Of a stretch of DNA of 64,000 nt, positions 1 to 64,000 are shown in pieces. Positions within the stretch are counted from its first letter, which is position 1. The number at the start of each line of letters is the position of its first letter. The position numbers and the translations under genes are program-made. The stretch lies in the NCBI GenBank assembly GCA_012960845.1, contig DUAN01000157.1:6739-70738 (forward strand). The letters run 5' to 3'. Origin of the DNA: Planctomycetota bacterium (GTDB lineage Bacteria; Planctomycetota; UBA8108; UBA1146). A model generated the notes under the pieces. The model saw only the letters and a list, made by a program, of their open reading frames with translations, searched no databases and was not told the DNA's origin.

Positions 1-487
1 CCTGATACTGCTGGGCCTGTCACAACTGCTCGGGTGTGGTTACACCCCGGGCTATCGCCTCCCCAGGGGAGTCCAGCGCATCTCGGTTCCGATCTTCCGC
101 AACGAGACGATTCCTTTTCGGAGGGACATTGAGTTTTCCCTCACCAGAGCAGTGAAACGAGAGTTCCAGTTGCGAACATCGGCAGATCTGGTGGTGCAGG
201 AGGAGGCGGATGCGGTGCTCCATGGCACCATTTTACAATTTCGTGAAGGAGTCCTGGTGGAGAGTGCCGATGGCATCATCCAGGAGCAGGGGATCGGTGT
301 CCGGGTCGGATTGCGACTCGAAAGGGTTCGAGATCAACGGGTTCTGATCGAACGGGTGGTCGAAGATCTGGTGTCCTATTCGGTTCCTGCGGGGGAGTCG
401 ATCGAATCGGCGATGGAGGAAGCGGTGCAGGAAATCGCTCGGAGAATCATCGCAGAACTGGAACCATGGTACGAGCAGAGCCGCTGA
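1..487 (+). CDS. 5'-truncated lipoprotein, LptE-like (LPS-assembly lipoprotein family?)
   Basis: The frame is open from the window start. The N-terminus reads LLGLSQLLGCGY (lipobox-like LGC) followed by a SVPIFRNET-type motif. It ends at 487 and overlaps the folP start. Confidence 0.35.
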   Translation, partial: LILLGLSQLLGCGYTPGYRLPRGVQRISVPIFRNETIPFRRDIEFSLTRAVKREFQLRTSADLVVQEEADAVLHGTILQFREGVLVESADGIIQEQGIGVRVGLRLERVRDQRVLIERVVEDLVSYSVPAGESIESAMEEAVQEIARRIIAELEPWYEQSR

Positions 488-1344
488 CTGGATCGAGATC
501 TGATCCTGGCGAGAGGAACATTTCCGTGAACCCGAAAGTACTCGGCATCTTGAATGTCACTCCGGATTCCTTCAGTGATGGAGGCCAGTTCACGGGTGTC
601 GATGCTGCCAGGAGCAGGGCTCTCGAGATGGTTCAGCAGGGCGCCGATGCCCTCGATGTCGGAGGTGAATCAACGCGTCCTGGAGCCCTCGCCATCTCGG
701 TCGAGGAGGAACTTCAGAGGGTTCTCCCCCTTCTCGAAGCGGTTCAGGGCGAGGTCGATGTCCCCATCAGCATCGACACCCGTCGAGCCGAGGTGGTTCG
801 AGAGGCGATGGTTCGGGGAGTTCGAATCGTCAATGACACCTCAGCCCTGCAGGACGACTCCGCGCTCTCATCGGTGATTGCAGAGCACCAGTTGACGGTG
901 ATTTTGATGCACCGAAATGGAGTTCCTGAAACGATGCAGCGGGATCCTCGATATGTAGATGTGCTGGAGCAGATCCGGACATTTCTCAAGGAACGGATCG
1001 AGTTCGCCGTTGCAGCGGGGATTCCTCGCGAGCAGATCGTGATCGATCCTGGACTTGGTTTTGGCAAGAGCATCGCCGACAACTACCAGATCACCGGAAA
1101 CCTCGATTACTTTCGATCGCTGGGAGTCCCTCTGTTGCTGGGCGCATCGAGGAAGTCCTTCACCGGCATCTTTGATGGATCTGCTCCGGAAGATAGGCTT
1201 CCGGCTTCCTTGGCGTTCGTCGCACGAGCGCAGAGGTCTGCGGTGGAATGGGTCAGGGTCCACGATGTCGAGGAAACGGTGACCTTCCTCAAAGCGCTGG
1301 CAGCCTTCGAGGAGCCACAACTCATCGAGGAGGGAATCAGTTGA
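466..1344 (+). CDS. folP: dihydropteroate synthase
   Basis: It carries the GILNVTPDSFSDGG motif, ...LDVGGESTRPGA and a pterin-binding fold, and is about 290 aa. The stop TGA is at 1342-1344. The exact start is uncertain. Confidence 0.85.
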   Translation: MVRAEPLTGSRSDPGERNISVNPKVLGILNVTPDSFSDGGQFTGVDAARSRALEMVQQGADALDVGGESTRPGALAISVEEELQRVLPLLEAVQGEVDVPISIDTRRAEVVREAMVRGVRIVNDTSALQDDSALSSVIAEHQLTVILMHRNGVPETMQRDPRYVDVLEQIRTFLKERIEFAVAAGIPREQIVIDPGLGFGKSIADNYQITGNLDYFRSLGVPLLLGASRKSFTGIFDGSAPEDRLPASLAFVARAQRSAVEWVRVHDVEETVTFLKALAAFEEPQLIEEGIS

Positions 1345-2186
1345 ACGAGTTCGAGACGATCTGGACCGCCATCGAGGCGATCGGTCCGCTGCGAGTACTG
1401 ATCGAGGTGAGTGTCATCTACCTGCTGATCTATGGATTCATCGTCTTCTGTGAGGGGACTCGAGGAGCAGGGGTCCTGAAGGGGTTGGCGATGACGGTGA
1501 TCATCACCGTCGCGGCCACTCGGCTGGCGGTCGGAGTCCTCGATCTGGAGCGGATCGGATTCCTGCTGGCGGTGGTGACTCCTGCAGCATTCACTGCCAT
1601 CATCGTGATCTTGCAGCCGGAGCTTCGGCGAGGGCTGGTCAGGCTCAGCCAGGCACCCATCTTTGGCGAGCTGATCCGAGACGAACAGGAACTGGTCGTG
1701 GTGGTCGTTCGCGCTTGCGTTACGTTGTCGAAGACTCGCGTCGGTGCCCTCTTTGCCATCGAGAGGGACCAGTCACTGAATCCCTGGGTGGACCGAGGCA
1801 CCAGACTGGATGCGGAGGTCTCGTCGGAGATCCTCACCACCATCTTTTATCCAGGTACTGCCCTCCACGATGGCGCAGTGGTGATCCAGAGTGGGCGGAT
1901 TGCCGCGGCAGGTTGTTTGCTGCCGCTCTCAGAAAATGAGCAACTGGGCTCCTGGGCGGGAACCAGGCATAGAGCGGCTGTTGGCCTGACCGAGGAGTCC
2001 GATGCGGTGACCGTGGTCGTCAGTGAGGAGACGGGAATGATCTCCCTGTGCGTGAAGGGCGAGGTTTTTCGAGATCTCGATCGTGATGAACTGGCTCATA
2101 AATTACGCAGTTACTACACCAAGACCGATGCTGCTACAGAGGCCACCCAGGTCGAGAAGACTGCTCCAGGTGGGGGGGTAGCATGA
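1341..2186 (+). CDS. cdaA: diadenylate cyclase (c-di-AMP synthase), membrane-anchored CdaA type
   Basis: A TTG at 1341 is in frame and overlaps the folP stop (TTGA). Three N-terminal TM helices precede a DAC domain with DGA and GTRHRAA motifs. Confidence 0.85.
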   Translation: MNEFETIWTAIEAIGPLRVLIEVSVIYLLIYGFIVFCEGTRGAGVLKGLAMTVIITVAATRLAVGVLDLERIGFLLAVVTPAAFTAIIVILQPELRRGLVRLSQAPIFGELIRDEQELVVVVVRACVTLSKTRVGALFAIERDQSLNPWVDRGTRLDAEVSSEILTTIFYPGTALHDGAVVIQSGRIAAAGCLLPLSENEQLGSWAGTRHRAAVGLTEESDAVTVVVSEETGMISLCVKGEVFRDLDRDELAHKLRSYYTKTDAATEATQVEKTAPGGGVA

Positions 2187-3244
2187 AGGGATCATGGAGG
2201 GTCCGGGTCGTCGAGTTCCTGGTCGGAAACAAGCGCAACAAGTTAACCAGTCTGCTGCTGGCGGTGGTGGTGTGGGCATACGCCTTCGGAAATACCGGTC
2301 ATGAGGAGAGTATCGATGCTTTCCTGATCGTAGAACCGGCAGCCAAGGATCAGGTGGTGATCTCCAAGACCATTTCCCAGGCGAAGATTGGACAAAAGGG
2401 CGATCTCTTCGTCGGGCGCTGCAAGATCACTCTTTCGGGGCCTCGAAATGTAGTGGCTCGATATGTCGAGTCGGAGCTCTCGCCGCAGGGGATTCTGAAG
2501 GTGGATCGATCTGGCCGGATCGATCTGCGAAGCGCAGATCTATTCCAGCTGCCTCAAGGCCTCTCGGTAAAGGGCATCGATCCGACCTTTCTGGAAGTGG
2601 TCCTCGACAAGGTGGTGAGGGTCGAGAAGGAGGTCCGAGCATCGGTCCGTGGAACTCCAGGTCCAGGATTTGTGCGGTTTCCCGGAGGGATCTCCACCGA
2701 TCCGGAAAAGGTCACCCTGGAGGGTCCAAGTCAGTTGCTCGAGCAAGACGTGGTGGCAGTTCTGACCCAGCAGATCGATATCGATGGAGTGGTCGTTCCT
2801 CTCGTCGAAGCCATCGTTCCACTGGTGATCACTGGCGATGACAGCAAGTTGATCCAGATCGCAGAAGGGTTCCCGAGGGAAGCGACGGTGAAGATCCACC
2901 TGCAGGAAAATTTGACCCGGGAACAGGCTCTGGTTTCGGTCCGTTACATCGTCGACGAAGATGTGGATCTTGAAATTCGCGGAGACCAAAGCATCAAGGT
3001 GACCGTCACCGGAGTGGAGGAGGCGGTGAGAGAGTGGAAGAAGAGAGTCGACGAAGGCCGCTTCTATCTGCTGGTGAGGGTTACCGATACCGCAGGAGAA
3101 GGTCGCAATGTTCCAAGAGAAGAAGTGCGATGGATCGATGGTAGTCTGCCGACTGGAATTTCAGATGAGCAGGTGAAACTGGAGCGGATCATCCTCTACA
3201 GCGCCAAGCCATTCGAAGTACCTGGAGAGGATCCGCAGAAGTGA
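2183..3244 (+). CDS. cdaR: CdaA regulatory protein, YbbR-like domain protein
   Basis: It has an N-terminal TM segment and then repetitive beta-rich YbbR-like sequence. It overlaps the cdaA stop (ATGA) and sits between cdaA and glmM, as in the canonical cdaA-cdaR-glmM operon. Confidence 0.7.
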   Translation: MKGSWRVRVVEFLVGNKRNKLTSLLLAVVVWAYAFGNTGHEESIDAFLIVEPAAKDQVVISKTISQAKIGQKGDLFVGRCKITLSGPRNVVARYVESELSPQGILKVDRSGRIDLRSADLFQLPQGLSVKGIDPTFLEVVLDKVVRVEKEVRASVRGTPGPGFVRFPGGISTDPEKVTLEGPSQLLEQDVVAVLTQQIDIDGVVVPLVEAIVPLVITGDDSKLIQIAEGFPREATVKIHLQENLTREQALVSVRYIVDEDVDLEIRGDQSIKVTVTGVEEAVREWKKRVDEGRFYLLVRVTDTAGEGRNVPREEVRWIDGSLPTGISDEQVKLERIILYSAKPFEVPGEDPQK

Positions 3245-4596
3245 TCTTCGGAACCGATGGTGTTCGAGACATCGGCGGTGAGGGTCTACTCTCCCCCGAT
3301 TCCGTCGACAGACTGGGCCAGGCGATCGCCGGCCACATGAGTCGCAATGGAAGCGCCGGTGGGCGAGTTCTGATCGCGCGAGATACCCGTACTTCGGGGC
3401 CAGGGATCGAGCTAATACTCACGAATGCCCTGCGACGGGAAGGTTGCAGCACCATCCACGCCGGGGTGCTTCCGACTCCTGCAGTCTCGCTCCTGGTCCC
3501 GGATGGAGTGGCAGATCTGGGGCTGGTCATCTCGGCTTCTCACAACCCACCTGAGTTCAACGGGATCAAGATCCTCGACGGGGCCGGTTCCAAGCTCGAT
3601 TCCTCACAAGAGGAGGCGATCTCCGAGGACCATGGAAGGCATGCGGGCCAACCGAACGCCTCCCTCGAGATCGAGGTGGAGGAGGGTCTGGGCGATCGAT
3701 ACCTCGAGAAGTTGATGGGCTCCTTTCCTGCGGGAGAGTTTCTTCAAGGCTTGTCGGTGGTGCTCGACTGTGCCCGCGGGGCTGCCTGCCACTGGGGCCC
3801 GGAAGCGTTTCAGCGTGCCGGTGCAGAGGTGACCGTGATTCATGGTGAGCCGGATGGGGAACGGATCAATGTCGGTTGTGGTTCACTCCATCCCGAGGTG
3901 CTGAGTGAGGAAGTGAAACGGATCGGTGCTGCGGTGGGAATCGCATTGGATGGAGATGCGGATCGCGCACTCTTCTGTGACGAATCGGGCACTCATGTCG
4001 ACGGCGATGACGTGATCGTGATCTGGGCGAGGGCGATGCTCGAGGAGGGATTACTCGATCCACCCATCGTGGCCTTGACCGTGATGTCGAATGCCGGAGT
4101 AGAGGAATATCTGAATCGCCATGGAGTGTCGGTGGTGCGAACGGCGGTGGGCGACCGAGCGGTCGCGGCAGCGCTAAAAGAGAGTGGCGGAATGCTGGGC
4201 GGAGAGCCTTCAGGGCATATCATCTGCCCCGGGGAAGCGGCCACCGGAGACGGCATCCGTACGGCGCTAGCGGTGGCTCGCCGGGTGGTCCAGTCGGGTC
4301 GACCTCTTTCGAACTTGTATTCCGGAATCGAGCGTTTCCCTCAGGAACAGAAAACCTTGAAGATCCAGCAGAGGCCACCACTGGAGCAGTTGTCACTCCT
4401 CTCGGTGACGATGGAGCAAGCCCAACAGGCGCTCGGCAGTGAAGGACGGATCCTGGTGCGCTATTCCGGAACCGAACCGCTGCTGAGGATTCTCGTGGAA
4501 GCCCGCAGTCAGTCCGATGCGGAACTCTGGATCGAACGCCTCGAGAGATCCGCCCAGGCGGAAGAAGTACTGGGAGTCATTCCTGCCAGCACTTGA
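3241..4596 (+). CDS. glmM: phosphoglucosamine mutase
   Basis: The GTG start overlaps the cdaR stop. It has an FGTDGVRD N-terminus, the SASHNPPEFNGIKI phosphoserine loop and the GEPSGH motif. Confidence 0.9.
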   Translation: MIFGTDGVRDIGGEGLLSPDSVDRLGQAIAGHMSRNGSAGGRVLIARDTRTSGPGIELILTNALRREGCSTIHAGVLPTPAVSLLVPDGVADLGLVISASHNPPEFNGIKILDGAGSKLDSSQEEAISEDHGRHAGQPNASLEIEVEEGLGDRYLEKLMGSFPAGEFLQGLSVVLDCARGAACHWGPEAFQRAGAEVTVIHGEPDGERINVGCGSLHPEVLSEEVKRIGAAVGIALDGDADRALFCDESGTHVDGDDVIVIWARAMLEEGLLDPPIVALTVMSNAGVEEYLNRHGVSVVRTAVGDRAVAAALKESGGMLGGEPSGHIICPGEAATGDGIRTALAVARRVVQSGRPLSNLYSGIERFPQEQKTLKIQQRPPLEQLSLLSVTMEQAQQALGSEGRILVRYSGTEPLLRILVEARSQSDAELWIERLERSAQAEEVLGVIPAST

Positions 4597-4636
4597 TCGA
4601 GCGGGAGTCACTGCGAAAGAAACTGGAGATCAGCCG

Positions 4637-5719
4637 CTAGAAGGGTAGATCTCCCGAGGAACTCGATTCTCCGTCCACAACTCGATCGCTCTGTTTCTGT
4701 TGTGAAGGGGCTGTAGAACTGGCCGGGGGTGAGCCCTGGAAATCGCCCATGAAGTCGAGATTTCTCGGAAAGAAGGGCCTCACGTCGAGCATGTAGGAGT
4801 GCGCCCCGAAGCGAGAATCTTGCGGACCGGGTCTGGCACTCCGGTACAGTTCGAGGAAGCCCATCAGTTTTGCATCGAGATTGTCGATGTAATGCATCGC
4901 CAGCGCCTCGGCGGTCATCGGCTTCTTCGGCGATCCGTATTCCAGTTGGCCATGGTGACTGGCCACGATGTGCTGGATTTGCAGGAGTAGTTCGCTATCG
5001 AGGTCTTCAACTTCACGACCCGCCTCATCGATCCAGTTGCAACAGAGAACTATGTGACCCAGAAGCTGACCCTCATCGGTGTAACTGAAGCCATTCTCGA
5101 TGCCGAGTTCGGCAGTCTTGGCGATATCATGCAGGATCACCCCTGAGATCAAGACATCGCGGTCGAGCCATCGGTAATGGTCACAAACCATGTCCGCCAT
5201 GTTCATCAATGAAACCATGTGTTCGAGCAACCCACCGATGTAGGCATGATGCATCGATTTTCCAGCAGGTGAGATTCTCAACTGATCTCTCAACCCAGGA
5301 CGAGCCAGGACCGTGACCACCAGTTTTCGAATCGACTCATTCTTGATGCTGACAACTCGCTCTTCGAGTTCTCTCTCGAGTGCTTCGATGTCACAGGGAG
5401 TGCGAGGAAGAAACTCAGCGGCCTTGAGCCCCGCTGCACTGGCTGAAACCGGCTCGAGGGAGTCGATGATGGACTGGAGATTTCCCTGGTACTCTTCGAC
5501 TCGACCCTGAACCCGTACGAACGGATTCCGATCGAGTTCTCTGAATTCTTCCTGGCTGCTCTCCCAGCGCACTGCTTTCATTCCTGCAGTGTGATCTCTG
5601 AGGGTCAATTGGATGAAAAACTTGCCATTACGAGCGGTCTTGAGATTGGCTCCCTCGACCAGAAAGATGCCTTCGAGGCGGTCTCCACGATTGACCGAGT
5701 CCAGGGTTCGTTGGTCCAA
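4637..5719 (-). CDS. OB-fold + HD-domain phosphohydrolase (YhaM-like 3'-5' exoribonuclease family)
   Basis: An N-terminal OB-fold-like segment is followed by an HD domain (HxxxxxxHD...D pattern: HHAYIGGLLEH, VILHDIAK, ASHHG). It is convergent with glmM. Confidence 0.6.
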   Translation of the reverse strand: MDQRTLDSVNRGDRLEGIFLVEGANLKTARNGKFFIQLTLRDHTAGMKAVRWESSQEEFRELDRNPFVRVQGRVEEYQGNLQSIIDSLEPVSASAAGLKAAEFLPRTPCDIEALERELEERVVSIKNESIRKLVVTVLARPGLRDQLRISPAGKSMHHAYIGGLLEHMVSLMNMADMVCDHYRWLDRDVLISGVILHDIAKTAELGIENGFSYTDEGQLLGHIVLCCNWIDEAGREVEDLDSELLLQIQHIVASHHGQLEYGSPKKPMTAEALAMHYIDNLDAKLMGFLELYRSARPGPQDSRFGAHSYMLDVRPFFPRNLDFMGDFQGSPPASSTAPSQQKQSDRVVDGESSSSGDLPF

Positions 5720-5885
5720 GAGGCACCCCCATCAGTTTTCTAGAATTTAATTCCCAAGAAGATTGCTTCAGGAATGACCAGGACCAACTTCCCCGGTCGA
5801 TTCCAGCCAGTTTGGTGAGTCTCACTTGTTCCCGGGGAAGCCGCAACCCCTGACGGGACTTGCAGCAACTCCAGGATACGGCAAG

Positions 5886-7904
5886 ATGATGGGCTGGACC
5901 GCTGACAACCCCCGATCGGAGGCACCCTTGGCCCGAAGTGGCACCATTCAACGATTGAGCGCACTGGCCATCCTCGGCTCGGCTCTGCTGATCATTCTGC
6001 CCTGCCTCGAGGTTGCGGCGGATGTACGACTTCGGATGAAGACTGGAGAGGTTCTTGAAGGTCGGATCTATGACCTGGGACATGAGTACCTGGAACTGAG
6101 TGGGCGTCTCGGATCGAACTTGATTCTCAAGAGAGATGTGAAGCACTGGAGCCTCAAGACCACCACCAGGCCCGAGCCCAAGGGAATCCTACTGATCCTG
6201 AGTGAGGGACTCGAAGTCGGAGGAGATGTCCGATTTGATACCGGATCCAGTGAGTGGGTCGTGAATCTCGGCAACGGTACCGCAAGATATCTGGATTCGA
6301 TGGTCGCGCGAACCATCGACCCCAATGGGATCTGCAGCGATGACCGATTTACGGTGCGAGCAGGCTTCGAAGATCGGACGGCTCGTGCCATCCAGGGGGT
6401 GATCGCAGGTGATTCCATCGAACGAGAGGACGGAATCCAGTACCTTCGATCCTCCGGTTTCTTTGGCCTGAGACCCATCGAAGAAGAACTCGAGAAGAGC
6501 GATCACCCGATCCTCCGGAGATTACAACTGGAAGAGCGTTTCCGCATGTCGCTGCCAGCGGGGATCACAGAGGCCAGGCCCCACTTCCTCGAGCAGATCA
6601 TGAAAGGCTCGTCGAGAGAGCAGGTCGGAATTCTGCGGGAGACGCTGCTGGAGCACGGATCGGATCTCTACCCGCTGCTCGGGCTGTTGCTACTCGACGA
6701 TGCGCAGAGTGCAGAAGTCCGGACCTTTGCCATCGATGTCTTGCAGCGAACGCACAGCATCCGGGAACTGGTGACCGCATGGGAAGCCTCGGATGGTCAG
6801 GGTCAGTTGGCACTGGCCATCGCGCTCGGAGAAAATGGAGTGCACGTTGGAATTTCAACCTTGATCGAGGCGTTGGAACTGGAAGAGCGTGCCGCACGGG
6901 CCATCGCGGCCAAGAAATTATACGAATACACCGGAGAACGGTTCGATTTTGATCCCGATGGGGAACTCGCCGCTCGTGGCGAGTCGATCCGCAAGTGGCG
7001 TGCTTGGTGGGACAAAAACCGCGACCGGATCGAGGGGCTCGCAGTGGCGGTCCTCGATGGTAAGGACACGAGTGAAGAGCGCCGAAAGGCATCGGATCTG
7101 TGGCGCAGAGGACTTGCGGCGGAAGCGGACCAGCGATTTGAACTGGCCGAGCGGTTGTACAAGCAAGCGATCGAGATCGATCCGACCGCCATGGGGCCCT
7201 TTGTCAGCCTGGGAATTCTTCAGTACCAGCACTTCATTGATTACGATGCGGCACTCGAGTCTCTCCACCGGGCCATCGGTCGTGAGCCTGGCATGGGGGA
7301 CGGAGTCAATGAACGGGTTTGCTACTACCACATCGGCCGGATCTATCAATTTGGTCTCGATTTCGACCGTGCTCGCGGGGCCCTGCTGAAATCGGTGAGC
7401 CTCGATCAGAATTACTCCGCCGCCTGGTACGAGTTGGGCCGGATCCAGTATGAAGAGGCTCTTCTGGCGGGTGGGGCGGTCGAGGTCCGCAGGGAACGGC
7501 TGGAGGCCGCCCGAGAGACCTTCATGAGCGGCATCATGGCGCTGACCCGGTATCGAAGGGGACTGATCGTGGTCGATCGCACCAATCTCCCCTTTGACAA
7601 TGCCTTGCCCTTCTCGACCCGTGACCACAACCGAACGCTGAGAGAATTGCGGATCAGGATCCTCGAGGAACTGGGCCGATTCCGTGGTCGTATCGGAGCC
7701 ATCTCGCTGATCCTGGACGAGCCCAAGAGAGTGCTCCAGGAGTATCGAGAAGCCACCACCGAGGGCTCGGTGACCGAGGAACTGGAGAAACTGGTCAGCG
7801 TCGCTCGAGTCATTCTTCAGTCCAGACCGGGAGATTCCGGAGAGCCGGTTCCCACCGGAGGCACCGAGGATGACGGCGAAATCGACGCAGGAGAGGGAAG
7901 ATAG
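5886..7904 (+). CDS. HEAT/TPR-repeat protein with N-terminal signal-anchor, function unknown
   Basis: The ATG at 5886 is preferred over the upstream TTG. A hydrophobic N-terminal segment is followed by HEAT-like and TPR-like repeats (e.g. AIEIDPTAMGPFVSLGILQY..., AAWYELGRIQYEEA). Confidence 0.5.
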   Translation: MMGWTADNPRSEAPLARSGTIQRLSALAILGSALLIILPCLEVAADVRLRMKTGEVLEGRIYDLGHEYLELSGRLGSNLILKRDVKHWSLKTTTRPEPKGILLILSEGLEVGGDVRFDTGSSEWVVNLGNGTARYLDSMVARTIDPNGICSDDRFTVRAGFEDRTARAIQGVIAGDSIEREDGIQYLRSSGFFGLRPIEEELEKSDHPILRRLQLEERFRMSLPAGITEARPHFLEQIMKGSSREQVGILRETLLEHGSDLYPLLGLLLLDDAQSAEVRTFAIDVLQRTHSIRELVTAWEASDGQGQLALAIALGENGVHVGISTLIEALELEERAARAIAAKKLYEYTGERFDFDPDGELAARGESIRKWRAWWDKNRDRIEGLAVAVLDGKDTSEERRKASDLWRRGLAAEADQRFELAERLYKQAIEIDPTAMGPFVSLGILQYQHFIDYDAALESLHRAIGREPGMGDGVNERVCYYHIGRIYQFGLDFDRARGALLKSVSLDQNYSAAWYELGRIQYEEALLAGGAVEVRRERLEAARETFMSGIMALTRYRRGLIVVDRTNLPFDNALPFSTRDHNRTLRELRIRILEELGRFRGRIGAISLILDEPKRVLQEYREATTEGSVTEELEKLVSVARVILQSRPGDSGEPVPTGGTEDDGEIDAGEGR

Positions 7905-8110
7905 AGCACCCAAGGATGGTGGCATCCGGCTCGGGTCTCGTTGCACCCCTATCTTTCGGCGGCTAACCTGCCCCATCGTACCCAGGCGTCACGGATTCCC
8001 ATCCTGTTCGCCAAGATCCAGCGGCATTGCACTCCCTCCAGGTCGAGATCGTGGTTCGATACGATCGATGTGAATGGCAAGGGCAGGCGGCGGCGGAAGA
8101 AGGAGCTGAT

Positions 8111-9283
8111 TTGAAGATCCACGAGTACCAGGCGAAGCAACTGCTCGCTCGGCATCAGATTCCGGTGCCCGCCGGTCGAATGGCGAGAGACGTCGATGAG
8201 GCGCTCGCCGCTGCCGAGGAGCTGGGCAGTGGCCCCTGGGTGGTCAAGGCGCAGATTCATGCGGGAGGGCGAGGAAAGGGCGGCGGAGTTCGTGTCACTT
8301 CCACCATGGAGGAGTGCGAGGCTGCCATCCGGTCGATCCTGGGAATGCAACTGGTGACTCACCAGACCGGGCCGGAAGGTCAGGAGGTTCGTACGCTGCT
8401 CATCGAGGAGGGGTGCGACATCGCTCGTGAAATCTACTGTGGAATGGTGATCGACCGTGCTCGAGAGAAGCCGGTCCTGATGGCCAGCGCTGAGGGTGGA
8501 ATGGACATCGAGGAAGTCGCTGCCAAGCGGCCGGAAGCGATCTTCTTCGAGGAGATCGATCTCGATGCGGGGCTCTCCGAGGAAGCAGCACGGTCGGTGG
8601 CACAGCGGCTCGACTTCGAGGGGAAAACCGCCGATCAATTTGTCGATATCGTCTGCAAGCTGGCCCGGGCCTTTGTTGAGGAAGATTGCTCCCTTGCCGA
8701 GATCAACCCGATGGTGGTGACTGGCAGCGGAGATGTGATCGCCCTCGATGCCAAGATCAACTTCGATGACAACGCGGATTTCAGGCATCCAGAACATGCC
8801 CAACTGCGTGACCTGGACGAAGAGGATCCTCGAGAGACCCGAGCTGCCGAGTGGGACCTCTCCTACGTTGGAATGGAAGGAACCATCGGGTGCATGGTCA
8901 ATGGAGCGGGACTCGCCATGGCAACGATGGACATCATCAAGCTCCATGGTGGTGAACCCGCCAACTTCCTCGATGTGGGTGGAACGGCCACCGCAGAGAG
9001 AGTTACCGAGGCATTCAAGATCATCCTCGAGGACCCCAACGTGAAGGCGATTCTGGTCAACATTTTTGGCGGCATCATCCGCTGCGATCTGATCGCAGAA
9101 GGGATCGTGCAGGCCGCACGAGAGACCAATCTTCAGGTTCCACTGGTGGTTCGACTGGAGGGGAACTCGGTGGCGGAGGGCCATGCGCTTCTGGAGAGTT
9201 CGGGAGTCGATGTCATCGCCGCTGCGGATCTGGCAGATGCCGCAAGGAAAGCGGTGGCTGCTACGGAAGGAGTGAGCCGATGA
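8111..9283 (+). CDS. sucC: succinyl-CoA synthetase beta subunit
   Basis: The TTG start has an AGGAG 6 nt upstream. It contains [12 protein letters not shown], the ATP-grasp motif [15 protein letters not shown] and the CoA-ligase C-domain. Confidence 0.9.
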
Positions 9284-10158
9284 GTATTCTAGTGAACTCC
9301 GAGACGCGTATGCTGGTTCAGGGTTTCACCGGACGAAATGGAACCCTCCACAGCGAACAGATGATGGAATACGGCACCAACATCGTTGGGGGAGTGACAC
9401 CCGGAAAGGGTGGAACCCGTCACCTCGATCGACCGGTGTTTAACGATGTGGCCAGTGCCAGGGAAGAGACTCGTGCCAACGCCAGTATCATCTATGTCCC
9501 TGCGCGCTTCGCAGGAGCGGCGGTGATCGAAGCCGCGGAGGCTGGAATTCCGTTCATAGTATGCATCACCGAAGGAATTCCGACACTCGACATGATTCGC
9601 GCCAAGGATGCAGTCCGAGCCAATGGTGCCCGACTGCTGGGTGCGAACTGCCCAGGGATCATCACCCCGGGAGAGTGCAAGGCGGGGATCATGCCAGGCT
9701 TCATCCATCGACCTGGTTCGGTGGGGGTCGTCAGTCGAAGCGGCACTCTCACCTACGAGGCGGTTCATCAGACCACTCAGATCGGACTGGGGCAGAGCAC
9801 CTGTATCGGCATCGGCGGGGATCCGATCATCGGGACGACATTCCTCGATGTCTTGAAACTGTTCAATGAAGATCCTGCCACCGAATCGATCGTCATGGTC
9901 GGTGAAATTGGTGGTACCGCTGAAGAAGAGGCGGCAGATTACATCGCATCCGAAGTGAACAAACCAGTGGTTGGTTTCATCGCAGGTACAACCGCACCTC
10001 CCGGAAGGCGGATGGGGCATGCCGGAGCCATCGTCAGTGGTGGTAAGGGTACTGCAAAGGACAAGATCGCAGCGCTGGAAAGAGCAGGTGCAAGGGTTGC
10101 AGATTCCCCGGCGGGGATCGGCTCGACTCTTTCCGAATTGATCTCAGCAAAGAACTAG
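9280..10158 (+). CDS. sucD: succinyl-CoA synthetase alpha subunit
   Basis: It overlaps the sucC stop (ATGA). It has [10 protein letters not shown] and [14 protein letters not shown], the phospho-His loop region. Confidence 0.9.
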
Positions 10159-10188
10159 ATCGGGATTGCGCCACGAAGGTGGTGTTGA

Positions 10189-11160
<972 letters not shown>

Positions 11161-11178
11161 TCCGGCTCGGGTGGTCCG

Positions 11179-11655
11179 CTACAACTTGTTGAGGATCTTC
11201 TTGAACAGTTTCTTCTCGTCGCCATCGTGCTGCTCGAGTTGATCCGATCGCCCCAGGGCATAGAGAGCCAATCGAACCTCCCGGGTGGTTGCGGACAAGG
11301 TGGCTTCGAGGAGTTGTTGCTCTACATCGGAGAGTGACCGTAACGCTTCGATCAGGCGTTTCTCTCTCGAACTGACCTTGACTGATCGGCTCCGGGTCTC
11401 TTGCCTGTTCGAGGACCGGATGTTCTCCAGCAAGGCGATCCGGGGCGGTGGATAGGGTGCATCATTATCGAGAATGTAGTCGGCGGTGACTCCCAGTTCT
11501 CGGGCGATTCGCAGAGCTACGGCACCTCTGGGCTGATGAATCCCCGCCTCAATTCGAGACAGAGCACTGGGCGTCACCGAGGTCATGGATGCGAGAGAGC
11601 TCTGGGCGACCCCTCGATCCTTGCGTAGATTCATGATCTTACGTCCGGTTTCCAA
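11179..11655 (-). CDS. XRE-family helix-turn-helix transcriptional regulator
   Basis: The N-terminal HTH_XRE reads LRKDRGVAQSSLASMTSVTPSALSRIEAG. The start may instead be the internal MNLRK at 11634. Confidence 0.6.
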   Translation of the reverse strand: METGRKIMNLRKDRGVAQSSLASMTSVTPSALSRIEAGIHQPRGAVALRIARELGVTADYILDNDAPYPPPRIALLENIRSSNRQETRSRSVKVSSREKRLIEALRSLSDVEQQLLEATLSATTREVRLALYALGRSDQLEQHDGDEKKLFKKILNKL

Positions 11656-11674
11656 GGGGCATCCTCCTGATTTT

Positions 11675-11744
11675 CAAGCGTCTGTGGTTCTCATGCGGCT
11701 ATGGTTCTCAAGCGCCTGTGGTTCTTGGGCGTCTGTGGTTTGAT
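11675..11744. repeat. four degenerate ~17-bp direct repeats (GCGYCTGTGGTTCT core), candidate operator array
   Basis: Read directly: caagcgtctgtggttctc / atgcggctatggttctc / aagcgcctgtggttctt / gggcgtctgtggtttga. The array is flanked by tttcaag. It lies between the divergent XRE regulator and the DHH phosphoesterase gene. Confidence 0.6.
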
Positions 11745-11935
11745 TTCATTTCAAGTCGAGTTCAATGGAAGCCTGGATTCCTCGATGACCTGAATTGCCT
11801 GGTCCTCGGGGAGATCCCTCAATGGATCGACTGGTCCCCACTTCGTCGTCGATGTAAAAGACAGGCTCTCGGAAACGATGGTCGAGCAAACGAATCGGAC
11901 ACCGTTTCACGGCGACATGGTATTGCGTAAACGCA

Positions 11936-12994
11936 ATGTCTGCAAGTAAGGAATCCATGACGATAGGAACTCCACTCTGGCACCCTGGAGAGATCCCGGC
12001 AGCGCTGCTCGAGGCGCTGAAGGGTGCCAAGCGCCCGCTGATCTTGACTCACGTCTATCCCGATGGAGATGCCCTGGGATCGGCGGTTTCCATCCATCGA
12101 CTGCTCGAAGATCTGGGGGCCGCTCCACAAACCATCTTGACCCATCCGGTCCCGCAAAAACTGAGTTTCATCGATCATGACAAGGTGGCTGAAGTACTCG
12201 ACGGTGAGCCCACACCCCAACAGATCGAGCTGGCTCAGAACTGCGATCTGGTCGTGGTGGTCGACACTTCCGAACCCGATCGGCTCGGGCACATGCGCAA
12301 GGTGGTCGAGGGTTGCGACGCACCGAGAATCTGCATCGATCACCATCTCGAAGGCTCGGTCGATTTCTTCGATCAGATCTGGTGTGAACCTGGATCACCA
12401 TCGACGGGTAATCTGGTGCTAGAAGTGATCCAGTCACTCGGTTGCGAGATGAGCCAGAGTAGTGCCGAATCGTTGTTCGTGGCGATCGCGACCGACACCG
12501 GTTGGTTTCGTTACTCGAACTCCGGTTCGGTGGCGTACAGATATGCGGCCACCCTGGTCGAGTCGGGGGTCGACCCGGAACCGATATTCCAGAGAATTTT
12601 CCAGTCCTTCAGCCTACAGAGAACCCAGTTATTGGGGGATCTGCTGGCGTCGATCCAGGCTCCAGAGGAGAACAGGATCATCTATTCAGTGCTGACGCAG
12701 CCGATGAGGAGCATGCGAGGGGTGGATCTGGAAGATCTGGATGGATTTGTCGACTCTCTCGGTCAAATTGCCGGGTGTGAGATCGTATTCCTCGTCGTTG
12801 AAGTCGGTCCCGGGCGTTATAAAGTATCTCTTCGGTCCCGTGGGGAGTTTTCGGTACATCGAATCGCCGCTCATTTTGACGGCGGAGGGCACGCCAAGGC
12901 CGCCGGGTGTCGACTGGAAGGCTCTGAAGAGCAGGTGATCGAGAACTTGCTGGGTCAATGTAGGCTGACACTGGACGCAGGTCCTGTGGAGTGA
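11936..12994 (+). CDS. nrnA: DHH-DHHA1 phosphoesterase (NrnA/DhhP-like nanoRNase / pAp / pApA phosphodiesterase)
   Basis: It has a DHH-family N-terminal domain (THVYPDGDALGS, VVVDTSE, IDHH) and a DHHA1 domain with the GGGH motif. Confidence 0.75.
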   Translation: MSASKESMTIGTPLWHPGEIPAALLEALKGAKRPLILTHVYPDGDALGSAVSIHRLLEDLGAAPQTILTHPVPQKLSFIDHDKVAEVLDGEPTPQQIELAQNCDLVVVVDTSEPDRLGHMRKVVEGCDAPRICIDHHLEGSVDFFDQIWCEPGSPSTGNLVLEVIQSLGCEMSQSSAESLFVAIATDTGWFRYSNSGSVAYRYAATLVESGVDPEPIFQRIFQSFSLQRTQLLGDLLASIQAPEENRIIYSVLTQPMRSMRGVDLEDLDGFVDSLGQIAGCEIVFLVVEVGPGRYKVSLRSRGEFSVHRIAAHFDGGGHAKAAGCRLEGSEEQVIENLLGQCRLTLDAGPVE

Positions 12995-13037
12995 GGGTGT
13001 CGAGAACGAGAGTTCGCGGAAGGGAAGCGGTGCACCA

Positions 13038-14285
13038 ATGAAAGTCGATCTCGGCGATCGTTCGAAGATCCTGATCCTGATGCTGCTGGTCGGCACCGCC
13101 GGGATCGCTGTTCCTGGTTGCGGTGATCCCGTGGCGCCGGTGGAGGTCGAGCCCACCACTCCGCGCAAAACTGCCGAGGAACTCGCCCAGGAGCAGGAGC
13201 AGCGCGACAAGGAGAGACTGGAAACACGCTACAAGGGTCTTTCCAAGGCGGTGAAGACCGATCCTGAACGCTTCGATGACTGGATCTCTCATCTGGAAGA
13301 TTTGATCTATGCCTCCGAGGGAACCTCGATCCAGATCAAGGCCAAGAAACTGCTCGAAGCACAGTTCCAGTTCCGCGAGGACGAGGGGCAAAAGAGTCTC
13401 GATCAGATGACCAAACGGGTCGAGGCGTTGGTCGAGGAGGGAGACCCCCTCGCCGCAGAGAACATTCTTGAAGGGTTTGATCCCGATGGACTGTTCGAGA
13501 AAACCGCTGCTTTCAAGGGCTGGCAAGCGCTGAAGAAAAAGGTCGCGATGCGTCAGGCGGCAGAGGTCGATTTCGACCGGATCACCCGACGAGCGCGGGC
13601 CTATCGCCGCCAGGAGGAGTTGGCCCAGGCCATCGGCTTGCTCGAGTCCTTTTCGGACGAATACAAGGGGACCCAGGAGTATGCAGAAGTGGTGGAAACG
13701 ATCCAGGAGTACCTCGCAGAGTACGTGGTCGCTCGTGCGGCGATCGCCGAGCAGTTAGCCATCGAGTGGATCGATCTCGAAGTGGATCAGTACCTCTCTT
13801 CCTTCCGTGCATCTGCAGCCGATTCCGATGCGACCGTCTGGACTGCTGAGGGTGGAGAGGTGGTGGGAAACAACGAGACATCCGGTCTTGCACAGCTGGA
13901 GATCGGCGATGATCTGTGGGAAGAATACTCGGTCGAGATGGAGATTCAGCTGGTTTCAGGAGATCAGATCAATCTGGGAATCACCGCCGGGATGCGTCCT
14001 GGAGCGGGGATCAAGAATTACGATGTCCACGGCTTCGAGTCGGAGGAGGAGGAGTGGCTGAGGATCCGGATCGAACTGAAGGAAGGGCTGATCCGGTTGA
14101 CTGACCTCGACAGCCTCGAGCGTCTGGATGATGACATGCGTCCATATTTTGCCGCGGGAGGGATCGCAGTGCTGCTCAGGCCTGATGAGTCGGTCCGTCT
14201 ACGCAACGTCCGTTACAAGGTCTTTCGACCCGTTCCCGGAGAAGAACCGGATCCGGACGGAGCGGAAGAAGAATCGGAAGGGTAG
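13038..14285 (+). CDS. hypothetical lipoprotein, charged/coiled-coil rich
   Basis: A signal peptide with a lipobox-like AVPGC is followed by long Glu/Lys/Arg-rich helical sequence. It is immediately upstream of the HK-NtrC pair. Confidence 0.5.
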   Translation: MKVDLGDRSKILILMLLVGTAGIAVPGCGDPVAPVEVEPTTPRKTAEELAQEQEQRDKERLETRYKGLSKAVKTDPERFDDWISHLEDLIYASEGTSIQIKAKKLLEAQFQFREDEGQKSLDQMTKRVEALVEEGDPLAAENILEGFDPDGLFEKTAAFKGWQALKKKVAMRQAAEVDFDRITRRARAYRRQEELAQAIGLLESFSDEYKGTQEYAEVVETIQEYLAEYVVARAAIAEQLAIEWIDLEVDQYLSSFRASAADSDATVWTAEGGEVVGNNETSGLAQLEIGDDLWEEYSVEMEIQLVSGDQINLGITAGMRPGAGIKNYDVHGFESEEEEWLRIRIELKEGLIRLTDLDSLERLDDDMRPYFAAGGIAVLLRPDESVRLRNVRYKVFRPVPGEEPDPDGAEEESEG

Positions 14286-14295
14286 CCGCACCTCG

Positions 14296-15018
14296 GTGAC
14301 CGCCTTCGACGCCAGCCAACTAGGTCACTGGGAGCAGGATGTCGCCAGTCTCGCGGGCATGCTCGTCCACGAGGTCAAGAATCCACTCTCGACCCTGAAC
14401 ATTTCTTCCCAGTTACTCCTCGAGGAACTGGGAGATACGGGATCTGCACGCGATCAGCGAACCCGCCGCAGGCTCGAGATGATGAAGTCTGAAATCCAGC
14501 GCATCGAACACATCATCTCCTCGTTTCTTCAACTGACTCGACCACAGCAGATGCAGAGAGACGCCATCGAAGTTTCACGGCTGGTCGAGGATGTCATCTC
14601 GAGGAATCGGGAAGCGATCGAATTGGATGGAATCAACATCCTGTTCCAGCCGCAGGAGACCCCGAAAGTCGCTGGAGATGCGGCATTGTTGCACCAGGCG
14701 ATCCTCAACTTGATCCTCAACGGTTGTTCTGCCATGCCGGATGGAGGAGAACTGTTCATCCGGGTGCTCATATCGACCTACCGTGGTGGAGATGCGGTGG
14801 TGATCGAGGTGACGGACACCGGTGTCGGGATCACCGAGGACGCAATTCCGAGGATTTTCCGACCCTATGTGTCGACCCGGGACGGAGGCACGGGGCTTGG
14901 CCTTCCCACCACCTTGAGGATCATCCGCCTTCATGGGGGTACGATCCTGGTGGAGAGTGAGCCCGGTCAGGGAAGTCGATTTTCCGTGGTGCTGCCGACC
15001 GAGGGCCCGTCGAGATGA
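14296..15018 (+). CDS. sensor histidine kinase lacking recognizable sensor/TM domain (HisKA + HATPase_c only)
   Basis: It has the H-box LVHEVKNPLSTL and N/G boxes (LNLILNG..., GTGLGLPTTLRIIRLHGG). The GTG start (or ATG at 14359) follows the stop of the upstream gene. It overlaps the NtrC-like gene start (ATGA at 15015). Confidence 0.6.
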   Translation: MTAFDASQLGHWEQDVASLAGMLVHEVKNPLSTLNISSQLLLEELGDTGSARDQRTRRRLEMMKSEIQRIEHIISSFLQLTRPQQMQRDAIEVSRLVEDVISRNREAIELDGINILFQPQETPKVAGDAALLHQAILNLILNGCSAMPDGGELFIRVLISTYRGGDAVVIEVTDTGVGITEDAIPRIFRPYVSTRDGGTGLGLPTTLRIIRLHGGTILVESEPGQGSRFSVVLPTEGPSR

Positions 15019-16439
15019 AGGAGTATGAGATGCAGGGTGAGGCTTCCAGTTCAGCGGGAACTCCTGCTCGGATTCTGGTCGTCGATGACCAGTCCGCTCA
15101 CGCTGAATTGCTGGCCGAGGCGCTGGTCTCGGTGGGGCATGAATGCCGGGTTGCGACCAGTGTCGATGAGGCGAAGGAACTGCTGCGCAAGGAGGGGGCG
15201 GATATCGTCATCACCGACCTGGTGCTGGGTGATCGCGACGGCCTCGACCTGATCCGGGAGGCACAATCGATCGACCCCTTCATCGCAGTGGTGGTGGTGA
15301 CCGGTCACGGAACCGTCGAAACTGCAGTCGAGGCGATGCAACTGGGAGCGGTGGATTACCTGCGGAAGCCGGTCGACCTGACCGGTCTACGGATTCGAGT
15401 CGGACGAGCTCTGGAGGGTGCAGCTCTCAAGCGACGTGCCGACGAACTGGAACGAACCATCGATGATCGCTTTGGTTTCGAGGGCATCATCGGTTCCAGC
15501 CATTCGATGCACCTGATCGTCCAGAAGATGCAACAGGTGGCCCCGACCAACGCATCGATACTGATCCTCGGCGAGAGCGGCACAGGCAAGGAACTGATCG
15601 CCAAGGCGATTCATGCCAATAGCCGCCGCAAGGGTAATGTATTCGTGCCATTGAACTGTGCAGCACTCGGTGAAGGGGTGCTGGAGAGTGAACTGTTCGG
15701 TCACGAAAAGGGTGCGTTTACCGGGGCATCCGCATTGAGGAAGGGCCGCTTCGAGCATGCCGATTGTGGATCTCTTTTTCTGGACGAAGTGGGTGACATC
15801 CCGAATACAGTCCAGGTCAAGTTGCTGAGGGTGCTGGAGGAGGGGGAAGTGGTTCGCATGGGATCGAATGACCCCGTCAAGATCGATGTCCGGTTGATCT
15901 GCGCCACTCACCGCGATCTTCGTCAACGCATCGAAGAGGAGAAGTTCCGCGAGGATCTTTTCTACCGCATCAATGTGGTCACCATCGAGATTCCTCCTCT
16001 ACGTGAGCGTGTCGTCGACATTCCGCTGCTGGTGAGTCATTTCCTCGAGGAGTACTCCAGGGTGCACGACAAGACCATCGATGGAATCTCTCGCGAGGCG
16101 CTGAGAGTGTTGATCGCATATCGCTGGCCGGGGAATGTTCGGGAGCTGAAGAATGCCATCGAGAACATGGTCGTGACCTCTCCCAACTCGGTGCTCGATG
16201 TCGATGATTTGCCGGGTCACATCCATCCGAGGCAACCGCTGCCCAGTAGCGGTTCGGCGGTGGTCGGGACGACCATCCAGGAGATGGAGCGGGATCTGAT
16301 CTGTTCGACTCTCGAGTTTGTCGGGGGCAATCGTCGCAAGGCGGCCCAGTCCCTCGGGATCGGCGAAAGAACCCTCTATCGCAAGATCCAGGAGTATGGC
16401 CTGCGCACCGCCGAAGAGGAGGAGGAGCCTGCCAAATAG
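15015..16439 (+). CDS. sigma54-dependent response regulator (NtrC family): REC + AAA+ sigma54-activation + Fis-type HTH
   Basis: It has a REC domain with the phospho-acceptor region VITDLVLGD, Walker A GESGTGKE, the ESELFGHEKGAFTGA GAFTGA motif and a C-terminal HTH. Confidence 0.85.
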   Translation: MKEYEMQGEASSSAGTPARILVVDDQSAHAELLAEALVSVGHECRVATSVDEAKELLRKEGADIVITDLVLGDRDGLDLIREAQSIDPFIAVVVVTGHGTVETAVEAMQLGAVDYLRKPVDLTGLRIRVGRALEGAALKRRADELERTIDDRFGFEGIIGSSHSMHLIVQKMQQVAPTNASILILGESGTGKELIAKAIHANSRRKGNVFVPLNCAALGEGVLESELFGHEKGAFTGASALRKGRFEHADCGSLFLDEVGDIPNTVQVKLLRVLEEGEVVRMGSNDPVKIDVRLICATHRDLRQRIEEEKFREDLFYRINVVTIEIPPLRERVVDIPLLVSHFLEEYSRVHDKTIDGISREALRVLIAYRWPGNVRELKNAIENMVVTSPNSVLDVDDLPGHIHPRQPLPSSGSAVVGTTIQEMERDLICSTLEFVGGNRRKAAQSLGIGERTLYRKIQEYGLRTAEEEEEPAK

Positions 16440-16668
16440 GCAGTCCTTCCAGTTTTCCCACACCTTGAGTGCCATCCTGGCAGGTCCAGCCTTCTCCCCG
16501 CCCCTTCACCTTCTCCCGTGATTGCGATTTCCTGCCATAATAGCGATAATTTGTGGCCATCTAGCCTCATCCTGGGCTCGATTGGAACGAGGTTTGCGAT
16601 TTCATTGGTGGAGCCGAAGCGGCTTCCTCGGACCAAGATCGGTCCGGGCTTGCGAAGGGAGAAACATA

Positions 16669-18603
16669 ATGAGCAAGATCATCGGAATCGACCTCGGTAC
16701 CACCAACTCAGTGGTTGCCGTCATGGAGGGCGGAGAGCCCACAGTCATCCCGAACCGCGATGGAAATCGAGTGACCCCGTCCGTCGTCGCCTTCACCGAT
16801 ACGGGAGATCGCCTGGTCGGCCAGACCGCCAAGCGCCAAGCGGTCACCAACCCGGAGAACACCGTGTTTTCGGTCAAGAGGTTCATGGGGCGTCGTCATG
16901 GAGAACTGGGCAAGAGCGAACTGCTGATTCCATACGAGATCACTGGAGGAGCAGAGGACCTGATCAAGGTCAAACTGCAAGGCAAGGAATACACACCGCC
17001 AGAACTGTCGGCGTTGATCCTCCAGGAGTTGAAAAGTACCGCCGAGGACTACCTCGGAGTTGAAGTGACCGAGGCCGTGATCACGGTTCCGGCGTACTTC
17101 AACGATAGCCAGCGTCAGGCGACCAAGGACGCCGGGCGAATTGCCGGGCTCGATGTGAAACGAATCATCAATGAGCCGACTGCGGCGTCCCTCGGCTACG
17201 GTCTGGAGAAGAAGGGATCGGAGAAGATCGTGATCTACGACCTGGGAGGCGGAACCTTTGATGTTTCGATCCTCGAGGTTGACGATGGGATTTTCAAGGT
17301 TCTGTCGACCAATGGCGATACACAACTCGGTGGAGATGACTTCGACGAGGTCTTGATCAACTACATCGCCGACGAGTTTCAGAAAGAGCAGGGGATCGAT
17401 CTGCGAAGTGATCTGATGGCACTCCAGCGCCTCAAAGAAAGCGCAGAGAAGGCCAAATGTGAGCTCTCGAGCCGTGCAGAGACCGAACTGAACCTGCCGT
17501 TCATCACTGCTGACGCCAGCGGTCCCAAGCACCTGCAGATGTCGATCACCCGGGCCACCTTCGAGGAGAAGGCCAGAGAGCTCATCGAGCGTACACGCCG
17601 TCCATGCGAACAGGCGCTCTCCGACGCGGATATGAACCCGAGTCAGATCGATACGGTGATCCTGGTCGGTGGATCGACGCGGATCCCCGCCATCCAGGAG
17701 ATCGTCCAGTCCATCTTCGGCAAGGAACCCAATCGCTCGGTCAATCCGGATGAGGTCGTGGCCATCGGAGCTGCAATCCAGGGAGGAATCCTCGCCGGCG
17801 ACGAGAAACTCAGCGATGTTCTGCTGCTCGATGTGACTCCGCTCTCGCTCGGGATTGAAACCCTCGGAGGAGTGACCACCAAACTGATCGATCGCAACAC
17901 GACGATCCCTCACAACAAGAAGCAAGTTTTCTCGACTGCAGCGGACAATCAACCTGCAGTGGACATCCACGTGCTTCAAGGGGAGAGGGAGATGGCCTCG
18001 GACAACCGGACCCTGGGTAAATTCCAGCTCGACGGAATCCCTGCGGCGCCACGCGGAGTGCCACAGATCGAGGTCTCATTCGATATCGATGCCAACGGAA
18101 TCCTCGAGGTGTCTGCCAAGGACATGGGTACCGGCAAGGAGCACAGTATCAAGATCCAGTCCTCCTCTGGGCTGAGTGAGGAAGAGGTCGAATCGATGCG
18201 GCAGGATGCCGAACGATTCGCCGACGAGGACAAGGCGACCCGTGAACTGGTCGAAATTCGCAATGAAGCGGATCAGGCCTGCTATGCCACCGAATCGAGC
18301 CTCAAGGATCACTCTGACAAGATGGAGGGTGACGAGGTGGAGAAGATCGAGAAGGCACTGGAGGCGCTCAAGGAGGCCAAGTCCGATACGGCTGCGACCT
18401 CCGAGTCGATCCGGGTTGCCCTCGACGGGCTCAATGAAGCCTCTCACGATCTGGCCCGGCGGATCTACGAGCAGGCCTCGCCGGAGGCTGCCGCAGAGGG
18501 GGCAACGGGTGCTCCAGGCGGTGCTGCTCCTGGAGGAGCGTCCGCAGAGGGCCAAACGGCGGAAGAGCCGATCGTCGACGCCGATTTCACCGTGAAGGAC
18601 TAG
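16669..18603 (+). CDS. dnaK: molecular chaperone DnaK (Hsp70)
   Basis: It has [23 protein letters not shown] and the other Hsp70 signatures, with an RBS gggagaaaca upstream. Confidence 0.95.
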
Positions 18604-18626
18604 CGAATTCACAGTATCGGAACATG

Positions 18627-18668
18627 AGGCGGCACGGATTCTCAAGAGTCCGTGCCGCCTTTCTCATC
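18627..18668 (+). terminator. rho-independent terminator after dnaK
   Basis: A perfect 12-bp inverted repeat aggcggcacgga / tccgtgccgcct with a 10-nt loop is followed by a ttctcatcc tract. Confidence 0.7.
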
Positions 18669-18865
18669 CAGCTGCTGGCCGGCGTGGAAGAGTTTTCCCG
18701 CCAGATATTGCAGAATCGCTCCCTTCCGACCATCCTCACCCCACCGCCTCGGGGGCGGCAATCGTTCGGTGACCCATTGCCGGGTGCTCCAGCCCTGTTT
18801 CAGGCCGCTGGACCTGTCAGCGAGTCTTTCCTAAAGAACTGGGGCCAACAGGCCGAAATAGACTG

Positions 18866-20914
<2,049 letters not shown>

Positions 20915-20931
20915 TCACGGGAGGAGCCACT

Positions 20932-22032
20932 GTGCGCAAGATCGATCCAGACACCAATCGGTTCCGCAACATCGTACGCGGTAAGATACGCGAGAATCTC
21001 AAGCAATACGTCTCTCAGGGAGAGCTACTGGCTCGCCAGGGCAAGAAGGTCGTCAGCGTCCCTTTGCCCCAGATCGATATCCCCAACTTCAGATTCGGTG
21101 ATTCCCAGCAGGGTGGTGTGGGGATGGGCGATGGAGAGGTGGGCGAGCCGATCGGCGAAGAGCAAGGCCCTCCAGGTGCTGAAGCTGGAGATCAGCCTGG
21201 AGAGCATGTCATCGAGGTAGATGTTTCCCTCGAGGAACTCGCCGAGATCCTCGGTGAGGAGCTGGAATTGCCACGGATCGAGCCTCGGGGAACCGAATCG
21301 GTCAAGGTCGAAAAGGATCGTTACACCGGCATCAATCGTAATGGCCCCGAATCACTGCGCCACTTTCGACGCACTTTCAAGGCGGCGTTGAGGCGCCAGA
21401 TTGCCAGTGGCTCCTACGATCCAAAGAATCCAAAAGTGATCCCGGTTCGAGAGGATCGAAGGTACCGATCGTGGAACACGAAGCAGGTTCCTCAGTCCAA
21501 TGCTGTGATCATCTACATGATGGATGTTTCCGGATCGATGGGGAATGAGCAGAAGGACATCGTCAGGATCGAATCCTTTTGGCTCGACACATGGCTGCAA
21601 AGTCAGTACGAAAATATCGAGACCAGATACATCATTCACGATGCCCAGGCGAAACTGGTCGATGCGCACACCTTCTTCCATGTCCGGGAATCGGGCGGAA
21701 CCAAGATTTCAAGTGCCTACAACCTGGCCAAAGAACTGATACAGAAGGAGTTTTCTCCGGTCGAATGGAACATCTACCCGTTCCACTTCTCCGATGGAGA
21801 CAACTGGGGTGGAGATGATACCGCCCAGTGCATCCGCTTGCTTCAAGAGGACCTGATCCCGGCCAGTAACGTGTTCTGTTACGGCCAGGTCAAGAGTGCT
21901 TACGGCAGTGGTCAGTTCATCAAGGATCTTCGAGAGGGAGTGGGCCAGGACGAAAAGGTACTGGTTTCAGAGATCAATTCCCGCGATGAGATCCTGCCGT
22001 CGATCAAGACCTTCCTCGGGAAGGGATGCTGA
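20932..22032 (+). CDS. yhbH: DUF444 protein YhbH/YeaH (vWA-like)
   Basis: The GTG start has a GGGAGGAG RBS. It matches the DUF444 family (YIMDVSGSM vWA MIDAS-like motif) and holds the conserved position between prkA and spoVR. Confidence 0.8.
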
Positions 22033-23531
22033 AGATGTTGAGGAACAGAGAACTCACGCCTGAAATCGAGGAATGGCGCCAGACCATCCGCCAGTATGCG
22101 GTGGATTGTGGGCTCGACTTCTTCGAGGTTCTCTACGAGCTGGTGGATTACGATGAGATGAACATGATTGCGTCGTATGGCGGATTTCCTGTTCGCTATC
22201 CGCACTGGCGCTGGGGAATGCAGTTCGAGGAGTTACAGAAACAGTACTCCTACGGCCTGGCAAAGATCTACGAACTGGTGATCAACAATGATCCTTGCTA
22301 CGCATATTTGATGCGTTGCAATCCACTGGTCGATCAAAAACTCGTCATGGCTCACGTATATGGGCACAGCGACTTCTTCAAGAACAACTGCTGGTTTGCA
22401 CATACAAACCGCAAGATGGTCGACACCATTTCCAACCACGCAGTCAGAATTCGCAGGCATATCGACGACCAGGGGCAGGATGTGGTCGAGGAGTTCATCG
22501 ATGTTTGCCTGTCCCTTGAAAATTTGATCGATCCGCACCTGCCGTACTTCGCTGCAGGCGAGAAGCAGAGTGAAGAGACGCTGGATCTGGCGCGGAACGA
22601 GGCGCAGGGGGTTCGATTCGCGGCCAAGCCATACATGGAGGAGTTCGTCAATCCTGCCGAGGTGCTGGCAAAAGAGAAAGCAGCGATCCTCAACAAGATC
22701 GATGAATCGGAGAAGTTCCCCGAAGATCCAGAAAAGGACGTGCTGAACTTCCTGCTCCATCATGGCCAGTTGCGAAGGTGGCAGCGAGACGTCCTGTCGA
22801 TCATCCGGGAAGAAGCGTACTACTTCGCTCCCCAGGGAATGACCAAGATCATGAACGAGGGCTGGGCTTCTTACTGGCATTCCAACATGATGACCCGGAA
22901 CATCCTCGATGCGTCTGAACTGATCGATTACGCCGACCACCACTCGGGCACCCTTGGGAGCAGCCCCGGTGTGTTGAATCCTTATAAGGTGGGTATCGAG
23001 TTATTCCGGGATATCAAGATGCGGTGGGACATGGGGCGCCACGGAAAAGAATGGGAGTCCTGCGAAGATGTTCATGGCAAGAAGGAATGGGATCGGGACG
23101 AAGATCTGGGCCTGAAGAAGATCTACGAGGTGCGCAGCACTCACAATGACATCACCTTCATCGACGAGTTCCTCACCGAAGAATTTTGCGACCAGCACAA
23201 GATGTTCACCTACAAGTTCGATCGACAGACAGGGAAGTACATCCTCGATGGGAGGGACTTCTCCTCGATCAAGTTGGCATTTCTCGATCAGTTGTCAAAC
23301 TGTGGTAGACCGAGAATTCAGGTGCAGGATGGTAACTATGGCAACAGGGGCGAACTGTTGTTGAAGCACATCTGGTCCGGTACCCCGCTGAAACTCGATT
23401 ACGCGACTCGCACACTGGAAAATCTCTACAAACTGTGGGGGCGTCCGGTATTTCTCGAGACCATCATCGAGGGAAAGACCAAGGTGCTGGGCTTCAACGG
23501 CAGTGCTCACGACGAGAAATCGAGCGCCTGA
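22026..23531 (+). CDS. spoVR: SpoVR/YcgB family protein
   Basis: It overlaps the yhbH stop. Its N-terminus [31 protein letters not shown]... is typical of the SpoVR family. Confidence 0.85.
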
Positions 23532-23705
23532 GCGGCTCTGGGCGGCCGGATGAGTTGTCGATAATCGCTCCATTCCGATATATCTGTGACTTCTGGCCCG
23601 CTCGACTTGAAAAATCGAGCCATCTCTTCGATGATGCAGGGTGTCGGAGGGTGCCAGAGGGGATCTCCTTCGACCTCGGTGATCTTCCCCTGGCCAGGAG
23701 TCCTG

Positions 23706-26700
23706 ATGCGTCCGGTCCGATTTGTCACCGCGGCCAGTCTCTTTGATGGCCACGACGCTTCCATCAACATCATGCGACGGGTCCTTCAGGACCGGGGCGC
23801 TGAGGTAATTCATCTGGGGCACAACCGGAGTGCCGAGGAGATCGTCGATACCGCAATTCAGGAAGATGCGGATGCCATCGCAGTGTCTTCCTATCAGGGT
23901 GGTCATAACGAGTTCTTTCGGTTCATGAGAGATCTTCTGGTGGAGAAGGGATGCCCCTGGATTCGTATCTTTGGCGGTGGCGGAGGTGTCATCGTTTCCG
24001 AAGAGATCGCCGCATTACACGAGTATGGTATCGAGCGGATCTATTCTCCAGAGGATGGTCGAGACATGGGCCTCGAGGGGATGATTCTTGACATGCTCAA
24101 ACGCGTCGGCTCCATCGAAGGAGCGGCGGACCGCGGAGCGGCACTTCCGCAACGAATCACCAGGGTCGAACTGGGAGAAGAGATCGAGACCAAGCCACAG
24201 GTAGTTCCGGTTGTGGGGTTAACTGGAACCGGTGGTGCAGGGAAATCATCTTTGACCGATGAACTCTTGAGAAGGTTGCTGCAAGATTTTCCGGATCGAA
24301 GATTTGCAGCGATCACCGTCGATCCGACCAAGAGGAGAACCGGCGGAGCATTACTGGGAGATCGGATTCGGATCAACAGTGCCGACAATCCCAGGGTATA
24401 TATTCGATCGCTGGCGACCCGGTCGAGTGGAGTAGAGGTTCCCGAGGCGATCCGAGGAGCGGTGGATCAACTCCGTTCAGAAGGCTTTGATCTGGTGTTG
24501 CTGGAGACATCCGGAATTGGCCAGGGGGACAGCCGGATCACCGATATCTCCGATCTGTCCGTCTATGTGATGACCCCTGAGTATGGAGCCGCAACTCAGC
24601 TCGAAAAGATCGACATGATCGATTTCGCCGACATCGTCGTCCTCAACAAGTTCGATCGTCCCGGTGCTCGTGATGCCATTCGAGATGTTCGCAAACAATA
24701 CCGGAGAAGCCGCGGTATTTTTGATCCAGACATCCGTGACGAGGATCTACCGGTATTCGGAACTACCGCCAGTCACTTCAATGATGAGGGGGTGGAACAG
24801 TTCTACACTCATCTTCTCGCCAGCCTGACCTCGGAAGAATCGGATCGATGGAACATCTCTCATGATCGCATCTCGGTAGACGGTGCCAGCAGGCCTTCGC
24901 CGATCCCACAGGAACGAGTGGGATACTTGCTTGAAATCGCCAATTCGATTCGCGACTACCATCAATGCGTCGAAAGCTCAGCACAGTTATCTGACGATGC
25001 CGAATCTCTGGGAAGAAGTTCGGAATTGATCGAGGCGGAAAACCCGGAGGCGAGCGCTCGATTGAGTGAGATGGCGATGACATTGCAGGGATCCATCGAT
25101 CCTCGAGTCCTCCAGTTGATTACACAGTGGCCAGCGCTGGCGGAGTCCTACCGGCAAGAGGAACTGGTTTTCCAGGTTCGAGATCGGGAAGTCCGGGAGC
25201 CACTTCAGTTCGAGTCTCTCTCGGGAAGTCACATCTCGAGGGTCTCCCTCCCCACCTTCAAGGGGCATGGAGATCTGACCCGCTGGTTGATGAAAGAAAA
25301 TCTGCCAGGGCACTTCCCCTTCACCGCAGGTGTCTTCCCATTTCGCCGAAGAGATGAGCACCCCAAGAGGATGTTCGCGGGTGAGGGACCTCCCGAGAAA
25401 ACCAACCAGAGGTTTCACTATCTGTGCGAAGGAGAGGACGTTCATCGGCTCTCCACTGCTTTCGATTCAGTCACGCTGTATGGCGAGGATCCAGATCCAC
25501 GTCCCGACATCTACGGAAAGGTCGGTGAAAGCGGCGTCAGCATCTGCAATCTGGAGGACATGAAGAAGTTGTACGCAGGTTTCGACCTGTGTGCTGCGAG
25601 TACCTCGGTCTCGATGACCATCAATGGTCCAGCGCCGATGATCCTGGCGATGTTCTTCAATGCGGCCTTTGACCAGCAGATCGAACTCCATCGCCAGAAA
25701 ACGGCATCTGATCCGTCTCCTGCTCAACTGGAGGAGATCAGATCTCATGTTCTTCGCAGCGTCCGGGGAACGGTACAGGCGGACATCCTCAAGGAGGACC
25801 AGGCGCAGAACACATGCATCTTCAGCACCGATTTTGCGCTGCGGATGATGGGGGATATCCAGCAGTTCTTCATCGATGAACAGGTCAGGAACTACTACTC
25901 GGTATCGATCAGCGGATATCACATCGCCGAAGCGGGTGCCAATCCCATCACGCAATTGGCTTTCACCCTGGCAAACGGTTTCACCTACGTTGAGAACTAC
26001 CTCTCACGAGGAATGTCGGTCGATGACTTCGCCCGCAACCTCTCCTTCTTCTTTTCCAACGGTCTCGATGCGGAATATTCCGTTCTGGGGAGAGTCGCTC
26101 GGAGGATCTGGGCCATCGCCATGCGTGATGTGTACGGCGCAAATGAGCGCAGTCAGAAGTTGAAGTACCACATCCAGACTTCAGGGCGATCGCTCCATGC
26201 GATGGAGATTGATTTCAACGATATTCGAACAACGCTTCAAGCGTTGATGGCGTACTACGACCAGTGCAATTCACTTCATACCAATGCCTTTGATGAGGCA
26301 ATTACCACTCCGACCCAGGATTCAGTTCGCAGAGCGATGGCCATCCAGTTGATCATTGCCGAGGAACTGGGGCTGGCCCGAAACGACAACCCGATTCAGG
26401 GTGCCTTCATCACCGATGAACTGACAGAACTGGTAGAAGATGCGGTGCTGGAAGAATTCCGACGCCTGCATGAACGTGGTGGCGTGTTGGGAGCGATGGA
26501 AAGACAGTACCAGCGCTCGAAGATTCAGGAGGAATCACTCCTCTACGAGCACAGAAAGCACACTGGCGAGCTTCCCATCGTCGGCATCAACACATTCTTG
26601 CGTCCCGGTGGCAGCCCGCAACCGAGTCATATCGAACTGCGCCGTGCGACTGCGGATGAGAAGAAGCAACGGATGGTGGATCTGGGGCAGTTCCATGATG

Positions 26701-26864
26701 ACCATCGTAGTGAAGTGGAGACTGCACTGCAGAGTTTGCAGCAGGTGGCCCTTACTGGTGGAAACATTTTTCGTGAGTTGATTGAAACGGTGCGAGTCGC
26801 AAGTCTCGGGCAGATCACACATGCGCTCTATCAGGTCGGTGGAAGATACCGCCGCAACATGTGA
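23706..26864 (+). CDS. icmF: fused isobutyryl-CoA mutase IcmF (B12-binding domain + MeaB-like G-protein + mutase TIM-barrel)
   Basis: The N-terminal B12-binding domain carries DGHD...G. The central P-loop GTPase reads VVGLTGTGGAGKSSL, and the C-terminus is a methylmalonyl-CoA-mutase-type substrate domain. About 1050 aa is typical of IcmF. Confidence 0.85.
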   Translation: MRPVRFVTAASLFDGHDASINIMRRVLQDRGAEVIHLGHNRSAEEIVDTAIQEDADAIAVSSYQGGHNEFFRFMRDLLVEKGCPWIRIFGGGGGVIVSEEIAALHEYGIERIYSPEDGRDMGLEGMILDMLKRVGSIEGAADRGAALPQRITRVELGEEIETKPQVVPVVGLTGTGGAGKSSLTDELLRRLLQDFPDRRFAAITVDPTKRRTGGALLGDRIRINSADNPRVYIRSLATRSSGVEVPEAIRGAVDQLRSEGFDLVLLETSGIGQGDSRITDISDLSVYVMTPEYGAATQLEKIDMIDFADIVVLNKFDRPGARDAIRDVRKQYRRSRGIFDPDIRDEDLPVFGTTASHFNDEGVEQFYTHLLASLTSEESDRWNISHDRISVDGASRPSPIPQERVGYLLEIANSIRDYHQCVESSAQLSDDAESLGRSSELIEAENPEASARLSEMAMTLQGSIDPRVLQLITQWPALAESYRQEELVFQVRDREVREPLQFESLSGSHISRVSLPTFKGHGDLTRWLMKENLPGHFPFTAGVFPFRRRDEHPKRMFAGEGPPEKTNQRFHYLCEGEDVHRLSTAFDSVTLYGEDPDPRPDIYGKVGESGVSICNLEDMKKLYAGFDLCAASTSVSMTINGPAPMILAMFFNAAFDQQIELHRQKTASDPSPAQLEEIRSHVLRSVRGTVQADILKEDQAQNTCIFSTDFALRMMGDIQQFFIDEQVRNYYSVSISGYHIAEAGANPITQLAFTLANGFTYVENYLSRGMSVDDFARNLSFFFSNGLDAEYSVLGRVARRIWAIAMRDVYGANERSQKLKYHIQTSGRSLHAMEIDFNDIRTTLQALMAYYDQCNSLHTNAFDEAITTPTQDSVRRAMAIQLIIAEELGLARNDNPIQGAFITDELTELVEDAVLEEFRRLHERGGVLGAMERQYQRSKIQEESLLYEHRKHTGELPIVGINTFLRPGGSPQPSHIELRRATADEKKQRMVDLGQFHDDHRSEVETALQSLQQVALTGGNIFRELIETVRVASLGQITHALYQVGGRYRRNM

Positions 26865-27332
26865 TCAGGTCGATTTTCTTCTCACTGACCAGCCGAGAAT
26901 CGCCACTGCAATGAGCGAAAGCCAGCCGTGTCCCTCGATCCATACCATCGAGTTCTGCGATGAGGTCCAGCCGAGCATGGGGATCAGTACCAGTCCCATG
27001 GCGATCGCCATCAGCCACCAGGAAAGCTGCCCGAGAATCGTCGTATCGACGGCTGGCCACCAGCATCGAATCACCAGCAGTGCAGCCAGCGGGCTCGCGA
27101 CCAGTAGATGCAACTGGAGCCAGTACCCTCTTAACTCATCCCCGACCGGCACGCCGGCAATCGAGGAGATGGTGCAGAGAAATGCCAGGAGCACCGTCCA
27201 GCGGGAGAGTCTCTGGATCACCGGGATTCCTCCTGAATCAACTTCCACAGCCCGAGCAATCCGCCGGAGATCGCCAGCAAGGTACAGATACTGAAGTAGA
27301 TCTTCCCCGCTTCCCTTCCGAGGAAGAGCCAT
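26865..27332 (-). CDS. hypothetical small membrane protein (weakly supported)
   Basis: A Trp-rich hydrophobic ORF sits directly downstream of the cytochrome gene on the same strand. It overlaps the cytochrome 3' end in another frame, so it could be spurious or start internally. Confidence 0.3.
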   Translation of the reverse strand: MALPRKGSGEDLLQYLYLAGDLRRIARAVEVDSGGIPVIQRLSRWTVLLAFLCTISSIAGVPVGDELRGYWLQLHLLVASPLAALLVIRCWWPAVDTTILGQLSWWLMAIAMGLVLIPMLGWTSSQNSMVWIEGHGWLSLIAVAILGWSVRRKST

Positions 27333-28918
27333 GACCAGATCTTCCAGCGACTGGAATCGATGATTCCACTCTCCATCGGAGAGGAGGTGGCTTCGATTTC
27401 GCCAGGGCCAGGCAGGGGAAGAAACGACGATGGACCGATCCTATCCTGCAACCAGCTGCTGGTGGAGGAGTGGCAATCGTTACAGCCACCGGCTCCCAGT
27501 GCGGCTCGTGCAGGTCGCACCGGATGGGAGAGGGCCCAGGACACTGCTTCAGCAGCGGGGGAAGCCGCTGCTTGCAGTTCATCTGCGTCAGTGACCTTCC
27601 ACAGACGGCCGCCGGTGATGAGGATCGCCTCCCTGCCATCTTCCAGCGGTTCCTGTAACTTCTTCAAGGCCTTTACCAGGACCGACGAGGCATTGCTTCC
27701 CTCTATTTGGTCGGACAGTTCCTCGACCAGGTCCGATCGTACCCTCAGAGCACGGCGCAGAAGCGGTCGAAGTTGTGCCGGGGTCAGTGGTGTGATGGTG
27801 CCGTTGGCCTCCAGAACTCCCCAGCCGTCGGGCCAGGTGAGACGGACCGGACTGATCCTCTGCTGGTCATCTCGCTGCAGGAATCCGCCGATGATGCGAG
27901 GTGGGATTCCGCCCAGACGCTCCTGACTCGCTTCTCCGAGTCGGTGGGCACGGGAGGTCCACTGGGCGACAGGGGAGCGCCCCGGACCTGGCCCTGCGTG
28001 ACAGGCGGTACAACTGATTTCTTCGAGGTGGAAGGGGGGGAGTCCCCGGTGTTCCGCCAGCGGCGCGCCGAACAAACCCCCATCCTCGTCGAGGTGGCAA
28101 CCTCGACAGCTGAGGGTGGTCACATCGGTCCCCGAGGGATGAACTTCACCCTCGTAGCCCCGGACCATGTGGTGATCGATTCCCGATCGGTGGCAATCGA
28201 CACAAGAGAGTCCGGCGGCGAGGTGGACATCATCCTGGTGATGCCATCGACGATCGTTCTGTTCATCCAGATCTCGAACCGTGTGGCAGCGAAGGCACGC
28301 CTGACTGCCCGCATCCCCGAGTAAGTTCAATTCCACCTGAGCAGTGGAATCGAAGCGACGGGGATCGAGTTGACCGGAAGTGTCGACCAGCCCGGCAGCG
28401 ACAAAGGGTGCCAGAGATGTATTCCCCGAGTCGATCTGCTCGATGCGTTTGGCGAAGTCGTAGCCACTGGCCAGGTGACAGACAAGGCAATCGGAGTCGT
28501 CGCCGGCTCCAGTATCATGGCGACCAAACTCCTGACTCCACTCTTGCTGGTCGAGGTCCATCGATGGGGGAGAGAGTAATCCAGGCCACTTCCTTCGGTG
28601 AAGTGGCATGCGAGTGGCACTGCGAGGATCGACCAGTATCCATGGCTCGCCGGCACGACCATCGGGTCCTTGTCCAGCATGAAGCCCACCGCTGGCCGCT
28701 TCGACATCATGACAGGGGGCACAACTCTTGCCGAGATGAGGAAGACTATCACTGTTGGAACCGGGATCGATGACCTCACCGCGGGAGTCTCTCAAGGGGA
28801 TCCGGTGCAGGTAAGGATCATCGGAGTCGGTGCGCTTCCAGACCGAGTCCTGTGCGGTGCCGATCGATCCGATCAGCACGGTGGTCATCAGGAATAGAAT
28901 CGCTGGAAGATTATTCAT
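27218..28918 (-). CDS. multiheme c-type cytochrome (7 CxxCH), signal peptide + C-terminal TM anchor
   Basis: The heme motifs are CAPCH, CLVCH, CLRCH, CVDCH, CRGCH, CTACH and CNDCH. It has an N-terminal signal peptide and a C-terminal hydrophobic helix. Confidence 0.8.
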   Translation of the reverse strand: MNNLPAILFLMTTVLIGSIGTAQDSVWKRTDSDDPYLHRIPLRDSRGEVIDPGSNSDSLPHLGKSCAPCHDVEAASGGLHAGQGPDGRAGEPWILVDPRSATRMPLHRRKWPGLLSPPSMDLDQQEWSQEFGRHDTGAGDDSDCLVCHLASGYDFAKRIEQIDSGNTSLAPFVAAGLVDTSGQLDPRRFDSTAQVELNLLGDAGSQACLRCHTVRDLDEQNDRRWHHQDDVHLAAGLSCVDCHRSGIDHHMVRGYEGEVHPSGTDVTTLSCRGCHLDEDGGLFGAPLAEHRGLPPFHLEEISCTACHAGPGPGRSPVAQWTSRAHRLGEASQERLGGIPPRIIGGFLQRDDQQRISPVRLTWPDGWGVLEANGTITPLTPAQLRPLLRRALRVRSDLVEELSDQIEGSNASSVLVKALKKLQEPLEDGREAILITGGRLWKVTDADELQAAASPAAEAVSWALSHPVRPARAALGAGGCNDCHSSTSSWLQDRIGPSSFLPLPGPGEIEATSSPMESGIIDSSRWKIWSWLFLGREAGKIYFSICTLLAISGGLLGLWKLIQEESR

Positions 28919-30098
28919 CGGTGTCGGATGTGGCTTTCACGACCGGGGTTCTCAACTCCTTGTAACCCTGTTGGATCTGCCGCTGGATCGACTCCACCTG
29001 CGAATCCCACCATCGATCCCACTGCTCGGGAGGGGGCGGGTTTGTCGGGCGAACCAACCGAAAACCGACATGGAACGCATCGGTGCACCACCAGATGCTC
29101 TTCGGTAACTGGGGGTCTCGTTTTTGCCACTTGCGGGTCGAGGGATAGCGAGCAGCGGAACGACAGCGCTCCGGATCATCCTGCCAGGAGCCTCCTCGAA
29201 CCACGGCTGGCCAGATCTTTTCGGGCCAGCGCACCGCAGCGGTAGCGGAGACCACCTTGTCGCCGTGGGCTGCATAGCCTTCGGCGAGGTAGCCATCGAG
29301 GGTCCACTCGGCGACATTTCCGTAGAGATCGTGCACTCCCCAGCGATTCGCCTTCAGGGTTCCCACCTTGCGATAGCCAGAGCCGAGGCCTGGGTATCCC
29401 GAATCGGGATCGTCATATTCGCTGTTGTCGAAGAACCAGGCATATTCCGCCAGTCGGGTCGCATCTTCACCGAAAGAAAATGCCGTTTGTTGGCCGCATC
29501 GAGCGGCGTATTCCCATTCCGCTTCGGTGGGCAGACGCAGAAACTGGCCCGTCTTCTTCGACAGCCACTTGGAGAATTGCATCGCTGCGAACTGGGTCAC
29601 ATCGGCGACCGGATAGCCCCCAGCAGTTCCCAGTCCTTCGAGGATGGGTCGGGAATCCTGTTCCCACAGAGGAGTGGGAATACTCACCGCATCGGCCCAC
29701 TCCGGTTGATCCGCCTGGTCACCCGAAATCCTCGTGTCCTGAAGGATGCCGTACTCCTGGCGGAACAGATCGTAGACATCCCAGGTCAACTCGTGCTTCA
29801 TGATGGAGAAGGGACTCACCTTGACGGTCCAGGTCGGCCCTTCGTCGGCAGACCTGCCCTTCTCGGTGGCGGGTGAACCGATGGTGATGGTCTCCGGGTA
29901 GCCATCACTGCCGACCGGTATCGAGACCCAGTGAATTCGCTGCTTCGATCCCGGAATCTGCTGGCTCTGGATCTCCGGTTCATCCGCGTTCGCAGTCATT
30001 CCGGTGAACAGGAGGATGACACCGAGCCAGATGGACGTCGGTGGTCTTTGCGTCAGAGTTCTCAGCGTCAGAGTTCTCAGCGTCAGAGTTCTCTTCAA
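28911..30098 (-). CDS. FGE/SUMF1-domain protein (formylglycine-generating-enzyme-like fold), secreted
   Basis: It has LPTEAEWEYAARCG, HDLYGNVAEWTLDGY and VRGGSWQDD, all hallmark FGE-sulfatase-domain motifs. The canonical C-terminal Cys pair of true FGE is absent (single Cys in PERCRSAARYP). Its stop overlaps the cytochrome start by 8 nt. Confidence 0.8.
   Translation of the reverse strand: MKRTLTLRTLTLRTLTQRPPTSIWLGVILLFTGMTANADEPEIQSQQIPGSKQRIHWVSIPVGSDGYPETITIGSPATEKGRSADEGPTWTVKVSPFSIMKHELTWDVYDLFRQEYGILQDTRISGDQADQPEWADAVSIPTPLWEQDSRPILEGLGTAGGYPVADVTQFAAMQFSKWLSKKTGQFLRLPTEAEWEYAARCGQQTAFSFGEDATRLAEYAWFFDNSEYDDPDSGYPGLGSGYRKVGTLKANRWGVHDLYGNVAEWTLDGYLAEGYAAHGDKVVSATAAVRWPEKIWPAVVRGGSWQDDPERCRSAARYPSTRKWQKRDPQLPKSIWWCTDAFHVGFRLVRPTNPPPPEQWDRWWDSQVESIQRQIQQGYKELRTPVVKATSDTDE
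30051..30093. repeat. 2.9 copies of a 15-bp tandem repeat (cgtcagagttctcag) inside the 5' end of the FGE-like CDS
   Basis: Read directly. On the coding (minus) strand it encodes (LRTLT)x3 between the Met-Lys-Arg start and the signal-peptide h-region. Confidence 0.9.
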
Positions 30099-30187
30099 GG
30101 GTGTCCTTCCAGGCTCTGCCTCGCTGGGTCCCAGCAGTTTTCGGCAGGGTGGTGCCCCCGGTAGCCGCGGGCGGGTACAAGGCAGAC

Positions 30188-31369
30188 ATGATGTCGTACT
30201 TCCTCCCTCCAGTCCAGATGTCCCCTATCGCTCCTCAGGGCATCTCGGCTCCTCAGGCCATCTCGGTGGATACTCCGAGGAATCGGGTTCGGTCGGCCCC
30301 GTTGCTGCTGTCGGCATTTCTCCTGCTGATGTGTGGCTGTCAATCGCCCCTTCACAGGGTTCACCTCGATCATCCCTCGATGGGAACTCGGTTTCAGATC
30401 ACCGTGTTCCACTCCGATCGAGATCATGCCCAGGCGTGGGTCCGTACCGCGTGGAACCGAGTCGATCAGATCGATCAGGCCTGTTCTGACTGGAAGGAAT
30501 CGAGCGAGTTGCGTCAACTGTGTCGCTCGGCGCCACATCTGAAACCCGTGGTGGTGAGTACGGACCTCCTTCAGGTGATGAAAAAAGCACTGGAAATCGC
30601 GCGGGCCAGCGAGGGTGCGTTTGATCCGACAGTCGGTGGATTGGTACGGTTGTGGCGACGATGTCATCGTGCCGGTCGATTGCCTCGAGATCATGAGGTG
30701 GAAAAAGCTCGCAAGGGAATGGGAATCGATGGAATCATCATCGATGAGGCCGCCAGTACCATCCAGCTCCTGCGAGAAGGTGTCGCCATCGACCTGGGTG
30801 GGATTGCCAAGGGGCACGCTGTGCAGGAAGTTTTTCAATTACTGGAGCAGCAGGGGATCCGCCATCTGATCATCGATGGAGGGGGCGACCTGGTGCTGGG
30901 GGATCCTCCTCCAGGACGTCGAGGATGGCGCATAGCCATCGGGACATCGAATCCGCAGGCCCCGTCAAACGGCACCCCCTTGAAACTGCTGATCCCCGGG
31001 CGGGCAGCGGTGGCGACCAGCGGAGATGCCTCTCGGTTCACCGAGATCGAAGGGCGCAGATACAGTCATATTGTCGATCCGAGCAGCGGGTTGGGAATCG
31101 AAGGACCCCATCAGGTCACCGTCATCTCGACCGACGGTGCCATCGCAGACGCCCTCGCCACCGCAATCTCGGTACTGGAGCCGCAGGCTGCGTCCGATCT
31201 TCTACAACGATTTCCCGGAAGTGCTGCACTGCTGGTCGATCCCCGCGATGGATCTCATCAGGTGCTCGGGGAGATGCCTCTGGCACCGAACAGTGATGGA
31301 TCGGTTGTGGAGAAGGGCGCTTCTGCTCTGTATTATGAGAAGTGTCCGCCGGGCTCGGTCGGCCAATGA
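30188..31369 (+). CDS. apbE: FAD:protein FMN transferase (ApbE family) lipoprotein
   Basis: It has a lipobox LLLMCGC and the motifs MGTRFQITV, FDPTVGGL, AIDLGGIAKGHAV and ATSGD. It is divergent from the FGE-cytochrome operon. Confidence 0.8.
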   Translation: MMSYFLPPVQMSPIAPQGISAPQAISVDTPRNRVRSAPLLLSAFLLLMCGCQSPLHRVHLDHPSMGTRFQITVFHSDRDHAQAWVRTAWNRVDQIDQACSDWKESSELRQLCRSAPHLKPVVVSTDLLQVMKKALEIARASEGAFDPTVGGLVRLWRRCHRAGRLPRDHEVEKARKGMGIDGIIIDEAASTIQLLREGVAIDLGGIAKGHAVQEVFQLLEQQGIRHLIIDGGGDLVLGDPPPGRRGWRIAIGTSNPQAPSNGTPLKLLIPGRAAVATSGDASRFTEIEGRRYSHIVDPSSGLGIEGPHQVTVISTDGAIADALATAISVLEPQAASDLLQRFPGSAALLVDPRDGSHQVLGEMPLAPNSDGSVVEKGASALYYEKCPPGSVGQ

Positions 31370-31387
31370 AGATGAAATGAGGGTTCG

Positions 31388-32779
31388 ATGGATCAGCACG
31401 ATGTAGATCAACTCGATGTAGATCAGCACGATGTAGATCAGCACGATGTAGATCAGCACGATGAAGATCAGCAGCATGAAGTTCAAACCAACTCAACATC
31501 CAGCGGAATCGATCGTCGTGTCTTTCTCAGCGCATCTGGCGGAGCACTGGCGGCTGCGGCACTGAGTTCGACCGCTCTCCAGGGGTTGCCCTCGATGATT
31601 CACAACTCAGTCGATGAGACGATTCGTGTCGGACTGGTCGGTTGTGGGGGACGCGGTACCGGAGCGGTGATCAATGCGCTCAACGTGGAACCGAGGGCGA
31701 AACTGGTTGCGATGGGAGACATCTTCAAGGATCGCCTCGATAGTTCACTGAAGAATTTGCTCGACGAGGAGCACGCCGATCGAATCGATGTTTCGGAAGA
31801 GATGCAATTCTCTGGTTGGGACAGTTTCGAGAAGGTGATCGATAACTGTGATCTGGTCATCCTGGCGACCACTCCGCACTTCCGACCGGAGCAGATCGAG
31901 AAGGCAGTGGCTGCAGGGAAGCACATCTTTGCCGAAAAACCGGTGGCCACCGATGCTCCGGGAGTGGCGAGGGTCAGGGCAGCGGCACGGATCGCCGACC
32001 AGAAGGGACTCACCCTGGTCAGTGGCCTCTGCTATCGCTACCAGGATGCGAAGCAACAGACCATCGATCGGGTCCACGACGGATCGATCGGAGACATCAT
32101 CACCCTTCAATGTACCTACAACACTGGAGGTCTATGGCACAGGGGTCGCAAGGATGAGTGGAGCGAAATGGAGTACCAGGTGCGAAACTGGTACTACTTC
32201 AACTGGCTCAGCGGCGATCACATCACCGAGCAAAGTATCCATAGCATCGACAAGATGATGTGGGCGATGAAGGATGCTCCGCCGGCCAAGTGTAGCGCCA
32301 GTGGAGGCCGAACGTGCCGGACCGAAGAGAAGTGGGGAGACATCTACGACCACTTCAATTGCGTGTTCGAATGGGAGAATGGCACCAAGTTGTTCCACTC
32401 CTGCCGCCAGTGGAGTGGCGCAGATGGTGACGTGAGTGATTATGTTCATGGAACCCGAGGAACCGCCGCAATCCAGCGTCATCGCATCGATGGAGAGGTC
32501 AACTGGAAATTCTCCGGTTCCCCCAACGACATGTACGACGCCGAATGGGTCGAGTTGTTTCGATCAGTCAAGGGTGAACGCGACCGCATCAACAATGGCG
32601 AGTACATGTGCAACAGTACACTGGCGTCGATCCTCGGAAGGACTGCAGCCTATACCGGGAAGACCATCACCTGGGATGAGATGACCAGCAGTGAACTGGA
32701 TCTGAGCCCGGTGGCCTATGAATTTGGTCCAGCTCCGGCGGTTGAAATCGCCAGGCCTGGAACCACCAAGTTCAGTTAA
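31388..32779 (+). CDS. Tat-exported Gfo/Idh/MocA-family NAD-binding oxidoreductase
   Basis: A twin-arginine motif DRRVFLSASGGALAAAAL is followed by a Rossmann fold IRVGLVGCGGRG and a Gfo/Idh/MocA C-terminal domain. It lies 18 nt downstream of apbE. Confidence 0.8.
   Translation: MDQHDVDQLDVDQHDVDQHDVDQHDEDQQHEVQTNSTSSGIDRRVFLSASGGALAAAALSSTALQGLPSMIHNSVDETIRVGLVGCGGRGTGAVINALNVEPRAKLVAMGDIFKDRLDSSLKNLLDEEHADRIDVSEEMQFSGWDSFEKVIDNCDLVILATTPHFRPEQIEKAVAAGKHIFAEKPVATDAPGVARVRAAARIADQKGLTLVSGLCYRYQDAKQQTIDRVHDGSIGDIITLQCTYNTGGLWHRGRKDEWSEMEYQVRNWYYFNWLSGDHITEQSIHSIDKMMWAMKDAPPAKCSASGGRTCRTEEKWGDIYDHFNCVFEWENGTKLFHSCRQWSGADGDVSDYVHGTRGTAAIQRHRIDGEVNWKFSGSPNDMYDAEWVELFRSVKGERDRINNGEYMCNSTLASILGRTAAYTGKTITWDEMTSSELDLSPVAYEFGPAPAVEIARPGTTKFS
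31391..31480. repeat. six 15-bp tandem repeats (gatcagcacgatgta-like) at the 5' end of the Gfo/Idh/MocA CDS
   Basis: Read directly. It encodes an acidic DQHDV pentapeptide repeat preceding the Tat motif. The reverse strand gives an artefactual ORF (ADLHR repeats). Confidence 0.9.
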
Positions 32780-32827
32780 CTAATTCTGGCATCAGGCGGT
32801 GTGCCTCCGGGCGCATCGTGACCCGCG

Positions 32828-32866
32828 TAGCCCTCGTGACCTTGGTTGCGAGGGCTATTTTCATCC
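32828..32866 (+). terminator. rho-independent terminator after the oxidoreductase gene
   Basis: A 9-bp perfect stem tagccctcg / cgagggcta with a 12-nt loop is followed by ttttcatcc. Confidence 0.65.
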
Positions 32867-32940
32867 GCATCCGGATTGTAGGGTGGAAGTGGTGAGTGGC
32901 ATGTGGCGTGCCCGAAGTCGCCATCGATCAGGAGAAGTGG

Positions 32941-33639
32941 ATGAAACTGTTATCGATCTTGATCTTGCTCGTCTTCAGTGTGGTCTCTCCTCTGCATGAT
33001 GAGCCGGAGACTGTGCAGGATCCCATCGAGAAATCGCAGCTCCCCAGAGTTCTGATCATCGGGGACTCCATATCCATCGGATACACACCATTTGTACAGA
33101 AGGCCCTGCGCGACAGGGCGATAGTGATTCACAATCCAGGCAATGCTCAACACACCGGTACCGGGTTGAAACGGATCGATCAGTGGTTGGGAGATGGAAA
33201 CTGGGAGGTGATTCACTTCAACTGGGGTCTATGGGATCTCTGTTATCGTGATCCCCCGGGGAGCCGCAAGCAGGGTAAGGAGAAGGGCAAGGTCACCCTG
33301 TCCTCTCAGCAATACGGGGTCAATCTCGAGAAGTTGATCTTGCGTCTCCAGCAGACCAAGGCTCGGCTGATCTGGGCCAGCACCACACGGGTTCCAGAGG
33401 GGGAGAAGGGGAGATTCGTCGGTGACGACATCCGCTACAACCGGGTCGCCCAGAAATTGATGAAGAAGTACAAGATTCCCATCAACGATCTTCATGCAGT
33501 CAGTAGCCAATTGGATCCGAAATTATTCAGAGCCCCGGGTGATGTTCATTTCAAACCTGAGGGACGCAAGGAACTGGCAAAGAAGGTCACCGAAGCGATC
33601 GACATGGCATTGGCGATGACCTCCAGTTCGGGCCACTAG
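32941..33639 (+). CDS. SGNH/GDSL-family hydrolase, secreted
   Basis: A signal peptide MKLLSILILLVF is followed by the GDSIS block I motif and the typical SGNH spacing. Confidence 0.6.
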   Translation: MKLLSILILLVFSVVSPLHDEPETVQDPIEKSQLPRVLIIGDSISIGYTPFVQKALRDRAIVIHNPGNAQHTGTGLKRIDQWLGDGNWEVIHFNWGLWDLCYRDPPGSRKQGKEKGKVTLSSQQYGVNLEKLILRLQQTKARLIWASTTRVPEGEKGRFVGDDIRYNRVAQKLMKKYKIPINDLHAVSSQLDPKLFRAPGDVHFKPEGRKELAKKVTEAIDMALAMTSSSGH

Positions 33640-34424
33640 GAAGAGGCGCTCGAGTAGTGGCGCAAGGCCAGGTTCCAGAAGGCTCGCATTCCCAGGAATG
33701 AGCAGGCGGTCACGCCGAGAACCCAGGAGATCAATAACGGGTCGGGTCCTTCGAATAGAATTCTCGCTGGCAAGGCGATGACCAGCAGCGCCGGAAAAAC
33801 CGTCATCAAGATTCTGCGAGTCCAGATGGAATAGATCTTATCGGGACGTTCCATCAATTCTGTGGCAGAGAAGAATGCGGTCACCAGTCCACGGTTGGTG
33901 TGAGTCCAGAAGACTGGAATCTGGAAGAACATCTGCAAGATGTAATGAAGAAATGCTCCATTGAGGATCAGGAACAGGAACCAGATCAGATTTGTAGTTT
34001 CCAGTTCGCCGGGATAGCGAAGGATCGACCAGCAGAGGATTCCCGAGGCGATGAGCAGATTCAGGAAAGAGTTGGCGGCAAAGTCTCGCAAGCTGAGGAA
34101 GAATAGCGATGAGACCGGCCTCACCACGTAGTAGTCGAGATCGCCCTTGTTCACCAGGATCGGCATCCACCACATGTTGTTGCTGAATACGGTCATGTGA
34201 ATCGCATCGATGACCAGGAAACCAGAGACGAAGATGAGGATCTGATCGTAATTCCAGCCGCCGAGCATATCGGTGTGCTGGTAGAGGATCGTGAAGAAGA
34301 TCAACTCCACCACGTAGAACATGCAATCCATGACGATGCGGAACCAGAAATCCATCCTGTATTCGAGCGAGCGGCTGAATGAGAACTTGAGGAACTGGAG
34401 ATAGAGACGCAAGTATCGATTCAT
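33636..34424 (-). CDS. ABC-2 family transporter permease
   Basis: It is a polytopic membrane protein and the third gene of the ATPase-permease-permease operon. Its 3' end overlaps the convergent SGNH gene by 4 nt. Confidence 0.6.
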   Translation of the reverse strand: MNRYLRLYLQFLKFSFSRSLEYRMDFWFRIVMDCMFYVVELIFFTILYQHTDMLGGWNYDQILIFVSGFLVIDAIHMTVFSNNMWWMPILVNKGDLDYYVVRPVSSLFFLSLRDFAANSFLNLLIASGILCWSILRYPGELETTNLIWFLFLILNGAFLHYILQMFFQIPVFWTHTNRGLVTAFFSATELMERPDKIYSIWTRRILMTVFPALLVIALPARILFEGPDPLLISWVLGVTACSFLGMRAFWNLALRHYSSASS

Positions 34425-35236
34425 CAGATACCCACCCCTGTGTATCGAAGATCACCTCTGCGCCACACGGGTATCGACAGCAAACCGATCAGCAAACTCC
34501 AGAGCAAGCAGTAGCAGATTCCCTCGAGCCATGTGACGAGGTCGATCTTTCCCAGGGCTACCAGGGTCGGAAATTCAAACAGATATGAAAATGGCAACCA
34601 GTGGAGACCGACCTGGATCGACTCCGGAAAGAGAGTCAGTGGTAGCATGGCTCCACCCAGAAGCATCGTCACGAAACGCAACATCACTGACAGGCTCCAG
34701 ACATTGTCGGCCCAGAAAGCGATGTACTGAGGAGTGAGGCTCATCAGGAAAAACAGCAGGTGAGCCACAAGGATCGAGGGGATCGCCATCAGCAGGCTGA
34801 TCGGTGTGACATCTGCGGTGGTGGAGATTCCCAGCAGTGGAATGGCGACCAGTCCCATCATCAGTGACTGAAACAGATCTGGCAGGATGTTGCCGACCTG
34901 TTGCGCGTACTTGATGAAGGGATAGTGTCGAGGGTAGAGCAGGTAACGGCTCAACGCCCCGTCATAGATGTCGGTCGCGACGGACATCTGCAGGTCGCCA
35001 CCGCGAACGATGCGCCCGGTCAAGAAAACCATCACTCCGTAGGCGAGGATCCCATTCAGATCCCAGCCACCGATCAGTTCCTTGCCCGATTCGGCAAAGA
35101 TGGCTTCCCACAATGCCCAGAGAATCACCAGATTCACCACCAGGGCTACCACCATGGTGATCCAGAAATCGACTCGATAACTCATCAACTTCTTCGCCTC
35201 GACGAGAACCAGGTGGAAGAAGAGAGAGGGACTCAT
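34424..35236 (-). CDS. ABC-2 family transporter permease
   Basis: It is a polytopic membrane protein whose start overlaps the ATPase stop. It is paralogous in organisation to the downstream permease. Confidence 0.6.
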   Translation of the reverse strand: MSPSLFFHLVLVEAKKLMSYRVDFWITMVVALVVNLVILWALWEAIFAESGKELIGGWDLNGILAYGVMVFLTGRIVRGGDLQMSVATDIYDGALSRYLLYPRHYPFIKYAQQVGNILPDLFQSLMMGLVAIPLLGISTTADVTPISLLMAIPSILVAHLLFFLMSLTPQYIAFWADNVWSLSVMLRFVTMLLGGAMLPLTLFPESIQVGLHWLPFSYLFEFPTLVALGKIDLVTWLEGICYCLLWSLLIGLLSIPVWRRGDLRYTGVGI

Positions 35237-36228
35237 CGAGTTTCATCCGCCTTGCCAGCCATGATTCTCTCGATGGTGTCACCGATCTCTGGATCCTCGA
35301 TGGAAAGATCGATGACCGAGTACTTGCGAAGTAACTCGGCAGCGACTTCTGGGACCTTATCTCGGTCTACCCGCAAGCATAACGAGCCAGGGTCACATTC
35401 GACCACCTTGCCCATCATTTCCAGTGAAGCGGCGTTCAGCGGATTCGTCGAGCTGCGATGTACATTCAAGCGGAGCTGTTTGTAGGGAGCGTACTCTCGC
35501 ATCACCCGGTCCAGGCTTCCGTCATAGACGATCTCTCCCTCGCGAATGATGATGATTCGCTCGCAGAGTCGCTCGATGTCCTCCATGTAATGGCTCGTCA
35601 AGATCATTGCCGGTGCATTTTTTTGTCGGTAGTCGAGCAGGAAATCCCGCACAGACCTCTGCGTGGTGATGTCGAGGCCAATCGTCGGTTCATCGAGATA
35701 CACCACCCTTGGAGAGTGGAGCAGGGCGGCGATCAACTCCATCTTCATCCGTTCACCCAGCGATAACCGGCGGAGCTGGATGTTCATCTCATCGCCGATC
35801 TGGAGCATTTCTGACAGTTTAGCGAGTGTCTTGCGGTACTGCTCTGGCGGAATCTGGTAGATCTCCCTCAGCAACTCGAAGCAATCCGCACCGGGCAGAT
35901 CCCACCACAATTGGGCTTTTTGACCCATGATCAGCGCGATCTGACGGCGGAAGGCGTCTTCACGCTTCCACGGAACATGACCGAGTACTTCGGCTTTCCC
36001 GGAAGTGGGGTGGATGATGCCTGATAGCATCTTCACCAGGGTGGTCTTGCCCGCTCCGTTGGCGCCGATGAGCCCGACGATTTCGCCCTCATTGACCTCG
36101 AAGGTCGATCCTGTGACCGCCACCTTGTCGATCCAGTCACGCCGGAACAATGACTTCACCGATGCGGCGAACCCGGGCTGCTTACGGTGAACTTTGAAGA
36201 TTTTTCTGAGATCCTGAACCTTGATCAC
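35233..36228 (-). CDS. ABC transporter ATP-binding protein
   Basis: The GTG start has an AGGAGG RBS. It has Walker A GANGAGKTT, the signature LSLGERMK and Walker B VVYLDEPT. Confidence 0.85.
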   Translation of the reverse strand: MIKVQDLRKIFKVHRKQPGFAASVKSLFRRDWIDKVAVTGSTFEVNEGEIVGLIGANGAGKTTLVKMLSGIIHPTSGKAEVLGHVPWKREDAFRRQIALIMGQKAQLWWDLPGADCFELLREIYQIPPEQYRKTLAKLSEMLQIGDEMNIQLRRLSLGERMKMELIAALLHSPRVVYLDEPTIGLDITTQRSVRDFLLDYRQKNAPAMILTSHYMEDIERLCERIIIIREGEIVYDGSLDRVMREYAPYKQLRLNVHRSSTNPLNAASLEMMGKVVECDPGSLCLRVDRDKVPEVAAELLRKYSVIDLSIEDPEIGDTIERIMAGKADETR

Positions 36229-36756
36229 TGTTTCCTCCTCGGTTCTGGCACTGTTTTACAGCACATCTAGCCGAACCGGATTTTTTTTCAAAAACAGTGG
36301 TCCGACTTTCCATCCGTTCCGGATCTATGGGGAAGTGAACGCTTGGTTGCCGTCTGGAACCCGTGTCCAGATGGGGCGTTCTGTTGCTCTTGAGGGATGG
36401 GATGGCAGGATCACGGATCCGGTCCGTATTCTGCGAATTGGTCATGAGGATACGATCTATCACCAATGAGGCCTTGTGCTGGAACCCTGTTCCGCATTGG
36501 ATCGGGCAGATGACATCTGGCTCGACACCGCCTCTTTCTCCACGGACTCCTCGTTCACTTCCACTGCTCATCCCACTGGTCATCCCACTGGGTCGCCGCT
36601 CCAGCGTGAGCGGGTGCAATATCCCCGAGCCAGAAGTTTCTCGCCAGCCAGCCACAAATTATAAAAATCTCGTACCCGATAGGTTTGGGTACTTTGCCAC
36701 TTCCCGTTGGATCAGAAATAAGTCTGGTCGTCTCGGGAAATCAGAAAGGGGACACC

Positions 36757-39700
36757 ATGTCCTTGCCCAGGTTCCTGGCGGCAGTTGCCGCATGTTTCCT
36801 CCTGGGAGCATCCTCTCTGGCTCAAGTCATCGAGGATCGCCAACCAGGAGTCGTTGAACTCCAGATCGAGAGCTCCCGGATCACCGGGCTCGCTAGCCTC
36901 ATCACGGGGCCAGATGGAGCGCCGATTCCAGGTATTGAAGATCGGCTCGACCCGATCTCCATTTTCTCCATCCATGGGCGCCTTTTTGGGATTACCGATG
37001 CCTCTTCTGAACTGCGCCGCATCAGCACCTCGTTGTGCGACCTGGGTAATGTTCATCATCGCTATCAGCAGATTTACCGAGGCATCGAGGTACTCACCGG
37101 TCAGGTGATCGTGCACCAGGATCCTCAAGGTCGCTTTCTTGCGGTCAACGGAGACTTCTACCCGATCCGCAGCCAGGTCCCGACTCAGCCCGATTTCTCC
37201 CTCGAAGATGCGATCTTTCTCGCCGCTGGAGAGATGAAGATTGAAAATCCACAAACCCTCGAAGAGAAGCTGGTGATCGTCGATCCCCGCTGGTACGGAG
37301 ATCCTTCCGATGGCCAGGTGCACCTCGCATGGCACATGGTGATCGGCTCGGAGCGAGTCCTGCCTCAGCATGTATTGATCGATGCCATCGATGGAGATCT
37401 GGTCGATTCCTGGCCTGCAGTGCATTCGGCGATCAATCGCCAGATCTACGATGGCTCCGGTGGTGGACTGCCGGGGATCCTCGCCAGGAACGAGGGAGGC
37501 GCGGCGACCGGTGACTCCAATGTCGATGCTATTTACGACTTCACCGGAGATTTCTACCAGTTGTTGAATGCCGGACTGAACCGAGACAGCCTCGATGGAT
37601 CGGGCAATGCCCTGGTGGCCACGGCCAACTGGAATGATGGGATCTGCCCCAATGCGATCTGGAATGGCTCGGGCACTGCGTTCTGCAACGGTCTAGGAAC
37701 CGACGATATCGTCGGCCACGAATTTGGCCATGGACTGACCGATTACACCGCAGACCTGATCTATCAGAACCAGTCGGGGCAGCTCAACGAGTCCTTCTCC
37801 GACGTGTTCGGTGAACTGATCGATCTGTGGAATGGAAATGCTTCCGAAGCGGGCACTCCCGGTGGCGCCCCATGGCCCCCCAGCCCGACAGGAGGCGGCA
37901 CCGATACACCCAACTCCGGTCGTACCGGCTGCGGAGATGCCTCAGTTCGGTGGTTGATGGGAGAGGACAGTTCACTCGGGGCGATCCGCGACATGTGGTC
38001 TCCTCAATGCATGGGGGATCCTCCCAGTGCTCTCGATCCGATCTACGAATCCACCAGTTGTGACCCTGGATTTGATGGTGGTGGCGTACACTTCGGTTCT
38101 GGAGTTCCCAATCATGCATTTGCCATGGTCACCGACGGCAAGAGTTTTAACGGACAAACCGTCACGGGAATCGGAGCCATCAAGTCGGCCGCAGTGTGGT
38201 TCAGAACTTTGACCGTATACCTGACACCAGGATCCGATTTCAACCAGGCCTACACGCTGTTCAATCAAGCCGCCAGTGATCTGGTCGGCACCACGCCCAA
38301 TGATCCACGAACTGGTGGGCCATCCGCATCCTCCTTCACCTCTGACGATGCATTGCAGATTCAAAATGCACTGATCGCGGTAGAGATGAATGCCGCAGGT
38401 ATTTGCTCACCGCCTCCTCCGCCCGACAATGACGATTGTGTCACTGCAACGGTGGTCGCTGCGGGGATCATCCCCATCGACAACAGCGGTGGAACCAATA
38501 GCGGAGTTTTGGCCGATGAAAGCCAGTGCTCCGGCACATTCCTCGGACAGGTGGCCAAGGATATCTGGTTCAGTTACACACCCGCACAGGATGGCACGGT
38601 GACCCTCTCAACCTGCAACATCGCCAGCTGGGATACTGATGCAGTGGTCTACACCGGCAGTTGCTCTTCGTTAACCCAGGTCGCCTGCAACGGCGACGCC
38701 ACAGGTTGTAGCAACTGGACCTCCATCATCGAGAACATGGCGGTGACCGGAGGAACCAATTACAAGATTCGCATCGGAAGTTACGGCTCCAGTGGTGGAT
38801 CTGGTGAGATGGATCTCACCTTCACACCCGGTGGTGGATCTCCAGTAGAGGTCTGCAACAACGGGGTGGATGACGACGGCGACGGTTTCATCGACTGTTC
38901 CGACTCCGATTGTGCTCTCGACCCTGCATGTAGCTCCACTCCGCCAGAAGATTGCACCAACGGTGTCGATGACGATGGAGATGGAGCGACCGATTGCGCC
39001 GATCCCGATTGTGTCGGCGATCCTGCCTGTGTGGCCACTGCCGATGGAGATGAGTGCGTCGATGCGATTCTCGCCACCCTCGGAAGTAACGGTGTAAATT
39101 CGGTGGGTGCGACCGATTCGATCGATCTTTCCGACCCTGCGCAGTGCCCCAGCACCTTCCTCGGGGGCTTTTACCAGGACATCTGGTACAGCTTCATTCC
39201 CGCCACTGACGGGTTATTCACCGTGAGCCTTTGCGGCACGGTCACCTTCGACTCCGATGTGTCGATCTACGTCGGTACCTGTGGTGCCCTCGATCAGATC
39301 GCCTGTAATGGAGACGGAGCCGGCTGCCCGGGCTTCAGTTCGTTACTCTCCGATGTCCCGGTGACTGCTGGAATCGAGTACAAGATCAGGGTCGGTGGCT
39401 GGAATGATGGAGCCAATGGTACCGGAACGATGGAACTCACGCTGGTCGGAGGCACCACCGAGAATTGCACCAACGGTATCGACGACGATCTCGACAGTTT
39501 GATCGATTGTGAGGATCCCGATTGCTCTGGTGATCCCGCCTGCATCCCGTTCCCTGCGGATGAGTGCGCCACCTCGATCGCTGCCATCATCGGTTCGAAT
39601 CCGATCGACACATCGGGCGCTACCGATAGTGGAGATCTTGTCGCTCCCTGTAGCGGTTCATTCATCGGGTTGATGAGTCAGGACATCTGGTACAACTTCC

Positions 39701-41073
39701 AGCCGCCCTCCAACGGCAATCTGATCATCTCTACCTGTGGAACAGTTGGGTTTGATTCGAGTCTGATCGTTTACCAGGGGAGTTGCGGAGCCCTGGTTCA
39801 GGTCGCTTGCGACGGAGATTTCTGTGGGCTGGCGTCCGAGGTGATGCTGCCAGTCAACGGAGGTGAGCAGCTCAAGATACGCTTCGGTTCTGCAGTTGCA
39901 GGAGTGGGCGGTATCGGTTCGTTACAGATCGACATGGTGGTACCTCAACCCGAAGATTGCAGCAATGGTATCGATGACGATCTCGATAGCCTGGTCGATT
40001 GCCTCGATCCGGACTGTGCCACAGATCCGGTTTGTACCTGCGATCCGATCTCTGGCTTCACTTGTGATCAGGGTGCAGGTCTCGAGGTACTCCTCGGTTG
40101 GGTCAATGGCGAGAGCTATGACCAGATCCAGCTGGTTCGGGATGGTTCCTTGCTGGCCAATCTGCCAGGTACCGCGACCAATTACCTGGACGCTTCCACT
40201 CCGATCGGGGTGCGGACCTACATGGTGACCGGGTACTGCGGAGGATCTCAGGCGACCGCCATCTGCGATGTTCTGGTCGAGATGCCAGCGGGTTACCGCT
40301 TTGTCGCACCCCAGGTGTCTGGTGAGTTCGACGAACTCAGTGGAGTCGGGACAGTGACGGCTGCCATCTCCATCGGAGAAGAAACTAACAACCCAGGATT
40401 CCCCAATGAAACACAGGGGTTCTCGATGTCGCTGGCTCATGATCCGGGTGTACTGACGGCCGTCGCCTTGCAGTCGGCTCCGATACTGGCCGTGATGAAC
40501 GGTGCCAGTGGTCCCGACTTCATGTCAGAGGCGCTCCTTCCTGGCGGCTTCACCGTCGGCGTCGTGTACAGTTTTCCTGGTACCGAGACCCTTGCATTCG
40601 CCAGTGACACCGAGGTTCTGGTCGTCTCTTACGACACCAATGCGCCGGCCATCGCCGGATCTTCTGTAGCCGTTTCTTCGTCACTCCAGTGGGTGAGCAC
40701 CATCGGAACCAGCACCGTCGAGAATATTGTGGTCGTGAATGGGGCCGGCTACCTGGCAGATCTGATCGATGGAACGGTGACGCTCGATCCCGTGGCTCCC
40801 GGCGGATTCAACCGTGGGGACTGCAATGTCGATGCGGGATTCGACATCGCAGACATCATCCATCTGCTCGATGGTCTGTTCGGCGGGGGAAGTTTCTCCT
40901 GTGTTTCAGCCTGTGATTACAACGATGATGCCCTGGTCAATGTTGCGGATCCGATTTACGGCCTGACCAGTCTGTTCAGCGGTGGCATTCCTCCGGCAGC
41001 GCCGCACGGTTTCTGTGGCCCGGATCCGACGGCAGACACCCTCGATTGCGTCCTCTACGACGCCTGTAACTGA
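36757..41073 (+). CDS. secreted multidomain M4 (thermolysin-like) zinc metalloprotease with PPC-like domains, Cys-rich repeats and C-terminal dockerin
   Basis: It has a signal peptide, the HEFGHGLTDY (HExxH) motif plus NESFSDVFGE for the third Zn ligand, and four PPC-like modules. It carries four copies of CxNGxDDDxDxxxDCxDxDC and a C-terminal dockerin-like pair (DCNVDAGFDIADIIHLLDGLF; DYNDDALVNVADPIYGL). Confidence 0.8.
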   Translation: MSLPRFLAAVAACFLLGASSLAQVIEDRQPGVVELQIESSRITGLASLITGPDGAPIPGIEDRLDPISIFSIHGRLFGITDASSELRRISTSLCDLGNVHHRYQQIYRGIEVLTGQVIVHQDPQGRFLAVNGDFYPIRSQVPTQPDFSLEDAIFLAAGEMKIENPQTLEEKLVIVDPRWYGDPSDGQVHLAWHMVIGSERVLPQHVLIDAIDGDLVDSWPAVHSAINRQIYDGSGGGLPGILARNEGGAATGDSNVDAIYDFTGDFYQLLNAGLNRDSLDGSGNALVATANWNDGICPNAIWNGSGTAFCNGLGTDDIVGHEFGHGLTDYTADLIYQNQSGQLNESFSDVFGELIDLWNGNASEAGTPGGAPWPPSPTGGGTDTPNSGRTGCGDASVRWLMGEDSSLGAIRDMWSPQCMGDPPSALDPIYESTSCDPGFDGGGVHFGSGVPNHAFAMVTDGKSFNGQTVTGIGAIKSAAVWFRTLTVYLTPGSDFNQAYTLFNQAASDLVGTTPNDPRTGGPSASSFTSDDALQIQNALIAVEMNAAGICSPPPPPDNDDCVTATVVAAGIIPIDNSGGTNSGVLADESQCSGTFLGQVAKDIWFSYTPAQDGTVTLSTCNIASWDTDAVVYTGSCSSLTQVACNGDATGCSNWTSIIENMAVTGGTNYKIRIGSYGSSGGSGEMDLTFTPGGGSPVEVCNNGVDDDGDGFIDCSDSDCALDPACSSTPPEDCTNGVDDDGDGATDCADPDCVGDPACVATADGDECVDAILATLGSNGVNSVGATDSIDLSDPAQCPSTFLGGFYQDIWYSFIPATDGLFTVSLCGTVTFDSDVSIYVGTCGALDQIACNGDGAGCPGFSSLLSDVPVTAGIEYKIRVGGWNDGANGTGTMELTLVGGTTENCTNGIDDDLDSLIDCEDPDCSGDPACIPFPADECATSIAAIIGSNPIDTSGATDSGDLVAPCSGSFIGLMSQDIWYNFQPPSNGNLIISTCGTVGFDSSLIVYQGSCGALVQVACDGDFCGLASEVMLPVNGGEQLKIRFGSAVAGVGGIGSLQIDMVVPQPEDCSNGIDDDLDSLVDCLDPDCATDPVCTCDPISGFTCDQGAGLEVLLGWVNGESYDQIQLVRDGSLLANLPGTATNYLDASTPIGVRTYMVTGYCGGSQATAICDVLVEMPAGYRFVAPQVSGEFDELSGVGTVTAAISIGEETNNPGFPNETQGFSMSLAHDPGVLTAVALQSAPILAVMNGASGPDFMSEALLPGGFTVGVVYSFPGTETLAFASDTEVLVVSYDTNAPAIAGSSVAVSSSLQWVSTIGTSTVENIVVVNGAGYLADLIDGTVTLDPVAPGGFNRGDCNVDAGFDIADIIHLLDGLFGGGSFSCVSACDYNDDALVNVADPIYGLTSLFSGGIPPAAPHGFCGPDPTADTLDCVLYDACN

Positions 41074-41104
41074 TTCCCAGCAGCGGGAGAGTACGGTTTT
41101 ATTG

Positions 41105-41140
41105 GGCCCCGGGGCAAACTGCCCCGGGGCTTCTCTTTTG
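41105..41140 (+). terminator. rho-independent terminator after the protease gene
   Basis: A stem ggccccggggc / gccccggggc with loop aaact is followed by ttctcttttg. Confidence 0.7.
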
Positions 41141-41311
41141 ATCGGAATCTGCTCGATGGTGGTCCGATATTGATCGGGGTGACCGGATGGACCGCCTGCG
41201 GTCCGCTTGCCCACCGCTGCGCTGGCTCCTACGATCTACCTGCTGACTTTCTCTCGCTTCGAGATCGATGTCACTCTCAGTCTTCAAGATTCGGAAGGTG
41301 GAACCAGTCTC

Positions 41312-42202
41312 ATGTCCTCACAAGTCTCTGAAGCCGCTCAACAACTGGTCAACTCGGTCGAACGGGTAGCGGTGGTCGGTGCCGGAACGATGGGCAATGG
41401 TATCGCCCAGGTGTTCGCACAGGCGGGTTATTCCGTCTTGATCATCGATCCCTTCGAGGGAGCTCTGGATCGAGCCCGTGGAACCATCGAAAACAGTCTC
41501 GGCAGGATGGTCAAAAAGGAAAAGATCACCGCTGAAGCGGCGCAGACGATCCTCGCCCGGATCACCTTCGAGGCGGGAATCGAAGCCGCTGCCGGTGCCA
41601 GTTGGGGGATCGAAGCGGTGCCCGAAAGTGAAGAACTGAAGGAGAAGGTGATCTCGGCCCTCGATGCGCAGATCGTAGATGGTGGAGTGATCGCATCGAA
41701 TACATCTTCCATCTCCATCACTCGTCTGGCCAATTACACCGGGCGACCGGAGTCCTTTGTCGGCATGCACTTCATGAATCCGGTGCCGATGATGAAGTTG
41801 GTCGAGGTGATTCGAGGGCACAAGAGTTCCGATACGGTGGTCGAAGCGACACTGGAACTCTCCCGTCGTCTCGGCAAGGAGCCGTGGGAGGCTCAGGATT
41901 ACCCCGGATTCGTCGCCAATCGTATCCTCGCACCGATGCTCAACGAGGCGGTCTACGCCTTGATGGAAGGTGTAGCGACCCGGGAGGCGATCGACGAGGT
42001 GATGAAACTGGGGATGGGCCATCCGATGGGACCACTGGCCCTGGCCGATTTCATCGGACTCGATGTTTGTCTCAACATCCTCGAACTACTGCAGGCTGAA
42101 CTGGGAGATCCGAAGTACCGTCCCTGCCCATTGCTCCGGAGAATGGTCGCCGCTGGTGATCTGGGGCGAAAGAGCGGACGCGGATTTTACGATTATTCGT
42201 GA
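41312..42202 (+). CDS. hbd: 3-hydroxybutyryl-CoA dehydrogenase
   Basis: It has VAVVGAGTMGNGIAQV as an NAD Rossmann motif and a 3HCDH C-terminal domain, with an RBS ggaaggtgga. Confidence 0.85.
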   Translation: MSSQVSEAAQQLVNSVERVAVVGAGTMGNGIAQVFAQAGYSVLIIDPFEGALDRARGTIENSLGRMVKKEKITAEAAQTILARITFEAGIEAAAGASWGIEAVPESEELKEKVISALDAQIVDGGVIASNTSSISITRLANYTGRPESFVGMHFMNPVPMMKLVEVIRGHKSSDTVVEATLELSRRLGKEPWEAQDYPGFVANRILAPMLNEAVYALMEGVATREAIDEVMKLGMGHPMGPLALADFIGLDVCLNILELLQAELGDPKYRPCPLLRRMVAAGDLGRKSGRGFYDYS

Positions 42203-42218
42203 GCGAAAGGTGTGATCG

Positions 42219-43418
42219 ATGCGCGATGACGAGACCTCTGCTGGGATCGATGGAAGCCTGGGTGCCATGCTCGGCACTACCCTCTCTCCTGAGCACTCGA
42301 AACTGCAGCAAACATGCCGGGAGTTTGCCGATGAGGTGCTGATTCCTGCGGCTGATCTACACGATCGGGAGGAATCCTATCCGGCCAGGAATGTCGATCG
42401 GCTGGCGAAGCTGGGAATGATGGGAATCCTCGCTCCGGTCCGCTTCGGTGGCCTCGGCATGGACAATCTCGGACTTTGTCTGGCACTCGAGGAGATCAAC
42501 CGTGGATGCGCATCCACCGGGGTCACTCTTTCGGTTCATAACTCACTCCTCTCCAGTCCATTGCTCCACTTCGGAACAGAAGCACAGCAGGAGAAATTCT
42601 TTCCACGTCTCGCCAGTGGTGAATCGCTGGGTGCCTATGCCATCACAGAACCGGATCATGGCTCGGACGCGGTGGGTATCGAGACCACCTGTCGTCGCGA
42701 GGGCGATGAATGGGTTCTCAACGGAACCAAGGCCTGGATCACCAATGGTTCCCATGCCTCGATCGTCATCACCTTTGCCACCATCGATCCCTCGATGCGT
42801 TCGCGCGGCATCCATGCCTTCGTGATCGAGAACACCATGCCTGGCTTCTCGGTCGGAAAGAAGGAGAAGAAACTGGGAATCCGCGGCTCGGATACGGTGC
42901 AACTGGTATTTGACGAGATGAGAGTTCCGGCAGAAAACCTGCTCGGAGAAGAGGGGCAGGGCTTCAAGATTGCCATGCATACCCTCGACGGAGGGCGGAT
43001 CGGAATTGCCACACAGGGGGTCGGAATCGCCCAGGCGTGTCTCGATGCCACCGTTTCTTTTGCCGAGGGCCATCAGATGTTTGGTCGGAAACTGGCGGAC
43101 AATCAACTCGCCTCACACAAGATTGCCGACATGGCGACCCGCATCGAGGCGGCTCGGTTGTTGACGGTCCGTGCCGCACTGCTCAAGGACGCAGGTCTAC
43201 CTCATTCTCGACAGGCTTCGATGGCCAAGTTGAGTGCTTCCGAGATCGCCAACGATGCCGCTCGCATGGCTCTCGAAATTCACGGAGGAGCGGGGCTGGG
43301 ACGACAGAATCCAGTCGAAAGGCTCTTTCGCGATGCCAAGATCACCGAAATTTACGAGGGAACCAGTCAGATTCAGCGCCTGGTCATCGCTCGTCATGTT
43401 CGACCGGGTCGGGGGTGA
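42219..43418 (+). CDS. acyl-CoA dehydrogenase (short/branched-chain type)
   Basis: It shows the ACAD fold with YAITEPDHGSD and the catalytic region IYEGTSQIQRLVIAR. Confidence 0.85.
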   Translation: MRDDETSAGIDGSLGAMLGTTLSPEHSKLQQTCREFADEVLIPAADLHDREESYPARNVDRLAKLGMMGILAPVRFGGLGMDNLGLCLALEEINRGCASTGVTLSVHNSLLSSPLLHFGTEAQQEKFFPRLASGESLGAYAITEPDHGSDAVGIETTCRREGDEWVLNGTKAWITNGSHASIVITFATIDPSMRSRGIHAFVIENTMPGFSVGKKEKKLGIRGSDTVQLVFDEMRVPAENLLGEEGQGFKIAMHTLDGGRIGIATQGVGIAQACLDATVSFAEGHQMFGRKLADNQLASHKIADMATRIEAARLLTVRAALLKDAGLPHSRQASMAKLSASEIANDAARMALEIHGGAGLGRQNPVERLFRDAKITEIYEGTSQIQRLVIARHVRPGRG

Positions 43419-43421
43419 GAG

Positions 43422-44348
43422 TTGGACGACTCTGAAATCAACGATCTGATCGTTGGCATCTCGAAAGGCTCGCGCCGCGAACTTGCTCGTGCGATCACCG
43501 TGGTCGAAGAAGATGAATCGGTCGCAGATGCACTGCTGGCCCGATTACCCGAAACGACATGTGCGTTTCGGCTCGGCTTGACCGGTGCTCCAGGAGTGGG
43601 GAAATCGTCACTGATCGCGAAACTGGTGCCACGATTGATCGAGAACGGCGAACGAGTGGCGGTTCTCGCCATCGATCCGAGTAGCCCCATCACCGGAGGA
43701 GCGCTGCTGGGAGATCGGGCGCGGATCGGCACCGATCTGGGTGAAGACTGCTGGTTTCGAAGCATCGCTTCCCGGGGTGCGACCGGTGGAGTGGCGGGTT
43801 GCACCGATCTCGCCGCTGAAATACTGGCGCGTGCCGGATTTGGACTGATCCTCATCGAAACGGTCGGAGTCGGGCAACTCGAGGTCGAGATCACCGATGA
43901 AACCGATCAAGCATGGCTGCTATTGTCACCAGAATCTGGTGACGGAATACAACTCCTCAAGGCGGGCGTGTTGGAGGTGGTTGACCGGGTGCTGGTGAAC
44001 AAATGCGATCGGCCAGGGGCGGATGAGTTGCTTCGCAGGGCTGAAGAGATGGCCCATGACCAGAATGGCCTCGAGCCGATGGCCGTCAGCAGTCTCCAGG
44101 GAGATGGAATCGACGAGATCGTTGCCGTGATCCTCGAGTCCGCCAGGAAACATCGAGAATCGCCGGACCTCGGTGCCGTTCGGTCACGTCTGGTGCGTCG
44201 GATTCGTCGCAGAGCTGAACAGGAATGGATCCGCAAGGGTCTCGGCCTGGCTGGAGGTACCAAGGCGATCGAACAACTCGCAGATCGAGTTTCTCGCCAG
44301 GAGATCTCGATCCAGCAGGCCATCGAGTCGATCGTGTCCGCTGGTTAA
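43422..44348 (+). CDS. meaB: methylmalonyl-CoA mutase-associated GTPase (MeaB/ArgK family)
   Basis: The TTG start is 3 nt after the acd stop. It has the P-loop GLTGAPGVGKSSL, VLAIDPSSP..GGALLGDRARI and NKCDR. Confidence 0.8.
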   Translation: MDDSEINDLIVGISKGSRRELARAITVVEEDESVADALLARLPETTCAFRLGLTGAPGVGKSSLIAKLVPRLIENGERVAVLAIDPSSPITGGALLGDRARIGTDLGEDCWFRSIASRGATGGVAGCTDLAAEILARAGFGLILIETVGVGQLEVEITDETDQAWLLLSPESGDGIQLLKAGVLEVVDRVLVNKCDRPGADELLRRAEEMAHDQNGLEPMAVSSLQGDGIDEIVAVILESARKHRESPDLGAVRSRLVRRIRRRAEQEWIRKGLGLAGGTKAIEQLADRVSRQEISIQQAIESIVSAG

Positions 44349-44363
44349 GATCAATATCGAGTA

Positions 44364-45545
44364 GTGGTCCAGGCCCACCTGGATAAACGGAAGGTTCATG
44401 TCGTGATCCGCTTCGAAGAACATCATCAAGAAATTCGACAGATGGTTGCCGATTTCGCCGACAACGAGATTGCTCCAAAAGCTCAGCACATCGATGAATC
44501 CCAGGAGACTCCCACCGATGCCATCGCACAGCTGGCAGAACTGGGAATGCTCGGACTCACCATCGAGGAGCAGTTTGGTGGAGCCGAACTCGACCTCCTC
44601 AGCGCCTGTCTGGTAGTGGAAGAGATTTCACGCTGTTGTGGTTCGACTGGAGTGGTGGTGGCATCGCACCTGTTCGAGGGAACCGCAGCGATCAAGAACC
44701 TGGCGGATGATGCTGGCCGTGAACGCTGGTTGCCCGAAATGGCCAGCGGCAAGACGTTGGCGACCTTTGCCCTGGCGGAAGTCGAGGCGGAGTCGGATGC
44801 ATCGGGAATCACCTGCTCGGTCGGGCAGGAACCTGACGGATTCTCCCTTCATGGCCGGAAGAGCTGGGTGATCGGCGGATTGATGGCGAATCTGGTGACC
44901 GTGGTGGCCAGAAATGGTGAGGATCAATTGCAGGATCTCGGAGCTTATGTGGTCGATCCCACCTCCGAAGGATGCACGAGGAAACCGCTGCGAGATGTTC
45001 TGGGCCTGCGTGGAGCGGGCTTCTGCGATCTTCACCTCGATGGTGTTCGAATCGAATCTCATTCTGCGCTCTCGGGATCGACATCCGGCTGGCCCGCCAT
45101 CTCGCGTGTGGTGGAGATGTCTCGCCTCGGTGCGGCTTCGGTGATTCTCGGGGTCGCCCGGGGAGCGATCAGCCACGCGCTCCAGTATGCTTCGCAACGA
45201 AAAGCGTTCGGCAGGAGTATCGATCGATTCGGATCGATCCGAGCGATGCTGGCAGAAGCGGCGACCGGCGTCGAGAGCGCCAGGTTATTGCTGTGGCGAG
45301 CGGCAGGCCTCTACGATCGGGGAAAATCGGCGACTCGAGAGGGTTCGATGGCAAACTTGGCAGCGAAGCAGGCCTCCTATCGAGCGACCCGTGATGCGGT
45401 TCAAGTGCTGGGGGGGAACGGATACAGTCGTGAGTATCCGGTCGAGCGAGCGTACAGGGATGTTCAGACTGCGGTCCCCTTTGGCGGCGGCGAGGATCTA
45501 CAAAAGATCATCGTATCCCGATCCTTGATAGGAGCTCGTTCATGA
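44364..45545 (+). CDS. acyl-CoA dehydrogenase
   Basis: It shows the ACAD fold (FALAEVEAESDASG..., ...VLGGNGYSREYPVERAYRD). The start codon is uncertain (GTG 44364 or nearby). Confidence 0.8.
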   Translation: MVQAHLDKRKVHVVIRFEEHHQEIRQMVADFADNEIAPKAQHIDESQETPTDAIAQLAELGMLGLTIEEQFGGAELDLLSACLVVEEISRCCGSTGVVVASHLFEGTAAIKNLADDAGRERWLPEMASGKTLATFALAEVEAESDASGITCSVGQEPDGFSLHGRKSWVIGGLMANLVTVVARNGEDQLQDLGAYVVDPTSEGCTRKPLRDVLGLRGAGFCDLHLDGVRIESHSALSGSTSGWPAISRVVEMSRLGAASVILGVARGAISHALQYASQRKAFGRSIDRFGSIRAMLAEAATGVESARLLLWRAAGLYDRGKSATREGSMANLAAKQASYRATRDAVQVLGGNGYSREYPVERAYRDVQTAVPFGGGEDLQKIIVSRSLIGARS

Positions 45546-46726
45546 AAAGTGCCGTGATCTGTTCCGCGGTCAGAACCCCCATCGGAAAGTTCCTTGGCGG
45601 TTTGTCATCTCTTTCGCCGGCAGACCTCGGGGTGGCGGCAGTAGTTCCTGCACTTGAACGTGCCGGGATCTCTCCGGACCGGGTCGATGAGTTACGATTT
45701 GGTTGCGGTCGCCAAGCGGGTGGCGGCCCCAATGTGGCGCGCCAGATCGCCGTCAGATCGGGGATTCCCGTATCCTCCACCGCCGTCACCATCAACATGG
45801 CCTGTGGATCTGGATTGCTCTCCATCATCGAGGCTCGCGATGCCATCGAGCGTTCGGATGCTCAGGTGATGGTGGCTGGAGGGACCGAGAGCATGTCGCA
45901 ACTTCCCTTCTACCTGCTCGGTGCCCGTAAGGGATATCGCCTCGGTCAGGGTGAAATGGTCGATGGGATGTACCGCGACGGTTTTCACTGTCCGATGGCG
46001 GACCAACTGATGGGTGCGACTGCGGAAAACCTCGCAGAAGAGTTTTCCATCGATCGTCAAGAACAGGACGCTTACGCAGTCGAGAGTCAGCAGCGTTGTC
46101 AGAGGGCCAGACAAGAGGGTCGTTTCTGCGAGGAGATCGCCGCGGTGGAAATCCCAGGACGAAAGGGTGTGACGGTGGTGGACACCGATGAGCATCCGAG
46201 GGACGGCGCGACCATCGAGGGATTGGCGCGGTTGAAGCCGGTGTTCAAGAGTGGTGGATCGATCCATGCCGGTAATTCATCGGGGATCACCGATGGAGCT
46301 TGCGCGCTGGTCATCGCAGATGAAGAAGTGGCTCGCAGCGAGGGGTGGCCGATCCTGGCGACCCTCGGAGCATCGGCACGTGCTGGAGTCGAGCCGCAGA
46401 GAATGGGCATCGGACCTGTGCCGGCGATTCGCAAGTTGCTGGAAAAGACCGGACAAAAGATCGAGGACTTTGACCTGGTCGAGTTGAACGAGGCGTTTGC
46501 CGCCCAGGTGATCGCTTGCCTCAGGGAACTCCCGATCGATTCTGAACGACTCAATGTCAACGGTGGATCCATCGCACTCGGTCACCCCATCGGGGCGACC
46601 GGGGCCAGGATCACCACCACCTTATTGCATGAGTTGAGGCGAAGAGGAGGGGGCAAGGGACTCGCGACACTATGCATCAGTGGCGGCATGGGACTGGCAC
46701 TGGAGATCGATGTTCACGGCCGCTAG
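45542..46726 (+). CDS. acetyl-CoA C-acetyltransferase (thiolase)
   Basis: It has VICSAVRTPIGKF, the catalytic Cys region NMACGSGL and a C-terminal GGG motif. It overlaps the acd stop. Confidence 0.9.
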   Translation: MKSAVICSAVRTPIGKFLGGLSSLSPADLGVAAVVPALERAGISPDRVDELRFGCGRQAGGGPNVARQIAVRSGIPVSSTAVTINMACGSGLLSIIEARDAIERSDAQVMVAGGTESMSQLPFYLLGARKGYRLGQGEMVDGMYRDGFHCPMADQLMGATAENLAEEFSIDRQEQDAYAVESQQRCQRARQEGRFCEEIAAVEIPGRKGVTVVDTDEHPRDGATIEGLARLKPVFKSGGSIHAGNSSGITDGACALVIADEEVARSEGWPILATLGASARAGVEPQRMGIGPVPAIRKLLEKTGQKIEDFDLVELNEAFAAQVIACLRELPIDSERLNVNGGSIALGHPIGATGARITTTLLHELRRRGGGKGLATLCISGGMGLALEIDVHGR

Positions 46727-46761
46727 ATTCTGGTGTGCTCTGTTTCTGAAAGGTTGAAACG

Positions 46762-46974
46762 ATGCTGGTAGTGGATGGAAAACTTCTGATGGGATTCTTC
46801 CTGCTCTTTGCGGGATTGTTGATCTTCAATTTTCCCGACATCTTGCAGTACGCCCTGGCCGCTGTATTGGTGGTTTCAGGAGCCGCAGCGATCATCTCTT
46901 CGATGAAGAAAGGTTCTTCAAGTACCGAGGGGCCAGGAGCACAATTTCGTCGAGTGGATGAGGAAGACAAATAA
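46762..46974 (+). CDS. small hypothetical membrane protein (70 aa)
   Basis: It has two predicted TM helices and an RBS-like gaaaggttgaaacg before the ATG. Confidence 0.35.
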   Translation: MLVVDGKLLMGFFLLFAGLLIFNFPDILQYALAAVLVVSGAAAIISSMKKGSSSTEGPGAQFRRVDEEDK

Positions 46975-46992
46975 GGCGATTCGGCTGCACTT

Positions 46993-47646
46993 CTATTTGC
47001 GTTGATGGTCGATGAGGATCAATCGGCGAACCGCCTCGTCGCCTGGAATTTGATACGCTTCATCGAGGGCAACGAACAGGCGCCGCTTCCACATCAACCC
47101 CTCGACCGCCTTCAATTCTCCATCGGCAGCAGGGCCTTTCCACAGCAACATCGGACCAAAGTAACTGTTGGTGCACCAGCCCAGCAGTCGTTCGACAGGT
47201 CCCACCGCTCGGGCGGTGACCAGGTCGACCTCCTTGCGGTGATCGCGGATCCACTCCTCGAATCTACCCCAGACACAGGTGACGCGATCTTGCAGTCCCA
47301 GTTGATTCACCACCGTCTGGAGGAAATCGATCTTTTTCCGTGTCGAATCGAGCAGCGTCACCTTCAGGTGGGGGCAGGCGATGGCGATGGAGAGGCCGGG
47401 CCAGCCGGCGCCGGTTCCCACATCGAGCACGTTACGGAACAGTTGCTCGCCGCCTTCGGCCAGTAATGGCAGTGCGGCCAACGAATCGGCAGTATGACGG
47501 ATCGCCATCGATTCCGGATCGGTGACCCGGGTCAAATTCATCACCTGGTTTTTTTGACGGACCAGCCAGGCATGGCGGGCCAGGGTTTCCCTGGCGAACC
47601 CGGGCGCAAAGGGACCGAGGGCGGGGATGAAACGATCTCGAAACAT
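46993..47646 (-). CDS. rsmG: 16S rRNA (guanine527-N7)-methyltransferase
   Basis: NLTRVTDPESMAIRHTADS, the SAM motif VLDVGTGAGWPGL and ...LLDS aligned to GidB/RsmG length favour the Met at 47646. The 75-aa Pro-rich upstream extension (TTG 47871) is probably not coding. Confidence 0.75.
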   Translation of the reverse strand: MFRDRFIPALGPFAPGFARETLARHAWLVRQKNQVMNLTRVTDPESMAIRHTADSLAALPLLAEGGEQLFRNVLDVGTGAGWPGLSIAIACPHLKVTLLDSTRKKIDFLQTVVNQLGLQDRVTCVWGRFEEWIRDHRKEVDLVTARAVGPVERLLGWCTNSYFGPMLLWKGPAADGELKAVEGLMWKRRLFVALDEAYQIPGDEAVRRLILIDHQRK

Positions 47647-47938
47647 CTCCCACGTCAGCGTATCTGGCGGAGGGGCATCCGGCTGTGGAGTATCGGGAGT
47701 CGATGCCTCGGGAGGTGGAGTTTCGGATCCTTCAATCTCGTCCAATTTGCACCTCCCGGGAGCGCGCCACCGGGTGCACCGCCGATCGGTACAATTCTCT
47801 GGTTGGGAACTCCTGGCTGCGAGGGTACCATCGTTTAAGCCCATCGTTGAGGGGATCGGTAGCAGGACCAATGCAAGTTTCTGAATGCACGTTTATGTAA
47901 GCAGGCTGCGTATGCGGGCCGTGGAGAGGAACATCATC

Positions 47939-48934
47939 ATGAACGATTCCCCAGCCGAGATCTCTGGCAGCGGATTTCCCCTCACGGCCCCCAGTTCTTC
48001 CCAGTTGCAACAACTGGTCGAAAAACTGACCCCAGAACAACACCATGTCACGCAGAAGTCGGGTACGGAGGCGCCCTTTTGTGGTGGCCATCTGACGGAG
48101 AAGAGTGCCGGAGTCTATGGCTGTGTGGTGTGTCGATTGCCGTTGTTTCGATCGAGCGACAAGTTCGACTCTGGCAGCGGTTGGCCCTCCTTCTGCGATA
48201 CCTATGATGCCCAGCATGTGACCAGAAAAAGCGATGCAAGCGGCGGCATGGTTCGCACCGAGATCACCTGTCGACGATGTGATGCCCACCTCGGTCATGA
48301 ATTTCCCGACGGCCCGCCTCCCACCGGGATCCGCCACTGCCTCAATTCTCTCGCTCTCCACTTCTGGGCCGAAGGGGAGGCGATTCCACGAGAGATTCCA
48401 CGAGAGATTTCACGAGCGATTTCCGATGCGACCGATGCGCCGGCTACCCCCGATGCCGATCTGGCCATCGCATGGTTTGGCGGCGGCTGATTCTGGGGGA
48501 TGGAGGACCGCTTTGCGGCTCTCGATGGCGTCGTCGATGTCATCACCGGATACATGGGAGGGCATCTGGATCACCCCTCCTACGAGCAGGTTTGCAGTGG
48601 CCAGACCGATCATGCCGAGACGGTGGAGATCCACTATCACCCGCAGCAGGTGACCTACACTGATCTGGTGAAACTGTTCTTCGAACTACACGATCCCACC
48701 ACCCAGGATCGGCAAGGCCCCAATGTCGGGAGTCAGTATCGTTCGGTGGCCTTTTGCAACGATCCGGATGAACAGCAACAGGTGCAGCAACAGATCGAAC
48801 GACGGGTAGCAGAAGGTGTGTGGCGCGGTCGAAGCTGCTGCACTCAGGTCATCTTCCCGGCGCCAACCTTCTGGCGAGCGGAGGAGCATCACCAGGACTA
48901 CTACAAGAAGCATCGAGGCTTCTGCTCCCACTGA
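47939..48934 (+). CDS. msrBA: fused peptide-methionine sulfoxide reductase MsrB-MsrA with in-frame TGA (candidate selenocysteine) at the MsrA catalytic position
   Basis: The MsrB half has GSGWPSF, two CxxC zinc-binding pairs (CVVCRLP, CRRCDAH), LGHEF and RHCLNS. The TGA at 48488-48490 is in the same frame, giving ...LAIAWFGGG[TGA]FWGMEDRF..GYMGG..PSYEQVCSG.TDHAETVEIHYHP, which is the MsrA active site GCFWG with Cys replaced by TGA. Both halves are in one frame. Confidence 0.6.
48383..48424. repeat. 3.5 copies of a 12-bp tandem repeat (attccacgagag) in the MsrB-MsrA linker
   Basis: Read directly. It encodes IPRE-IPRE-ISRA-IS. Confidence 0.85.
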
Positions 48935-48936
48935 GA

Positions 48937-50718
48937 TCAGGAGTGAACCACTCCGAGTGGGTCGACAACTGGATCCTGATCACACTCTTTTGAGCGGCGA
49001 ATGCACAGCAACCCCTCCAGTAGCATCCACAACTGCAGCAGCATGCCGAAGCCGAGCACGATCACCTGTGGCCATGCGATCGATTCTGCGTTCAAGAGGC
49101 GATCCATCTGGGAGATGGCCGCCCAGCCGACGGTGACGGTGAGGAAACACAGCGGAATCAGCGTCGGCAAGATCGGTCGTCTTCGACGCGCTTGCCAGGT
49201 GGTCAATACGACCAGCGTCAGGCTGGCGAGTAACTGGTTGGTGACTCCGAAGATGGGCCACAACACCAGCCCACCCTTGCCATCTTTGCCTGCCAGCAGT
49301 GCCAGCGCCGCCGCAGAGAGCACTGCGATGGCGGTGGCGACATGCCGCCGGGCAAGGAATTTCCATCCGATCGATTCTGCCAGCTCCTGGATGACATAGC
49401 GCTGGATTCGGGTGGCGCTATCCATCGTGGTGGCGGCAAAGGAAATGATGACCACCGTGATCACGGTGGCGAGGAACTGCGGGGAGAAGAAGGGCAGTGC
49501 CGCTCCGATGAAGGCCGCTCCTCCATCGATGAAGCCAGACAGCCTGGCCAGGAGGGAACCCTTGCCGACCCATTCAGCAGAGTATTGAGCGGCCCACTCC
49601 TCTCCACTGGCGAAACCTGCCGCAGAGATGCAGCACAAGATGACGACCACGGCCAGACCGCCCTCCAGCACCATCGCTCCGAATCCGATGCTCCTTGCAT
49701 CCTGTTCGCTGGCCAGTTGTTTGGATGTGGTACCGCTGGCGACCATGCAATGGAAACCACTGACGGCACCGCAGGCGATGGTGATGAAGAGAAAGGGAAA
49801 CAGCAATGGCGCATCTGCGGGGGGATTGGGATTGATGGCAGGGGCCACCACTTCCAGTTGCCAGCCACCGGTCACCGACAGCACCAGTAGTCCGGCAAGC
49901 AGCGCACCCAGTGCGAGGAATAATTGATGGGAGTTGATGGCATCTCTGGGCTGGAGGAGTTTTTGGACCGGCAGGACGGAGGCGATCCACGCATAACCGA
50001 AGAGCATCACCAACCAGAACAGCCCGGCATTTTCGGCGAGCCACACTCCAGCCGAGTTTTCGCCCCAGTCAAAAGCGGCAAGGGAGCGGACGCTCTCGGT
50101 CGATCCGATGCCGATGCAGCCGTACATCACGACCAGTGCCAGCGCTCCCCACAGTGCCATCGACTGGCCGCGCATCCATTGCCAGCCGACCAGTAGCGCC
50201 AGCGGGATCTCGATCCATACCGCCAGGATGCTTTCGGGTCGGGCCACAAACAGCGAGGCGATGACGAAGGCAAACACCGCCAGAACCACCCACAGCGCCA
50301 GCAGGATGAAGATCAAGAAGAGCCAGCGAACCCTGGGAGAGAGGATCTCTGCGCACAGATCCCCGATGCTGCGTCCTTGATTCCTGGTCGATAGCACCAG
50401 GGCACCCAGATCGTGTACTGCACCGATCAGGATCGAGCCGAACACCACCCACAACAGTGCCGGAAGCCAGCCCCAGGTGACCGCAACTGCAGGACCGACG
50501 ATGGGCCCGGCGCCAGCGATCGTCACGTAGTGGTGGCCAAACAGGATGGAGCGACGGGTCGGAACGAAATCGACCCCATTTTCTCGCGAGTGACTGGGCA
50601 GTTGCTGATCATCGACTTCCCCGATGCCATATACCCTGGTGGCGATCCAGGAACCGTAGTAACGGTATCCGAGCCACAGCACCACGGCACTGGTGATGGC
50701 GAGGGTGGTGACATTCAT
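48937..50718 (-). CDS. cstA: carbon starvation protein A (peptide/pyruvate transporter family)
   Basis: An AGGAGG RBS precedes an ATG at 50718. It is a polytopic membrane protein with the typical CstA N-terminus (MNVTTLAITSAVVLWLGYRYYG). Confidence 0.85.
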   Translation of the reverse strand: MNVTTLAITSAVVLWLGYRYYGSWIATRVYGIGEVDDQQLPSHSRENGVDFVPTRRSILFGHHYVTIAGAGPIVGPAVAVTWGWLPALLWVVFGSILIGAVHDLGALVLSTRNQGRSIGDLCAEILSPRVRWLFLIFILLALWVVLAVFAFVIASLFVARPESILAVWIEIPLALLVGWQWMRGQSMALWGALALVVMYGCIGIGSTESVRSLAAFDWGENSAGVWLAENAGLFWLVMLFGYAWIASVLPVQKLLQPRDAINSHQLFLALGALLAGLLVLSVTGGWQLEVVAPAINPNPPADAPLLFPFLFITIACGAVSGFHCMVASGTTSKQLASEQDARSIGFGAMVLEGGLAVVVILCCISAAGFASGEEWAAQYSAEWVGKGSLLARLSGFIDGGAAFIGAALPFFSPQFLATVITVVIISFAATTMDSATRIQRYVIQELAESIGWKFLARRHVATAIAVLSAAALALLAGKDGKGGLVLWPIFGVTNQLLASLTLVVLTTWQARRRRPILPTLIPLCFLTVTVGWAAISQMDRLLNAESIAWPQVIVLGFGMLLQLWMLLEGLLCIRRSKECDQDPVVDPLGVVHS

Positions 50719-50870
50719 CGATCCTCCTTGGATGGGTGTCAGGGTAGTCTCGAGTGCTGGGCAGCCCAAGAGGCACCTTGCGGGTTTCCCATCCCTTGGG
50801 GATACTCCGACCATCTCGTGGGGTGAGTACATCAGTGGTGCAAGCATCCGCAGTGGTGCAGAGGAGGAAG

Positions 50871-51146
50871 ATGAGCGAGGATTCGGATGTGGCGCAGCAG
50901 TACTGGCGAAAGAACCTGAAGATCATCTCGTTGCTGCTGACAATCTGGGCAGTGGTTTCGCTCGGTTTCGGCATCGCACTGGCTCCATGGCTCAATCAGT
51001 ACCAGTTGCCGGGTACCGAATTCCCGCTCGGGTTCTGGTTCGCCCAGCAGGGATCGATCTACGTCTTCGTCATCCTCATCTTCGTCTACGCCTGGCGAAT
51101 GAACCGCCTCGATGATGAGTTTTCCGCAGGTCAGGACGGTCGATGA
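50871..51146 (+). CDS. DUF4212 small membrane protein (YjcH-like, SSS-symporter-associated)
   Basis: An RBS gaggaggaag is present. It has two TM helices and precedes and overlaps actP, as in the yjcH-actP pair. Confidence 0.7.
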   Translation: MSEDSDVAQQYWRKNLKIISLLLTIWAVVSLGFGIALAPWLNQYQLPGTEFPLGFWFAQQGSIYVFVILIFVYAWRMNRLDDEFSAGQDGR

Positions 51147-52900
51147 TGGGTGTCACCGCCTGGACGAACCTGCTGGTCGGAGCTTCCTTTCTCCTCTACA
51201 TCGTCATCGCCATCCGTTCCAGGGCGACCAGCACCGGAGAGTTCTACATCGCGGGTCAGGATGTCCCGCCGCTGGCCAATGGAATGGCCACCGCTGCCGA
51301 TTGGATGAGTGCCGCATCGTTCATCTCGATGGCGGGGATCATCTCCTTCAGCGGTTACGACGGTTCTGTTTACCTGATGGGATGGACCGGGGGCTACGTG
51401 TTGCTGGCACTGCTGCTGGCGCCGTATCTGAGGAAGTTCGGCAAGTTCACCGTGCCCGATTTCATCGGAGAGCGGTATTACTCCCAGACGGCTCGATTGG
51501 TGGCGGTGATCTGCGCCATCTTTGTCTCCTTCACCTATGTTGCCGGTCAGATGCGTGGAGTCGGAGTGGTGTTTAGCCGCTTTCTCGAGATCGATGTCAC
51601 CAACGGGGTCATCATCGGAATGGCCATCGTCTTCATCTACGCAGTTCTCGGCGGGATGAAGGGCATCACCTACACCCAGGTGGCTCAGTACTGCGTGCTG
51701 ATTTTTGCCTTCATGGTTCCTGCCATCTTCATCTCGTTGATGGTGGCGGGTACTGCGATTCCTCAGATCGGTTTCGGGTCGATCCCGGATGGTGAAGAGT
51801 TGAGCCTGTTGGCACGGCTCGATGGGTTGCATGAGCAACTGGGCTTCACCAAGTACACGCTCGGATCGGGCAATACCATCAACCTGCTGGCCATCACATT
51901 TGCTCTGATGGCGGGGACTGCCGGGCTGCCGCATGTGATCATTCGCTTCTACACCGTTCCCAGCGTCCGCGCCGCTCGAAAGTCGGCAGGCTGGGCGCTG
52001 CTCTTCATCGCCATCTTGTACACGACTGCGCCCGCCGTGGCAGTCTTTGCTCGCACCAACCTGATCGACACGGTAGAGGACAAGAGTTATGCGGAAATTC
52101 CCAACTGGTTCCACAAGTGGGAGAACACCGATCTGATCGCCTGGGTCGACAAGGATGGTGATGGTCGGGTGAAGTATCGGGCAGGAAACGCCCTCGACCC
52201 GGCCAAGCCCAGTTTTCTTGACGACCGAGGAGTCAGCGGTGAGCGTCTTCTCTCGAACACACCGACCAGCAATGCCAATGAACTGTACGTCGATCGCGAC
52301 ATCATGGTGCTGGCCAACCCCGAGATCGCTGGACTTCCCAACTGGGTGATCGCCCTGGTCGCCGCGGGAGGCTTGGCGGCGGCGCTATCGACGGCGGCGG
52401 GCTTGCTGCTGGTGGTTTCCACCTCCATCTCTCACGACCTGTTGCGCAAGTGGTTGCGACCTGATCTCTCCGACAGGGAAGAGTTGCTGGCCGCACGCAT
52501 CTCAGCAGGAGTGGCGGTCTGTATCGCCGGTTACCTGGGCATCCACCCACCCGGATTTGTCGCCGAGGTGGTGGCGTTTGCCTTCGGCCTGGCAGCGGCC
52601 AGCTTTTTCCCGGCGATCCTCATGGGGATCTTCATCAAACGGATGAACCGTGAGGGTGCCATCTCCGGCATGCTGGTCGGGCTGATCTTTACCGCCAGTT
52701 ACATCATCTATTTCCGGTTTCTCCACCCCGAACTCGACACGGTGGAGAACTGGTGGTGGGGCATTTCGCCGAAGGGGATCGGCACCGTTGGCCTCTGTTT
52801 CAACTTCATGGTCGCCGGAATCGTTCGATCCTTCACTGCTGATCCGCCGGCAGAGGTGATGAAGATGGTCGAGGAGATCCGGCTACCGGAGGTGAAGTAG
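51143..52900 (+). CDS. actP: cation/acetate symporter, sodium:solute symporter family
   Basis: It is an SSS-family polytopic protein (YIAGQDVPPLANGMATAADWMSAASFISMAG...) and overlaps the DUF4212 gene (ATGA). Confidence 0.85.
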   Translation: MMGVTAWTNLLVGASFLLYIVIAIRSRATSTGEFYIAGQDVPPLANGMATAADWMSAASFISMAGIISFSGYDGSVYLMGWTGGYVLLALLLAPYLRKFGKFTVPDFIGERYYSQTARLVAVICAIFVSFTYVAGQMRGVGVVFSRFLEIDVTNGVIIGMAIVFIYAVLGGMKGITYTQVAQYCVLIFAFMVPAIFISLMVAGTAIPQIGFGSIPDGEELSLLARLDGLHEQLGFTKYTLGSGNTINLLAITFALMAGTAGLPHVIIRFYTVPSVRAARKSAGWALLFIAILYTTAPAVAVFARTNLIDTVEDKSYAEIPNWFHKWENTDLIAWVDKDGDGRVKYRAGNALDPAKPSFLDDRGVSGERLLSNTPTSNANELYVDRDIMVLANPEIAGLPNWVIALVAAGGLAAALSTAAGLLLVVSTSISHDLLRKWLRPDLSDREELLAARISAGVAVCIAGYLGIHPPGFVAEVVAFAFGLAAASFFPAILMGIFIKRMNREGAISGMLVGLIFTASYIIYFRFLHPELDTVENWWWGISPKGIGTVGLCFNFMVAGIVRSFTADPPAEVMKMVEEIRLPEVK

Positions 52901-52908
52901 CAGCGGAG

Positions 52909-53886
52909 TTAGCGCTTCTGACCATCGCCGATCTCGTCATCGCCAATCTCGGTGCGCAAGATGCCAGCGAGGATGAGCATTCCTCCGAGCACGGCCCAGC
53001 CGGAGAGCACTTCTCCCACCAGCAGCCAGGAGAAGGTCGCTGCGGTGACCGGTTCGAAGGCAAAGATCACCGCGGTTCGTACCGCCGTGGTGGTGCTCTG
53101 CGCCCAGCTCTGGGCGAGGAATGCCAGTGCTGTGGCGAACAGTCCGGTCAGTAACACCGCACCCCAGACCTGACCGGAGAGCTGTCGAGGATCAGGAATT
53201 TCTTCCAGGACGACTGCTGCCATCAGCGACAGCAGGAATACCGTGAACAGTTCGACCAGGGTCAGTGACAAGGCCGAGAGTTGCGCTGCCCAGCGCGCCT
53301 TGACGATGATCTGGAAGGCGAATGCGACGGCACAAACGAGGGTCAGAAGATCACCAAAACCGACATCTGGCTCGGGCGGAGGACGATCGATGGTGGAGGA
53401 TCCTCCAAGGGTCATCAGAGCCAGTCCTAGTGCCGCCAACGAGACTCCCAGAAGCACTCTCTTCTGCAGCTTCTGGCGCAGCAGCCACCACCCCAGCAGG
53501 GGAACGAAAATCACCGCCATGCCGGTCAGGAAACCGGAGTGAGAAGGGGTGGTGTGAAGCAGGCCGGTGGTCTGAAAGGAGTAGCCCAGCCACAGGGCAA
53601 GCCCCGCGAGAAAGCCAGCCTTCCACAGCACTGCGGTGGAGCCGAGTGATTTCTTGCGGGGGCGACGCCACAGCAGTAGCGGCAGTAGTGCCAGGGTGGC
53701 GATTCCGAAGCGCAACAGATGAAAACTGTGGATCGGGATCTCGTCGATGGCGTTCTGCACCGAGACGAAGGTGGCACCCCAGATGATGACCACCGCGACC
53801 AGCGTTAGATCCGCCCTTACTGCCCTGAAACGCACTTTTACGACCTTTCCGGCCCGCGGATCCGCTTCAATGGAAGGGGTCTCCAT
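52909..53886 (-). CDS. DMT-superfamily (EamA-like) transporter
   Basis: It has two EamA-like halves with about 10 TM segments. The ATG at 53886 was chosen to avoid overlap with the divergent PPIase gene. Confidence 0.65.
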   Translation of the reverse strand: METPSIEADPRAGKVVKVRFRAVRADLTLVAVVIIWGATFVSVQNAIDEIPIHSFHLLRFGIATLALLPLLLWRRPRKKSLGSTAVLWKAGFLAGLALWLGYSFQTTGLLHTTPSHSGFLTGMAVIFVPLLGWWLLRQKLQKRVLLGVSLAALGLALMTLGGSSTIDRPPPEPDVGFGDLLTLVCAVAFAFQIIVKARWAAQLSALSLTLVELFTVFLLSLMAAVVLEEIPDPRQLSGQVWGAVLLTGLFATALAFLAQSWAQSTTTAVRTAVIFAFEPVTAATFSWLLVGEVLSGWAVLGGMLILAGILRTEIGDDEIGDGQKR

Positions 53887-54040
53887 GCTATCTTGCACGC
53901 AATCCCGAATTCCCCAAGGGAATGTTGTTGGATTCGAGTGCCCCGCTGGGTCGCAGCGATCCAAGATCGATCCCTCGGTCCAGACAAGTAAGCAGGCACC
54001 GGAAGAACCCGTGATCACGGTGCCAGTGGAGGAACAGAAG

Positions 54041-56077
54041 ATGAGTTTTGAATTTTCAGTCGGCTTGCGAAAGCAAGGTTGGTTCAAGCAGATCCGCAAT
54101 CTTCTGGGGGTTGCGCTGCTGATCTTTACATCCTCTTCCGCCGCGGAAGCCCAGGAGCAGAGACATCTTCAGCACATCCTGGTCGCTACCGAAAAGGTCG
54201 CCGATCGCCTCATCGAGGTGATCGAAGAAGGGCGTGATTTCAAGACTCTGGCGCGCAAATATTCGCTCGATGTGGGGACCAAGATCCTCGGCGGCGACCT
54301 CGGCTGGGTGCACTACGGTGCGATGGAGGCGGAATTCAGCGCCGCTGGCTTCGCCATCGAGAAACCGATGGGGCTGGGCAAGTGCAAGACTCGCTACGGG
54401 TGGCATGTGATCCAGTTCATCGAGACTCGTGGAGAGCCGATCGAAAACCCGCCCAAGCCTCAGCAACGAGATCGGTCTCAGCCAGCGGAGAACCCGGTAT
54501 CTCCGGTGCCGGTGGCCGGCGATCGAAATGAAGACCTGGAATGGACCATCGCTTTTTCCAAGAGATCGGTCTTGCCAGGAGAGGATGTTGAACTGGTGAT
54601 CGGAGTCCGCAACAAGAGTGGAAAAGCGCTGGAGGTGCTGGATCCAATGCTGTGGCCTCTGGGCTTGATCGTTCGCTATCAGTTCGGAAAATTGAATGTC
54701 CCGATGGGCCTGCCCGAGGGATTTGATCCGACAAAGATGGAGATGCGTAAGATCGGGGGCAAGGAGTATCTCGAGAGTAGCTTTCGGCTCAACGATTACG
54801 CCGATGTGTCGGTCCCATGGCCGATCGTGAGAGTGATCTGGCGCGGCGACTCGCTCTTCGGGCGGATTGAAAAACATGCTCCGGAAATCATGGGCCAGCC
54901 TGACTATGCGACCTGGAAATCTCGCTGGCGCTTTTACCGTTCCGAAGAGGCGCAGTTCAATCTGCTCCCCGAGGTGAAGCCTGAGGATCGCTGGTTCTTG
55001 TGTCTCTTCTCCAGCGGCAGGATCTGGGTCGAGGTCAAGGATGTTGGAATACCCGGTCTTCGCCAGGAGATCATCCAGCAGGTGCGAGAGGGGAATCTCA
55101 ACAATGTCCCCATTTCACTGACCCAGGGACAGTCGATCCAGTTCGGAGTCTCACCCGGCACGAGCGGTGGTGTGCCCAATTCGTTGATCGATCCGTCAAT
55201 AAAGTTCCCGATGGAACTGGGTACATTTTCGGTGATGCCCACCGGAAGCGCAAAAGGTTTGAAACTGGGTCGCAAGTTTTCGATTGGACTGGGTCGATCT
55301 CCGGCACTGGCTGCAAAGGTGATCTCCTGTGGCAAGGTGGTGCTGGAGGAGGGGGAGCCGATCTCTCGAATACAGGAGCGAATCGCCAAGGGACTCGCCG
55401 CCGAGTTGACCCTTTCCCTGGCATATCCCTTCGATCTGTTGCCAGACAAGATCAAGGGTGTATGTGACGACGCTTTTGTCGAGAAGTCTACTACCGGTTT
55501 GGTTGTACCTTCGACGACCAATCAGAAGCCTCAGTTCTCCGACAATCAGGGGAAGACTCCGCCACGTCCTGCTGGAGCTCCGCTGCCAAGGGTCCTTTTC
55601 GACACCACTGCCGGTCCATTGCTGGTGGAACTGTTCGAGGACGATTCCCCCAACACGGTGGCAAACTTCATCTCGCTGGTTGGAAATGGCTATTACGATG
55701 GTCTCAAATTCCACCGAAAGGTGAGCACCAACAAGAGTCGTGGGTTCATCCAGGGTGGGAGTCCTGACGGGACCAGTGCTGGAGGCCCGGAGTACTGCAT
55801 CGCGGATGAGATCAACAAGAAGCACAAGGCGATCCGCGGATCTCTCATCATGGCGCGCAAGCACACTGAACCCGATACGGCGGGATCACAGTTCATCATC
55901 GGTCTCGATAATCTGGCCTATCTCGATGGAACTTACACCGTTTTCGGCCGCGTGGTCGAGGGGGGCGAGGTTCTCGATCGACTGCTAGAAGGCACCGTCA
56001 TTCGACGGGCAATCGTCAAGCGCACGCGAGACCATGAGTACACACCCGCAAAGATCCTCACGGTCGGTGAGAAGTAA
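54041..56077 (+). CDS. secreted bifunctional peptidyl-prolyl isomerase: N-terminal parvulin (PpiC) domain + C-terminal cyclophilin domain
   Basis: A GGAGGAA RBS and a signal peptide are present. The parvulin domain reads HILVATEKVADRL...GGDLGWV...GWHVIQFI. The cyclophilin domain reads VANFISLVGNGYYDGLKFHRKV...FIQGG...GSQFIIG. Confidence 0.7.
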   Translation: MSFEFSVGLRKQGWFKQIRNLLGVALLIFTSSSAAEAQEQRHLQHILVATEKVADRLIEVIEEGRDFKTLARKYSLDVGTKILGGDLGWVHYGAMEAEFSAAGFAIEKPMGLGKCKTRYGWHVIQFIETRGEPIENPPKPQQRDRSQPAENPVSPVPVAGDRNEDLEWTIAFSKRSVLPGEDVELVIGVRNKSGKALEVLDPMLWPLGLIVRYQFGKLNVPMGLPEGFDPTKMEMRKIGGKEYLESSFRLNDYADVSVPWPIVRVIWRGDSLFGRIEKHAPEIMGQPDYATWKSRWRFYRSEEAQFNLLPEVKPEDRWFLCLFSSGRIWVEVKDVGIPGLRQEIIQQVREGNLNNVPISLTQGQSIQFGVSPGTSGGVPNSLIDPSIKFPMELGTFSVMPTGSAKGLKLGRKFSIGLGRSPALAAKVISCGKVVLEEGEPISRIQERIAKGLAAELTLSLAYPFDLLPDKIKGVCDDAFVEKSTTGLVVPSTTNQKPQFSDNQGKTPPRPAGAPLPRVLFDTTAGPLLVELFEDDSPNTVANFISLVGNGYYDGLKFHRKVSTNKSRGFIQGGSPDGTSAGGPEYCIADEINKKHKAIRGSLIMARKHTEPDTAGSQFIIGLDNLAYLDGTYTVFGRVVEGGEVLDRLLEGTVIRRAIVKRTRDHEYTPAKILTVGEK

Positions 56078-56082
56078 CGGGG

Positions 56083-56883
56083 TTGTGGATGGAAGAGCTG
56101 GCTCTTAAAAACCTACAGATCGACAATCCTGCCGAGGGCGTGCTGAAGGTCACGGTCGATCGGCCGGAGCAATTGAATGCCCTCGATGACGAGACCGTTG
56201 CGGAGATTCATCGCACCTTCGAAGCGATCTCTCGCGATTCTTCGATCCGCGTGGTGATCATCACTGGTGCTGGCCACAAGGCTTTCGTTGCGGGAGCAGA
56301 CATCCAGCAACTGGCCCGGCAGGATCATGATCAGGCGTTGAAACGAGCACTTGCCGGACAGGCTGCGTTCGATGCGTTGGAACGCTGTGGCAAGGTGGTG
56401 ATCGCACAGGTCAACGGATTTGCTCTCGGTGGCGGCTGCGAACTGGCTCTCGCATGTCACCTTCGATACGCCTCCAGTCGAGCCAAGTTGGGTCTGCCAG
56501 AAGTGACGCTGGGGATCATCCCTGGATACGGTGGAACCCAGCGATTGCAGCGAATCGTCGGTCGTGGAAGAGCTCTCCAGATGATCCTCACCGGGGAATT
56601 CGTCACCGCAGAGACTGCATTCGCGATGGGGCTCATCAATGGAGTAGAGCCACCAGAACATCTGGAAGAGAAGGTGATGGAAATCGCCGCCACCCTTTGC
56701 AAGCGTGGTCCGGTCGCCTTGAAACTCGCCATCGATGCAGTACTTCGTGGAGGTGATGAATCGCAGCAACAAGGAATGAACATAGAAGCCGAACTTTTTG
56801 CTCGGATCAGTGAAACTGAAGATATGCGAGAAGGGATGAGTGCCTTTCTCGAGAAAAGACCCCCGGAGTTTCGGGGCCAGTAG
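56083..56883 (+). CDS. enoyl-CoA hydratase (crotonase family)
   Basis: It has VVIITGAGHKAFVAGADI and the oxyanion hole/catalytic region GFALGGGCELALACH. Confidence 0.85.
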   Translation: MWMEELALKNLQIDNPAEGVLKVTVDRPEQLNALDDETVAEIHRTFEAISRDSSIRVVIITGAGHKAFVAGADIQQLARQDHDQALKRALAGQAAFDALERCGKVVIAQVNGFALGGGCELALACHLRYASSRAKLGLPEVTLGIIPGYGGTQRLQRIVGRGRALQMILTGEFVTAETAFAMGLINGVEPPEHLEEKVMEIAATLCKRGPVALKLAIDAVLRGGDESQQQGMNIEAELFARISETEDMREGMSAFLEKRPPEFRGQ

Positions 56884-56938
56884 CCGGCGCTCACGATCGA
56901 TTCGATCGAAGTGCCCGATTCCAGACAGGGAAGAGACC

Positions 56939-58132
56939 ATGAACAAGAAGATACAGATTCTCGGTGGAGCCAGGACCGCCATGGCCGAATATGTCGGCAC
57001 TCCTGGCTTCGGGTTATTCAAGGACATCAGCGCCATCGAACTGGGAGCCCTGGCCACCCGAGAAGCATTGCGGAGATCGGAAGTGGATCCCGCTGCGGTC
57101 GATCACGTGGTGATGGGGAACGTGATGCAGACCAGTGCGGATGCACTTTACGGTGCCAGGCATGTGGCATTGCGTGCAGATCTTCCGGTCGAGACACCCG
57201 CTCTGACCGTCAATCGCCTGTGCGGTTCCGGTCTGCAGGCAGTGGTGACCGGTGGTCAACAGATCTTGCTCGACGAGGCCCAGGTGGTGGTCTCTGGTGG
57301 CATGGAGAACATGTCTCAGTGTCCCCATGTGATCCGAGGGGCCCGTGAGGGGTTCCACCTCGGTGGAGGGAAACTGGAAGATCTTCTGATGGCGTCCCTG
57401 ATGGATCCGTACTGCGGGCTCTTCATGGCTCAGACCGCAGAGAAGTTGGCCGTGCAGTACGAGATTTCTCGTGAAGAGCAGGACGAGTTTGCCATCGTCT
57501 CCATCCAGCGTGCCATGGCAGCTCAGGAAAATGGACTTTTCGCCGACGAGATGTTTTCAGTCGAGGTCAAACGTCGAAAGGACTCGATCCAGGTCGACAC
57601 CGATGATCATATCAAGCCGGGGACCACTCACGAAAAACTGGCACGGCTGAGACCCGCCTTCGGCAAGGATGGAACGGTTACCGCAGGAAATGCCAGCGGC
57701 ATCGTCGATGGTGCCGCTGCGGTGGTGTTGGCGGCAGAAGGTGCCAGTGCGGCTGCGGGCCGCTCGGTGCTGGGAACCGTCAAGGGATGGCACACCGTTG
57801 GTGTGGATCCTTCGGTCATGGGGATCGGTCCTGCTCCAGCGATCAACGGACTGCTCGAGGCGCAGGGATTGTCGCTCGCAGACATCGCACTGTTCGAGAT
57901 CAACGAAGCCTTCGCGGCGCAGTACATCGCTGTCGAGAAGGAACTGGGACTGGATCGAGACAAGGTCAATGTCAACGGTGGAGCCATCGCTCTGGGGCAT
58001 CCGCTGGCGATGACCGGAACCCGATTGATCCTCACGATCTGTCACGAGTTGCGCCGTCGTGGCGGCGGACTTGGCGTGGCGAGCGCCTGTATCGGAGGAG
58101 GCCAGGGCATCGCTGTCCTGGTTGAGGTTTAG
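56939..58132 (+). CDS. acetyl-CoA C-acyltransferase (thiolase)
   Basis: It has NRLCGSGLQA for the catalytic Cys and a C-terminal GGGQG motif. Confidence 0.85.
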   Translation: MNKKIQILGGARTAMAEYVGTPGFGLFKDISAIELGALATREALRRSEVDPAAVDHVVMGNVMQTSADALYGARHVALRADLPVETPALTVNRLCGSGLQAVVTGGQQILLDEAQVVVSGGMENMSQCPHVIRGAREGFHLGGGKLEDLLMASLMDPYCGLFMAQTAEKLAVQYEISREEQDEFAIVSIQRAMAAQENGLFADEMFSVEVKRRKDSIQVDTDDHIKPGTTHEKLARLRPAFGKDGTVTAGNASGIVDGAAAVVLAAEGASAAAGRSVLGTVKGWHTVGVDPSVMGIGPAPAINGLLEAQGLSLADIALFEINEAFAAQYIAVEKELGLDRDKVNVNGGAIALGHPLAMTGTRLILTICHELRRRGGGLGVASACIGGGQGIAVLVEV

Positions 58133-58171
58133 AATCAACACAACAGAAACAGGATTCAAGGGAGAGAGAAC

Positions 58172-59236
58172 GTGACGAAGAAGTACAAAGTTGCAGTATT
58201 CGGTGGAGATGGTATCGGGCCCGAGGTGACACGCGAAGCCTTCAAGGTTCTCGATGTGGTCAGCGAGATGGGCGGATTCGAGATTGATCGAACCGACTAT
58301 CCCCACGGAAGTGAGCATTACCTGGCGACTGGAGAATTACTGCCCGATGAAATCCTTGATCAGGTGCGGGGCATGGACGCTGCGTATCTGGGAGCCATCG
58401 GAGATCCTCGAGTCGAGGTGGGATTGGTCGAGCGAGCCATCATCGCAGGGCTTCGATTCAATCTCGATCTCTTCGTCAACCTGCGACCGATCCGGTTGCT
58501 CTCCGAGAAGTTCTGCCCACTCAAGGGCAAGGGGCCCGACGACATCGATTTTGTCGTGGTCCGGGAGAATACCGAGGATGCCTATGCGGGCATCGGAGGT
58601 ATTCTCAAGAAGGGTACCGCTCAAGAAGTGGCCATGCAGCAGATGGTATACACAAGACATGGTGTGGAGCGCGTGATCCGATTTGCATTTGAACTGGCAA
58701 GGAAGCGAAACCGGCAGAAGAAATTGATGCTGGTCGACAAGGCCAATGCCATCCGGGCTCAGGATATCTGGACCCGTACCTTTGCCGAAGTGGGGGAGGA
58801 ATTCCCTGACATCGAACAGGATCATGCCTACGTTGATGCTGCTTGCATGTGGATGATCAAGAATCCGGAATCTTTCGATACCGTCGTCACGACAAATCTG
58901 TTTGGTGACATCATCACTGACCTGGGAGCCGTTCTGCAGGGAGGCATGGGAGTCGCTGCCAGCGGAAACATCCATCCAGGACAGGTTTCGATGTTCGAGT
59001 CGATCCACGGATCGGCACCGAAGTACAAGGGCAAGAATGTCTCCTGTCCCATCGCCGCAATCGCTGCAGTTCAGATGATGCTCGACCATCTCGGAGAAGC
59101 GGGTGCGTCCGCTCGAGTCGAGGGAGCGGTGGAGAGTGTCTTACAGGGTAAAGATGTGACATCGGTGAGTGCTTCCAGTGGCATATCTACCGATGAATGG
59201 GGTGACCGTGTGATCGAGAAGATCCGAACACTCTGA
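58172..59236 (+). CDS. isopropylmalate/isocitrate/tartrate dehydrogenase family protein
   Basis: The GTG start has an AAGGGAGAG RBS. It has VAVFGGDGIGPEV and NLFGDIITD...G.. motifs. Confidence 0.75.
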   Translation: MTKKYKVAVFGGDGIGPEVTREAFKVLDVVSEMGGFEIDRTDYPHGSEHYLATGELLPDEILDQVRGMDAAYLGAIGDPRVEVGLVERAIIAGLRFNLDLFVNLRPIRLLSEKFCPLKGKGPDDIDFVVVRENTEDAYAGIGGILKKGTAQEVAMQQMVYTRHGVERVIRFAFELARKRNRQKKLMLVDKANAIRAQDIWTRTFAEVGEEFPDIEQDHAYVDAACMWMIKNPESFDTVVTTNLFGDIITDLGAVLQGGMGVAASGNIHPGQVSMFESIHGSAPKYKGKNVSCPIAAIAAVQMMLDHLGEAGASARVEGAVESVLQGKDVTSVSASSGISTDEWGDRVIEKIRTL

Positions 59237-59248
59237 TCGGATTCCATC

Positions 59249-60226
59249 ATGAGTGAATCGGCCATTTTCGATCAGTGCGCGCGGCTCGATGAAGATCATC
59301 ATCTCGAAGTGGTGACGGTTTCGGGTTCGGACTCGGAGCCGTTTCTGCAACGACTCATCTCCTGCGACCTGAATAAGGTCACCGATGAGATCGGTTGCCG
59401 GGGCACCTTGCTTGGTGGTAAGGGACGGATCCTGGCGTTCTTCGATGTCTATCGCTGGGACGAGCGATTCCACCTGATCGTCGATAGCGCCCTGTCAGGG
59501 GTGCTTCGTGCCCGTCTCGACCGGCTGGTGATCCTCGAAGATGTGTTGATCGAGTCTGGCGAGCTTGCGGTGATTTCCCTTCAAGGCCCCACTTCTGGTG
59601 CCGTGATCGAGCAACTGGACGGTGATTTGCCCGAGGCTTTTCTTCACTGCAGACCATGGAGAGATGGGTGGATTGCATCTCGTCGTCGCTCGCAGGTGGC
59701 TGGATTCGAGCTGGTGATCCCAACGCAGCAACTGGCCCCGGTGGAACAGCAACTGGAACTTCTGGGAGTCAGCCGTTGTAGCGCCGAAGATGCGGAACGA
59801 GCGCGGATCGAAGGAGGTTTTCCTCGCTTCGGCCAGGAGATCACCGATCGCTCCTTGCCCCCCGAAGTTGGACTGGAAGATTCCATCTCCTACGACAAGG
59901 GATGTTACTCGGGGCAAGAAGTGCTGGCACGAATCCGTACTTATGGCGCTGTTAATCGTCAGTTGCGGAGCATCCATCTGGAACTGCCCGAGGGGATCGA
60001 TTCGGCAAGTGTGGCGCCAGGGGATCCACTCGAGCGTGTCGATGATGAGGGGAAGTCCCCGGGAATCATCACATCGGTAGCGCGGTGTCCTGATGGATTT
60101 GCGCTACTGGCTTCGGTCAAGAAGACTCACATCGAAGTCGGGACGTCACTACGGTGGCAGGGCACTTCCGGAGCTGGATCTTCACTGACGATGATCGGTA
60201 ATGTGCAACTCCCGTTTCACCCCTGA
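59249..60226 (+). CDS. ygfZ: folate-binding protein YgfZ (GcvT-like, Fe-S cluster maintenance)
   Basis: It has the KGCYSGQE signature motif and a GcvT-like fold. Confidence 0.7.
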   Translation: MSESAIFDQCARLDEDHHLEVVTVSGSDSEPFLQRLISCDLNKVTDEIGCRGTLLGGKGRILAFFDVYRWDERFHLIVDSALSGVLRARLDRLVILEDVLIESGELAVISLQGPTSGAVIEQLDGDLPEAFLHCRPWRDGWIASRRRSQVAGFELVIPTQQLAPVEQQLELLGVSRCSAEDAERARIEGGFPRFGQEITDRSLPPEVGLEDSISYDKGCYSGQEVLARIRTYGAVNRQLRSIHLELPEGIDSASVAPGDPLERVDDEGKSPGIITSVARCPDGFALLASVKKTHIEVGTSLRWQGTSGAGSSLTMIGNVQLPFHP

Positions 60227-60229
60227 TCT

Positions 60230-61555
60230 TTACCCCTGATCCGCATGTGGGGCGCACTCGGAGACCAGCGAGAGCAGTTCCTTGTCGGAGAGGATCCGGT
60301 CTGATTTCTTCGCATGGCCAAAGATCTTGCCAACAAGATCTTCAGTCGGTTCGATGCCACGCTGTTCAAGCCAGAAGATCACATTCGACTTTCCACTCAT
60401 CGGTCCGACGCTGATCTTTTGAGACAGCCCGAATTCATCGGCGGGAACCCCCGAGTAGACGCGATTTGCCAGCCACCGATCACCCTTTCGAAACGCCTTG
60501 ATCACCGCAGCAGCATGAACTCCGGTTGCGGTCTCGAAGGCGTCTGTCCCGAAGATGGGATAGTTTCTCGGAATCGGTACATGGCACGATTCACTGACCT
60601 TCTGGACATATTCGGGGAGCAGGGTCAGGTCGTTGTCGATGTAGCCCAACAGTTTCAGATTGGCCAGCAGTAAGTCCATCGATGTGTTGCCACAGCGTTC
60701 ACCGATCCCAAGGGCTGCGCCGTGAATCCGGTGTACACCCGCTTCCACAGCGGCGATGGAGTTTGCGATGTCGAGATCTCGATCTCGATGGCCGTGCCAG
60801 TCGATCTTGATCCCCTCGACACCGGTATCCTTGATCACCTCCTGGATGAAAGTGATCAGGGAACGGACGCCACTTGGCGTGGCGTGCCCAACGGTATCGC
60901 AGACGCAGGCGCGAGTCGCACCATGCTCGATGGCAGTGCTGTAGAGGGCGCGTAGTGTTTCAGGGGCAGCGCGAGTGGTGTCCTCGGTGACATACATCTG
61001 AGGGAGACCTTCACGACTGCAGAGTTTGGATGCGTTGGTGGTATGTTCGAGCATCTTCTCAAGAGTCCAGTCCTCGGTGTATTGACGGATGGGACTCGAC
61101 CCGATGAAGGTACAGCATTCGATGGGAATCCCGACCTTCTGACTGATCCGTGCGACAGCATCGATGTCTTTTTTATGTGTCCTGGCGGCGCAGTTGGGAG
61201 TGATCGATAGATTTTCGTCGACGATCAATTGACAGAGGCGTGTGACATCCTCGATCGCCCGTGGCCCCGCTCCGGGAAGTCCGACATTGGCGGTGTGGAT
61301 TCCCAGACGATCCATCAGACGGAGAATCTCGAATTTTTGCTCGATGGGAGGATCGACCACCGATGGCGATTGGAGTCCATCTCTGAGCGTCTCGTCGTCA
61401 AACTCGACCGGCTCTGTGCGGGTTTGCGACTTCTCCACGACATTCCAGTCGTGGATCAGATCCCTGGCTCGATCGTCTCCTTTGTCCGAGGATTCATCTT
61501 CAAACTGATTCATCGAAGCCTTCCGTGATGGGGTTCTCCCGAGGGGAGCAGTCAA
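60230..61555 (-). CDS. HMGL-like (DRE-TIM) family synthase, 2-isopropylmalate/homocitrate/citramalate synthase-like
   Basis: It has LRDGLQS, DTVGHATP and HGHRDRDLDIANSIAAVEAGV motifs. The N-terminal start is uncertain, and it is convergent with ygfZ with a 3-nt gap. Confidence 0.65.
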   Translation of the reverse strand: MTAPLGRTPSRKASMNQFEDESSDKGDDRARDLIHDWNVVEKSQTRTEPVEFDDETLRDGLQSPSVVDPPIEQKFEILRLMDRLGIHTANVGLPGAGPRAIEDVTRLCQLIVDENLSITPNCAARTHKKDIDAVARISQKVGIPIECCTFIGSSPIRQYTEDWTLEKMLEHTTNASKLCSREGLPQMYVTEDTTRAAPETLRALYSTAIEHGATRACVCDTVGHATPSGVRSLITFIQEVIKDTGVEGIKIDWHGHRDRDLDIANSIAAVEAGVHRIHGAALGIGERCGNTSMDLLLANLKLLGYIDNDLTLLPEYVQKVSESCHVPIPRNYPIFGTDAFETATGVHAAAVIKAFRKGDRWLANRVYSGVPADEFGLSQKISVGPMSGKSNVIFWLEQRGIEPTEDLVGKIFGHAKKSDRILSDKELLSLVSECAPHADQG

Positions 61556-61638
61556 TCACCCCTGATGATAGGAGTGGAGCGGGCCTGGTCAAGTTCTGCA
61601 CGATCTTCAATAATCGGAACTCTGGCCCTTGAAGCGGC

Positions 61639-63285
61639 TCAGAGGCCCAGATACTTGGGTCCTCCGGCATCCGAGGGAACTGTCCAGGTGATCACCTGGT
61701 ATGGATCCAGAATATCACAAGTCTTGCAATGGACGCAGTTGGAGTGATTGATCTGCAATTTCTCCTGTCCCTTGTCATCGTCGACGATCTCGTAGACGTT
61801 TGCCGGACAGAAGTGCTGACAGGGATTTCCGTACTCCTCCTTGCAGCGTGAGATGCAAAGATCGGTGTCTGCCACCTTGAGGTGACTGGGTTGATGCTCG
61901 GAGTGAACCGATCCCGAGTGGTACACCTGGGTCACCTTGTCGATCAGTTTTTTTCCATCATATTCAAGTGGCTCTGGCCTCGGCTCGGCATGCTGGATCT
62001 TCAGCATCTCGTCGTGATCCGCCTTCAGCGGGATGAACTCCTTGCCGATTCCGCCGAGTACATACTTGATACCCGCGCGGATCGCACCGCTCCAAAAACC
62101 CCGGCCCTGAAATTCAGCGCGATAGTTGCGGACCCGCCACAGCTCCTGCTTGAGCCATGAGTTGTTGAATCGCTCGTCATAGGAGCAAAGAGATTCCGCA
62201 CTGAAGTCGTCCTTGCGAATCGCTTCGAGAAGTGTTTCTGCAGCGAGAAGCCCCGTCTTCATCGAGGTGTGCACTCCCTTGAGCCGACTCACGTTGAGAT
62301 TGGATCCGGCATCGCCGATGATGAGAAATCCGTCTCCCCATGGCCGTGGACGCGACCAGTAGCCTCCTTCTGGAAGGCACTTCGCGCCCGCTTTGAGGAT
62401 CTCTCCGCCTTCGAGAATCTTGCCAATGAAGGGGTGTTGCTTCCAGCGCTGGAAATTTTCCCACGGATCGGTCCATGGTTGTTGAGCATCCAGAGCGGTG
62501 ACAAATCCGATCGATACTCGATCTGCGGAGAGACCGTAGATCCATGAACCGCCATACTGGGTCGAGGAGAGGGGCCAACCGGATGTGTGCAACACCTTGC
62601 CGGCGGGGAAGCGTCCCTCGGGTAACTTCCACAGTTCCTTGCCGCCGGTCCCGTAGATCTGAGGATTTCGTCCCTGCAACTTCTGCTCGTCGATCAACTG
62701 TCGTGTGAGGGATCCCCGGACTCCTTCGCCGAGCACGGTGCATTTTGCACGGATCTCTGCGCCGGGTTCAAATCCTGGCCCAGGATTCCCACTGGCATCC
62801 AAACCCTTGTCCATCGTTTGGACCCCAGCGATGTGACCCTTGGCATCATGGAGGAATTGATGGCCGGGGAATCCTTCGAAGACCATCACCTCTGCTTCTT
62901 CACAACGGTCCTTCAGCCAGGTCACCATCTCCGAGAGACTGATGACGGGAAATCCGTGATTTTTTAGCATCGGTGGCACCGGAATGCGCAGTGCGCCAGT
63001 GGCGGAGAGGTGACGTACTTCTTCCTGGTCGACCCAGGCTTCGACGGGAAGCCCACAGTCTCGCCAGTCCTCACCGAGCAGTTCCACCAGCGGGCGAGGA
63101 TCGACCACTGCCCCGGAGAGGATGTGGGACCCGACCGTCTGGGCCTTTTCAATCACCGCAATCTCCACATCGTCGCGACCCATGGCAGCCAGTTGCTTCT
63201 TCAGATGGAGAGCCGATGTCAGGCATGCAGGGCCTGCTCCGACGAACAGGATGTCTACCGGCAACTCTTCTCGCTCGATGGGCAT
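61639..63285 (-). CDS. electron-transfer flavoprotein:ubiquinone oxidoreductase
   Basis: It has ILFVGAGPACLTSA as an FAD Rossmann motif and a C-terminal 4Fe-4S cluster (CVHCKTCDI). Confidence 0.9.
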   Translation of the reverse strand: MPIEREELPVDILFVGAGPACLTSALHLKKQLAAMGRDDVEIAVIEKAQTVGSHILSGAVVDPRPLVELLGEDWRDCGLPVEAWVDQEEVRHLSATGALRIPVPPMLKNHGFPVISLSEMVTWLKDRCEEAEVMVFEGFPGHQFLHDAKGHIAGVQTMDKGLDASGNPGPGFEPGAEIRAKCTVLGEGVRGSLTRQLIDEQKLQGRNPQIYGTGGKELWKLPEGRFPAGKVLHTSGWPLSSTQYGGSWIYGLSADRVSIGFVTALDAQQPWTDPWENFQRWKQHPFIGKILEGGEILKAGAKCLPEGGYWSRPRPWGDGFLIIGDAGSNLNVSRLKGVHTSMKTGLLAAETLLEAIRKDDFSAESLCSYDERFNNSWLKQELWRVRNYRAEFQGRGFWSGAIRAGIKYVLGGIGKEFIPLKADHDEMLKIQHAEPRPEPLEYDGKKLIDKVTQVYHSGSVHSEHQPSHLKVADTDLCISRCKEEYGNPCQHFCPANVYEIVDDDKGQEKLQINHSNCVHCKTCDILDPYQVITWTVPSDAGGPKYLGL

Positions 63286-63422
63286 GATCGCTCCGATCCG
63301 GGGTTTGCGGCATCTTATCCAGCCCGGCCAGGGATTCCACCTGACCGAGTGTTCCTTGCAGTGAACAGCGGGTCGTCGTAGTTTCCTGCGGATGAGACTG
63401 ATCAGCCGGAAGGGGGTCCGAG

Positions 63423-64000
63423 GTGGCTCGTTCGAGCAGCAACAAGAAATCAGCAGGGAAACAGGCTCCCTCCGGAAAGAAGCGAAGGAAGGTCCGTCTC
63501 GACGGCTGCTCCTTCACATTGAAGGATCTGGCAGCGATTGGCGCAGGAGAGGCCACCCTTCGATTGACCCGCCTGGCCCGCCAGCGCATCAAAGCGGCCT
63601 CCCGATCGGTGATCCAGGCTGCAGCGTCCACCGAGCCGAGTTATGGCATCAACACCGGTTTCGGTAGATTTTGTCGGGTCCAGATCGAGCCGGCAGAGGT
63701 CGAGAAACTGCAATTGAATCTGATTCGATCTCATGCCACGGGAATCGGGGCTCCGCTCGAGGCGGCCCAGGTTCGCCTGGCGCTGGCGTTGCGAGCGAAT
63801 GCCCTGGCGCGAGGAAATAGCGGCATCCATCTCGAGGTGATCGAATTGCTGATGGCGATGCTCGAGAAGGATGTGCTGCCCAAGATCCCCAGGATGGGCT
63901 CGGTCGGTGCCAGTGGTGATCTCGCTCCTCTCTCACACCTGGCTCTGGTGCTGGTCGGGGAGGGTGAGGCGCTGGTCGGAGGTCGGTGGCTCGCTGGCAA
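63423..64000 (+). CDS. hutH: histidine ammonia-lyase (aromatic amino acid lyase family), 3'-truncated by window end
   Basis: It has YGINTGFG and GSVGASGDLAPLSH (the MIO-forming ASG). The GTG at 63423 is the first in-frame start after a TGA at 63399-63401. The ORF-track frame at 63392 is a different, spurious frame. Confidence 0.8.
   Translation, partial: MARSSSNKKSAGKQAPSGKKRRKVRLDGCSFTLKDLAAIGAGEATLRLTRLARQRIKAASRSVIQAAASTEPSYGINTGFGRFCRVQIEPAEVEKLQLNLIRSHATGIGAPLEAAQVRLALALRANALARGNSGIHLEVIELLMAMLEKDVLPKIPRMGSVGASGDLAPLSHLALVLVGEGEALVGGRWLAG

Follow-up and report, generated by a model that had tools for sequence, protein, structure and literature searches.

Which protein does the ApbE-family FMN transferase of this locus modify, and what is the function of a protein with an FGE-sulfatase fold (FGE-like protein) that is encoded next to a heptahaem cytochrome? 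The locus is part of a 64-kb stretch of DNA (64,000 nucleotides; the window) and contains five genes in two divergent groups.

Gene layout and domain content

All genes of the cluster were located in the ORF list at the positions given by a sequence-only reading of the locus. Their domain identities were confirmed by Pfam, with the FGE-sulfatase, ApbE, GFO_IDH_MocA and cytochrome matches all being obtained. The features are as follows:

26865..27332, minus strand: small ORF as initially called (155 aa, ORF list)
26865..27221, minus strand: small Trp-rich membrane protein, corrected (118 aa, GTG start at 27221)
27218..28918, minus strand: heptahaem c-type cytochrome (566 aa)
28911..30098, minus strand: secreted FGE-sulfatase-fold protein (395 aa)
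29673..29693, minus strand: codons for D136-A-V-S-I-P-T142, proposed non-canonical flavinylation motif (translation checked)
30050..30093, no strand assigned: 15-nt tandem repeat, 2.9 copies, 5' end of the FGE-like ORF (Tandem Repeats Finder)
30188..31369, plus strand: ApbE-family FAD:protein FMN transferase (ORF open from GTG 30041)
31388..32779, plus strand: Gfo/Idh/MocA oxidoreductase, predicted to be Tat-exported (463 aa)
31391..31473, plus strand: 15-nt tandem repeat, 5.5 copies, 5' end of the Gfo ORF (Tandem Repeats Finder)

The ORF coordinates bore out two spacings described earlier: an 8-nt overlap between the FGE-like stop and the cytochrome start (28911-28918), and a gap of 18 nt between the ApbE and Gfo genes (31370-31387). 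For the small ORF, the start is almost certainly not at 27332 but at GTG 27221, where it overlaps the cytochrome gene by 4 nt at the cytochrome stop (GTGA). The resulting length of 118 aa agrees with gene calls of 121-123 aa in relatives. The earlier description of a small Trp-rich membrane protein was correct (8.5% Trp, 3-4 hydrophobic segments by hydropathy), but its start was not. In 58 of 80 loci, the cytochrome gene was followed directly by a homologous small ORF. H38 and H98 were the only invariant residues in a 51-sequence alignment (17% mean identity), and Pfam PF01292 was matched by 26 of the 51 family members (best 4.8e-14), with no Pfam match for the window copy. Judged by these sequence features, the small protein belongs, as a diverged member, to the cytochrome b561 / Ni_hydr_CYTB kind. 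Presumably, it pairs with the heptahaem cytochrome as the haem-b component on the quinone side.

The cytochrome has CxxCH motifs at residues 66, 144, 208, 239, 271, 303 and 479, a hydrophobic signal at the N-terminus and a transmembrane segment near the C-terminus (537-562), so that the seven motifs, signal and anchor described earlier were all recovered from motif positions and hydropathy. It matched Cytochrom_NNT (1.5e-09) and Cytochrome_C7 in Pfam. Seven invariant distal-type His residues are available for the seven haems; bis-His ligation is therefore possible at all of them, which suits electron transfer. Residues 123-252 resemble NapC/NirT/NrfH/CymA and matched PF03264 above the gathering score. 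However, this stretch is partial and the protein is not a NapC/NrfH; its NCBIfam napC_nirT score was 31 bits (cutoff 311 bits). The window protein also differs from NapC/NirT/NrfH/CymA in its cleavable signal, seven haems, length of 566 aa, C-terminal anchor and separate cytochrome b.

The ApbE protein covered 264 of 266 positions of the Pfam profile (2.6e-70). Its likely start is ATG 30188, internal to the ORF 30041..31369, and with its lipobox-like N-terminus (...LLLSAFLLLMCGC) it is a probable lipoprotein. The Gfo protein matched GFO_IDH_MocA (8.4e-14) and the C-terminal domain GFO_IDH_MocA_C3 (9e-09), and contains the motifs GCGGRG (Rossmann), FAEKP and DHITEQSIH. Its closest solved structures were inositol dehydrogenases and a sugar 3-ketoreductase (~1e-10 to 1e-11), and it scored 40 bits against the 750-bit cutoff of the NCBIfam BT_2158 family. 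Tat export, as predicted earlier, is supported by a DRRVFL motif (encoded at 31511-31528); a motif of the type xRRxF[LIVM] was present in 54 of 57 Gfo genes adjoining FGE-like genes. Presumably, this protein is the substrate-oxidising subunit with tightly bound NAD(P). Note that the repeat at 31391..31473 adds 25 aa (DQHDV repeats) before the twin-arginine motif. It is absent in the relative L009 (cytochrome 93% identical), where Gfo starts MDQQHEDQTSS... The repeat at 30050..30093 encodes TLTLR repeats and is located in the divergent control region.

The FGE-like protein and its candidate flavinylation site

The FGE-like protein matched Pfam FGE-sulfatase with 5.8e-33 and was modelled by AlphaFold2 with a pLDDT of 91. 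The top Foldseek match, and closest solved structure, was PvdO (5hha; 9e-17), in support of the earlier proposal of a non-canonical, PvdO-type FGE fold; the NCBIfam PvdO score reached 78 bits, the cutoff being 500. The C-terminal part aligned with PorK and PvdO, but not detectably with true FGEs. In agreement with the reported lack of the FGE Cys pair, the protein lacks the Cu-binding Cys-x4-Cys segment. One Cys, C312, is shared by the close clade, with Leu or Val in its place in the wider subfamily. Sequence comparison thus places the protein with the PvdO/PorK-like, non-catalytic type. PvdO, the best match in both sequence and structure, is periplasmic and likewise without the FGE catalytic cysteines. 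Pyoverdine formation requires it for the final oxidation (NCBIfam name dihydropyoverdine dehydrogenase), and the FGE-like protein may be likened to it as a protein implicated in oxidation with a cofactor or acceptor that is not established. Unlike PvdO, the FGE-like protein has no pyoverdine genes in its context.

The presence of ApbE had been taken to suggest a covalently flavinylated extracytoplasmic protein, with no target recognised in the window. We uphold the first point, but a candidate target is present: the FGE-like protein carries DAVSIPT in the alignment columns (hmmalign and MAFFT) where its relatives have the canonical DAVSGAT, DAISGAT, DAITGAT, DGISGAT or DVVSGAT. No other motif-bearing ORF was found in the window or related loci. 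D136, S139 and T142 are near-invariant. Among 117 close subfamily members, Asp was present in 116, position 4 was Ser in 112 and Thr in 3, and position 7 was Thr in 115 and Ser in 2, these two positions varying only between Ser and Thr. D-A-[IV]-[ST]-G-A-T was carried by 119 of 120 NapC-fused relatives. In the AlphaFold2 model the motif region forms a strand (138-140) and a coil, followed by a helix (146-156). Outside the subfamily, the motif columns of FGE-fold proteins are gapped, and the genes have neither Gfo nor ApbE neighbours; in PvdO the stretch at this position is unrelated and gapped.

The window motif is non-canonical, with Ile-Pro in place of Gly-Ala. To our knowledge, no ApbE is known to accept x-Pro-Thr and no FGE-fold protein is known to bind flavin. 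The canonical motif is defined as D-x-x-[ST]-G-A-[ST], and G-to-A and A-to-V substitutions retain ~50% flavinylation (review PMC12052999). A dedicated adjacent apbE occurs only at loci whose motif has lost the Gly of position 5: apbE was within 3 kb at 26 of 38 loci without this Gly and at 0 of 10 loci with it (Fisher p = 1e-4, shared ancestry of the loci being ignored). FGE-adjacent ApbEs formed one neighbour-joining group, which excluded 8 of 9 ApbEs from Gfo-cytochrome clusters without an FGE-like gene. In L090, L091, L092 and L093 the divergent apbE/FGE-like pair is kept amid otherwise changed genes, L093 having just ApbE plus two FGE-like genes. Most likely, then, the missing ApbE target is the FGE-like protein itself, probably a previously unrecognised carrier of covalent flavin, with Thr142 as the proposed FMN attachment site. 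Note that apbE is still nearby in the FGE-less Gfo-cytochrome clusters, in which no motif-bearing protein was found; ApbE may thus have another substrate in such systems.

In known ApbE flavinylation systems (2021, PMC8238504; Huang et al. 2024, PMC11334425) the periplasmic ApbE gene likewise adjoins that of the presumed substrate, the seven-residue motif, which many FGE-like relatives have in canonical form, has the modified Thr/Ser as its last residue, and membrane cytochromes reach the quinone pool. The present locus differs in its carrier, an FGE-sulfatase (C-type-lectin-like) domain absent from both papers, in Ile-Pro for Gly-Ala, and in its partner, a Tat-exported NAD(P) nicotinoprotein.

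Conservation of the neighbourhood

The five-gene order, with Gfo and ApbE genes divergent from the FGE-like, cytochrome and cytochrome b genes, recurred in L001-L023 and L058 (36-94% cytochrome identity). In L004 and L021 the flanks are unrelated despite the same order, indicating more than chance association. The FGE-like/cytochrome adjacency was kept at every locus with a cytochrome at least 36% identical to that of the window, and the neighbour of the cytochrome is thus conserved. On a wider scale, at least 550 genomes have the heptahaem cytochrome and cytochrome b as an independent, conserved unit. This pair is joined to an FGE-like gene only in one Planctomycetota clade, which includes the window; elsewhere it occurs alone or, in other phyla, directly behind a Gfo gene.

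Among metagenomic loci with adequate flanks, 23 of 28 (82%) motif-bearing FGE-like genes had a Gfo gene within 3 kb, and a heptahaem cytochrome was the partner in 1 of 28. FGE-like subfamily members nearly always have a Tat-exported Gfo/Idh/MocA neighbour and often an apbE neighbour. Gfo/Idh/MocA, not the heptahaem cytochrome, is thus the primary and near-universal partner of the subfamily, and the FGE-like/cytochrome pairing emphasised in the sequence-only reading holds for the clade of the window but not as the main association. Its claim of a functional tie to the multihaem cytochrome is supported both by the conserved adjacency and by fusions of relatives to c-type cytochrome domains. Fusions of the FGE-like domain to a complete, membrane-anchored NapC/NirT tetrahaem domain were seen in the metagenome sample at no fewer than 14 loci, and in more than 120 protein clusters. 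In L095 a PSCyt1 monohaem domain is fused to the FGE-like domain, and in L091 and L092 a cytochrome b562 gene lies downstream of Gfo. The literature searched contained no link of ApbE or Gfo/Idh/MocA to FGE-fold proteins and, as suspected, no description of the FGE-like/multihaem cytochrome/ApbE combination.

Proposed electron path and alternatives

The domains, export signals, haem motifs, conserved gene set, motif equivalence, cytochrome fusions and apbE/motif statistic are computed results; flavinylation of Thr142, a complex of the Gfo and FGE-like proteins, the direction of electron flow and the type of substrate are inferred. With slightly better than even confidence, we propose that the cluster specifies a dehydrogenase in the periplasm that is connected to the respiratory chain, with the FGE-like protein as covalent FMN carrier. 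Gfo would be exported folded via Tat with NAD(P) bound and would oxidise a sugar or polyol-type substrate. The FGE-like protein would be exported via Sec, and the lipoprotein ApbE would attach FMN to its Thr142 by a phosphoester bond. This flavin would take over the hydride of Gfo-bound NAD(P)H and give off single electrons, which the C-terminally anchored heptahaem cytochrome would carry to the membrane and the cytochrome b-type protein to the quinone pool. Electrons would leave the substrate for Gfo-bound NAD(P), move on to the FMN of Thr142 and the seven c-type haems, and reach quinone via haem b, this direction being proposed from midpoint-potential reasoning only. In favour of the proposal also counts that the cytochrome pair has the architecture of Geobacter CbcBA (described below). 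Zymomonas glucose-fructose oxidoreductase and Bacteroides BT2158 (a glycoside 3-dehydrogenase) share the Rossmann and C-terminal Gfo domains and the twin-arginine signal, and are likewise periplasmic with NAD(P) presumably tightly bound. Known Tat-exported Gfo proteins regenerate their cofactor via a second sugar or an acceptor not identified, and the electron acceptor of such glycoside dehydrogenases is an acknowledged gap (PMC8121099). In contrast, the window Gfo has a dedicated flavoprotein/cytochrome chain encoded alongside. If correct, the proposal would explain how exported NAD-containing sugar dehydrogenases dispose of electrons.

Electrons might instead flow from quinol through cytochrome b and the heptahaem cytochrome to the FGE-like protein as a flavinylated periplasmic reductase, or as an oxygen- or radical-scavenging protein, with Gfo as an independent or alternative donor. 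We consider this unlikely. In its favour, NapC/NirT-type domains, as fused to relatives, classically oxidise quinol and supply periplasmic reductases, L093 lacks Gfo, and the cytochrome pair also occurs without any dehydrogenase partner. The pair moreover resembles CbcBA of Geobacter sulfurreducens, a quinol oxidase (10.1101/2021.04.15.440034) with homologues reported in Calditrichaeota, Bacteroidetes and Verrucomicrobia, a likeness of architecture as described and not of compared CbcA/CbcB sequences. In both, the gene of a seven-haem cytochrome with a C-terminal anchor directly precedes that of a b-type cytochrome, in CbcBA a four-helix protein of the hydrogenase/thiosulfate-reductase cytochrome b kind. 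Unlike CbcBA (3+1 His, two haems), the family described here has two invariant His and so probably one haem, the window cytochrome lacks His in its C-terminal helix, and the proposed direction is toward quinone. Reversed flow is opposed by the Gfo gene next door at 82% of the metagenomic loci, whose Tat-exported product suits the role of a donor, by the strongly uphill transfer from quinol to bound NAD(P)+ (established midpoint potentials), and by the failure to identify a candidate acceptor-binding site. That the two cytochromes form an autonomous OTR-like, quinol-dependent small-molecule reductase, linked to the FGE-like gene by shared regulation, is improbable: with seven invariant distal-type His, none of the seven haems has an obviously free coordination site, the genes are translationally coupled by the 8-nt and 4-nt overlaps, the cytochrome lies directly behind Gfo in other phyla, and other cytochrome types replace it beside FGE-like/Gfo genes.

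The FGE-like protein could also be a redox-inert scaffold, lectin-like substrate-binding subunit or assembly factor, as PorK and PvdO-type accessory proteins are, its conserved D..S..T stretch being structural and ApbE flavinylating another protein, possibly encoded elsewhere. Its nearest relatives in sequence and structure (PvdO, PorK/GldK and TvpA, FGE-fold proteins that lack catalytic activity or are little understood), the non-canonical window motif and the retention of apbE near FGE-less Gfo-cytochrome clusters without a recognised target motif are in line with this. We regard it as unlikely given the canonical motif at the equivalent position in all but one of the 120 fused relatives, the strict Ser/Thr exchange at positions 4 and 7, the fusions to haem domains, which argue for a redox role, the apbE/FGE-like pair standing alone in L093, and the lack of another motif-bearing ORF in the window or related loci. 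The probability is very low that the FGE-like protein is an unusual formylglycine-forming (sulfatase-maturating) enzyme in which flavin, with electrons delivered or removed by haem, replaces copper and O2. This reading draws on the fold, on an ApbE fused to a Cys-type sulfatase with a CAPTR signature in L091, and on the very many sulfatases encoded by PVC-group bacteria. It is opposed by the missing Cu-binding Cys pair and by the scarcity of sulfatases, with none in the 64-kb window and one nearby in 3 of ~100 FGE-like loci. The constant partner is instead a sugar-type Gfo dehydrogenase, often accompanied by AP_endonuc_2 sugar isomerase-like genes.

Genes of the cluster and the identity of the FGE-like protein

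The positions of the five open reading frames (ORFs) proposed in the sequence-only reading were confirmed, as were the seven CxxCH motifs of the cytochrome, which were recovered in a motif search. Pfam profiles placed FGE-sulfatase, ApbE and Gfo/Idh/MocA domains in the ORFs where they had been expected.

Genes of the cluster (position, strand and profile matches)
Opens at GTG 27221, minus strand: small membrane protein, 118 aa; the GTG overlaps the cytochrome stop codon
27218-28918, minus strand: heptahaem cytochrome; partial multihaem matches only (NapC/NirT region, cytochrome c7)
28911-30098, minus strand: FGE-like protein; Pfam PF03781 (FGE-sulfatase), 5.8e-33
30041/30188-31369, plus strand: ApbE; PF02424, 2.6e-70, profile positions 1-264 of 266
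31388-32779, plus strand: Gfo oxidoreductase; Pfam PF01408 (N-terminal) and PF22725 (C-terminal) domains

A small ORF is present downstream of the cytochrome, as had been claimed; since its GTG start overlaps the cytochrome stop, the gene encodes 118 aa instead of 155 aa, in agreement with the 121-123 aa called in relatives. The FGE-like stop and the cytochrome start overlap by 8 nt. Promoter-like sites occurred at background level (2 seen, 2.2 expected), and terminator-like sites (seven seen, 3.6 expected) did not delimit the operon. None of the five proteins reached the cutoff of a curated NCBIfam family. Among genome records, a marine Planctomycetota MAG (locus L009) came closest, its cytochrome being 93% identical.

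The cytochrome has a signal at its N-terminus and a hydrophobic helix at its C-terminus, and the signal sequence of the FGE-like protein (...IWLGVILLFTGMTANA/DEPE) predicts an extracytoplasmic location; relatives of this protein are anchored by a NapC-type N-terminal helix. ApbE combines a full-length domain with predicted periplasmic lipoprotein targeting (lipobox-like LLMCGC after a hydrophobic stretch). The Gfo protein has the predicted Rossmann and C-terminal alpha/beta domains of the Gfo/Idh/MocA family, with the sequences FAEKP (EKP motif) and GCGGRG (Rossmann), and a twin-arginine signal, whose motif DRRVFL was checked on the sequence.

The FGE-like protein is predicted to adopt the FGE-sulfatase fold, by sequence and by its structural model (pLDDT 91). 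It is closest to PvdO both in sequence (1.9e-15) and in structure (Foldseek 9e-17), followed by true FGEs, TvpA, PorK/GldK, ToxD and EgtB; matches to human, T. curvata and S. coelicolor FGE were at 1e-13 to 1e-11. A PvdO equivalog assignment (NCBIfam NF051459) was rejected, with 78.4 bits against a 500-bit cutoff. The segment after RGGSW reads RGGSWQDDPERCRSAAR and aligns without gaps to PorK and PvdO, whereas no alignment to true FGEs was detectable, so that it has no Cys-x4-Cys copper site. The view that this protein lacks the catalytic Cys pair of FGEs was thus correct, the two Cu(I)-ligating Cys being missing after RGGS. In the wider subfamily, Leu or Val takes the place of the single Cys312.

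A candidate flavinylation motif in the FGE-like subfamily

Substrates of ApbE carry the motif D-x-x-[S/T]-G-A-[S/T] (PMC12052999). A search of the five proteins and of all six frames of the window agreed with the sequence-only reading in finding no such canonical target, and D..[ST]GA[ST] revealed no recurrent family over 88 related loci. This empty search led us to an approach based on positional homology, using relatives from a metagenome scan that was seeded with distant members and annotated with family HMMs. The FGE-like subfamily (117 sequences) contains a near-invariant D136-A-V-S139-x-P-T142, with D at position 1 in 116 of 117 sequences, S (112) or T (3) at position 4, and T (115) or S (2) at position 7. 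The window's D-A-V-S-I-P-T fits the ApbE consensus at positions 1, 4 and 7, but not at positions 5 and 6. At the same alignment columns, relatives have canonical versions (DAVSGAT, DAISGAT, DAITGAT, DGISGAT, DVVSGAT), the intermediates DAISGPT and DGVTAAT, then DAV[ST]RPT, and the window's DAVS[IL]PT. This register was reproduced by an independent MAFFT alignment. In the predicted model, the motif forms part of a confidently modelled strand-coil-helix element. Outside the subfamily, FGE-fold proteins are gapped at the motif columns and lack Gfo and ApbE neighbours.

The gene neighbourhood was analyzed for the 28 motif-bearing genes of a metagenome sample that were flanked by 2 kb or more of sequence on each side. 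A Gfo gene was located within 3 kb of 23 of these, usually directly downstream, while apbE was near seven and a heptahaem cytochrome near one. The Tat motif was found in 54 of 57 FGE-like-linked Gfo proteins. The apbE gene, the divergent neighbour in the window, was no more than 3 kb away at 20 of 21 genome loci, and the apbE/FGE-like divergent pair stays in place while other genes change (L090-L093): loci L091 and L092 have the order FGE-like, Gfo, cytochrome b562, and L093 has ApbE with two FGE-like genes only.

The presence of apbE varied with the motif. Taking loci as independent of phylogeny, apbE was within 3 kb at 26 of 38 loci without Gly at motif position 5 versus 0 of 10 with Gly (Fisher p = 1e-4), and, on the same assumption, adjoined 9 of 20 versus 0 of 10 when metagenome loci alone were considered (p = 0.013). 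The FGE-adjacent ApbEs form one neighbour-joining group, apart from eight of the nine ApbEs of type-2 loci (the Gfo-cytochrome clusters described below). These observations are consistent with an ApbE that is dedicated to, and has co-evolved with, the non-canonical motif, the canonical one being served by a housekeeping ApbE.

Locus L090 (4724-10125) contains four tandem FGE-like paralogues ahead of the cytochrome/cytochrome b genes, with the motifs DAVSFPT, DAVSLPS, DAVSIPT and DAVSIPT. There may thus be more than one flavin carrier, or more than one substrate-specific partner, for each cytochrome.

Haem partners and locus types

The sequence relatives of the cytochrome retain all seven CxxCH motifs, seven more invariant His and the C-terminal helix; these His would be enough for bis-His ligation of all seven haems. 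Such relatives are encoded in at least 550 species-level genomes, including Planctomycetota, Phycisphaerae, Verrucomicrobiota, Sumerlaeia, Calditrichia, Cytophagia and Acidobacteriota, and among cultured carriers in Rhodopirellula baltica and Rubripirellula obstinata. At 58 of 80 loci examined, the cytochrome gene is followed directly by a member of one homologous ORF family, in which two His alone are invariant (51 members, 17% mean identity); 26 of the 51 match Pfam PF01292 (prokaryotic cytochrome b561 / Ni_hydr_CYTB) and a few others DUF4405 or Ferric_reduct. The window copy is short and diverged and carries exactly these two His. Cytochrome and small membrane protein thus make up a conserved unit in their own right. 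In two cytochrome relatives of alignment A1 (P0045 and P0100), a long C-terminal multi-helix extension with His looks like a fusion of the cytochrome to its cytochrome b partner.

The pair occurs in three settings. In type 1, that of the window, Gfo and ApbE genes diverge from the series FGE-like, cytochrome, cytochrome b (Gfo<-ApbE<-|->FGE-like->cytochrome->cytochrome b), and every locus whose cytochrome shares 36% identity or more with that of the window showed this arrangement, even where the flanking genes are unrelated (L004/L021). Type 2 has the order Gfo, cytochrome, cytochrome b with apbE a few genes off and no FGE-like gene, and occurs in Sumerlaeota, Acidobacteriota, Phycisphaerae, Cytophagia, Verrucomicrobia and Calditrichia. 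Type 3 is the cytochrome pair alone amid unrelated genes, for example in Pirellulaceae. The adjacency of FGE-like and cytochrome genes noted in the sequence-only reading is therefore real and conserved at this level of cytochrome identity, yet specific to one clade, being found in type 1 but not in types 2 and 3. Type-2 loci with apbE nearby are L006, L007, L008, L027, L046, L051, L065, L070 and L083-L085; a PMT_2 glycosyltransferase and a small F5_F8_type_C-like protein are recurrent neighbours in these clusters. The stand-alone pair is found in cultured Pirellulaceae (L062, R. baltica; L045, R. obstinata; L056, L067, L071) next to unrelated genes such as peroxiredoxin, rhodanese and ABC transporter.

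In architecture, the window pair matches the description of CbcBA of Geobacter, in which a seven-haem cytochrome c ending in a C-terminal TM helix precedes a cytochrome b with four TM helices. Compared by description, CbcBA has four His for two b haems (three in CbcB and one in the CbcA anchor), whereas the window's cytochrome b family has two invariant His and the window cytochrome none in its anchor. The NapC/NirT tetrahaem quinol dehydrogenases have ~200 aa, an N-terminal anchor and four haems, in contrast to 566 aa, a C-terminal anchor and seven haems in the window cytochrome. Assignment of the window cytochrome to NapC/NirT was accordingly rejected (TIGR02161, 30.9 bits against a 310.6-bit cutoff; the match to Pfam PF03264 is partial only).

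Direct fusions of the FGE-like domain to haem domains were also detected. In at least 14 sampled loci, the FGE-like domain is preceded within one protein by an N-terminal membrane helix and a complete NapC/NirT domain (PF03264, 1e-25 to 6e-30), and a Tat-Gfo gene always follows the fusion gene (L138-L152, L155). The 120 best protein clusters (P0241-P0360) all combine PF03781 and PF03264 in ~511 aa at 77-94% identity, with D-A-[IV]-[ST]-G-A-T in 119 and four CxxCH in 119; one of the 120 is named from Bacteroidetes. Other FGE-like relatives have a domain of the Planctomycete cytochrome c type (PSCyt1), or else carry one or two CxxCH motifs. Thus one slot is occupied by varied cytochromes (NapC-type, PSCyt1, b562, or heptahaem with cytochrome b), which argues that the FGE-like domain probably exchanges electrons with haems. 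The ~511-aa fusion is very abundant and annotated only as FGE or tetrahaem cytochrome. The BLASTP match between the window cytochrome and the NapC domain of the L140 fusion (E = 0.003) is driven by haem motifs and gives no evidence that the two share an origin.

A possible route from Gfo to quinone, and alternatives

We judge it an even chance that the window belongs to a widespread and so far undescribed family of respiratory dehydrogenases that act in the periplasm of Planctomycetota and Bacteroidota; cytochrome modules related to it occur in Verrucomicrobiota and other phyla. In such a family, an FGE-fold subunit with ApbE-installed FMN would couple a Tat-exported, NAD(P)-containing Gfo enzyme to haems and quinone. 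The FGE-sulfatase domain would then be a new structural class among flavinylated proteins, with lineage-specific ApbEs co-evolved for x-Pro-Thr. Based on family knowledge and architecture, the Gfo enzyme would be exported by Tat with NAD(P) bound and would oxidize its substrate. Neighbouring AP_endonuc_2 genes in relatives and the nearest solved structures (inositol dehydrogenases and a sugar 3-ketoreductase) point to a sugar or polyol-type compound. The comparative evidence suggests that ApbE puts FMN on Thr142, where the two-electron hydride would be converted to single electrons. These would reach quinone via the heptahaem cytochrome and cytochrome b, a step again based on family and architecture, with the direction of flow taken from redox-potential reasoning.

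The opposite direction, from quinol to the FGE-like protein as a flavoprotein reductase, is one alternative, and the cytochrome acting as an autonomous OTR-like reductase is another. Alternatively, the FGE-like protein may be a redox-inert scaffold with ApbE acting elsewhere. Such a scaffold would be consistent with the type-2 clusters, which keep apbE although a relaxed motif search found no ORF with a flavinylation-like motif in them; the varied haem partners of the FGE-like domain argue for electron exchange. A cryptic role in sulfatase maturation is suggested by a single locus, L091, where a 789-aa lipoprotein ORF (6489-8858, minus strand) joins an ApbE domain to a Cys-type sulfatase (CAPTR signature), divergent from the series FGE-like, Gfo, cytochrome b562. 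However, the 64-kb window contains no sulfatase gene, and among about 100 FGE-like loci one is nearby only in L091, L108 and L139, so that sulfatase maturation was rejected as a general explanation.

ApbE-dependent extracytosolic electron transfer is already known as a kind of system. What is new in the proposed coupling of Gfo to quinone is the fold of the carrier, the variant motif and the ApbE dedicated to it, a Tat nicotinoprotein as partner, and the module of heptahaem cytochrome and cytochrome b. Within the literature searched, the combination of FGE-like protein, cytochrome and ApbE is, as first supposed, not described: we found no paper that links FGE-sulfatase, PvdO or SUMF1 proteins to ApbE or flavinylation, none that mentions formylglycine-generating enzyme together with Gfo/Idh/MocA, and none that does so for FGE and NapC, and no FGE-sulfatase entry is among those listed in the supplements of Meheust et al. 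The re-oxidation of Tat-exported Gfo/Idh/MocA proteins is an acknowledged gap, which the proposed route addresses; for BT2158, a Tat-exported Gfo-type dehydrogenase, an unidentified second sugar was postulated as acceptor (Liu et al. 2021, PMC8121099). Such nicotinoproteins, including glycoside 3-dehydrogenase-type enzymes, are abundant in polysaccharide-degrading bacteria, and a direct route to the quinone pool would allow periplasmic sugar oxidation to conserve energy. If the proposal is correct, thousands of PVC/Bacteroidota proteins named "formylglycine-generating enzyme" would be electron-transfer flavoproteins rather than sulfatase maturases, and more folds would be modified by ApbE. The recognized motif might then extend to x-Pro-Thr with dedicated ApbEs, which bears on flavin-tagging technology. 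The analysis also defines a heptahaem-c/cytochrome-b membrane module, found in at least 550 species genomes, for which the cultured Rhodopirellula and Rubripirellula strains could serve in genetics.

Two 15-nt tandem repeats are present in the cluster, at the 5' ends of the Gfo ORF (31391-31473) and the FGE-like ORF (30050-30093). The former puts 25 aa (DQHDV x5) before the Tat motif, is absent in L009 and looks like a strain-variable repeat in the signal-peptide n-region; it might influence export or expression. Immediately downstream of the cluster (23586-26864, plus strand) is a gene for a 1092-aa fusion of B12-binding, MeaB GTPase and methylmalonyl-CoA mutase domains (IcmF-like), which is syntenic in the related loci L001 and L002 along with PrkA/DUF444/SpoVR genes.

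Follow-up and report, generated by a model that had tools for sequence, protein, structure and literature searches.

Bacterial coding VNTRs include the catalogued coding tandem repeats of Neisseria and the repeat regions of staphylococcal spa and clf/sdr. Eukaryotic signal peptides carry codon-repeat length polymorphisms, such as leucine-repeat variants. Glucose-fructose oxidoreductase of Zymomonas mobilis, a founding member of the Gfo/Idh/MocA family, is Tat-exported and NAD(P)-dependent. It has an unusually long signal peptide in which the RR motif follows an extended polar stretch. Variable coding repeats have been reviewed (PMC3899988), and Neisseria opa (P.II) carries CTCTT pentamer repeats in the region coding for its signal peptide (PMC3899988). 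In the locus analysed here, three adjacent exported-enzyme genes each open with an in-frame tandem repeat inside what is predicted to be a cleaved signal peptide. We found no description in the literature of VNTR arrays in the signal-peptide n-regions of adjacent genes.

Tandem arrays in the window

Tandem repeats were called with TRF on the window, the whole 64-kb stretch of DNA analysed, from an uncultured marine Planctomycetota bacterium (GCA_012960845.1, DUAN01000157.1), using 40 dinucleotide-preserving shuffles of the window as the null. The shuffles contained a mean of 0.05 arrays per window scoring at least 66, and 0 of 40 had a score of 88 or more. The real window gave six TRF rows of at least 66, representing five distinct arrays. 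TRF called arrays in the FGE-like gene (15 bp × 2.9, 100% match, score 88, 30050-30093), the Gfo/Idh/MocA gene (15 bp × 5.5, 92% match, score 145, 31391-31473), the ApbE gene (18 bp × 2.1, score 67, 30230-30266), and the MsrB-MsrA linker (12 bp × 3.3, score 66, 48382-48421). The two 15-bp arrays pointed out by the sequence-only reading are thus real when their scores are set against the shuffle expectation. They are also independent, as it had claimed, since their unit sequences are unrelated, and the 12-bp coding repeat that it placed between MsrB and MsrA is present. The ApbE array, which lies between the FGE and Gfo genes, had been overlooked. The features are as follows.

28911..30098, minus strand: FGE-sulfatase-domain (SUMF1/EgtB/PvdO-like) gene, 395 aa, TTG start (ORF list; Pfam PF03781, E=5.8e-33)
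30096..30098, minus strand: FGE-like start codon TTG, the sole canonical start upstream of the hydrophobic core
30050..30093, minus strand: FGE 15-bp in-frame VNTR, unit (gene sense) AGAACTCTGACGCTG, peptide R-T/P-L-T-x, in the Sec n-region (TRF)
29985..30049, minus strand: remainder of the FGE signal peptide, with IWLGVILLFTG as h-region and MTANA as c-region (read from the translation; conserved in relatives)
30099..30187, no strand: 89-bp intergenic region from which the FGE and ApbE genes diverge (alignment)
30188..31369, plus strand: ApbE-family (FAD:protein FMN transferase) lipoprotein gene, ATGATG start (Pfam PF02424, E=1.9e-70)
30230..30266, plus strand: ApbE 18-bp in-frame VNTR, GCTCCTCAGGSCATCTCG, peptide APQxIS, in a long lipoprotein n-region, 2 units (TRF)
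31388..32779, plus strand: Gfo/Idh/MocA-family oxidoreductase gene, 463 aa, ATG start (Pfam PF01408 and PF22725)
31391..31480, plus strand: Gfo 15-bp in-frame VNTR, GATCAGCACGATGTA, peptide DQHDV and variants, in an acidic Tat n-region (TRF)
31514..31519, plus strand: twin-arginine codons CGT CGT of the Tat motif G-I-D-R-R-V-F-L (read from the sequence)
48382..48421, plus strand: MsrB-MsrA linker 12-bp in-frame VNTR, peptide I-P/S-R-E/A (TRF score 66)

The FGE-like gene begins with the codons TTG AAG (AGA ACT CTG ACG CTG)x2 AGA ACT CTG ACG CAA..., giving the N-terminus M-K-RTLTL-RTLTL-RTLTQ-RPPTS followed by IWLGVILLFTGMTANA|DEPE, with a probable signal peptide cut before DEPE. If the degenerate RPPTS unit is included, the array has four units. 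The start codon is TTG, not ATG, and the codons give the register RTLTL instead of LRTLT, a trivial difference. The ApbE array encodes APQGIS-APQAIS at the 5' end of its gene. The Gfo gene has the codons ATG (GAT CAG CAC GAT GTA)n and the N-terminus M-DQHDV-DQLDV-DQHDV-DQHDV-DQHDE-DQQHE-VQTNSTSSGIDRRVFL. Its six pentapeptide units, counting the degenerate DQHDE and DQQHE up to 31480, match the earlier count of six.

The FGE-like protein has identical copies in two MAGs and as HIG05812.1, and the stop codon of its gene and the start of the multihaem NapC/NirT-type cytochrome gene at 27218-28918 overlap. The Gfo protein is identical to HIG05815.1, and its RRxF[LI] motif is conserved among the 120 homologues listed; the Tat consensus is S/T-R-R-x-F-L-K (PMC7317946). 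The Gfo gene is followed by a terminator-like hairpin (~32830-32865) with a terminator-like stem at 32840-32853; the alignment shows the fuller hairpin as TAGCCCTCG...CGAGGGCTA and then TTTT. The C-terminal 25 aa of ApbE are a lineage-specific extension arising from a 1-bp deletion at 31283 (frameshift). The catalytic cysteine of the MsrA domain falls on an in-frame TGA that is conserved, so the MsrA-domain protein is probably a selenoprotein.

Copy-number variation and its origin

We compared copy numbers across 15 related metagenome/MAG loci and found FGE alleles of 2, 3, 4, 5, 6, 7, and 10 units, ApbE alleles of 2, 3, and 4 units, and Gfo alleles of 1, 3, 4, and 6 units, the Gfo units themselves differing in sequence between lineages. 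All alleles come from short-read assemblies, several of them broken or gapped at or near the arrays, so single alleles, the 10-unit one in particular, are provisional. L015 and L016 had 7 and 5 FGE units, respectively, with 0 SNPs in 6305 columns. L014, with 10 FGE units, showed 0 SNPs against both in 4471 columns and had three Gfo units vs four in L015 and L016. L008 and L011 had 3 and 4 ApbE units, respectively, again with 0 SNPs in 6305 columns. Because copy number differs between otherwise identical strains, the arrays are taken to be real, fast-evolving repeats. Copy number is thus not identical in all related genomes but differs among close relatives, in whole units only. As the sequence-only reading had predicted, such changes alter leader length and charge without a frameshift, no allele being out of frame. 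The charge per unit is +1 (FGE), -2 (Gfo), and 0 (ApbE), and ahead of the core the n-region carries a net charge of +3 to +11 in FGE and of -4 to -14 in Gfo.

Over 17.2 kb in five lineages, 13 indel blocks were present, and multi-allelic ones occurred only at the three leader arrays. The other two in-frame coding indels of the region were 12- and 15-bp tandem duplications. The MsrB-MsrA linker array had 2-5 units among close relatives, a range that includes one extra unit in the same-species MAG protein HIK82159.1. L005 differs in length by 12 bp at an intergenic 12-bp array (36561-36591), although the alignment there is poor. The arrays persist, with unit variants turning over, across lineages down to ~92% nucleotide identity. 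No co-variation of the copy numbers of the three arrays was found across lineages.

Contingency tracts and minisatellites had both been considered earlier; of the two, the evidence points rather to minisatellites, sitting in segments that tolerate them. We think it rather likely that the arrays are coding minisatellites (VNTRs), translated in frame and driven by slippage, that occupy cleaved or linker segments under weak constraint. Each leader array would have started when a few codons were duplicated in tandem within the n-region of a Sec (FGE-like), lipoprotein (ApbE), or Tat (Gfo/Idh/MocA) signal peptide, with units of 15, 18, and 15 bp, respectively. Once at least two copies existed, replication slippage or unequal exchange would add or remove whole units at a rate far above that of point mutation, and unit variants would spread along the array (concerted evolution). 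A unit length divisible by three would keep the reading frame, and the mature enzyme would be unchanged because the n-region is a spacer removed by signal peptidase; these two filters, an in-frame unit length and a weakly constrained cleaved segment, would explain why the arrays persist. The outcome would be a leader variable in length and charge, with a quantitative and probably small effect on export or expression. The repeats are present, in frame behind conserved starts, and polymorphic; we infer that slippage drives the changes and that they are nearly neutral. The 5' mRNA folding of the array genes was unremarkable (z = -0.55 to +0.72).

An adaptive role is unlikely but deserves consideration. 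Selection may keep hypermutable in-frame leader arrays as contingency-like loci or a rheostat for a co-located periplasmic redox module (FGE-like protein with the multihaem cytochrome, ApbE, and the Tat-exported oxidoreductase), so that populations would hold variants differing in export kinetics or expression levels. The arrays occupy three consecutive, functionally related exported-protein genes, and none was found in the other exported proteins checked in the window (the cytochrome at 27218-28918, the GDSL lipase, the lipoprotein at 13038, and the large protein at ~36757). The presence of arrays at three consecutive gene 5' ends within 1.4 kb exceeds the clustering of a random tolerated-site model and counts against minisatellites, although this point is post hoc. 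Turnover is also very high relative to SNPs, the arrays are long-lived, n-region charge shifts by up to 8-10 units between alleles, and the same Gfo site carries a separate duplication (SSTQPH/SSTQPP) in a lineage with 87% Gfo protein identity. Targeting could plausibly be affected by a net charge of -14 ahead of the Tat motif or by the 52-residue Sec n-region of L014. However, the physico-chemical change per unit has no shared direction, the three copy numbers vary independently, and no precedent for such a rheostat was found in the literature. With at least two units, the first ~30 nt past the start codon are constant whatever the copy number, so tuning of translation initiation is unlikely. 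Minisatellites are favoured over an export-tuning device because the cytoplasmic MsrB-MsrA linker, which is not a signal peptide, behaves alike, because the neighbouring in-frame indels are also tandem duplications, and because the arrays shift n-region charge in different ways.

It is very unlikely that the copy-number differences are short-read artefacts, in which tandem repeats were collapsed or over-expanded in assembly and the true number is fixed per lineage. Every allele comes from metagenome or MAG assemblies, and the 10-unit allele (150 bp) approaches a typical read length. The Gfo array is cut by the end of L001, a same-species MAG, and by the beginning of its partner contig, L004 has a scaffold gap flanked on both sides by array sequence, and the contig ends of L002 and L006 are 70-90 bp away from the FGE array. 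Such breaks are, however, equally expected from real within-sample heterogeneity, and at 45-90 bp, with variant units inside them, most arrays are comfortably shorter than a read or k-mer. Independent assemblies of different samples recover the same array copy number (5 units in L004, L005, L006, and L016; 4 units in the window, L001, and L002, and likewise in L008, L011, L012, and L013), and the 3-unit Gfo allele was recorded on a second contig. The deeper lineages have distinct unit variants, such as ACT vs CCT in every unit or DQHDV vs DQPHE vs DPQHE, beyond what assembly errors create.

Start codons and translation of the arrays

The arrays lie directly downstream of conserved starts (TTG in FGE, ATG in ApbE, and ATG in Gfo) and upstream of the Sec, lipoprotein, or Tat signal-peptide core, and on this basis we consider them translated. 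This placement between start codons and Sec/Tat cores had been noted before and holds, as does the claim that FGE and Gfo have no in-frame ATG, GTG, or TTG from the repeats to the core. The FGE TTG follows GGAAGGACACCC, with a Shine-Dalgarno-like AAGGA, and both TTG and upstream sequence are kept in all lineages, including distant array-less ones. The ApbE ATGATG, paired with AAGG, is conserved in every lineage. The Gfo ATG has GAGG 6 nt upstream, is likewise kept in every lineage, and is the only possible start, because an in-frame TGA lies five codons upstream and no canonical start precedes the RR. Array-less distant orthologues start at the same positions (M/L-NPLILALWL in FGE, MMSH..PVQIS in ApbE), and those of Gfo have 17-23 polar residues before the RR. 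All three unit lengths, and every allele length difference, are multiples of 3.

That the arrays are untranslated 5'-UTR or promoter elements, possibly iterated binding sites in a divergent FGE/ApbE control region, with real starts downstream, is hardly credible. Many database entries call FGE as 362 aa from the internal ATG at MTANADEPE (P0362 on 37 contigs, P0369, and P0370), one pipeline calls ApbE from a downstream TTG, and the 89-bp region between the FGE and ApbE starts is unusually conserved, being nearly invariant among lineages ~93% identical overall. ApbE has further starts downstream of ATG 30188, namely ATG 30218 before the array and GTG 30266 immediately after it. However, the 362-aa call removes a conserved in-frame hydrophobic core and AxA site, and FGE orthologues retain the signal peptide from the TTG-equivalent position, where the codon is often ATG (e.g., MNPLILALWL). 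ApbE conserves its N-terminal motif MMSxxxxPVQxS at the protein level in the distant L018 and L019, lineages whose Gfo proteins are 83-84% identical to that of the window. Three unit lengths that are all multiples of 3 have a probability of ~1/27 if the arrays are non-coding, and the 17-bp period of the intergenic array at 11674 is unlike them.

Comparison with described repeat systems

The likeness to Zymomonas glucose-fructose oxidoreductase shows only that this family tolerates long polar n-regions; we know of no tandem repeat or copy-number polymorphism in that leader. Like the eukaryotic codon-repeat variants, the arrays are in frame, confined to the signal peptide, and would have at most a quantitative effect on secretion. 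Those variants are trinucleotide repeats in the hydrophobic core of ER signal peptides, whereas the units here span 5-6 codons in bacterial n-regions. As in opa, the very 5' end of an exported-protein gene, where its leader peptide is encoded, holds a slippage-prone repeat. However, the opa unit is 5 nt, and a change in copy number shifts the frame and turns the gene ON or OFF. With units of 15 or 18 nt and every observed allele in frame, such switching is impossible here, and the arrays are not ON/OFF contingency switches.

The VNTRs of surface and secreted proteins are closer. They share head-to-tail units of a multiple of three within an open reading frame, a strain-polymorphic copy number, presumably slipped-strand mispairing, and a protein length that varies with the frame kept. 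The known cases fall within the mature protein, usually in a surface-exposed region, whereas the present arrays lie in cleaved Sec, lipoprotein, and Tat n-regions, and here a free-living marine bacterium has three adjacent genes, each with an independent array. Compared with known coding VNTRs, what appears new, judging from the literature searched, is the location of the arrays in the cleaved leader n-regions of three adjacent genes.

Tandem arrays at the 5' ends of three adjacent genes

Both 15-bp arrays that the sequence-only reading had reported, in the FGE-sulfatase-domain gene (FGE) and the Gfo/Idh/MocA oxidoreductase gene (Gfo), were recovered by TRF where they had been placed (scores 88 and 145), and the repeat in the MsrB-MsrA linker was confirmed as well. 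That list had overlooked an 18-bp array in the FAD:protein FMN transferase-family gene (ApbE) between the FGE and Gfo genes.

28911-30098, minus strand: FGE gene (Pfam domain assignment)
30050-30093, in the minus-strand FGE gene: FGE array (15 bp, 2.9 copies, 100% match, score 88)
30188-31369: ApbE-family gene (Pfam)
30230-30266, plus strand: ApbE array (18 bp, 2.1 copies, score 67), encoding APQGIS-APQAIS
31388-32779, plus strand: Gfo gene (Pfam)
31391-31473, plus strand: Gfo array (15 bp, 5.5 copies, 92% match, score 145)
48382-48421: MsrB-MsrA linker array (12 bp, 3.3 copies, score 66)

Head-to-tail arrays far exceed chance expectation. Forty dinucleotide-preserving shuffles of the window gave a mean of 0.05 TRF arrays with a score of at least 66 and none at 88, and the real window gave six TRF rows of at least 66, representing five distinct arrays. 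Sequence relatedness among the units of the FGE, ApbE, and Gfo arrays was considered and rejected, the units being mutually unrelated. CRISPR-like or iteron arrays were also rejected because the arrays are without spacers and lie inside ORFs. Scanned against Rfam at gathering thresholds, the whole window returned 0 matches, indicating that no known RNA element accounts for the arrays. Judging from the translated sequences, three consecutive genes for predicted exported proteins have an array each, independent of the others and in frame, in the n-region of the leader, the segment before the hydrophobic or RR core. Conserved starts lie 5' of the arrays and signal-peptide cores 3', and the units, including that of the linker, measure 15, 18, 15, and 12 bp. 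The arrays are coding variable-number tandem repeats (VNTRs), with tandem copies, units of a multiple of 3 within an ORF, polymorphic copy number, and presumed translation.

The FGE gene opens with TTG-AAG, directly followed by the array, and its translated N-terminus is M-K-RTLTL-RTLTL-RTLTQ-RPPTS-IWLGVILLFTGMTANA-DEPE. GGAAGGACACCC directly precedes this TTG, the sole canonical start 5' of the hydrophobic core. The predicted leader has a Sec-type layout of MK(RTLTL)n..RPPTS, IWLGVILLFTG, and MTANA before DEPE. Many pipelines call the FGE gene from an internal ATG (362 aa, MTANADEPE…; database entries P0362, P0369, P0370, and P0372-P0376). This call loses the TTG start, the array, and the entire signal peptide, so that the protein would be mis-predicted as cytoplasmic. 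The hydrophobic core is conserved and in frame, and orthologues carry an ATG where this gene has its TTG; both points argue against the 362-aa annotation.

The ApbE product begins MMSYFLPPVQMSPI-APQGIS-APQAIS-VDTPRNRVRSAPLLLSAFLLLMCGC, a lipoprotein-like leader containing the 18-bp array. Alternative starts are found 3' of ATG 30188: ATG 30218 precedes the array and GTG 30266 follows it. The AAGG motif 6 nt 5' of ATG 30188 and the motif MMSxxxxPVQxS, kept at the protein level in distant lineages, favour ATG 30188 as the likely start. In the candidate lipobox LLLSAFLLLMCGCQ, M-C-G-C is an atypical approximation of [LVI][ASTVI][GAS]C; it is kept in close lineages, and distant lineages have IWGC or AIGC at the corresponding position. 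At the other end of the gene, 1 bp at 31283 is absent in the window and the related locus L001 and present in all other lineages. This deletion shifts the ApbE frame, yielding a lineage-specific C-terminal extension of ~25 residues, so that 18 bp separate the stop from the Gfo ATG, compared with ~90 bp otherwise. Another 1-bp indel occurs close by, at 31337-31339.

The Gfo N-terminus reads M-DQHDV-DQLDV-DQHDV-DQHDV-DQHDE-DQQHE-VQTNSTSSGIDRRVFLSASGGALAAAAL, a twin-arginine-type leader in which 42 residues precede the RR pair. Since an in-frame TGA lies five codons 5' of the Gfo ATG and no canonical start occurs before the RR motif, this ATG is the sole possible start. The motif region G-I-D-R-R-V-F-L-S-A-S-G-G-A-L-A-A-A-A-L, whose motif is kept in homologues, appears to conform to the Tat pattern (S/T-R-R-x-F-L-K, then a moderately hydrophobic h-region); Pfam TAT_signal gave no match on Gfo at E ≤ 0.01, and the Tat assignment is a motif reading. 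A scan for sigma-70-type promoters gave two matches against 1.1 expected, which is not significant; one of them (31308-31336, 52 bp 5' of the Gfo ATG) is compatible with a transcribed array. In the folding analysis, some self-complementarity was seen only for the Gfo array taken by itself (z = -2.9 against mononucleotide shuffles).

Close outgroups have ordinary, array-free leaders at these positions. In FGE they read MKKPRTRIQPWSIWLG (homologous protein P0368) or M/L-NPLILALWL (L018 and P0128); in Gfo, a stretch of 17-23 polar or acidic residues leads up to RR (P0002 and P0003); and in ApbE, MMSHEHAPVQIS precedes a non-repetitive spacer (L019). Therefore, the arrays appear to have expanded from existing n-region codons with their composition retained, basic in FGE and acidic and His-rich in Gfo. 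In the lineage of P0001, a Gfo protein with 87% identity, the Gfo site carries a different duplication, SSTQPH-SSTQPP.

Copy-number alleles among related loci

We compared alleles at 15 related loci covering the region: two same-species MAG contigs (99.8-99.9% identical), Logan and ENA assemblies, GTDB species representatives, and JGI/ENA marine metagenome contigs. The window matches the MAG contig with HIG05812.1, HIG05815.1, and HIG05828.1, and its Gfo protein is HIG05815.1 (via cluster membership). The related loci form five lineages with 91.5-98% mutual identity over 6.4 kb.

Table. Copy-number alleles of the leader arrays (L, related loci; P, proteins).
FGE array: 2 units, L007; 3, L003; 4, window, L001, and L002; 5, L004, L005, L006, and L016; 6, L009; 7, L015; 10, L014
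FGE array, diverged (RPLTH-RSLTH-KPLTQ-RPPTA): 4 units, L008, L011, L012, and L013
ApbE array: 2 units, window, L001, and L004 group; 3, L003, L007, L008, L012, and L013; 4, L011
Gfo array: 1 unit, L008 group; 3, L007 and L014, also on a second contig (P0386); 4, L003 and L004 group; 6, window
Gfo array, extra allele: DQHDV-GQHDV-GQHDV-DQPHE, P0391 (cluster member)

The copy-number change envisaged from the sequence alone was borne out among close relatives, with 2-10 units in FGE, 2-4 in ApbE, 1-6 in Gfo, and 2-5 in the linker. Translation of the 5' ends in all loci showed that the length differences are whole units in every allele, multiples of 15 or 18 bp, and that the ORF stays open throughout. 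Unit variants are lineage-specific and homogenised within each array: every FGE unit of the window has ACT versus CCT in every unit elsewhere, and the dominant Gfo unit is DQHDV, DQPHE, or DPQHE depending on the lineage. Such lineage-specific, homogenised units are read here as the signature of fast array turnover. The whole-unit steps, together with the way unit variants have spread, lead us to infer slipped-strand mispairing or unequal recombination as the source of the unit changes.

Members of near-clonal groups differ in practically nothing but the arrays. L015 and L016 have 7 and 5 FGE units with 0 SNPs across 6305 aligned columns, and L014, with 0 SNPs from both in 4471 columns, has 10 FGE units and one Gfo unit fewer (3 against 4); L008 and L011 have 3 and 4 ApbE units with 0 SNPs across 6305 columns. 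In two near-clonal groups, ~5 length changes in three short arrays compare with ~4-5 SNPs in ~6 kb, the alleles being taken from short-read assemblies. The change rate of one array would thus be similar to the substitution rate of several kilobases, exceeding the per-site rate by about three orders of magnitude. Across 17.2 kb and nine sequences, 13 indel blocks were counted, and only those at the three leader arrays were multi-allelic.

All alleles derive from short-read assemblies, several of which are broken or gapped at or close to the arrays. L001 ends at window position 31433, within the Gfo array, and its partner contig begins within the array (P0381); in L004, array sequence borders a scaffold gap on both sides, and the contigs of L002 and L006 stop 70-90 bp away from the FGE array. 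Such breaks are compatible with heterogeneity inside a sample and also leave single alleles unconfirmed, chiefly the 150-bp, 10-unit FGE allele. If the copy-number differences were purely an assembly artefact, independent assemblies from different samples would not be expected to give equal copy numbers, as they do, and misassembly cannot create lineage-specific unit variants.

Tandem duplications outside the leaders

Array variability is not restricted to signal peptides, as seen from the linker array and other in-frame duplications. The linker array, IPRE-IPRE-ISRA-ISDA in the window, has one additional unit in the same-species protein HIK82159.1. Apart from the leader arrays, the 17-kb comparison contains just two in-frame coding indels, both of them tandem duplications.

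27978: 12-bp tandem duplication GCCCCTCACCTG x 2, in the cytochrome gene of L007
30942: 15-bp tandem duplication RGCATCGAACCAGCA x 2, in the mature part of ApbE in L004, L005, L009, L014, L015, and L016

An intergenic 12-bp x 2.6 array is present at 36561-36591, between a divergent ABC-transporter operon and a large secreted-protein gene; L005 is 12 bp shorter there, in a stretch that aligns poorly. The linker array, the two duplications, and this length difference suggest that the lineage makes 12-18-bp tandem duplications generally, with coding ones probably surviving if they are in frame and the segment tolerates insertion. A crude peptide tandem-repeat scan of 360 homologues gave 2-3.6 times more matches in the first 45 residues than in the rest of the proteins, a figure confounded by low-complexity hydrophobic cores; clear two-copy duplications were few (P0001, P0095, P0143, P0147, and P0153), and the scan counts as weak support.

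Further repeats were observed in the window. A 17-bp x 3.9 array at 11674-11740 (also 34 bp x 2; scores 78 and 92) is intergenic, upstream of a small minus-strand ORF (11179-11655) with an N-terminus resembling a helix-turn-helix regulator; its period, not divisible by 3, fits non-coding DNA, and it may be an operator or iteron. GATCCT x 3.2 at 13067-13085 (plus strand), another small in-frame leader repeat, encodes ILIL in the hydrophobic core of the lipoprotein signal peptide MKVDLGDRSKILILMLLVGTAGIAVPGC. A weak 21-bp x 1.9 repeat (1351-1389) lies near the 5' end of the first gene of a putative cdaA-cdaR(ybbR)-glmM operon (1248-4596, plus strand), so named from N-terminal sequences.

The MsrB-MsrA fusion (47885-48934, plus strand) has an in-frame TGA (48488-48490) exactly at the MsrA catalytic cysteine (…AWFGGG-TGA-FWGMEDRF…), past which the PMSR domain runs on in frame. 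The TGA is kept in L020, L022, and L024, whose MsrB proteins are 60-72% identical to that of the window, and a whole clade of 'MsrB' ORFs terminates at …FGGG; remoter fused homologues have GGCFWG at the TGA position. A hairpin 13 nt 3' of the TGA is conserved, with one compensatory pair. These features suggest that MsrA is probably a selenocysteine-containing protein split into two ORFs by gene callers.

Function and comparison with known systems

The arrays are probably slippage-driven coding minisatellites that would persist in weakly constrained, cleaved leader segments. Sec n-regions have no specific sequence constraint beyond positive charge (PMC7317946). The cleaved Sec, lipoprotein, and Tat n-regions can evidently absorb large changes: their length spans 12-52 residues, and their net charge runs between +3 and +11 for FGE and between -4 and -14 for Gfo; the unit of ApbE is neutral.

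Quantitative tuning of export by copy number is the main rival and seems unlikely. Against it, the three arrays move charge in different directions, their copy numbers do not co-vary across the loci, and the 5' mRNA folds are unremarkable (z = -0.55 to +0.72 for the three 5' regions), giving no support for a structural switch. Moreover, no Rfam element was matched, and with at least two units the first ~30 nt past the start codon are identical regardless of copy number. The same observations favour the minisatellite reading, which leaves unexplained why arrays occur in three adjacent genes and in none of the window's other exported proteins.

More speculatively, the n-region arrays might act as a leader-peptide rheostat, a selected quantitative form of phase variation distinct from frameshift switches, which we consider improbable. 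It is equally doubtful that slippage in the three adjacent leaders supplies standing variation in export rate or stoichiometry. There is likewise only a slim chance that the target is a periplasmic flavin/haem redox module (FGE-like enzyme and cytochrome, ApbE, and Tat oxidoreductase) of a free-living marine planctomycete. If copy number does affect export, the loci would offer a natural allelic series for n-region function.

Under the favoured minisatellite reading, coding minisatellites are present and fast-changing in uncultured, free-living marine Planctomycetota, beyond pathogens, and the arrays could act as very fine strain markers in populations identical over kilobases. We found no literature precedent for in-frame VNTRs in bacterial signal-peptide n-regions or for planctomycete signal-peptide repeats. 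What is unusual is the location of the arrays in Sec, lipoprotein, and Tat n-regions and in three adjacent genes of a free-living marine bacterium. Contingency loci switch the frame or promoter spacing through 1-7-nt units in long homogeneous tracts, whereas the units here are 15-18 nt, mostly in 2-7 copies, and every allele preserves the reading frame. In the opa genes, the leader-coding region contains CTCTT repeats (PMC3899988). Those repeats form an ON/OFF switch; in contrast, the arrays described here never change frame, and an opa-type contingency switch was therefore rejected.

Follow-up and report, generated by a model that had tools for sequence, protein, structure and literature searches.

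Architecture of the msrBA locus

The window, by which we mean the whole 64-kb stretch of Planctomycetota DNA that was analysed, carries on its plus strand a gene in which a methionine sulfoxide reductase B (MsrB) domain is followed, in the same reading frame, by an MsrA domain. The frame is interrupted by a single TGA codon, and two RNA hairpins follow this codon. The individual features are as follows.

47939..48934, plus strand: whole msrB-(UGA)-msrA gene, 331 codons plus the terminal TGA
47939..48487, plus strand: MsrB (SelR) domain and inter-domain linker (PF01641, TIGR00357)
48382..48421, plus strand: in-frame 12-nt tandem repeat GATTCCACGAGA in the linker, about 3.3 copies, encoding PREI/SREI (TRF)
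48488..48490, plus strand: in-frame TGA at the MsrA catalytic position (G-U-FWG), candidate selenocysteine codon (sequence alignment)
48491..48934, plus strand: MsrA (PMSR) domain, with its own TGA stop at 48932-48934 (PF01625, TIGR00401)
48503..48523, plus strand: hairpin 1, candidate SECIS, GAGGACCGC-UUU-GCGGCUCUC (RNAalifold, pair counts)
48524..48544, plus strand: hairpin 2, conserved, with a GUN loop, GAUGGCGUC-GUC-GAUGUCAUC (RNAalifold, pair counts)

In-frame translation of positions 47939-48937 yields an MsrB sequence ending in ...AWFGGG, then the internal stop, and then FWGMEDRF...CSH before the terminal stop. When Cys is substituted for the internal stop, Pfam places SelR at residues 30-142 (E = 3.5e-44) and PMSR at residues 178-326 (E = 7.6e-54), the latter match covering profile positions 2-148 of 153. 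Translation and the two domain assignments thus confirm the original prediction of a single frame broken by one TGA, and together they locate this codon on the catalytic Cys of the GCFWG motif. With the same substitution, the model for bifunctional MsrB/A proteins (NF004042) scores 325.0 bits, which is 5 bits below its curated equivalog cut-off of 330 bits, and the domain-level models pass clearly (TIGR00401, 173 bits versus a cut-off of 108; TIGR00357, 150 versus 113). MsrB and MsrA are joined in this order in one polypeptide only when the UGA is decoded. The predicted products are a protein of ~37 kDa with read-through and one of ~20 kDa (183 amino acids) with termination at the internal UGA. 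NCBI annotation splits the gene into HIG05828.1 (MsrB) and HIG05829.1 (MsrA).

The MsrB domain is of the Cys type, with the zinc motifs CVVC and CRRC (CxxC) and a catalytic Cys in RHCLNS, all of which are kept in 17/17 members of the clade described below. Because the resolving-Cys position before GWPSF is occupied by Ser or Thr, the domain is assigned to the 1-Cys type. The copy number of the linker repeat differs between strains, with one unit fewer in the window than in L003/L011, and seven units or more in L101/L105. The conserved start codon is the ATG at 47939, and relatives start at the equivalent Met right before ..SGF/SGH..; an upstream ATG at 47885 was rejected as the start since it is missing in L001. 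Gene order is shared by all relatives, which carry a thiolase gene, a small ORF, rsmG (minus strand) and msrBA, in most cases followed by cstA (minus strand). In L013, L015/L016 and L018, cstA is preceded by an inserted FG-GAP gene.

Conservation of the in-frame TGA and of the MsrA coding region

The clade comprises 17 distinct sequences (the window and at least 16 relatives) from deep-sea, Arctic and hydrothermal-vent metagenomes, which represent four GTDB species and were found in NCBI, JGI, ENA and Logan. Clade members have MsrB in frame upstream of the TGA and a 147-codon MsrA downstream. The MsrA sequences of the relatives are 56-96% identical to that of the window, and pairwise dS values are at least 1, such that synonymous sites are saturated or nearly so. 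The identical codon is nevertheless TGA in 17/17 sequences, and is never TAA or TAG. It aligns exactly with the TGC or TGT of 76 Cys homologues, which, together with the Pfam placement, bears out the earlier claim that the TGA sits on the MsrA nucleophile. Homologues with no more than 53% identity carry TGC or TGT in 76/76 cases examined, and a search of 5.8 billion proteins yielded no Cys-containing fused protein that is more than 51% identical among the matches listed. On the strength of the alignments, the placement of the TGA is not a matter of chance, given that the identical codon is present in every clade member examined. The conversion from Cys to selenocysteine (Sec) appears to be clean and ancient, to have close Cys-type outgroups and never to have been reversed.

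Codon comparisons indicate that the MsrA part after the TGA is under purifying selection. Values of dN/dS over the 147 codons that follow the UGA are 0.10-0.33, with 0.45 for one near-identical pair, and every 147-codon MsrA of the clade is free of frameshifts and further stops. These data bear directly on whether the locus is a pseudogene, or a Cys-type msrBA gene affected by a sequencing or assembly error, which the original prediction had listed as alternatives. A single TGC/TGT-to-TGA change would suffice for either. Furthermore, the same TGA recurs in 10 NCBI metagenome-assembled genomes (MAGs; nine in the range GCA_0299358xx-0299360xx and GCA_015660695.1) with the exact window sequence, which we count as one strain because msrA is 100% identical among them and which may derive from one population. 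However, the TGA is also present in a JGI contig of 94% identity and, overall, in 17 distinct sequences, which unrelated projects produced with unrelated assemblers and which are separated by dS values of at least 1. The presence of TGA across near-saturated lineages, in combination with intact MsrA regions whose dN/dS is well below 1, effectively refutes both alternatives.

A different reading is that there are two genes, as gene callers and the NCBI annotation have it. The TGA would terminate MsrB, and translational coupling would start a 144-amino-acid, Cys-less MsrA at an ATG or GTG located 9 nt downstream. The latter protein would lack catalytic activity or have taken on a new role, such as that of a methionine sulfoxide-binding module. 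The start chosen by gene callers, ATG 48500, has a counterpart (ATG or GTG) at the fourth codon after the TGA in 17/17 clade sequences, and the selection acting on the downstream ORF would also be expected for an independent gene. This codon, however, encodes the Met or Val of FWG[MV]E, a conserved residue that the examined Cys-type MsrAs have as well. Between the TGA and the ATG/GTG, the three codons always read F-W-G and show synonymous GGN changes only, although a 9-nt spacer that is not translated would not be expected to keep its codons. The G-G-G upstream and FWG downstream rebuild the full GxFWG motif around the TGA. Moreover, an MsrA that lacks its nucleophile has no known activity, and a simple terminator would not be expected to stay TGA to the exclusion of TAA and TAG over saturated synonymous distances. 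We therefore consider a two-gene arrangement very unlikely.

Conserved RNA hairpins downstream of the UGA

Codons +1 to +19 after the TGA have a synonymous diversity of 0.20, versus 0.50 elsewhere (Mann-Whitney p = 8.7e-5), and fully invariant codons make up 6/12 within this segment versus 4/96 elsewhere. The hairpin originally proposed at 48503-48523 with one mismatch indeed exists, and is composed of eight pairs, one A.C mismatch (unpaired A 48507 opposite C) and a UUU loop. Numbered from the U of the UGA, hairpin 1 begins 12 nt past this codon and spans nt 16-36, with its loop at nt 25-27. It is 100% paired over the 17 sequences, and the pair 21-31 occurs as C-G in seven, U-A in six and U-G in four. 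The codons CGC, GCG, CUC and GAG within it are invariant in the clade. Independent Sec-MsrA lineages (L107/L112/L106) also have a hairpin at the matching offset, with its apex at nt 25-30.

Hairpin 2 directly abuts hairpin 1, and its GU-bearing loop is located at about nt 45-48 from the U of the UGA. It is 98.5% paired (folding z = -2.7), with the pair 39-55 represented by C-G in seven, U-A in five and U-G in five sequences. Shorter versions are present in Cys-type homologues, and it is uncertain whether hairpin 2 is an accessory element of the recoding signal or a by-product of DGVVDxV coding. The two hairpins together are 99.3% paired, compared with 24-53% for slid controls, and include two compensatory pairs (one each). 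These values were equalled by 2/500 shuffles, a statistic that overstates significance because the covarying pairs have a third-codon-position partner and the sequences are phylogenetically related.

Folding energies are unexceptional, with z = -1.16 (73 nt) and 0.07 for the window region. Cys-type homologues reach nearly the same stability (mean -20.9 against -22.6 kcal/mol), and even the genuine SECIS of Escherichia coli fdhF is equally ordinary (z = -0.94). Since thermodynamic measures do not discriminate, we relied on conservation and covariation instead. Rfam returned no SECIS family match for the whole window at gathering thresholds or for positions 48440-48620 at E values up to 10.

Like the candidate described here, the fdhF SECIS is a stem-loop within an ORF, and its upper hairpin starts 11 nt after the UGA, compared with 12 nt in the window. 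The fdhF upper stem-loop occupies nt 15-31 with the loop at nt 22-25. Both apical loops are small, and both stems leave one base unpaired in their 5ʹ strand, U17 in fdhF and A20 in hairpin 1. The bSECISearch model places the loop about 16-37 nt from the UGA. Hairpin 1 is conserved, covaries and has the canonical SECIS offset, in agreement with the earlier remark that it lies near the usual SECIS location. In contrast, the fdhF loop is GGUC, of which G23 and U24 are needed for SelB binding, whereas that of hairpin 1 is UUU or UUC (UUY) and has no G. The fdhF element also lacks a second hairpin with a GUN loop; in the window, the GU-bearing loop of hairpin 2 is more distant from the UGA than hairpin 1 and the fdhF loop are. 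Bacterial SECIS loops typically carry a guanosine (PMC1088965).

UGA usage and selenocysteine machinery

TGA was originally noted to be an ordinary stop codon in this DNA, and it does terminate 24/44 genes of the window, including folP (466-1344) and msrBA itself (48932-48934). The genome is therefore not recoded, and genome-wide UGA reassignment can be ruled out. Pfam domain coverage revealed no other domain broken by a stop among 40 window ORFs. A mechanical scan for further TGA-split ORF pairs in the window produced ~170 candidates and was too noisy in this genome of 58% G+C.

Several Planctomycetes carry the full Sec machinery (PMC4807772). No selA, selB or selD gene was found in the 64-kb window (Pfam, 40 ORFs) or within ~7-10 kb beyond each end, and these stretches did not contain tRNA-Sec either. 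Neither the window nor 36 related loci yielded any tRNA with ARAGORN. A 99-nt ‘tRNA-Val’ reported by ARAGORN on L100 lies in apparently repetitive sequence and is a probable false positive.

The absence of Sec machinery from the window and the checked flanks would also fit a scheme in which the UGA is decoded as an amino acid other than Sec. This could occur by hairpin-stimulated near-cognate read-through (Trp, Cys or Arg), or by a dedicated UGA-to-Cys system composed of a tRNA-Sec-like tRNA-Cys(UCA) and a SelB paralogue, to yield an MsrA with Cys or another substitution. A tRNA-Cys of this kind with a UCA anticodon, along with a SelB paralogue, has been described for some Deltaproteobacteria. 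The conserved hairpins, as evidence for in-frame translation of MsrA, fit such decoding equally well, and a U-rich loop on hairpin 1 without the usual SECIS guanosine speaks in its favour. However, TGC and TGT are only one substitution away and 0/17 distinct sequences have reverted, and low-level near-cognate read-through would waste most of the product. Furthermore, hairpin 1 has the same offset as the fdhF SECIS, and the codon concerned is that of the redox nucleophile, the residue at which known Sec-MsrA proteins have Sec instead of Cys (PMC13188914). On balance, decoding as a residue other than Sec is unlikely.

Relationship to known methionine sulfoxide reductases

Bacterial Sec-MsrA with a GUFWG/H motif is an experimentally verified selenoprotein family (PMC13188914, a 2026 review), and representatives are known from marine metagenomes, including nine sequences in the GOS data (PMC2398784; see also PMC13188914). 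The original prediction that such a fused enzyme would be unusual therefore stands only for the MsrB fusion and for the lineage, which are new, whereas Sec-MsrA itself is established (PMC13188914, PMC2398784).

In Clostridium (Alkaliphilus) oremlandii OhILAs, the Sec-MsrA gene likewise has a UGA (Sec) codon at the GCFWG Cys and, shortly after it, a recoding signal within the ORF. Its product is a 1-Cys-type MsrA that stands alone and carries an additional helical domain at the C terminus (PMC4333827). In contrast, the candidate Sec-MsrA of the window is fused behind a Cys-type MsrB, resides in Planctomycetota and keeps a C-terminal Cys. The C. oremlandii structures (PDB 4lwj/4u66) are only distantly related to the window MsrA (E ~1e-20 versus 1e-31 to 1e-34 for the Cys-type 2j89 and 4gwb and E. 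coli 1ff3). Because of this distance and the differences in architecture, the Cys-to-Sec switch looks independent.

Cys-type MsrB/A fusions (NF004042 / PRK05550) from Planctomycetota, Phycisphaerales and Acidobacteriota share the domain order, the linker position and 45-51% full-length identity with the window protein, and its nearest relatives among them also share the FWGVEDRF motif. The bifunctional MsrBA of Treponema denticola also belongs to this group. Cys-type fusions differ in having TGC or TGT at the nucleophile, and in reading QQVPGV or AQLPGV where the Sec clade has AALDGV or ASLDGV. The codons for the latter residues form the 3ʹ arm of hairpin 1.

The MsrAB proteins of Streptococcus pneumoniae (3e0m) and Helicobacter pylori (7e43) and Neisseria PilB likewise combine both activities in one chain, with both domains homologous to those described here. 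However, they place MsrA first and have Cys in both active sites, and an internal stop at the MsrA nucleophile would leave them with no functional N-terminal product. Mammalian MsrB1 (SelR/SelX) and the Sec-MsrA of Chlamydomonas resemble the candidate in that they are methionine sulfoxide reductases with Sec as the nucleophile, but these are eukaryotic proteins whose SECIS elements are in the 3ʹ UTR. In addition, MsrB1 has Sec in the MsrB fold, whereas in the window gene MsrB keeps its Cys and MsrA carries the candidate Sec.

A candidate selenoprotein and its proposed mechanism

The gene probably encodes a bifunctional methionine sulfoxide reductase with the organization MsrB(Cys)-linker-MsrA(Sec). 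The fixed TGA, the purifying selection and the conserved hairpin support the earlier proposal of a candidate Sec-containing MsrB-MsrA fusion. Because both the TGA and the downstream RNA hairpin are conserved across a clade of marine Planctomycetota, the UGA very likely specifies Sec, and because Sec-MsrA (GUFWG) is already an established selenoprotein family, the protein would be a new member of it. It is set apart by the fusion to a Cys-type MsrB, which is new, as is the Planctomycetota lineage, and by its annotation as two genes.

Hairpin 1, positioned 12 nt after the UGA, would recruit SelB.GTP.Sec-tRNA(Sec), possibly aided by hairpin 2, and insertion of Sec at the UGA would create a GUFWG active site. 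The Sec residue would then attack methionine-S-sulfoxide to form a selenenic acid, which may be resolved by the C-terminal Cys (..HRGFCSH) and subsequently reduced by thioredoxin, or may be reduced directly. This Cys is missing in one clade member (L012). By eye, we take the Cys in ..HRGFC.. to recall the recycling Cys198 of E. coli MsrA in ..YGYCG... The MsrB domain is expected to perform ordinary Cys chemistry on the R-epimer.

For an E. coli SECIS, UGA recoding was 30-40% and depended on selenium (PMC4513850). Recoding of UGA is never complete, and ribosomes that stop there would therefore set free the MsrB domain as a complete protein of its own. Since the UGA falls precisely where the MsrA domain begins, after a complete MsrB domain and the linker, the gene might act as a selenium-sensing switch, an idea that we put forward tentatively and regard as rather doubtful. 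When selenium is available, bifunctional MsrB-MsrA(Sec) would be produced, whereas selenium shortage would lead to RF2-mediated termination that frees a functional 20-kDa MsrB. The hairpins would set the partition between these outcomes, and would constitute a SECIS architecture that is specific to the SelB of Planctomycetota and unlike the E. coli paradigm.

Implications

The gene would extend Sec-MsrA to Planctomycetota and to an MsrB-MsrA fusion architecture in which the product of termination at the UGA would be a functional enzyme on its own. A Cys-to-Sec conversion that appears never to have reverted and that has close Cys outgroups offers a useful natural experiment on Sec retention, and the pair of conserved hairpins, of which the first has no G in its apical loop, provides a test case for the variability of bacterial SECIS recognition. 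NCBI and JGI annotation breaks the gene up in every clade genome, giving an MsrB and, separately, a Cys-less MsrA with a truncated N terminus. When the metabolism and stress responses of these abundant deep-ocean Planctomycetota are inferred, a selenoenzyme would therefore be missed and a dead MsrA wrongly listed.

A fused MsrB-MsrA frame with TGA at the nucleophile codon

Positions 47939-48934 (+) of the window translate as one reading frame, msrBA, which runs from MNDSPAEISGSGF...AWFGGG through an internal TGA (48488-48490) to FWGMEDRFAALDGVVDVITGYMGG...HRGFCSH and a terminal TGA. When Cys is put for the internal stop, Pfam places a SelR/MsrB domain at residues 30-142 (E = 3.5e-44) and a PMSR/MsrA domain at residues 178-326 (profile positions 2-148 of 153, E = 7.6e-54). 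This placement makes the TGA coincide exactly with the nucleophile codon of MsrA, within the GCFWG motif, as originally noted. The top NCBIfam model, NF004042 ('bifunctional methionine sulfoxide reductase B/A protein'), scores 325 bits, below its 330-bit cut-off. The claim that TGA is otherwise an ordinary stop also held, in that it ends 24 of the 44 genes of the window, including folP and msrBA itself.

The MsrB domain retains two CxxC zinc motifs and the catalytic Cys (RHCLNS), and carries Ser/Thr at the usual resolving-Cys position, which makes it a 1-Cys-type enzyme. The C-terminal Cys of MsrA (..HRGFCSH) is also kept, and is missing only in L012 among 17 distinct TGA-bearing msrBA sequences from marine Planctomycetota (hereafter the clade). 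Within MsrB, a strain-specific Phe-to-Cys change (TTC to TGC, 48194-48196) adjoins the conserved GWPSF motif, giving GWPSFC in the window and the same-strain MAG loci L003, L006, L009-L011 and L109, versus GWPSFF in all other clade members. The linker contains an in-frame 12-nt tandem repeat (48382-48421, GATTCCACGAGA) that encodes PREI/SREI/PLEI and is likewise present in the related loci L002-L011, L101 and L105. Its copy number varies among otherwise near-identical strains: L003 and L011 have one unit more than the window, and L101 and L105 have at least seven. Several NCBI MAG loci have N runs exactly at this repeat, which would explain why their MsrB gene is uncalled.

Conservation of the TGA among divergent relatives

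The 144-aa open reading frame (ORF) that begins at the gene-caller start (ATG 48500) occurs verbatim, with the same TGA, in 10 NCBI MAG assemblies (nine GCA_0299358xx-0299360xx and GCA_015660695.1). Because msrA is 100% identical across these assemblies they represent one strain, and more divergent relatives provide stronger evidence against sequencing error. A protein search with the MsrA part returned clusters from 96% down to 56% identical, each cut at the same Met/Val and nearly all of a uniform length of 144 aa (88 and 126 aa in two partial ones). The 17 distinct sequences were drawn from DNA fetched for eight clusters, from a GTDB-species scan that added three species (counted beyond one already fetched) and from a metagenome pattern scan that added ten loci. 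All 17 carry TGA at the nucleophile codon with an in-frame MsrB upstream, and 16 have an intact 147-codon MsrA downstream (the contig ends within L001). Sequencing error is rejected, given the same TGA in 17 distinct sequences that include relatives with only 56% MsrA identity.

Common to the clade is a gene order of thiolase, a small ORF, oppositely oriented rsmG, msrBA and, in most members, oppositely oriented cstA; L013, L015/L016 and L018 have an FG-GAP gene before cstA. The sequences are of marine origin, from MAGs named 'Planctomycetota bacterium' and from metagenomes, including isolate CB6_Bottom.63 (L020) and a hydrothermal-vent metagenome (L016), and we would guess from their names that other samples are deep-sea or Arctic. 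The other 76 homologues of the species scan, at 53% identity or less, all have TGC or TGT at this codon. Among the matches listed in a search of 5.8 billion proteins, the closest full-length Cys-type fusion is only 51% identical, and the boundary between the clade and Cys forms is sharp.

A pseudogene was the other alternative. Pairwise dS among clade members reaches saturation (1 or more), whereas dN/dS is 0.10-0.33 for the MsrA part after the TGA (0.45 in one near-identical pair) and 0.04-0.2 for MsrB. Such low values despite saturated dS are unlike pseudogene behaviour, and this explanation is also rejected.

NCBI and JGI instead annotate two genes over 47912-48934, 'MsrB' (HIG05828.1) and a 144-aa 'MsrA' (HIG05829.1) with its start at the Met after FWG, and all clade loci that came with gene calls show the same split. 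If these were two separate genes, the MsrA so annotated would be without its nucleophile. Moreover, the three codons that would precede its start are TTC TGG GGN (F-W-G) throughout the clade, with only synonymous change in the Gly codon, and the putative ATG or GTG start is merely the M/V of the universal FWG[VM]E. These observations argue for a single fused gene, with the stretch from the TGA to that start predicted to be coding.

Two hairpins downstream of the TGA

Upstream of the TGA, both nucleotide sequence and linker length vary among clade members, whereas about 45 nt downstream are nearly invariant. For codons with an invariant amino acid and a degenerate codon, mean pairwise synonymous difference is 0.20 at 12 codons within the first 19 after the TGA versus 0.50 at the other 96 (Mann-Whitney p = 8.7e-5), and completely invariant codons number 6 of 12 versus 4 of 96. 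The metagenome scan does not bias this comparison, since its DNA pattern admitted all synonymous alternatives at the codons it covered.

Hairpins found by RNAalifold in the 17 clade sequences (columns and nt counted from the U of UGA)
48503-48523, + strand, columns 16-36: hairpin 1, GAGGAYCGC-UUY-GCGRSCCUC, with an unpaired 5'-side A
48524-48544, + strand, columns 37/38-56/57: hairpin 2, GAYGGYGUC-GUN-GAYGYNRUC

Hairpin 1 corresponds to the structure that had been noticed in the sequence just downstream of the TGA. Across both hairpins, 99.3% of pair cells hold standard pairs. Covariation is seen at pair 21-31 of hairpin 1 (C-G 7, U-A 6, U-G 4) and pair 39-55 of hairpin 2 (C-G 7, U-A 5, U-G 5). 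Of 500 shuffles, only 2 attained the pairing or covariation of the real sequences, and sliding the partners by 1-3 columns lowers pairing to 24-53%. These figures call for caution, since the sequences are phylogenetically related and one of the two bases in each covarying pair falls at a third codon position.

Hairpin 1 as a candidate SECIS core

The geometry of hairpin 1 (nt 16-36, loop nt 25-27, unpaired A20) is very close to that of the E. coli fdhF SECIS, whose upper stem-loop spans nt 15-31 with loop nt 22-25 when folded here. The reference sequence is 100% identical in 5,413 of the 5,420 E. coli records that it matches, where it is annotated fdhF. Two independent, stand-alone Sec-MsrA lineages from the metagenome scan (L107/L112, U-FWGVEDALSKLHGV; L106/L113/L115/L117/L118, U-FWGVEDELAKTVGV) differ from the clade in post-UGA sequence, yet place a hairpin apex within nt 25-30. 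Hairpin 1 also needs the clade-specific codons AAL/ASL (GCG GCC/AGC CUC) where Cys-type relatives encode QQV/AQL, whereas shorter forms of hairpin 2 occur in Cys-type genes because the G-V-[VI]-D-A-V codons are intrinsically palindromic. On these grounds we take hairpin 1 as the candidate SECIS core, and regard hairpin 2 as either a possible accessory structure or, in part, a consequence of the coding sequence. A genuine inconsistency persists: the guanosine that is described as usual in the loops of bacterial SECIS elements (PMC1088965) is missing from the UUU/UUC loop of hairpin 1, and the loop with GU is instead that of hairpin 2, at nt 46-48. Rfam gave no match for the hairpin region, and folding z-scores (-1.16 here, -0.94 for the authentic fdhF element) are uninformative.

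Selenocysteine decoding and its machinery

Taken together, comparative sequence evidence supports the internal UGA as very probably decoded as selenocysteine (Sec). No tRNA was found in the 64-kb window, and its 40 scanned ORFs are housekeeping genes without selA, selB or selD (among them folP, sucCD, mdh, dnaK, prkA-DUF444-spoVR, an IcmF-like mutase and a fatty-acid oxidation cluster). Nor were these genes or tRNA-Sec found within about 7 kb to the left and 10 kb to the right of the window, and nothing relevant turned up in 36 related loci. The Sec trait is present in the phylum, with full sets in Gemmata obscuriglobus, in Isosphaera pallida and in two planctomycetes associated with algae (PMC4807772), and selA, selB and selD are encoded by about half of Challenger Deep MAGs (PMC8938466).

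Several other window genes were recorded. The IcmF-like fused acyl-CoA mutase (23586-26864, +; 1092 aa; B12-binding, MeaB GTPase and methylmalonyl-CoA-mutase domains) is followed further downstream by a second, stand-alone MeaB (43422-44348) inside an acyl-CoA dehydrogenase/thiolase/3-hydroxyacyl-CoA dehydrogenase cluster (41207-46726). The prkA-DUF444 (yeaH-like)-spoVR (ycgB-like) cluster (18866-23531, +) is directly downstream of dnaK, and a very large M4 (thermolysin-like) peptidase ORF (36685-41073, +; 1462 aa) has an FTP propeptide and a faint T9SS-associated domain match.

One metagenome contig (L100, JGI Ga0114931_10014865) carries a second, separate MsrB-MsrA fusion (1228-2352) with TGA at the same catalytic codon. 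Seen on this contig only, it has the sequence U-FWGVEDRFQQVPGV and a hydrophobic N-terminus, belongs to the Cys-type lineage, and shares 60-67% identity with Cys-type homologues whose labels are Planctomycetota, Planctomycetales, Phycisphaerales or Phycisphaerae. Cys may have been converted to Sec here independently, or the TGA may reflect an error or a pseudogene. A 99-nt 'tRNA-Val(gac)' called by ARAGORN on the same contig (8115-8213) is probably a false positive, given its repetitive-looking sequence.

Relation to known systems and implications

Sec-MsrA is an established prokaryotic selenoprotein family (motif GUFWG/H; PMC13188914, PMC2398784, PMC4333827), with experimental verification in Clostridium/Alkaliphilus oremlandii and nine sequences from the GOS marine metagenome. 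Unlike the fused window MsrA, the enzyme of oremlandii stands alone, and the two are only distantly related (E about 1e-20); the Cys-to-Sec change in the clade was therefore probably an independent event. Cys-type MsrB-MsrA and MsrA-MsrB fusions are already well known (PMC8000184), but the literature that could be reached yielded neither a Sec-containing MsrB-MsrA fusion nor a Sec-MsrA in Planctomycetota.

In the proposed mechanism, SelB.GTP.Sec-tRNA(Sec) would bind hairpin 1 when the ribosome arrives at the UGA, and Sec insertion would yield a 331-aa MsrB(Cys)-MsrA(Sec) protein in which the active site reads GUFWG and the C-terminal Cys could resolve the selenenic acid. RF2 would compete with recoding, which for an E. 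coli SECIS was reported to be 30-40% efficient and selenium-dependent (PMC4513850). Termination at the UGA would set free the whole MsrB domain with the linker, and selenium supply may therefore set whether msrBA yields a mono- or bifunctional reductase. A selenoprotein specialist would not be surprised by msrBA in this clade, but the gene is real and well supported, and is useful for annotation and for studies of Sec/Cys evolution.
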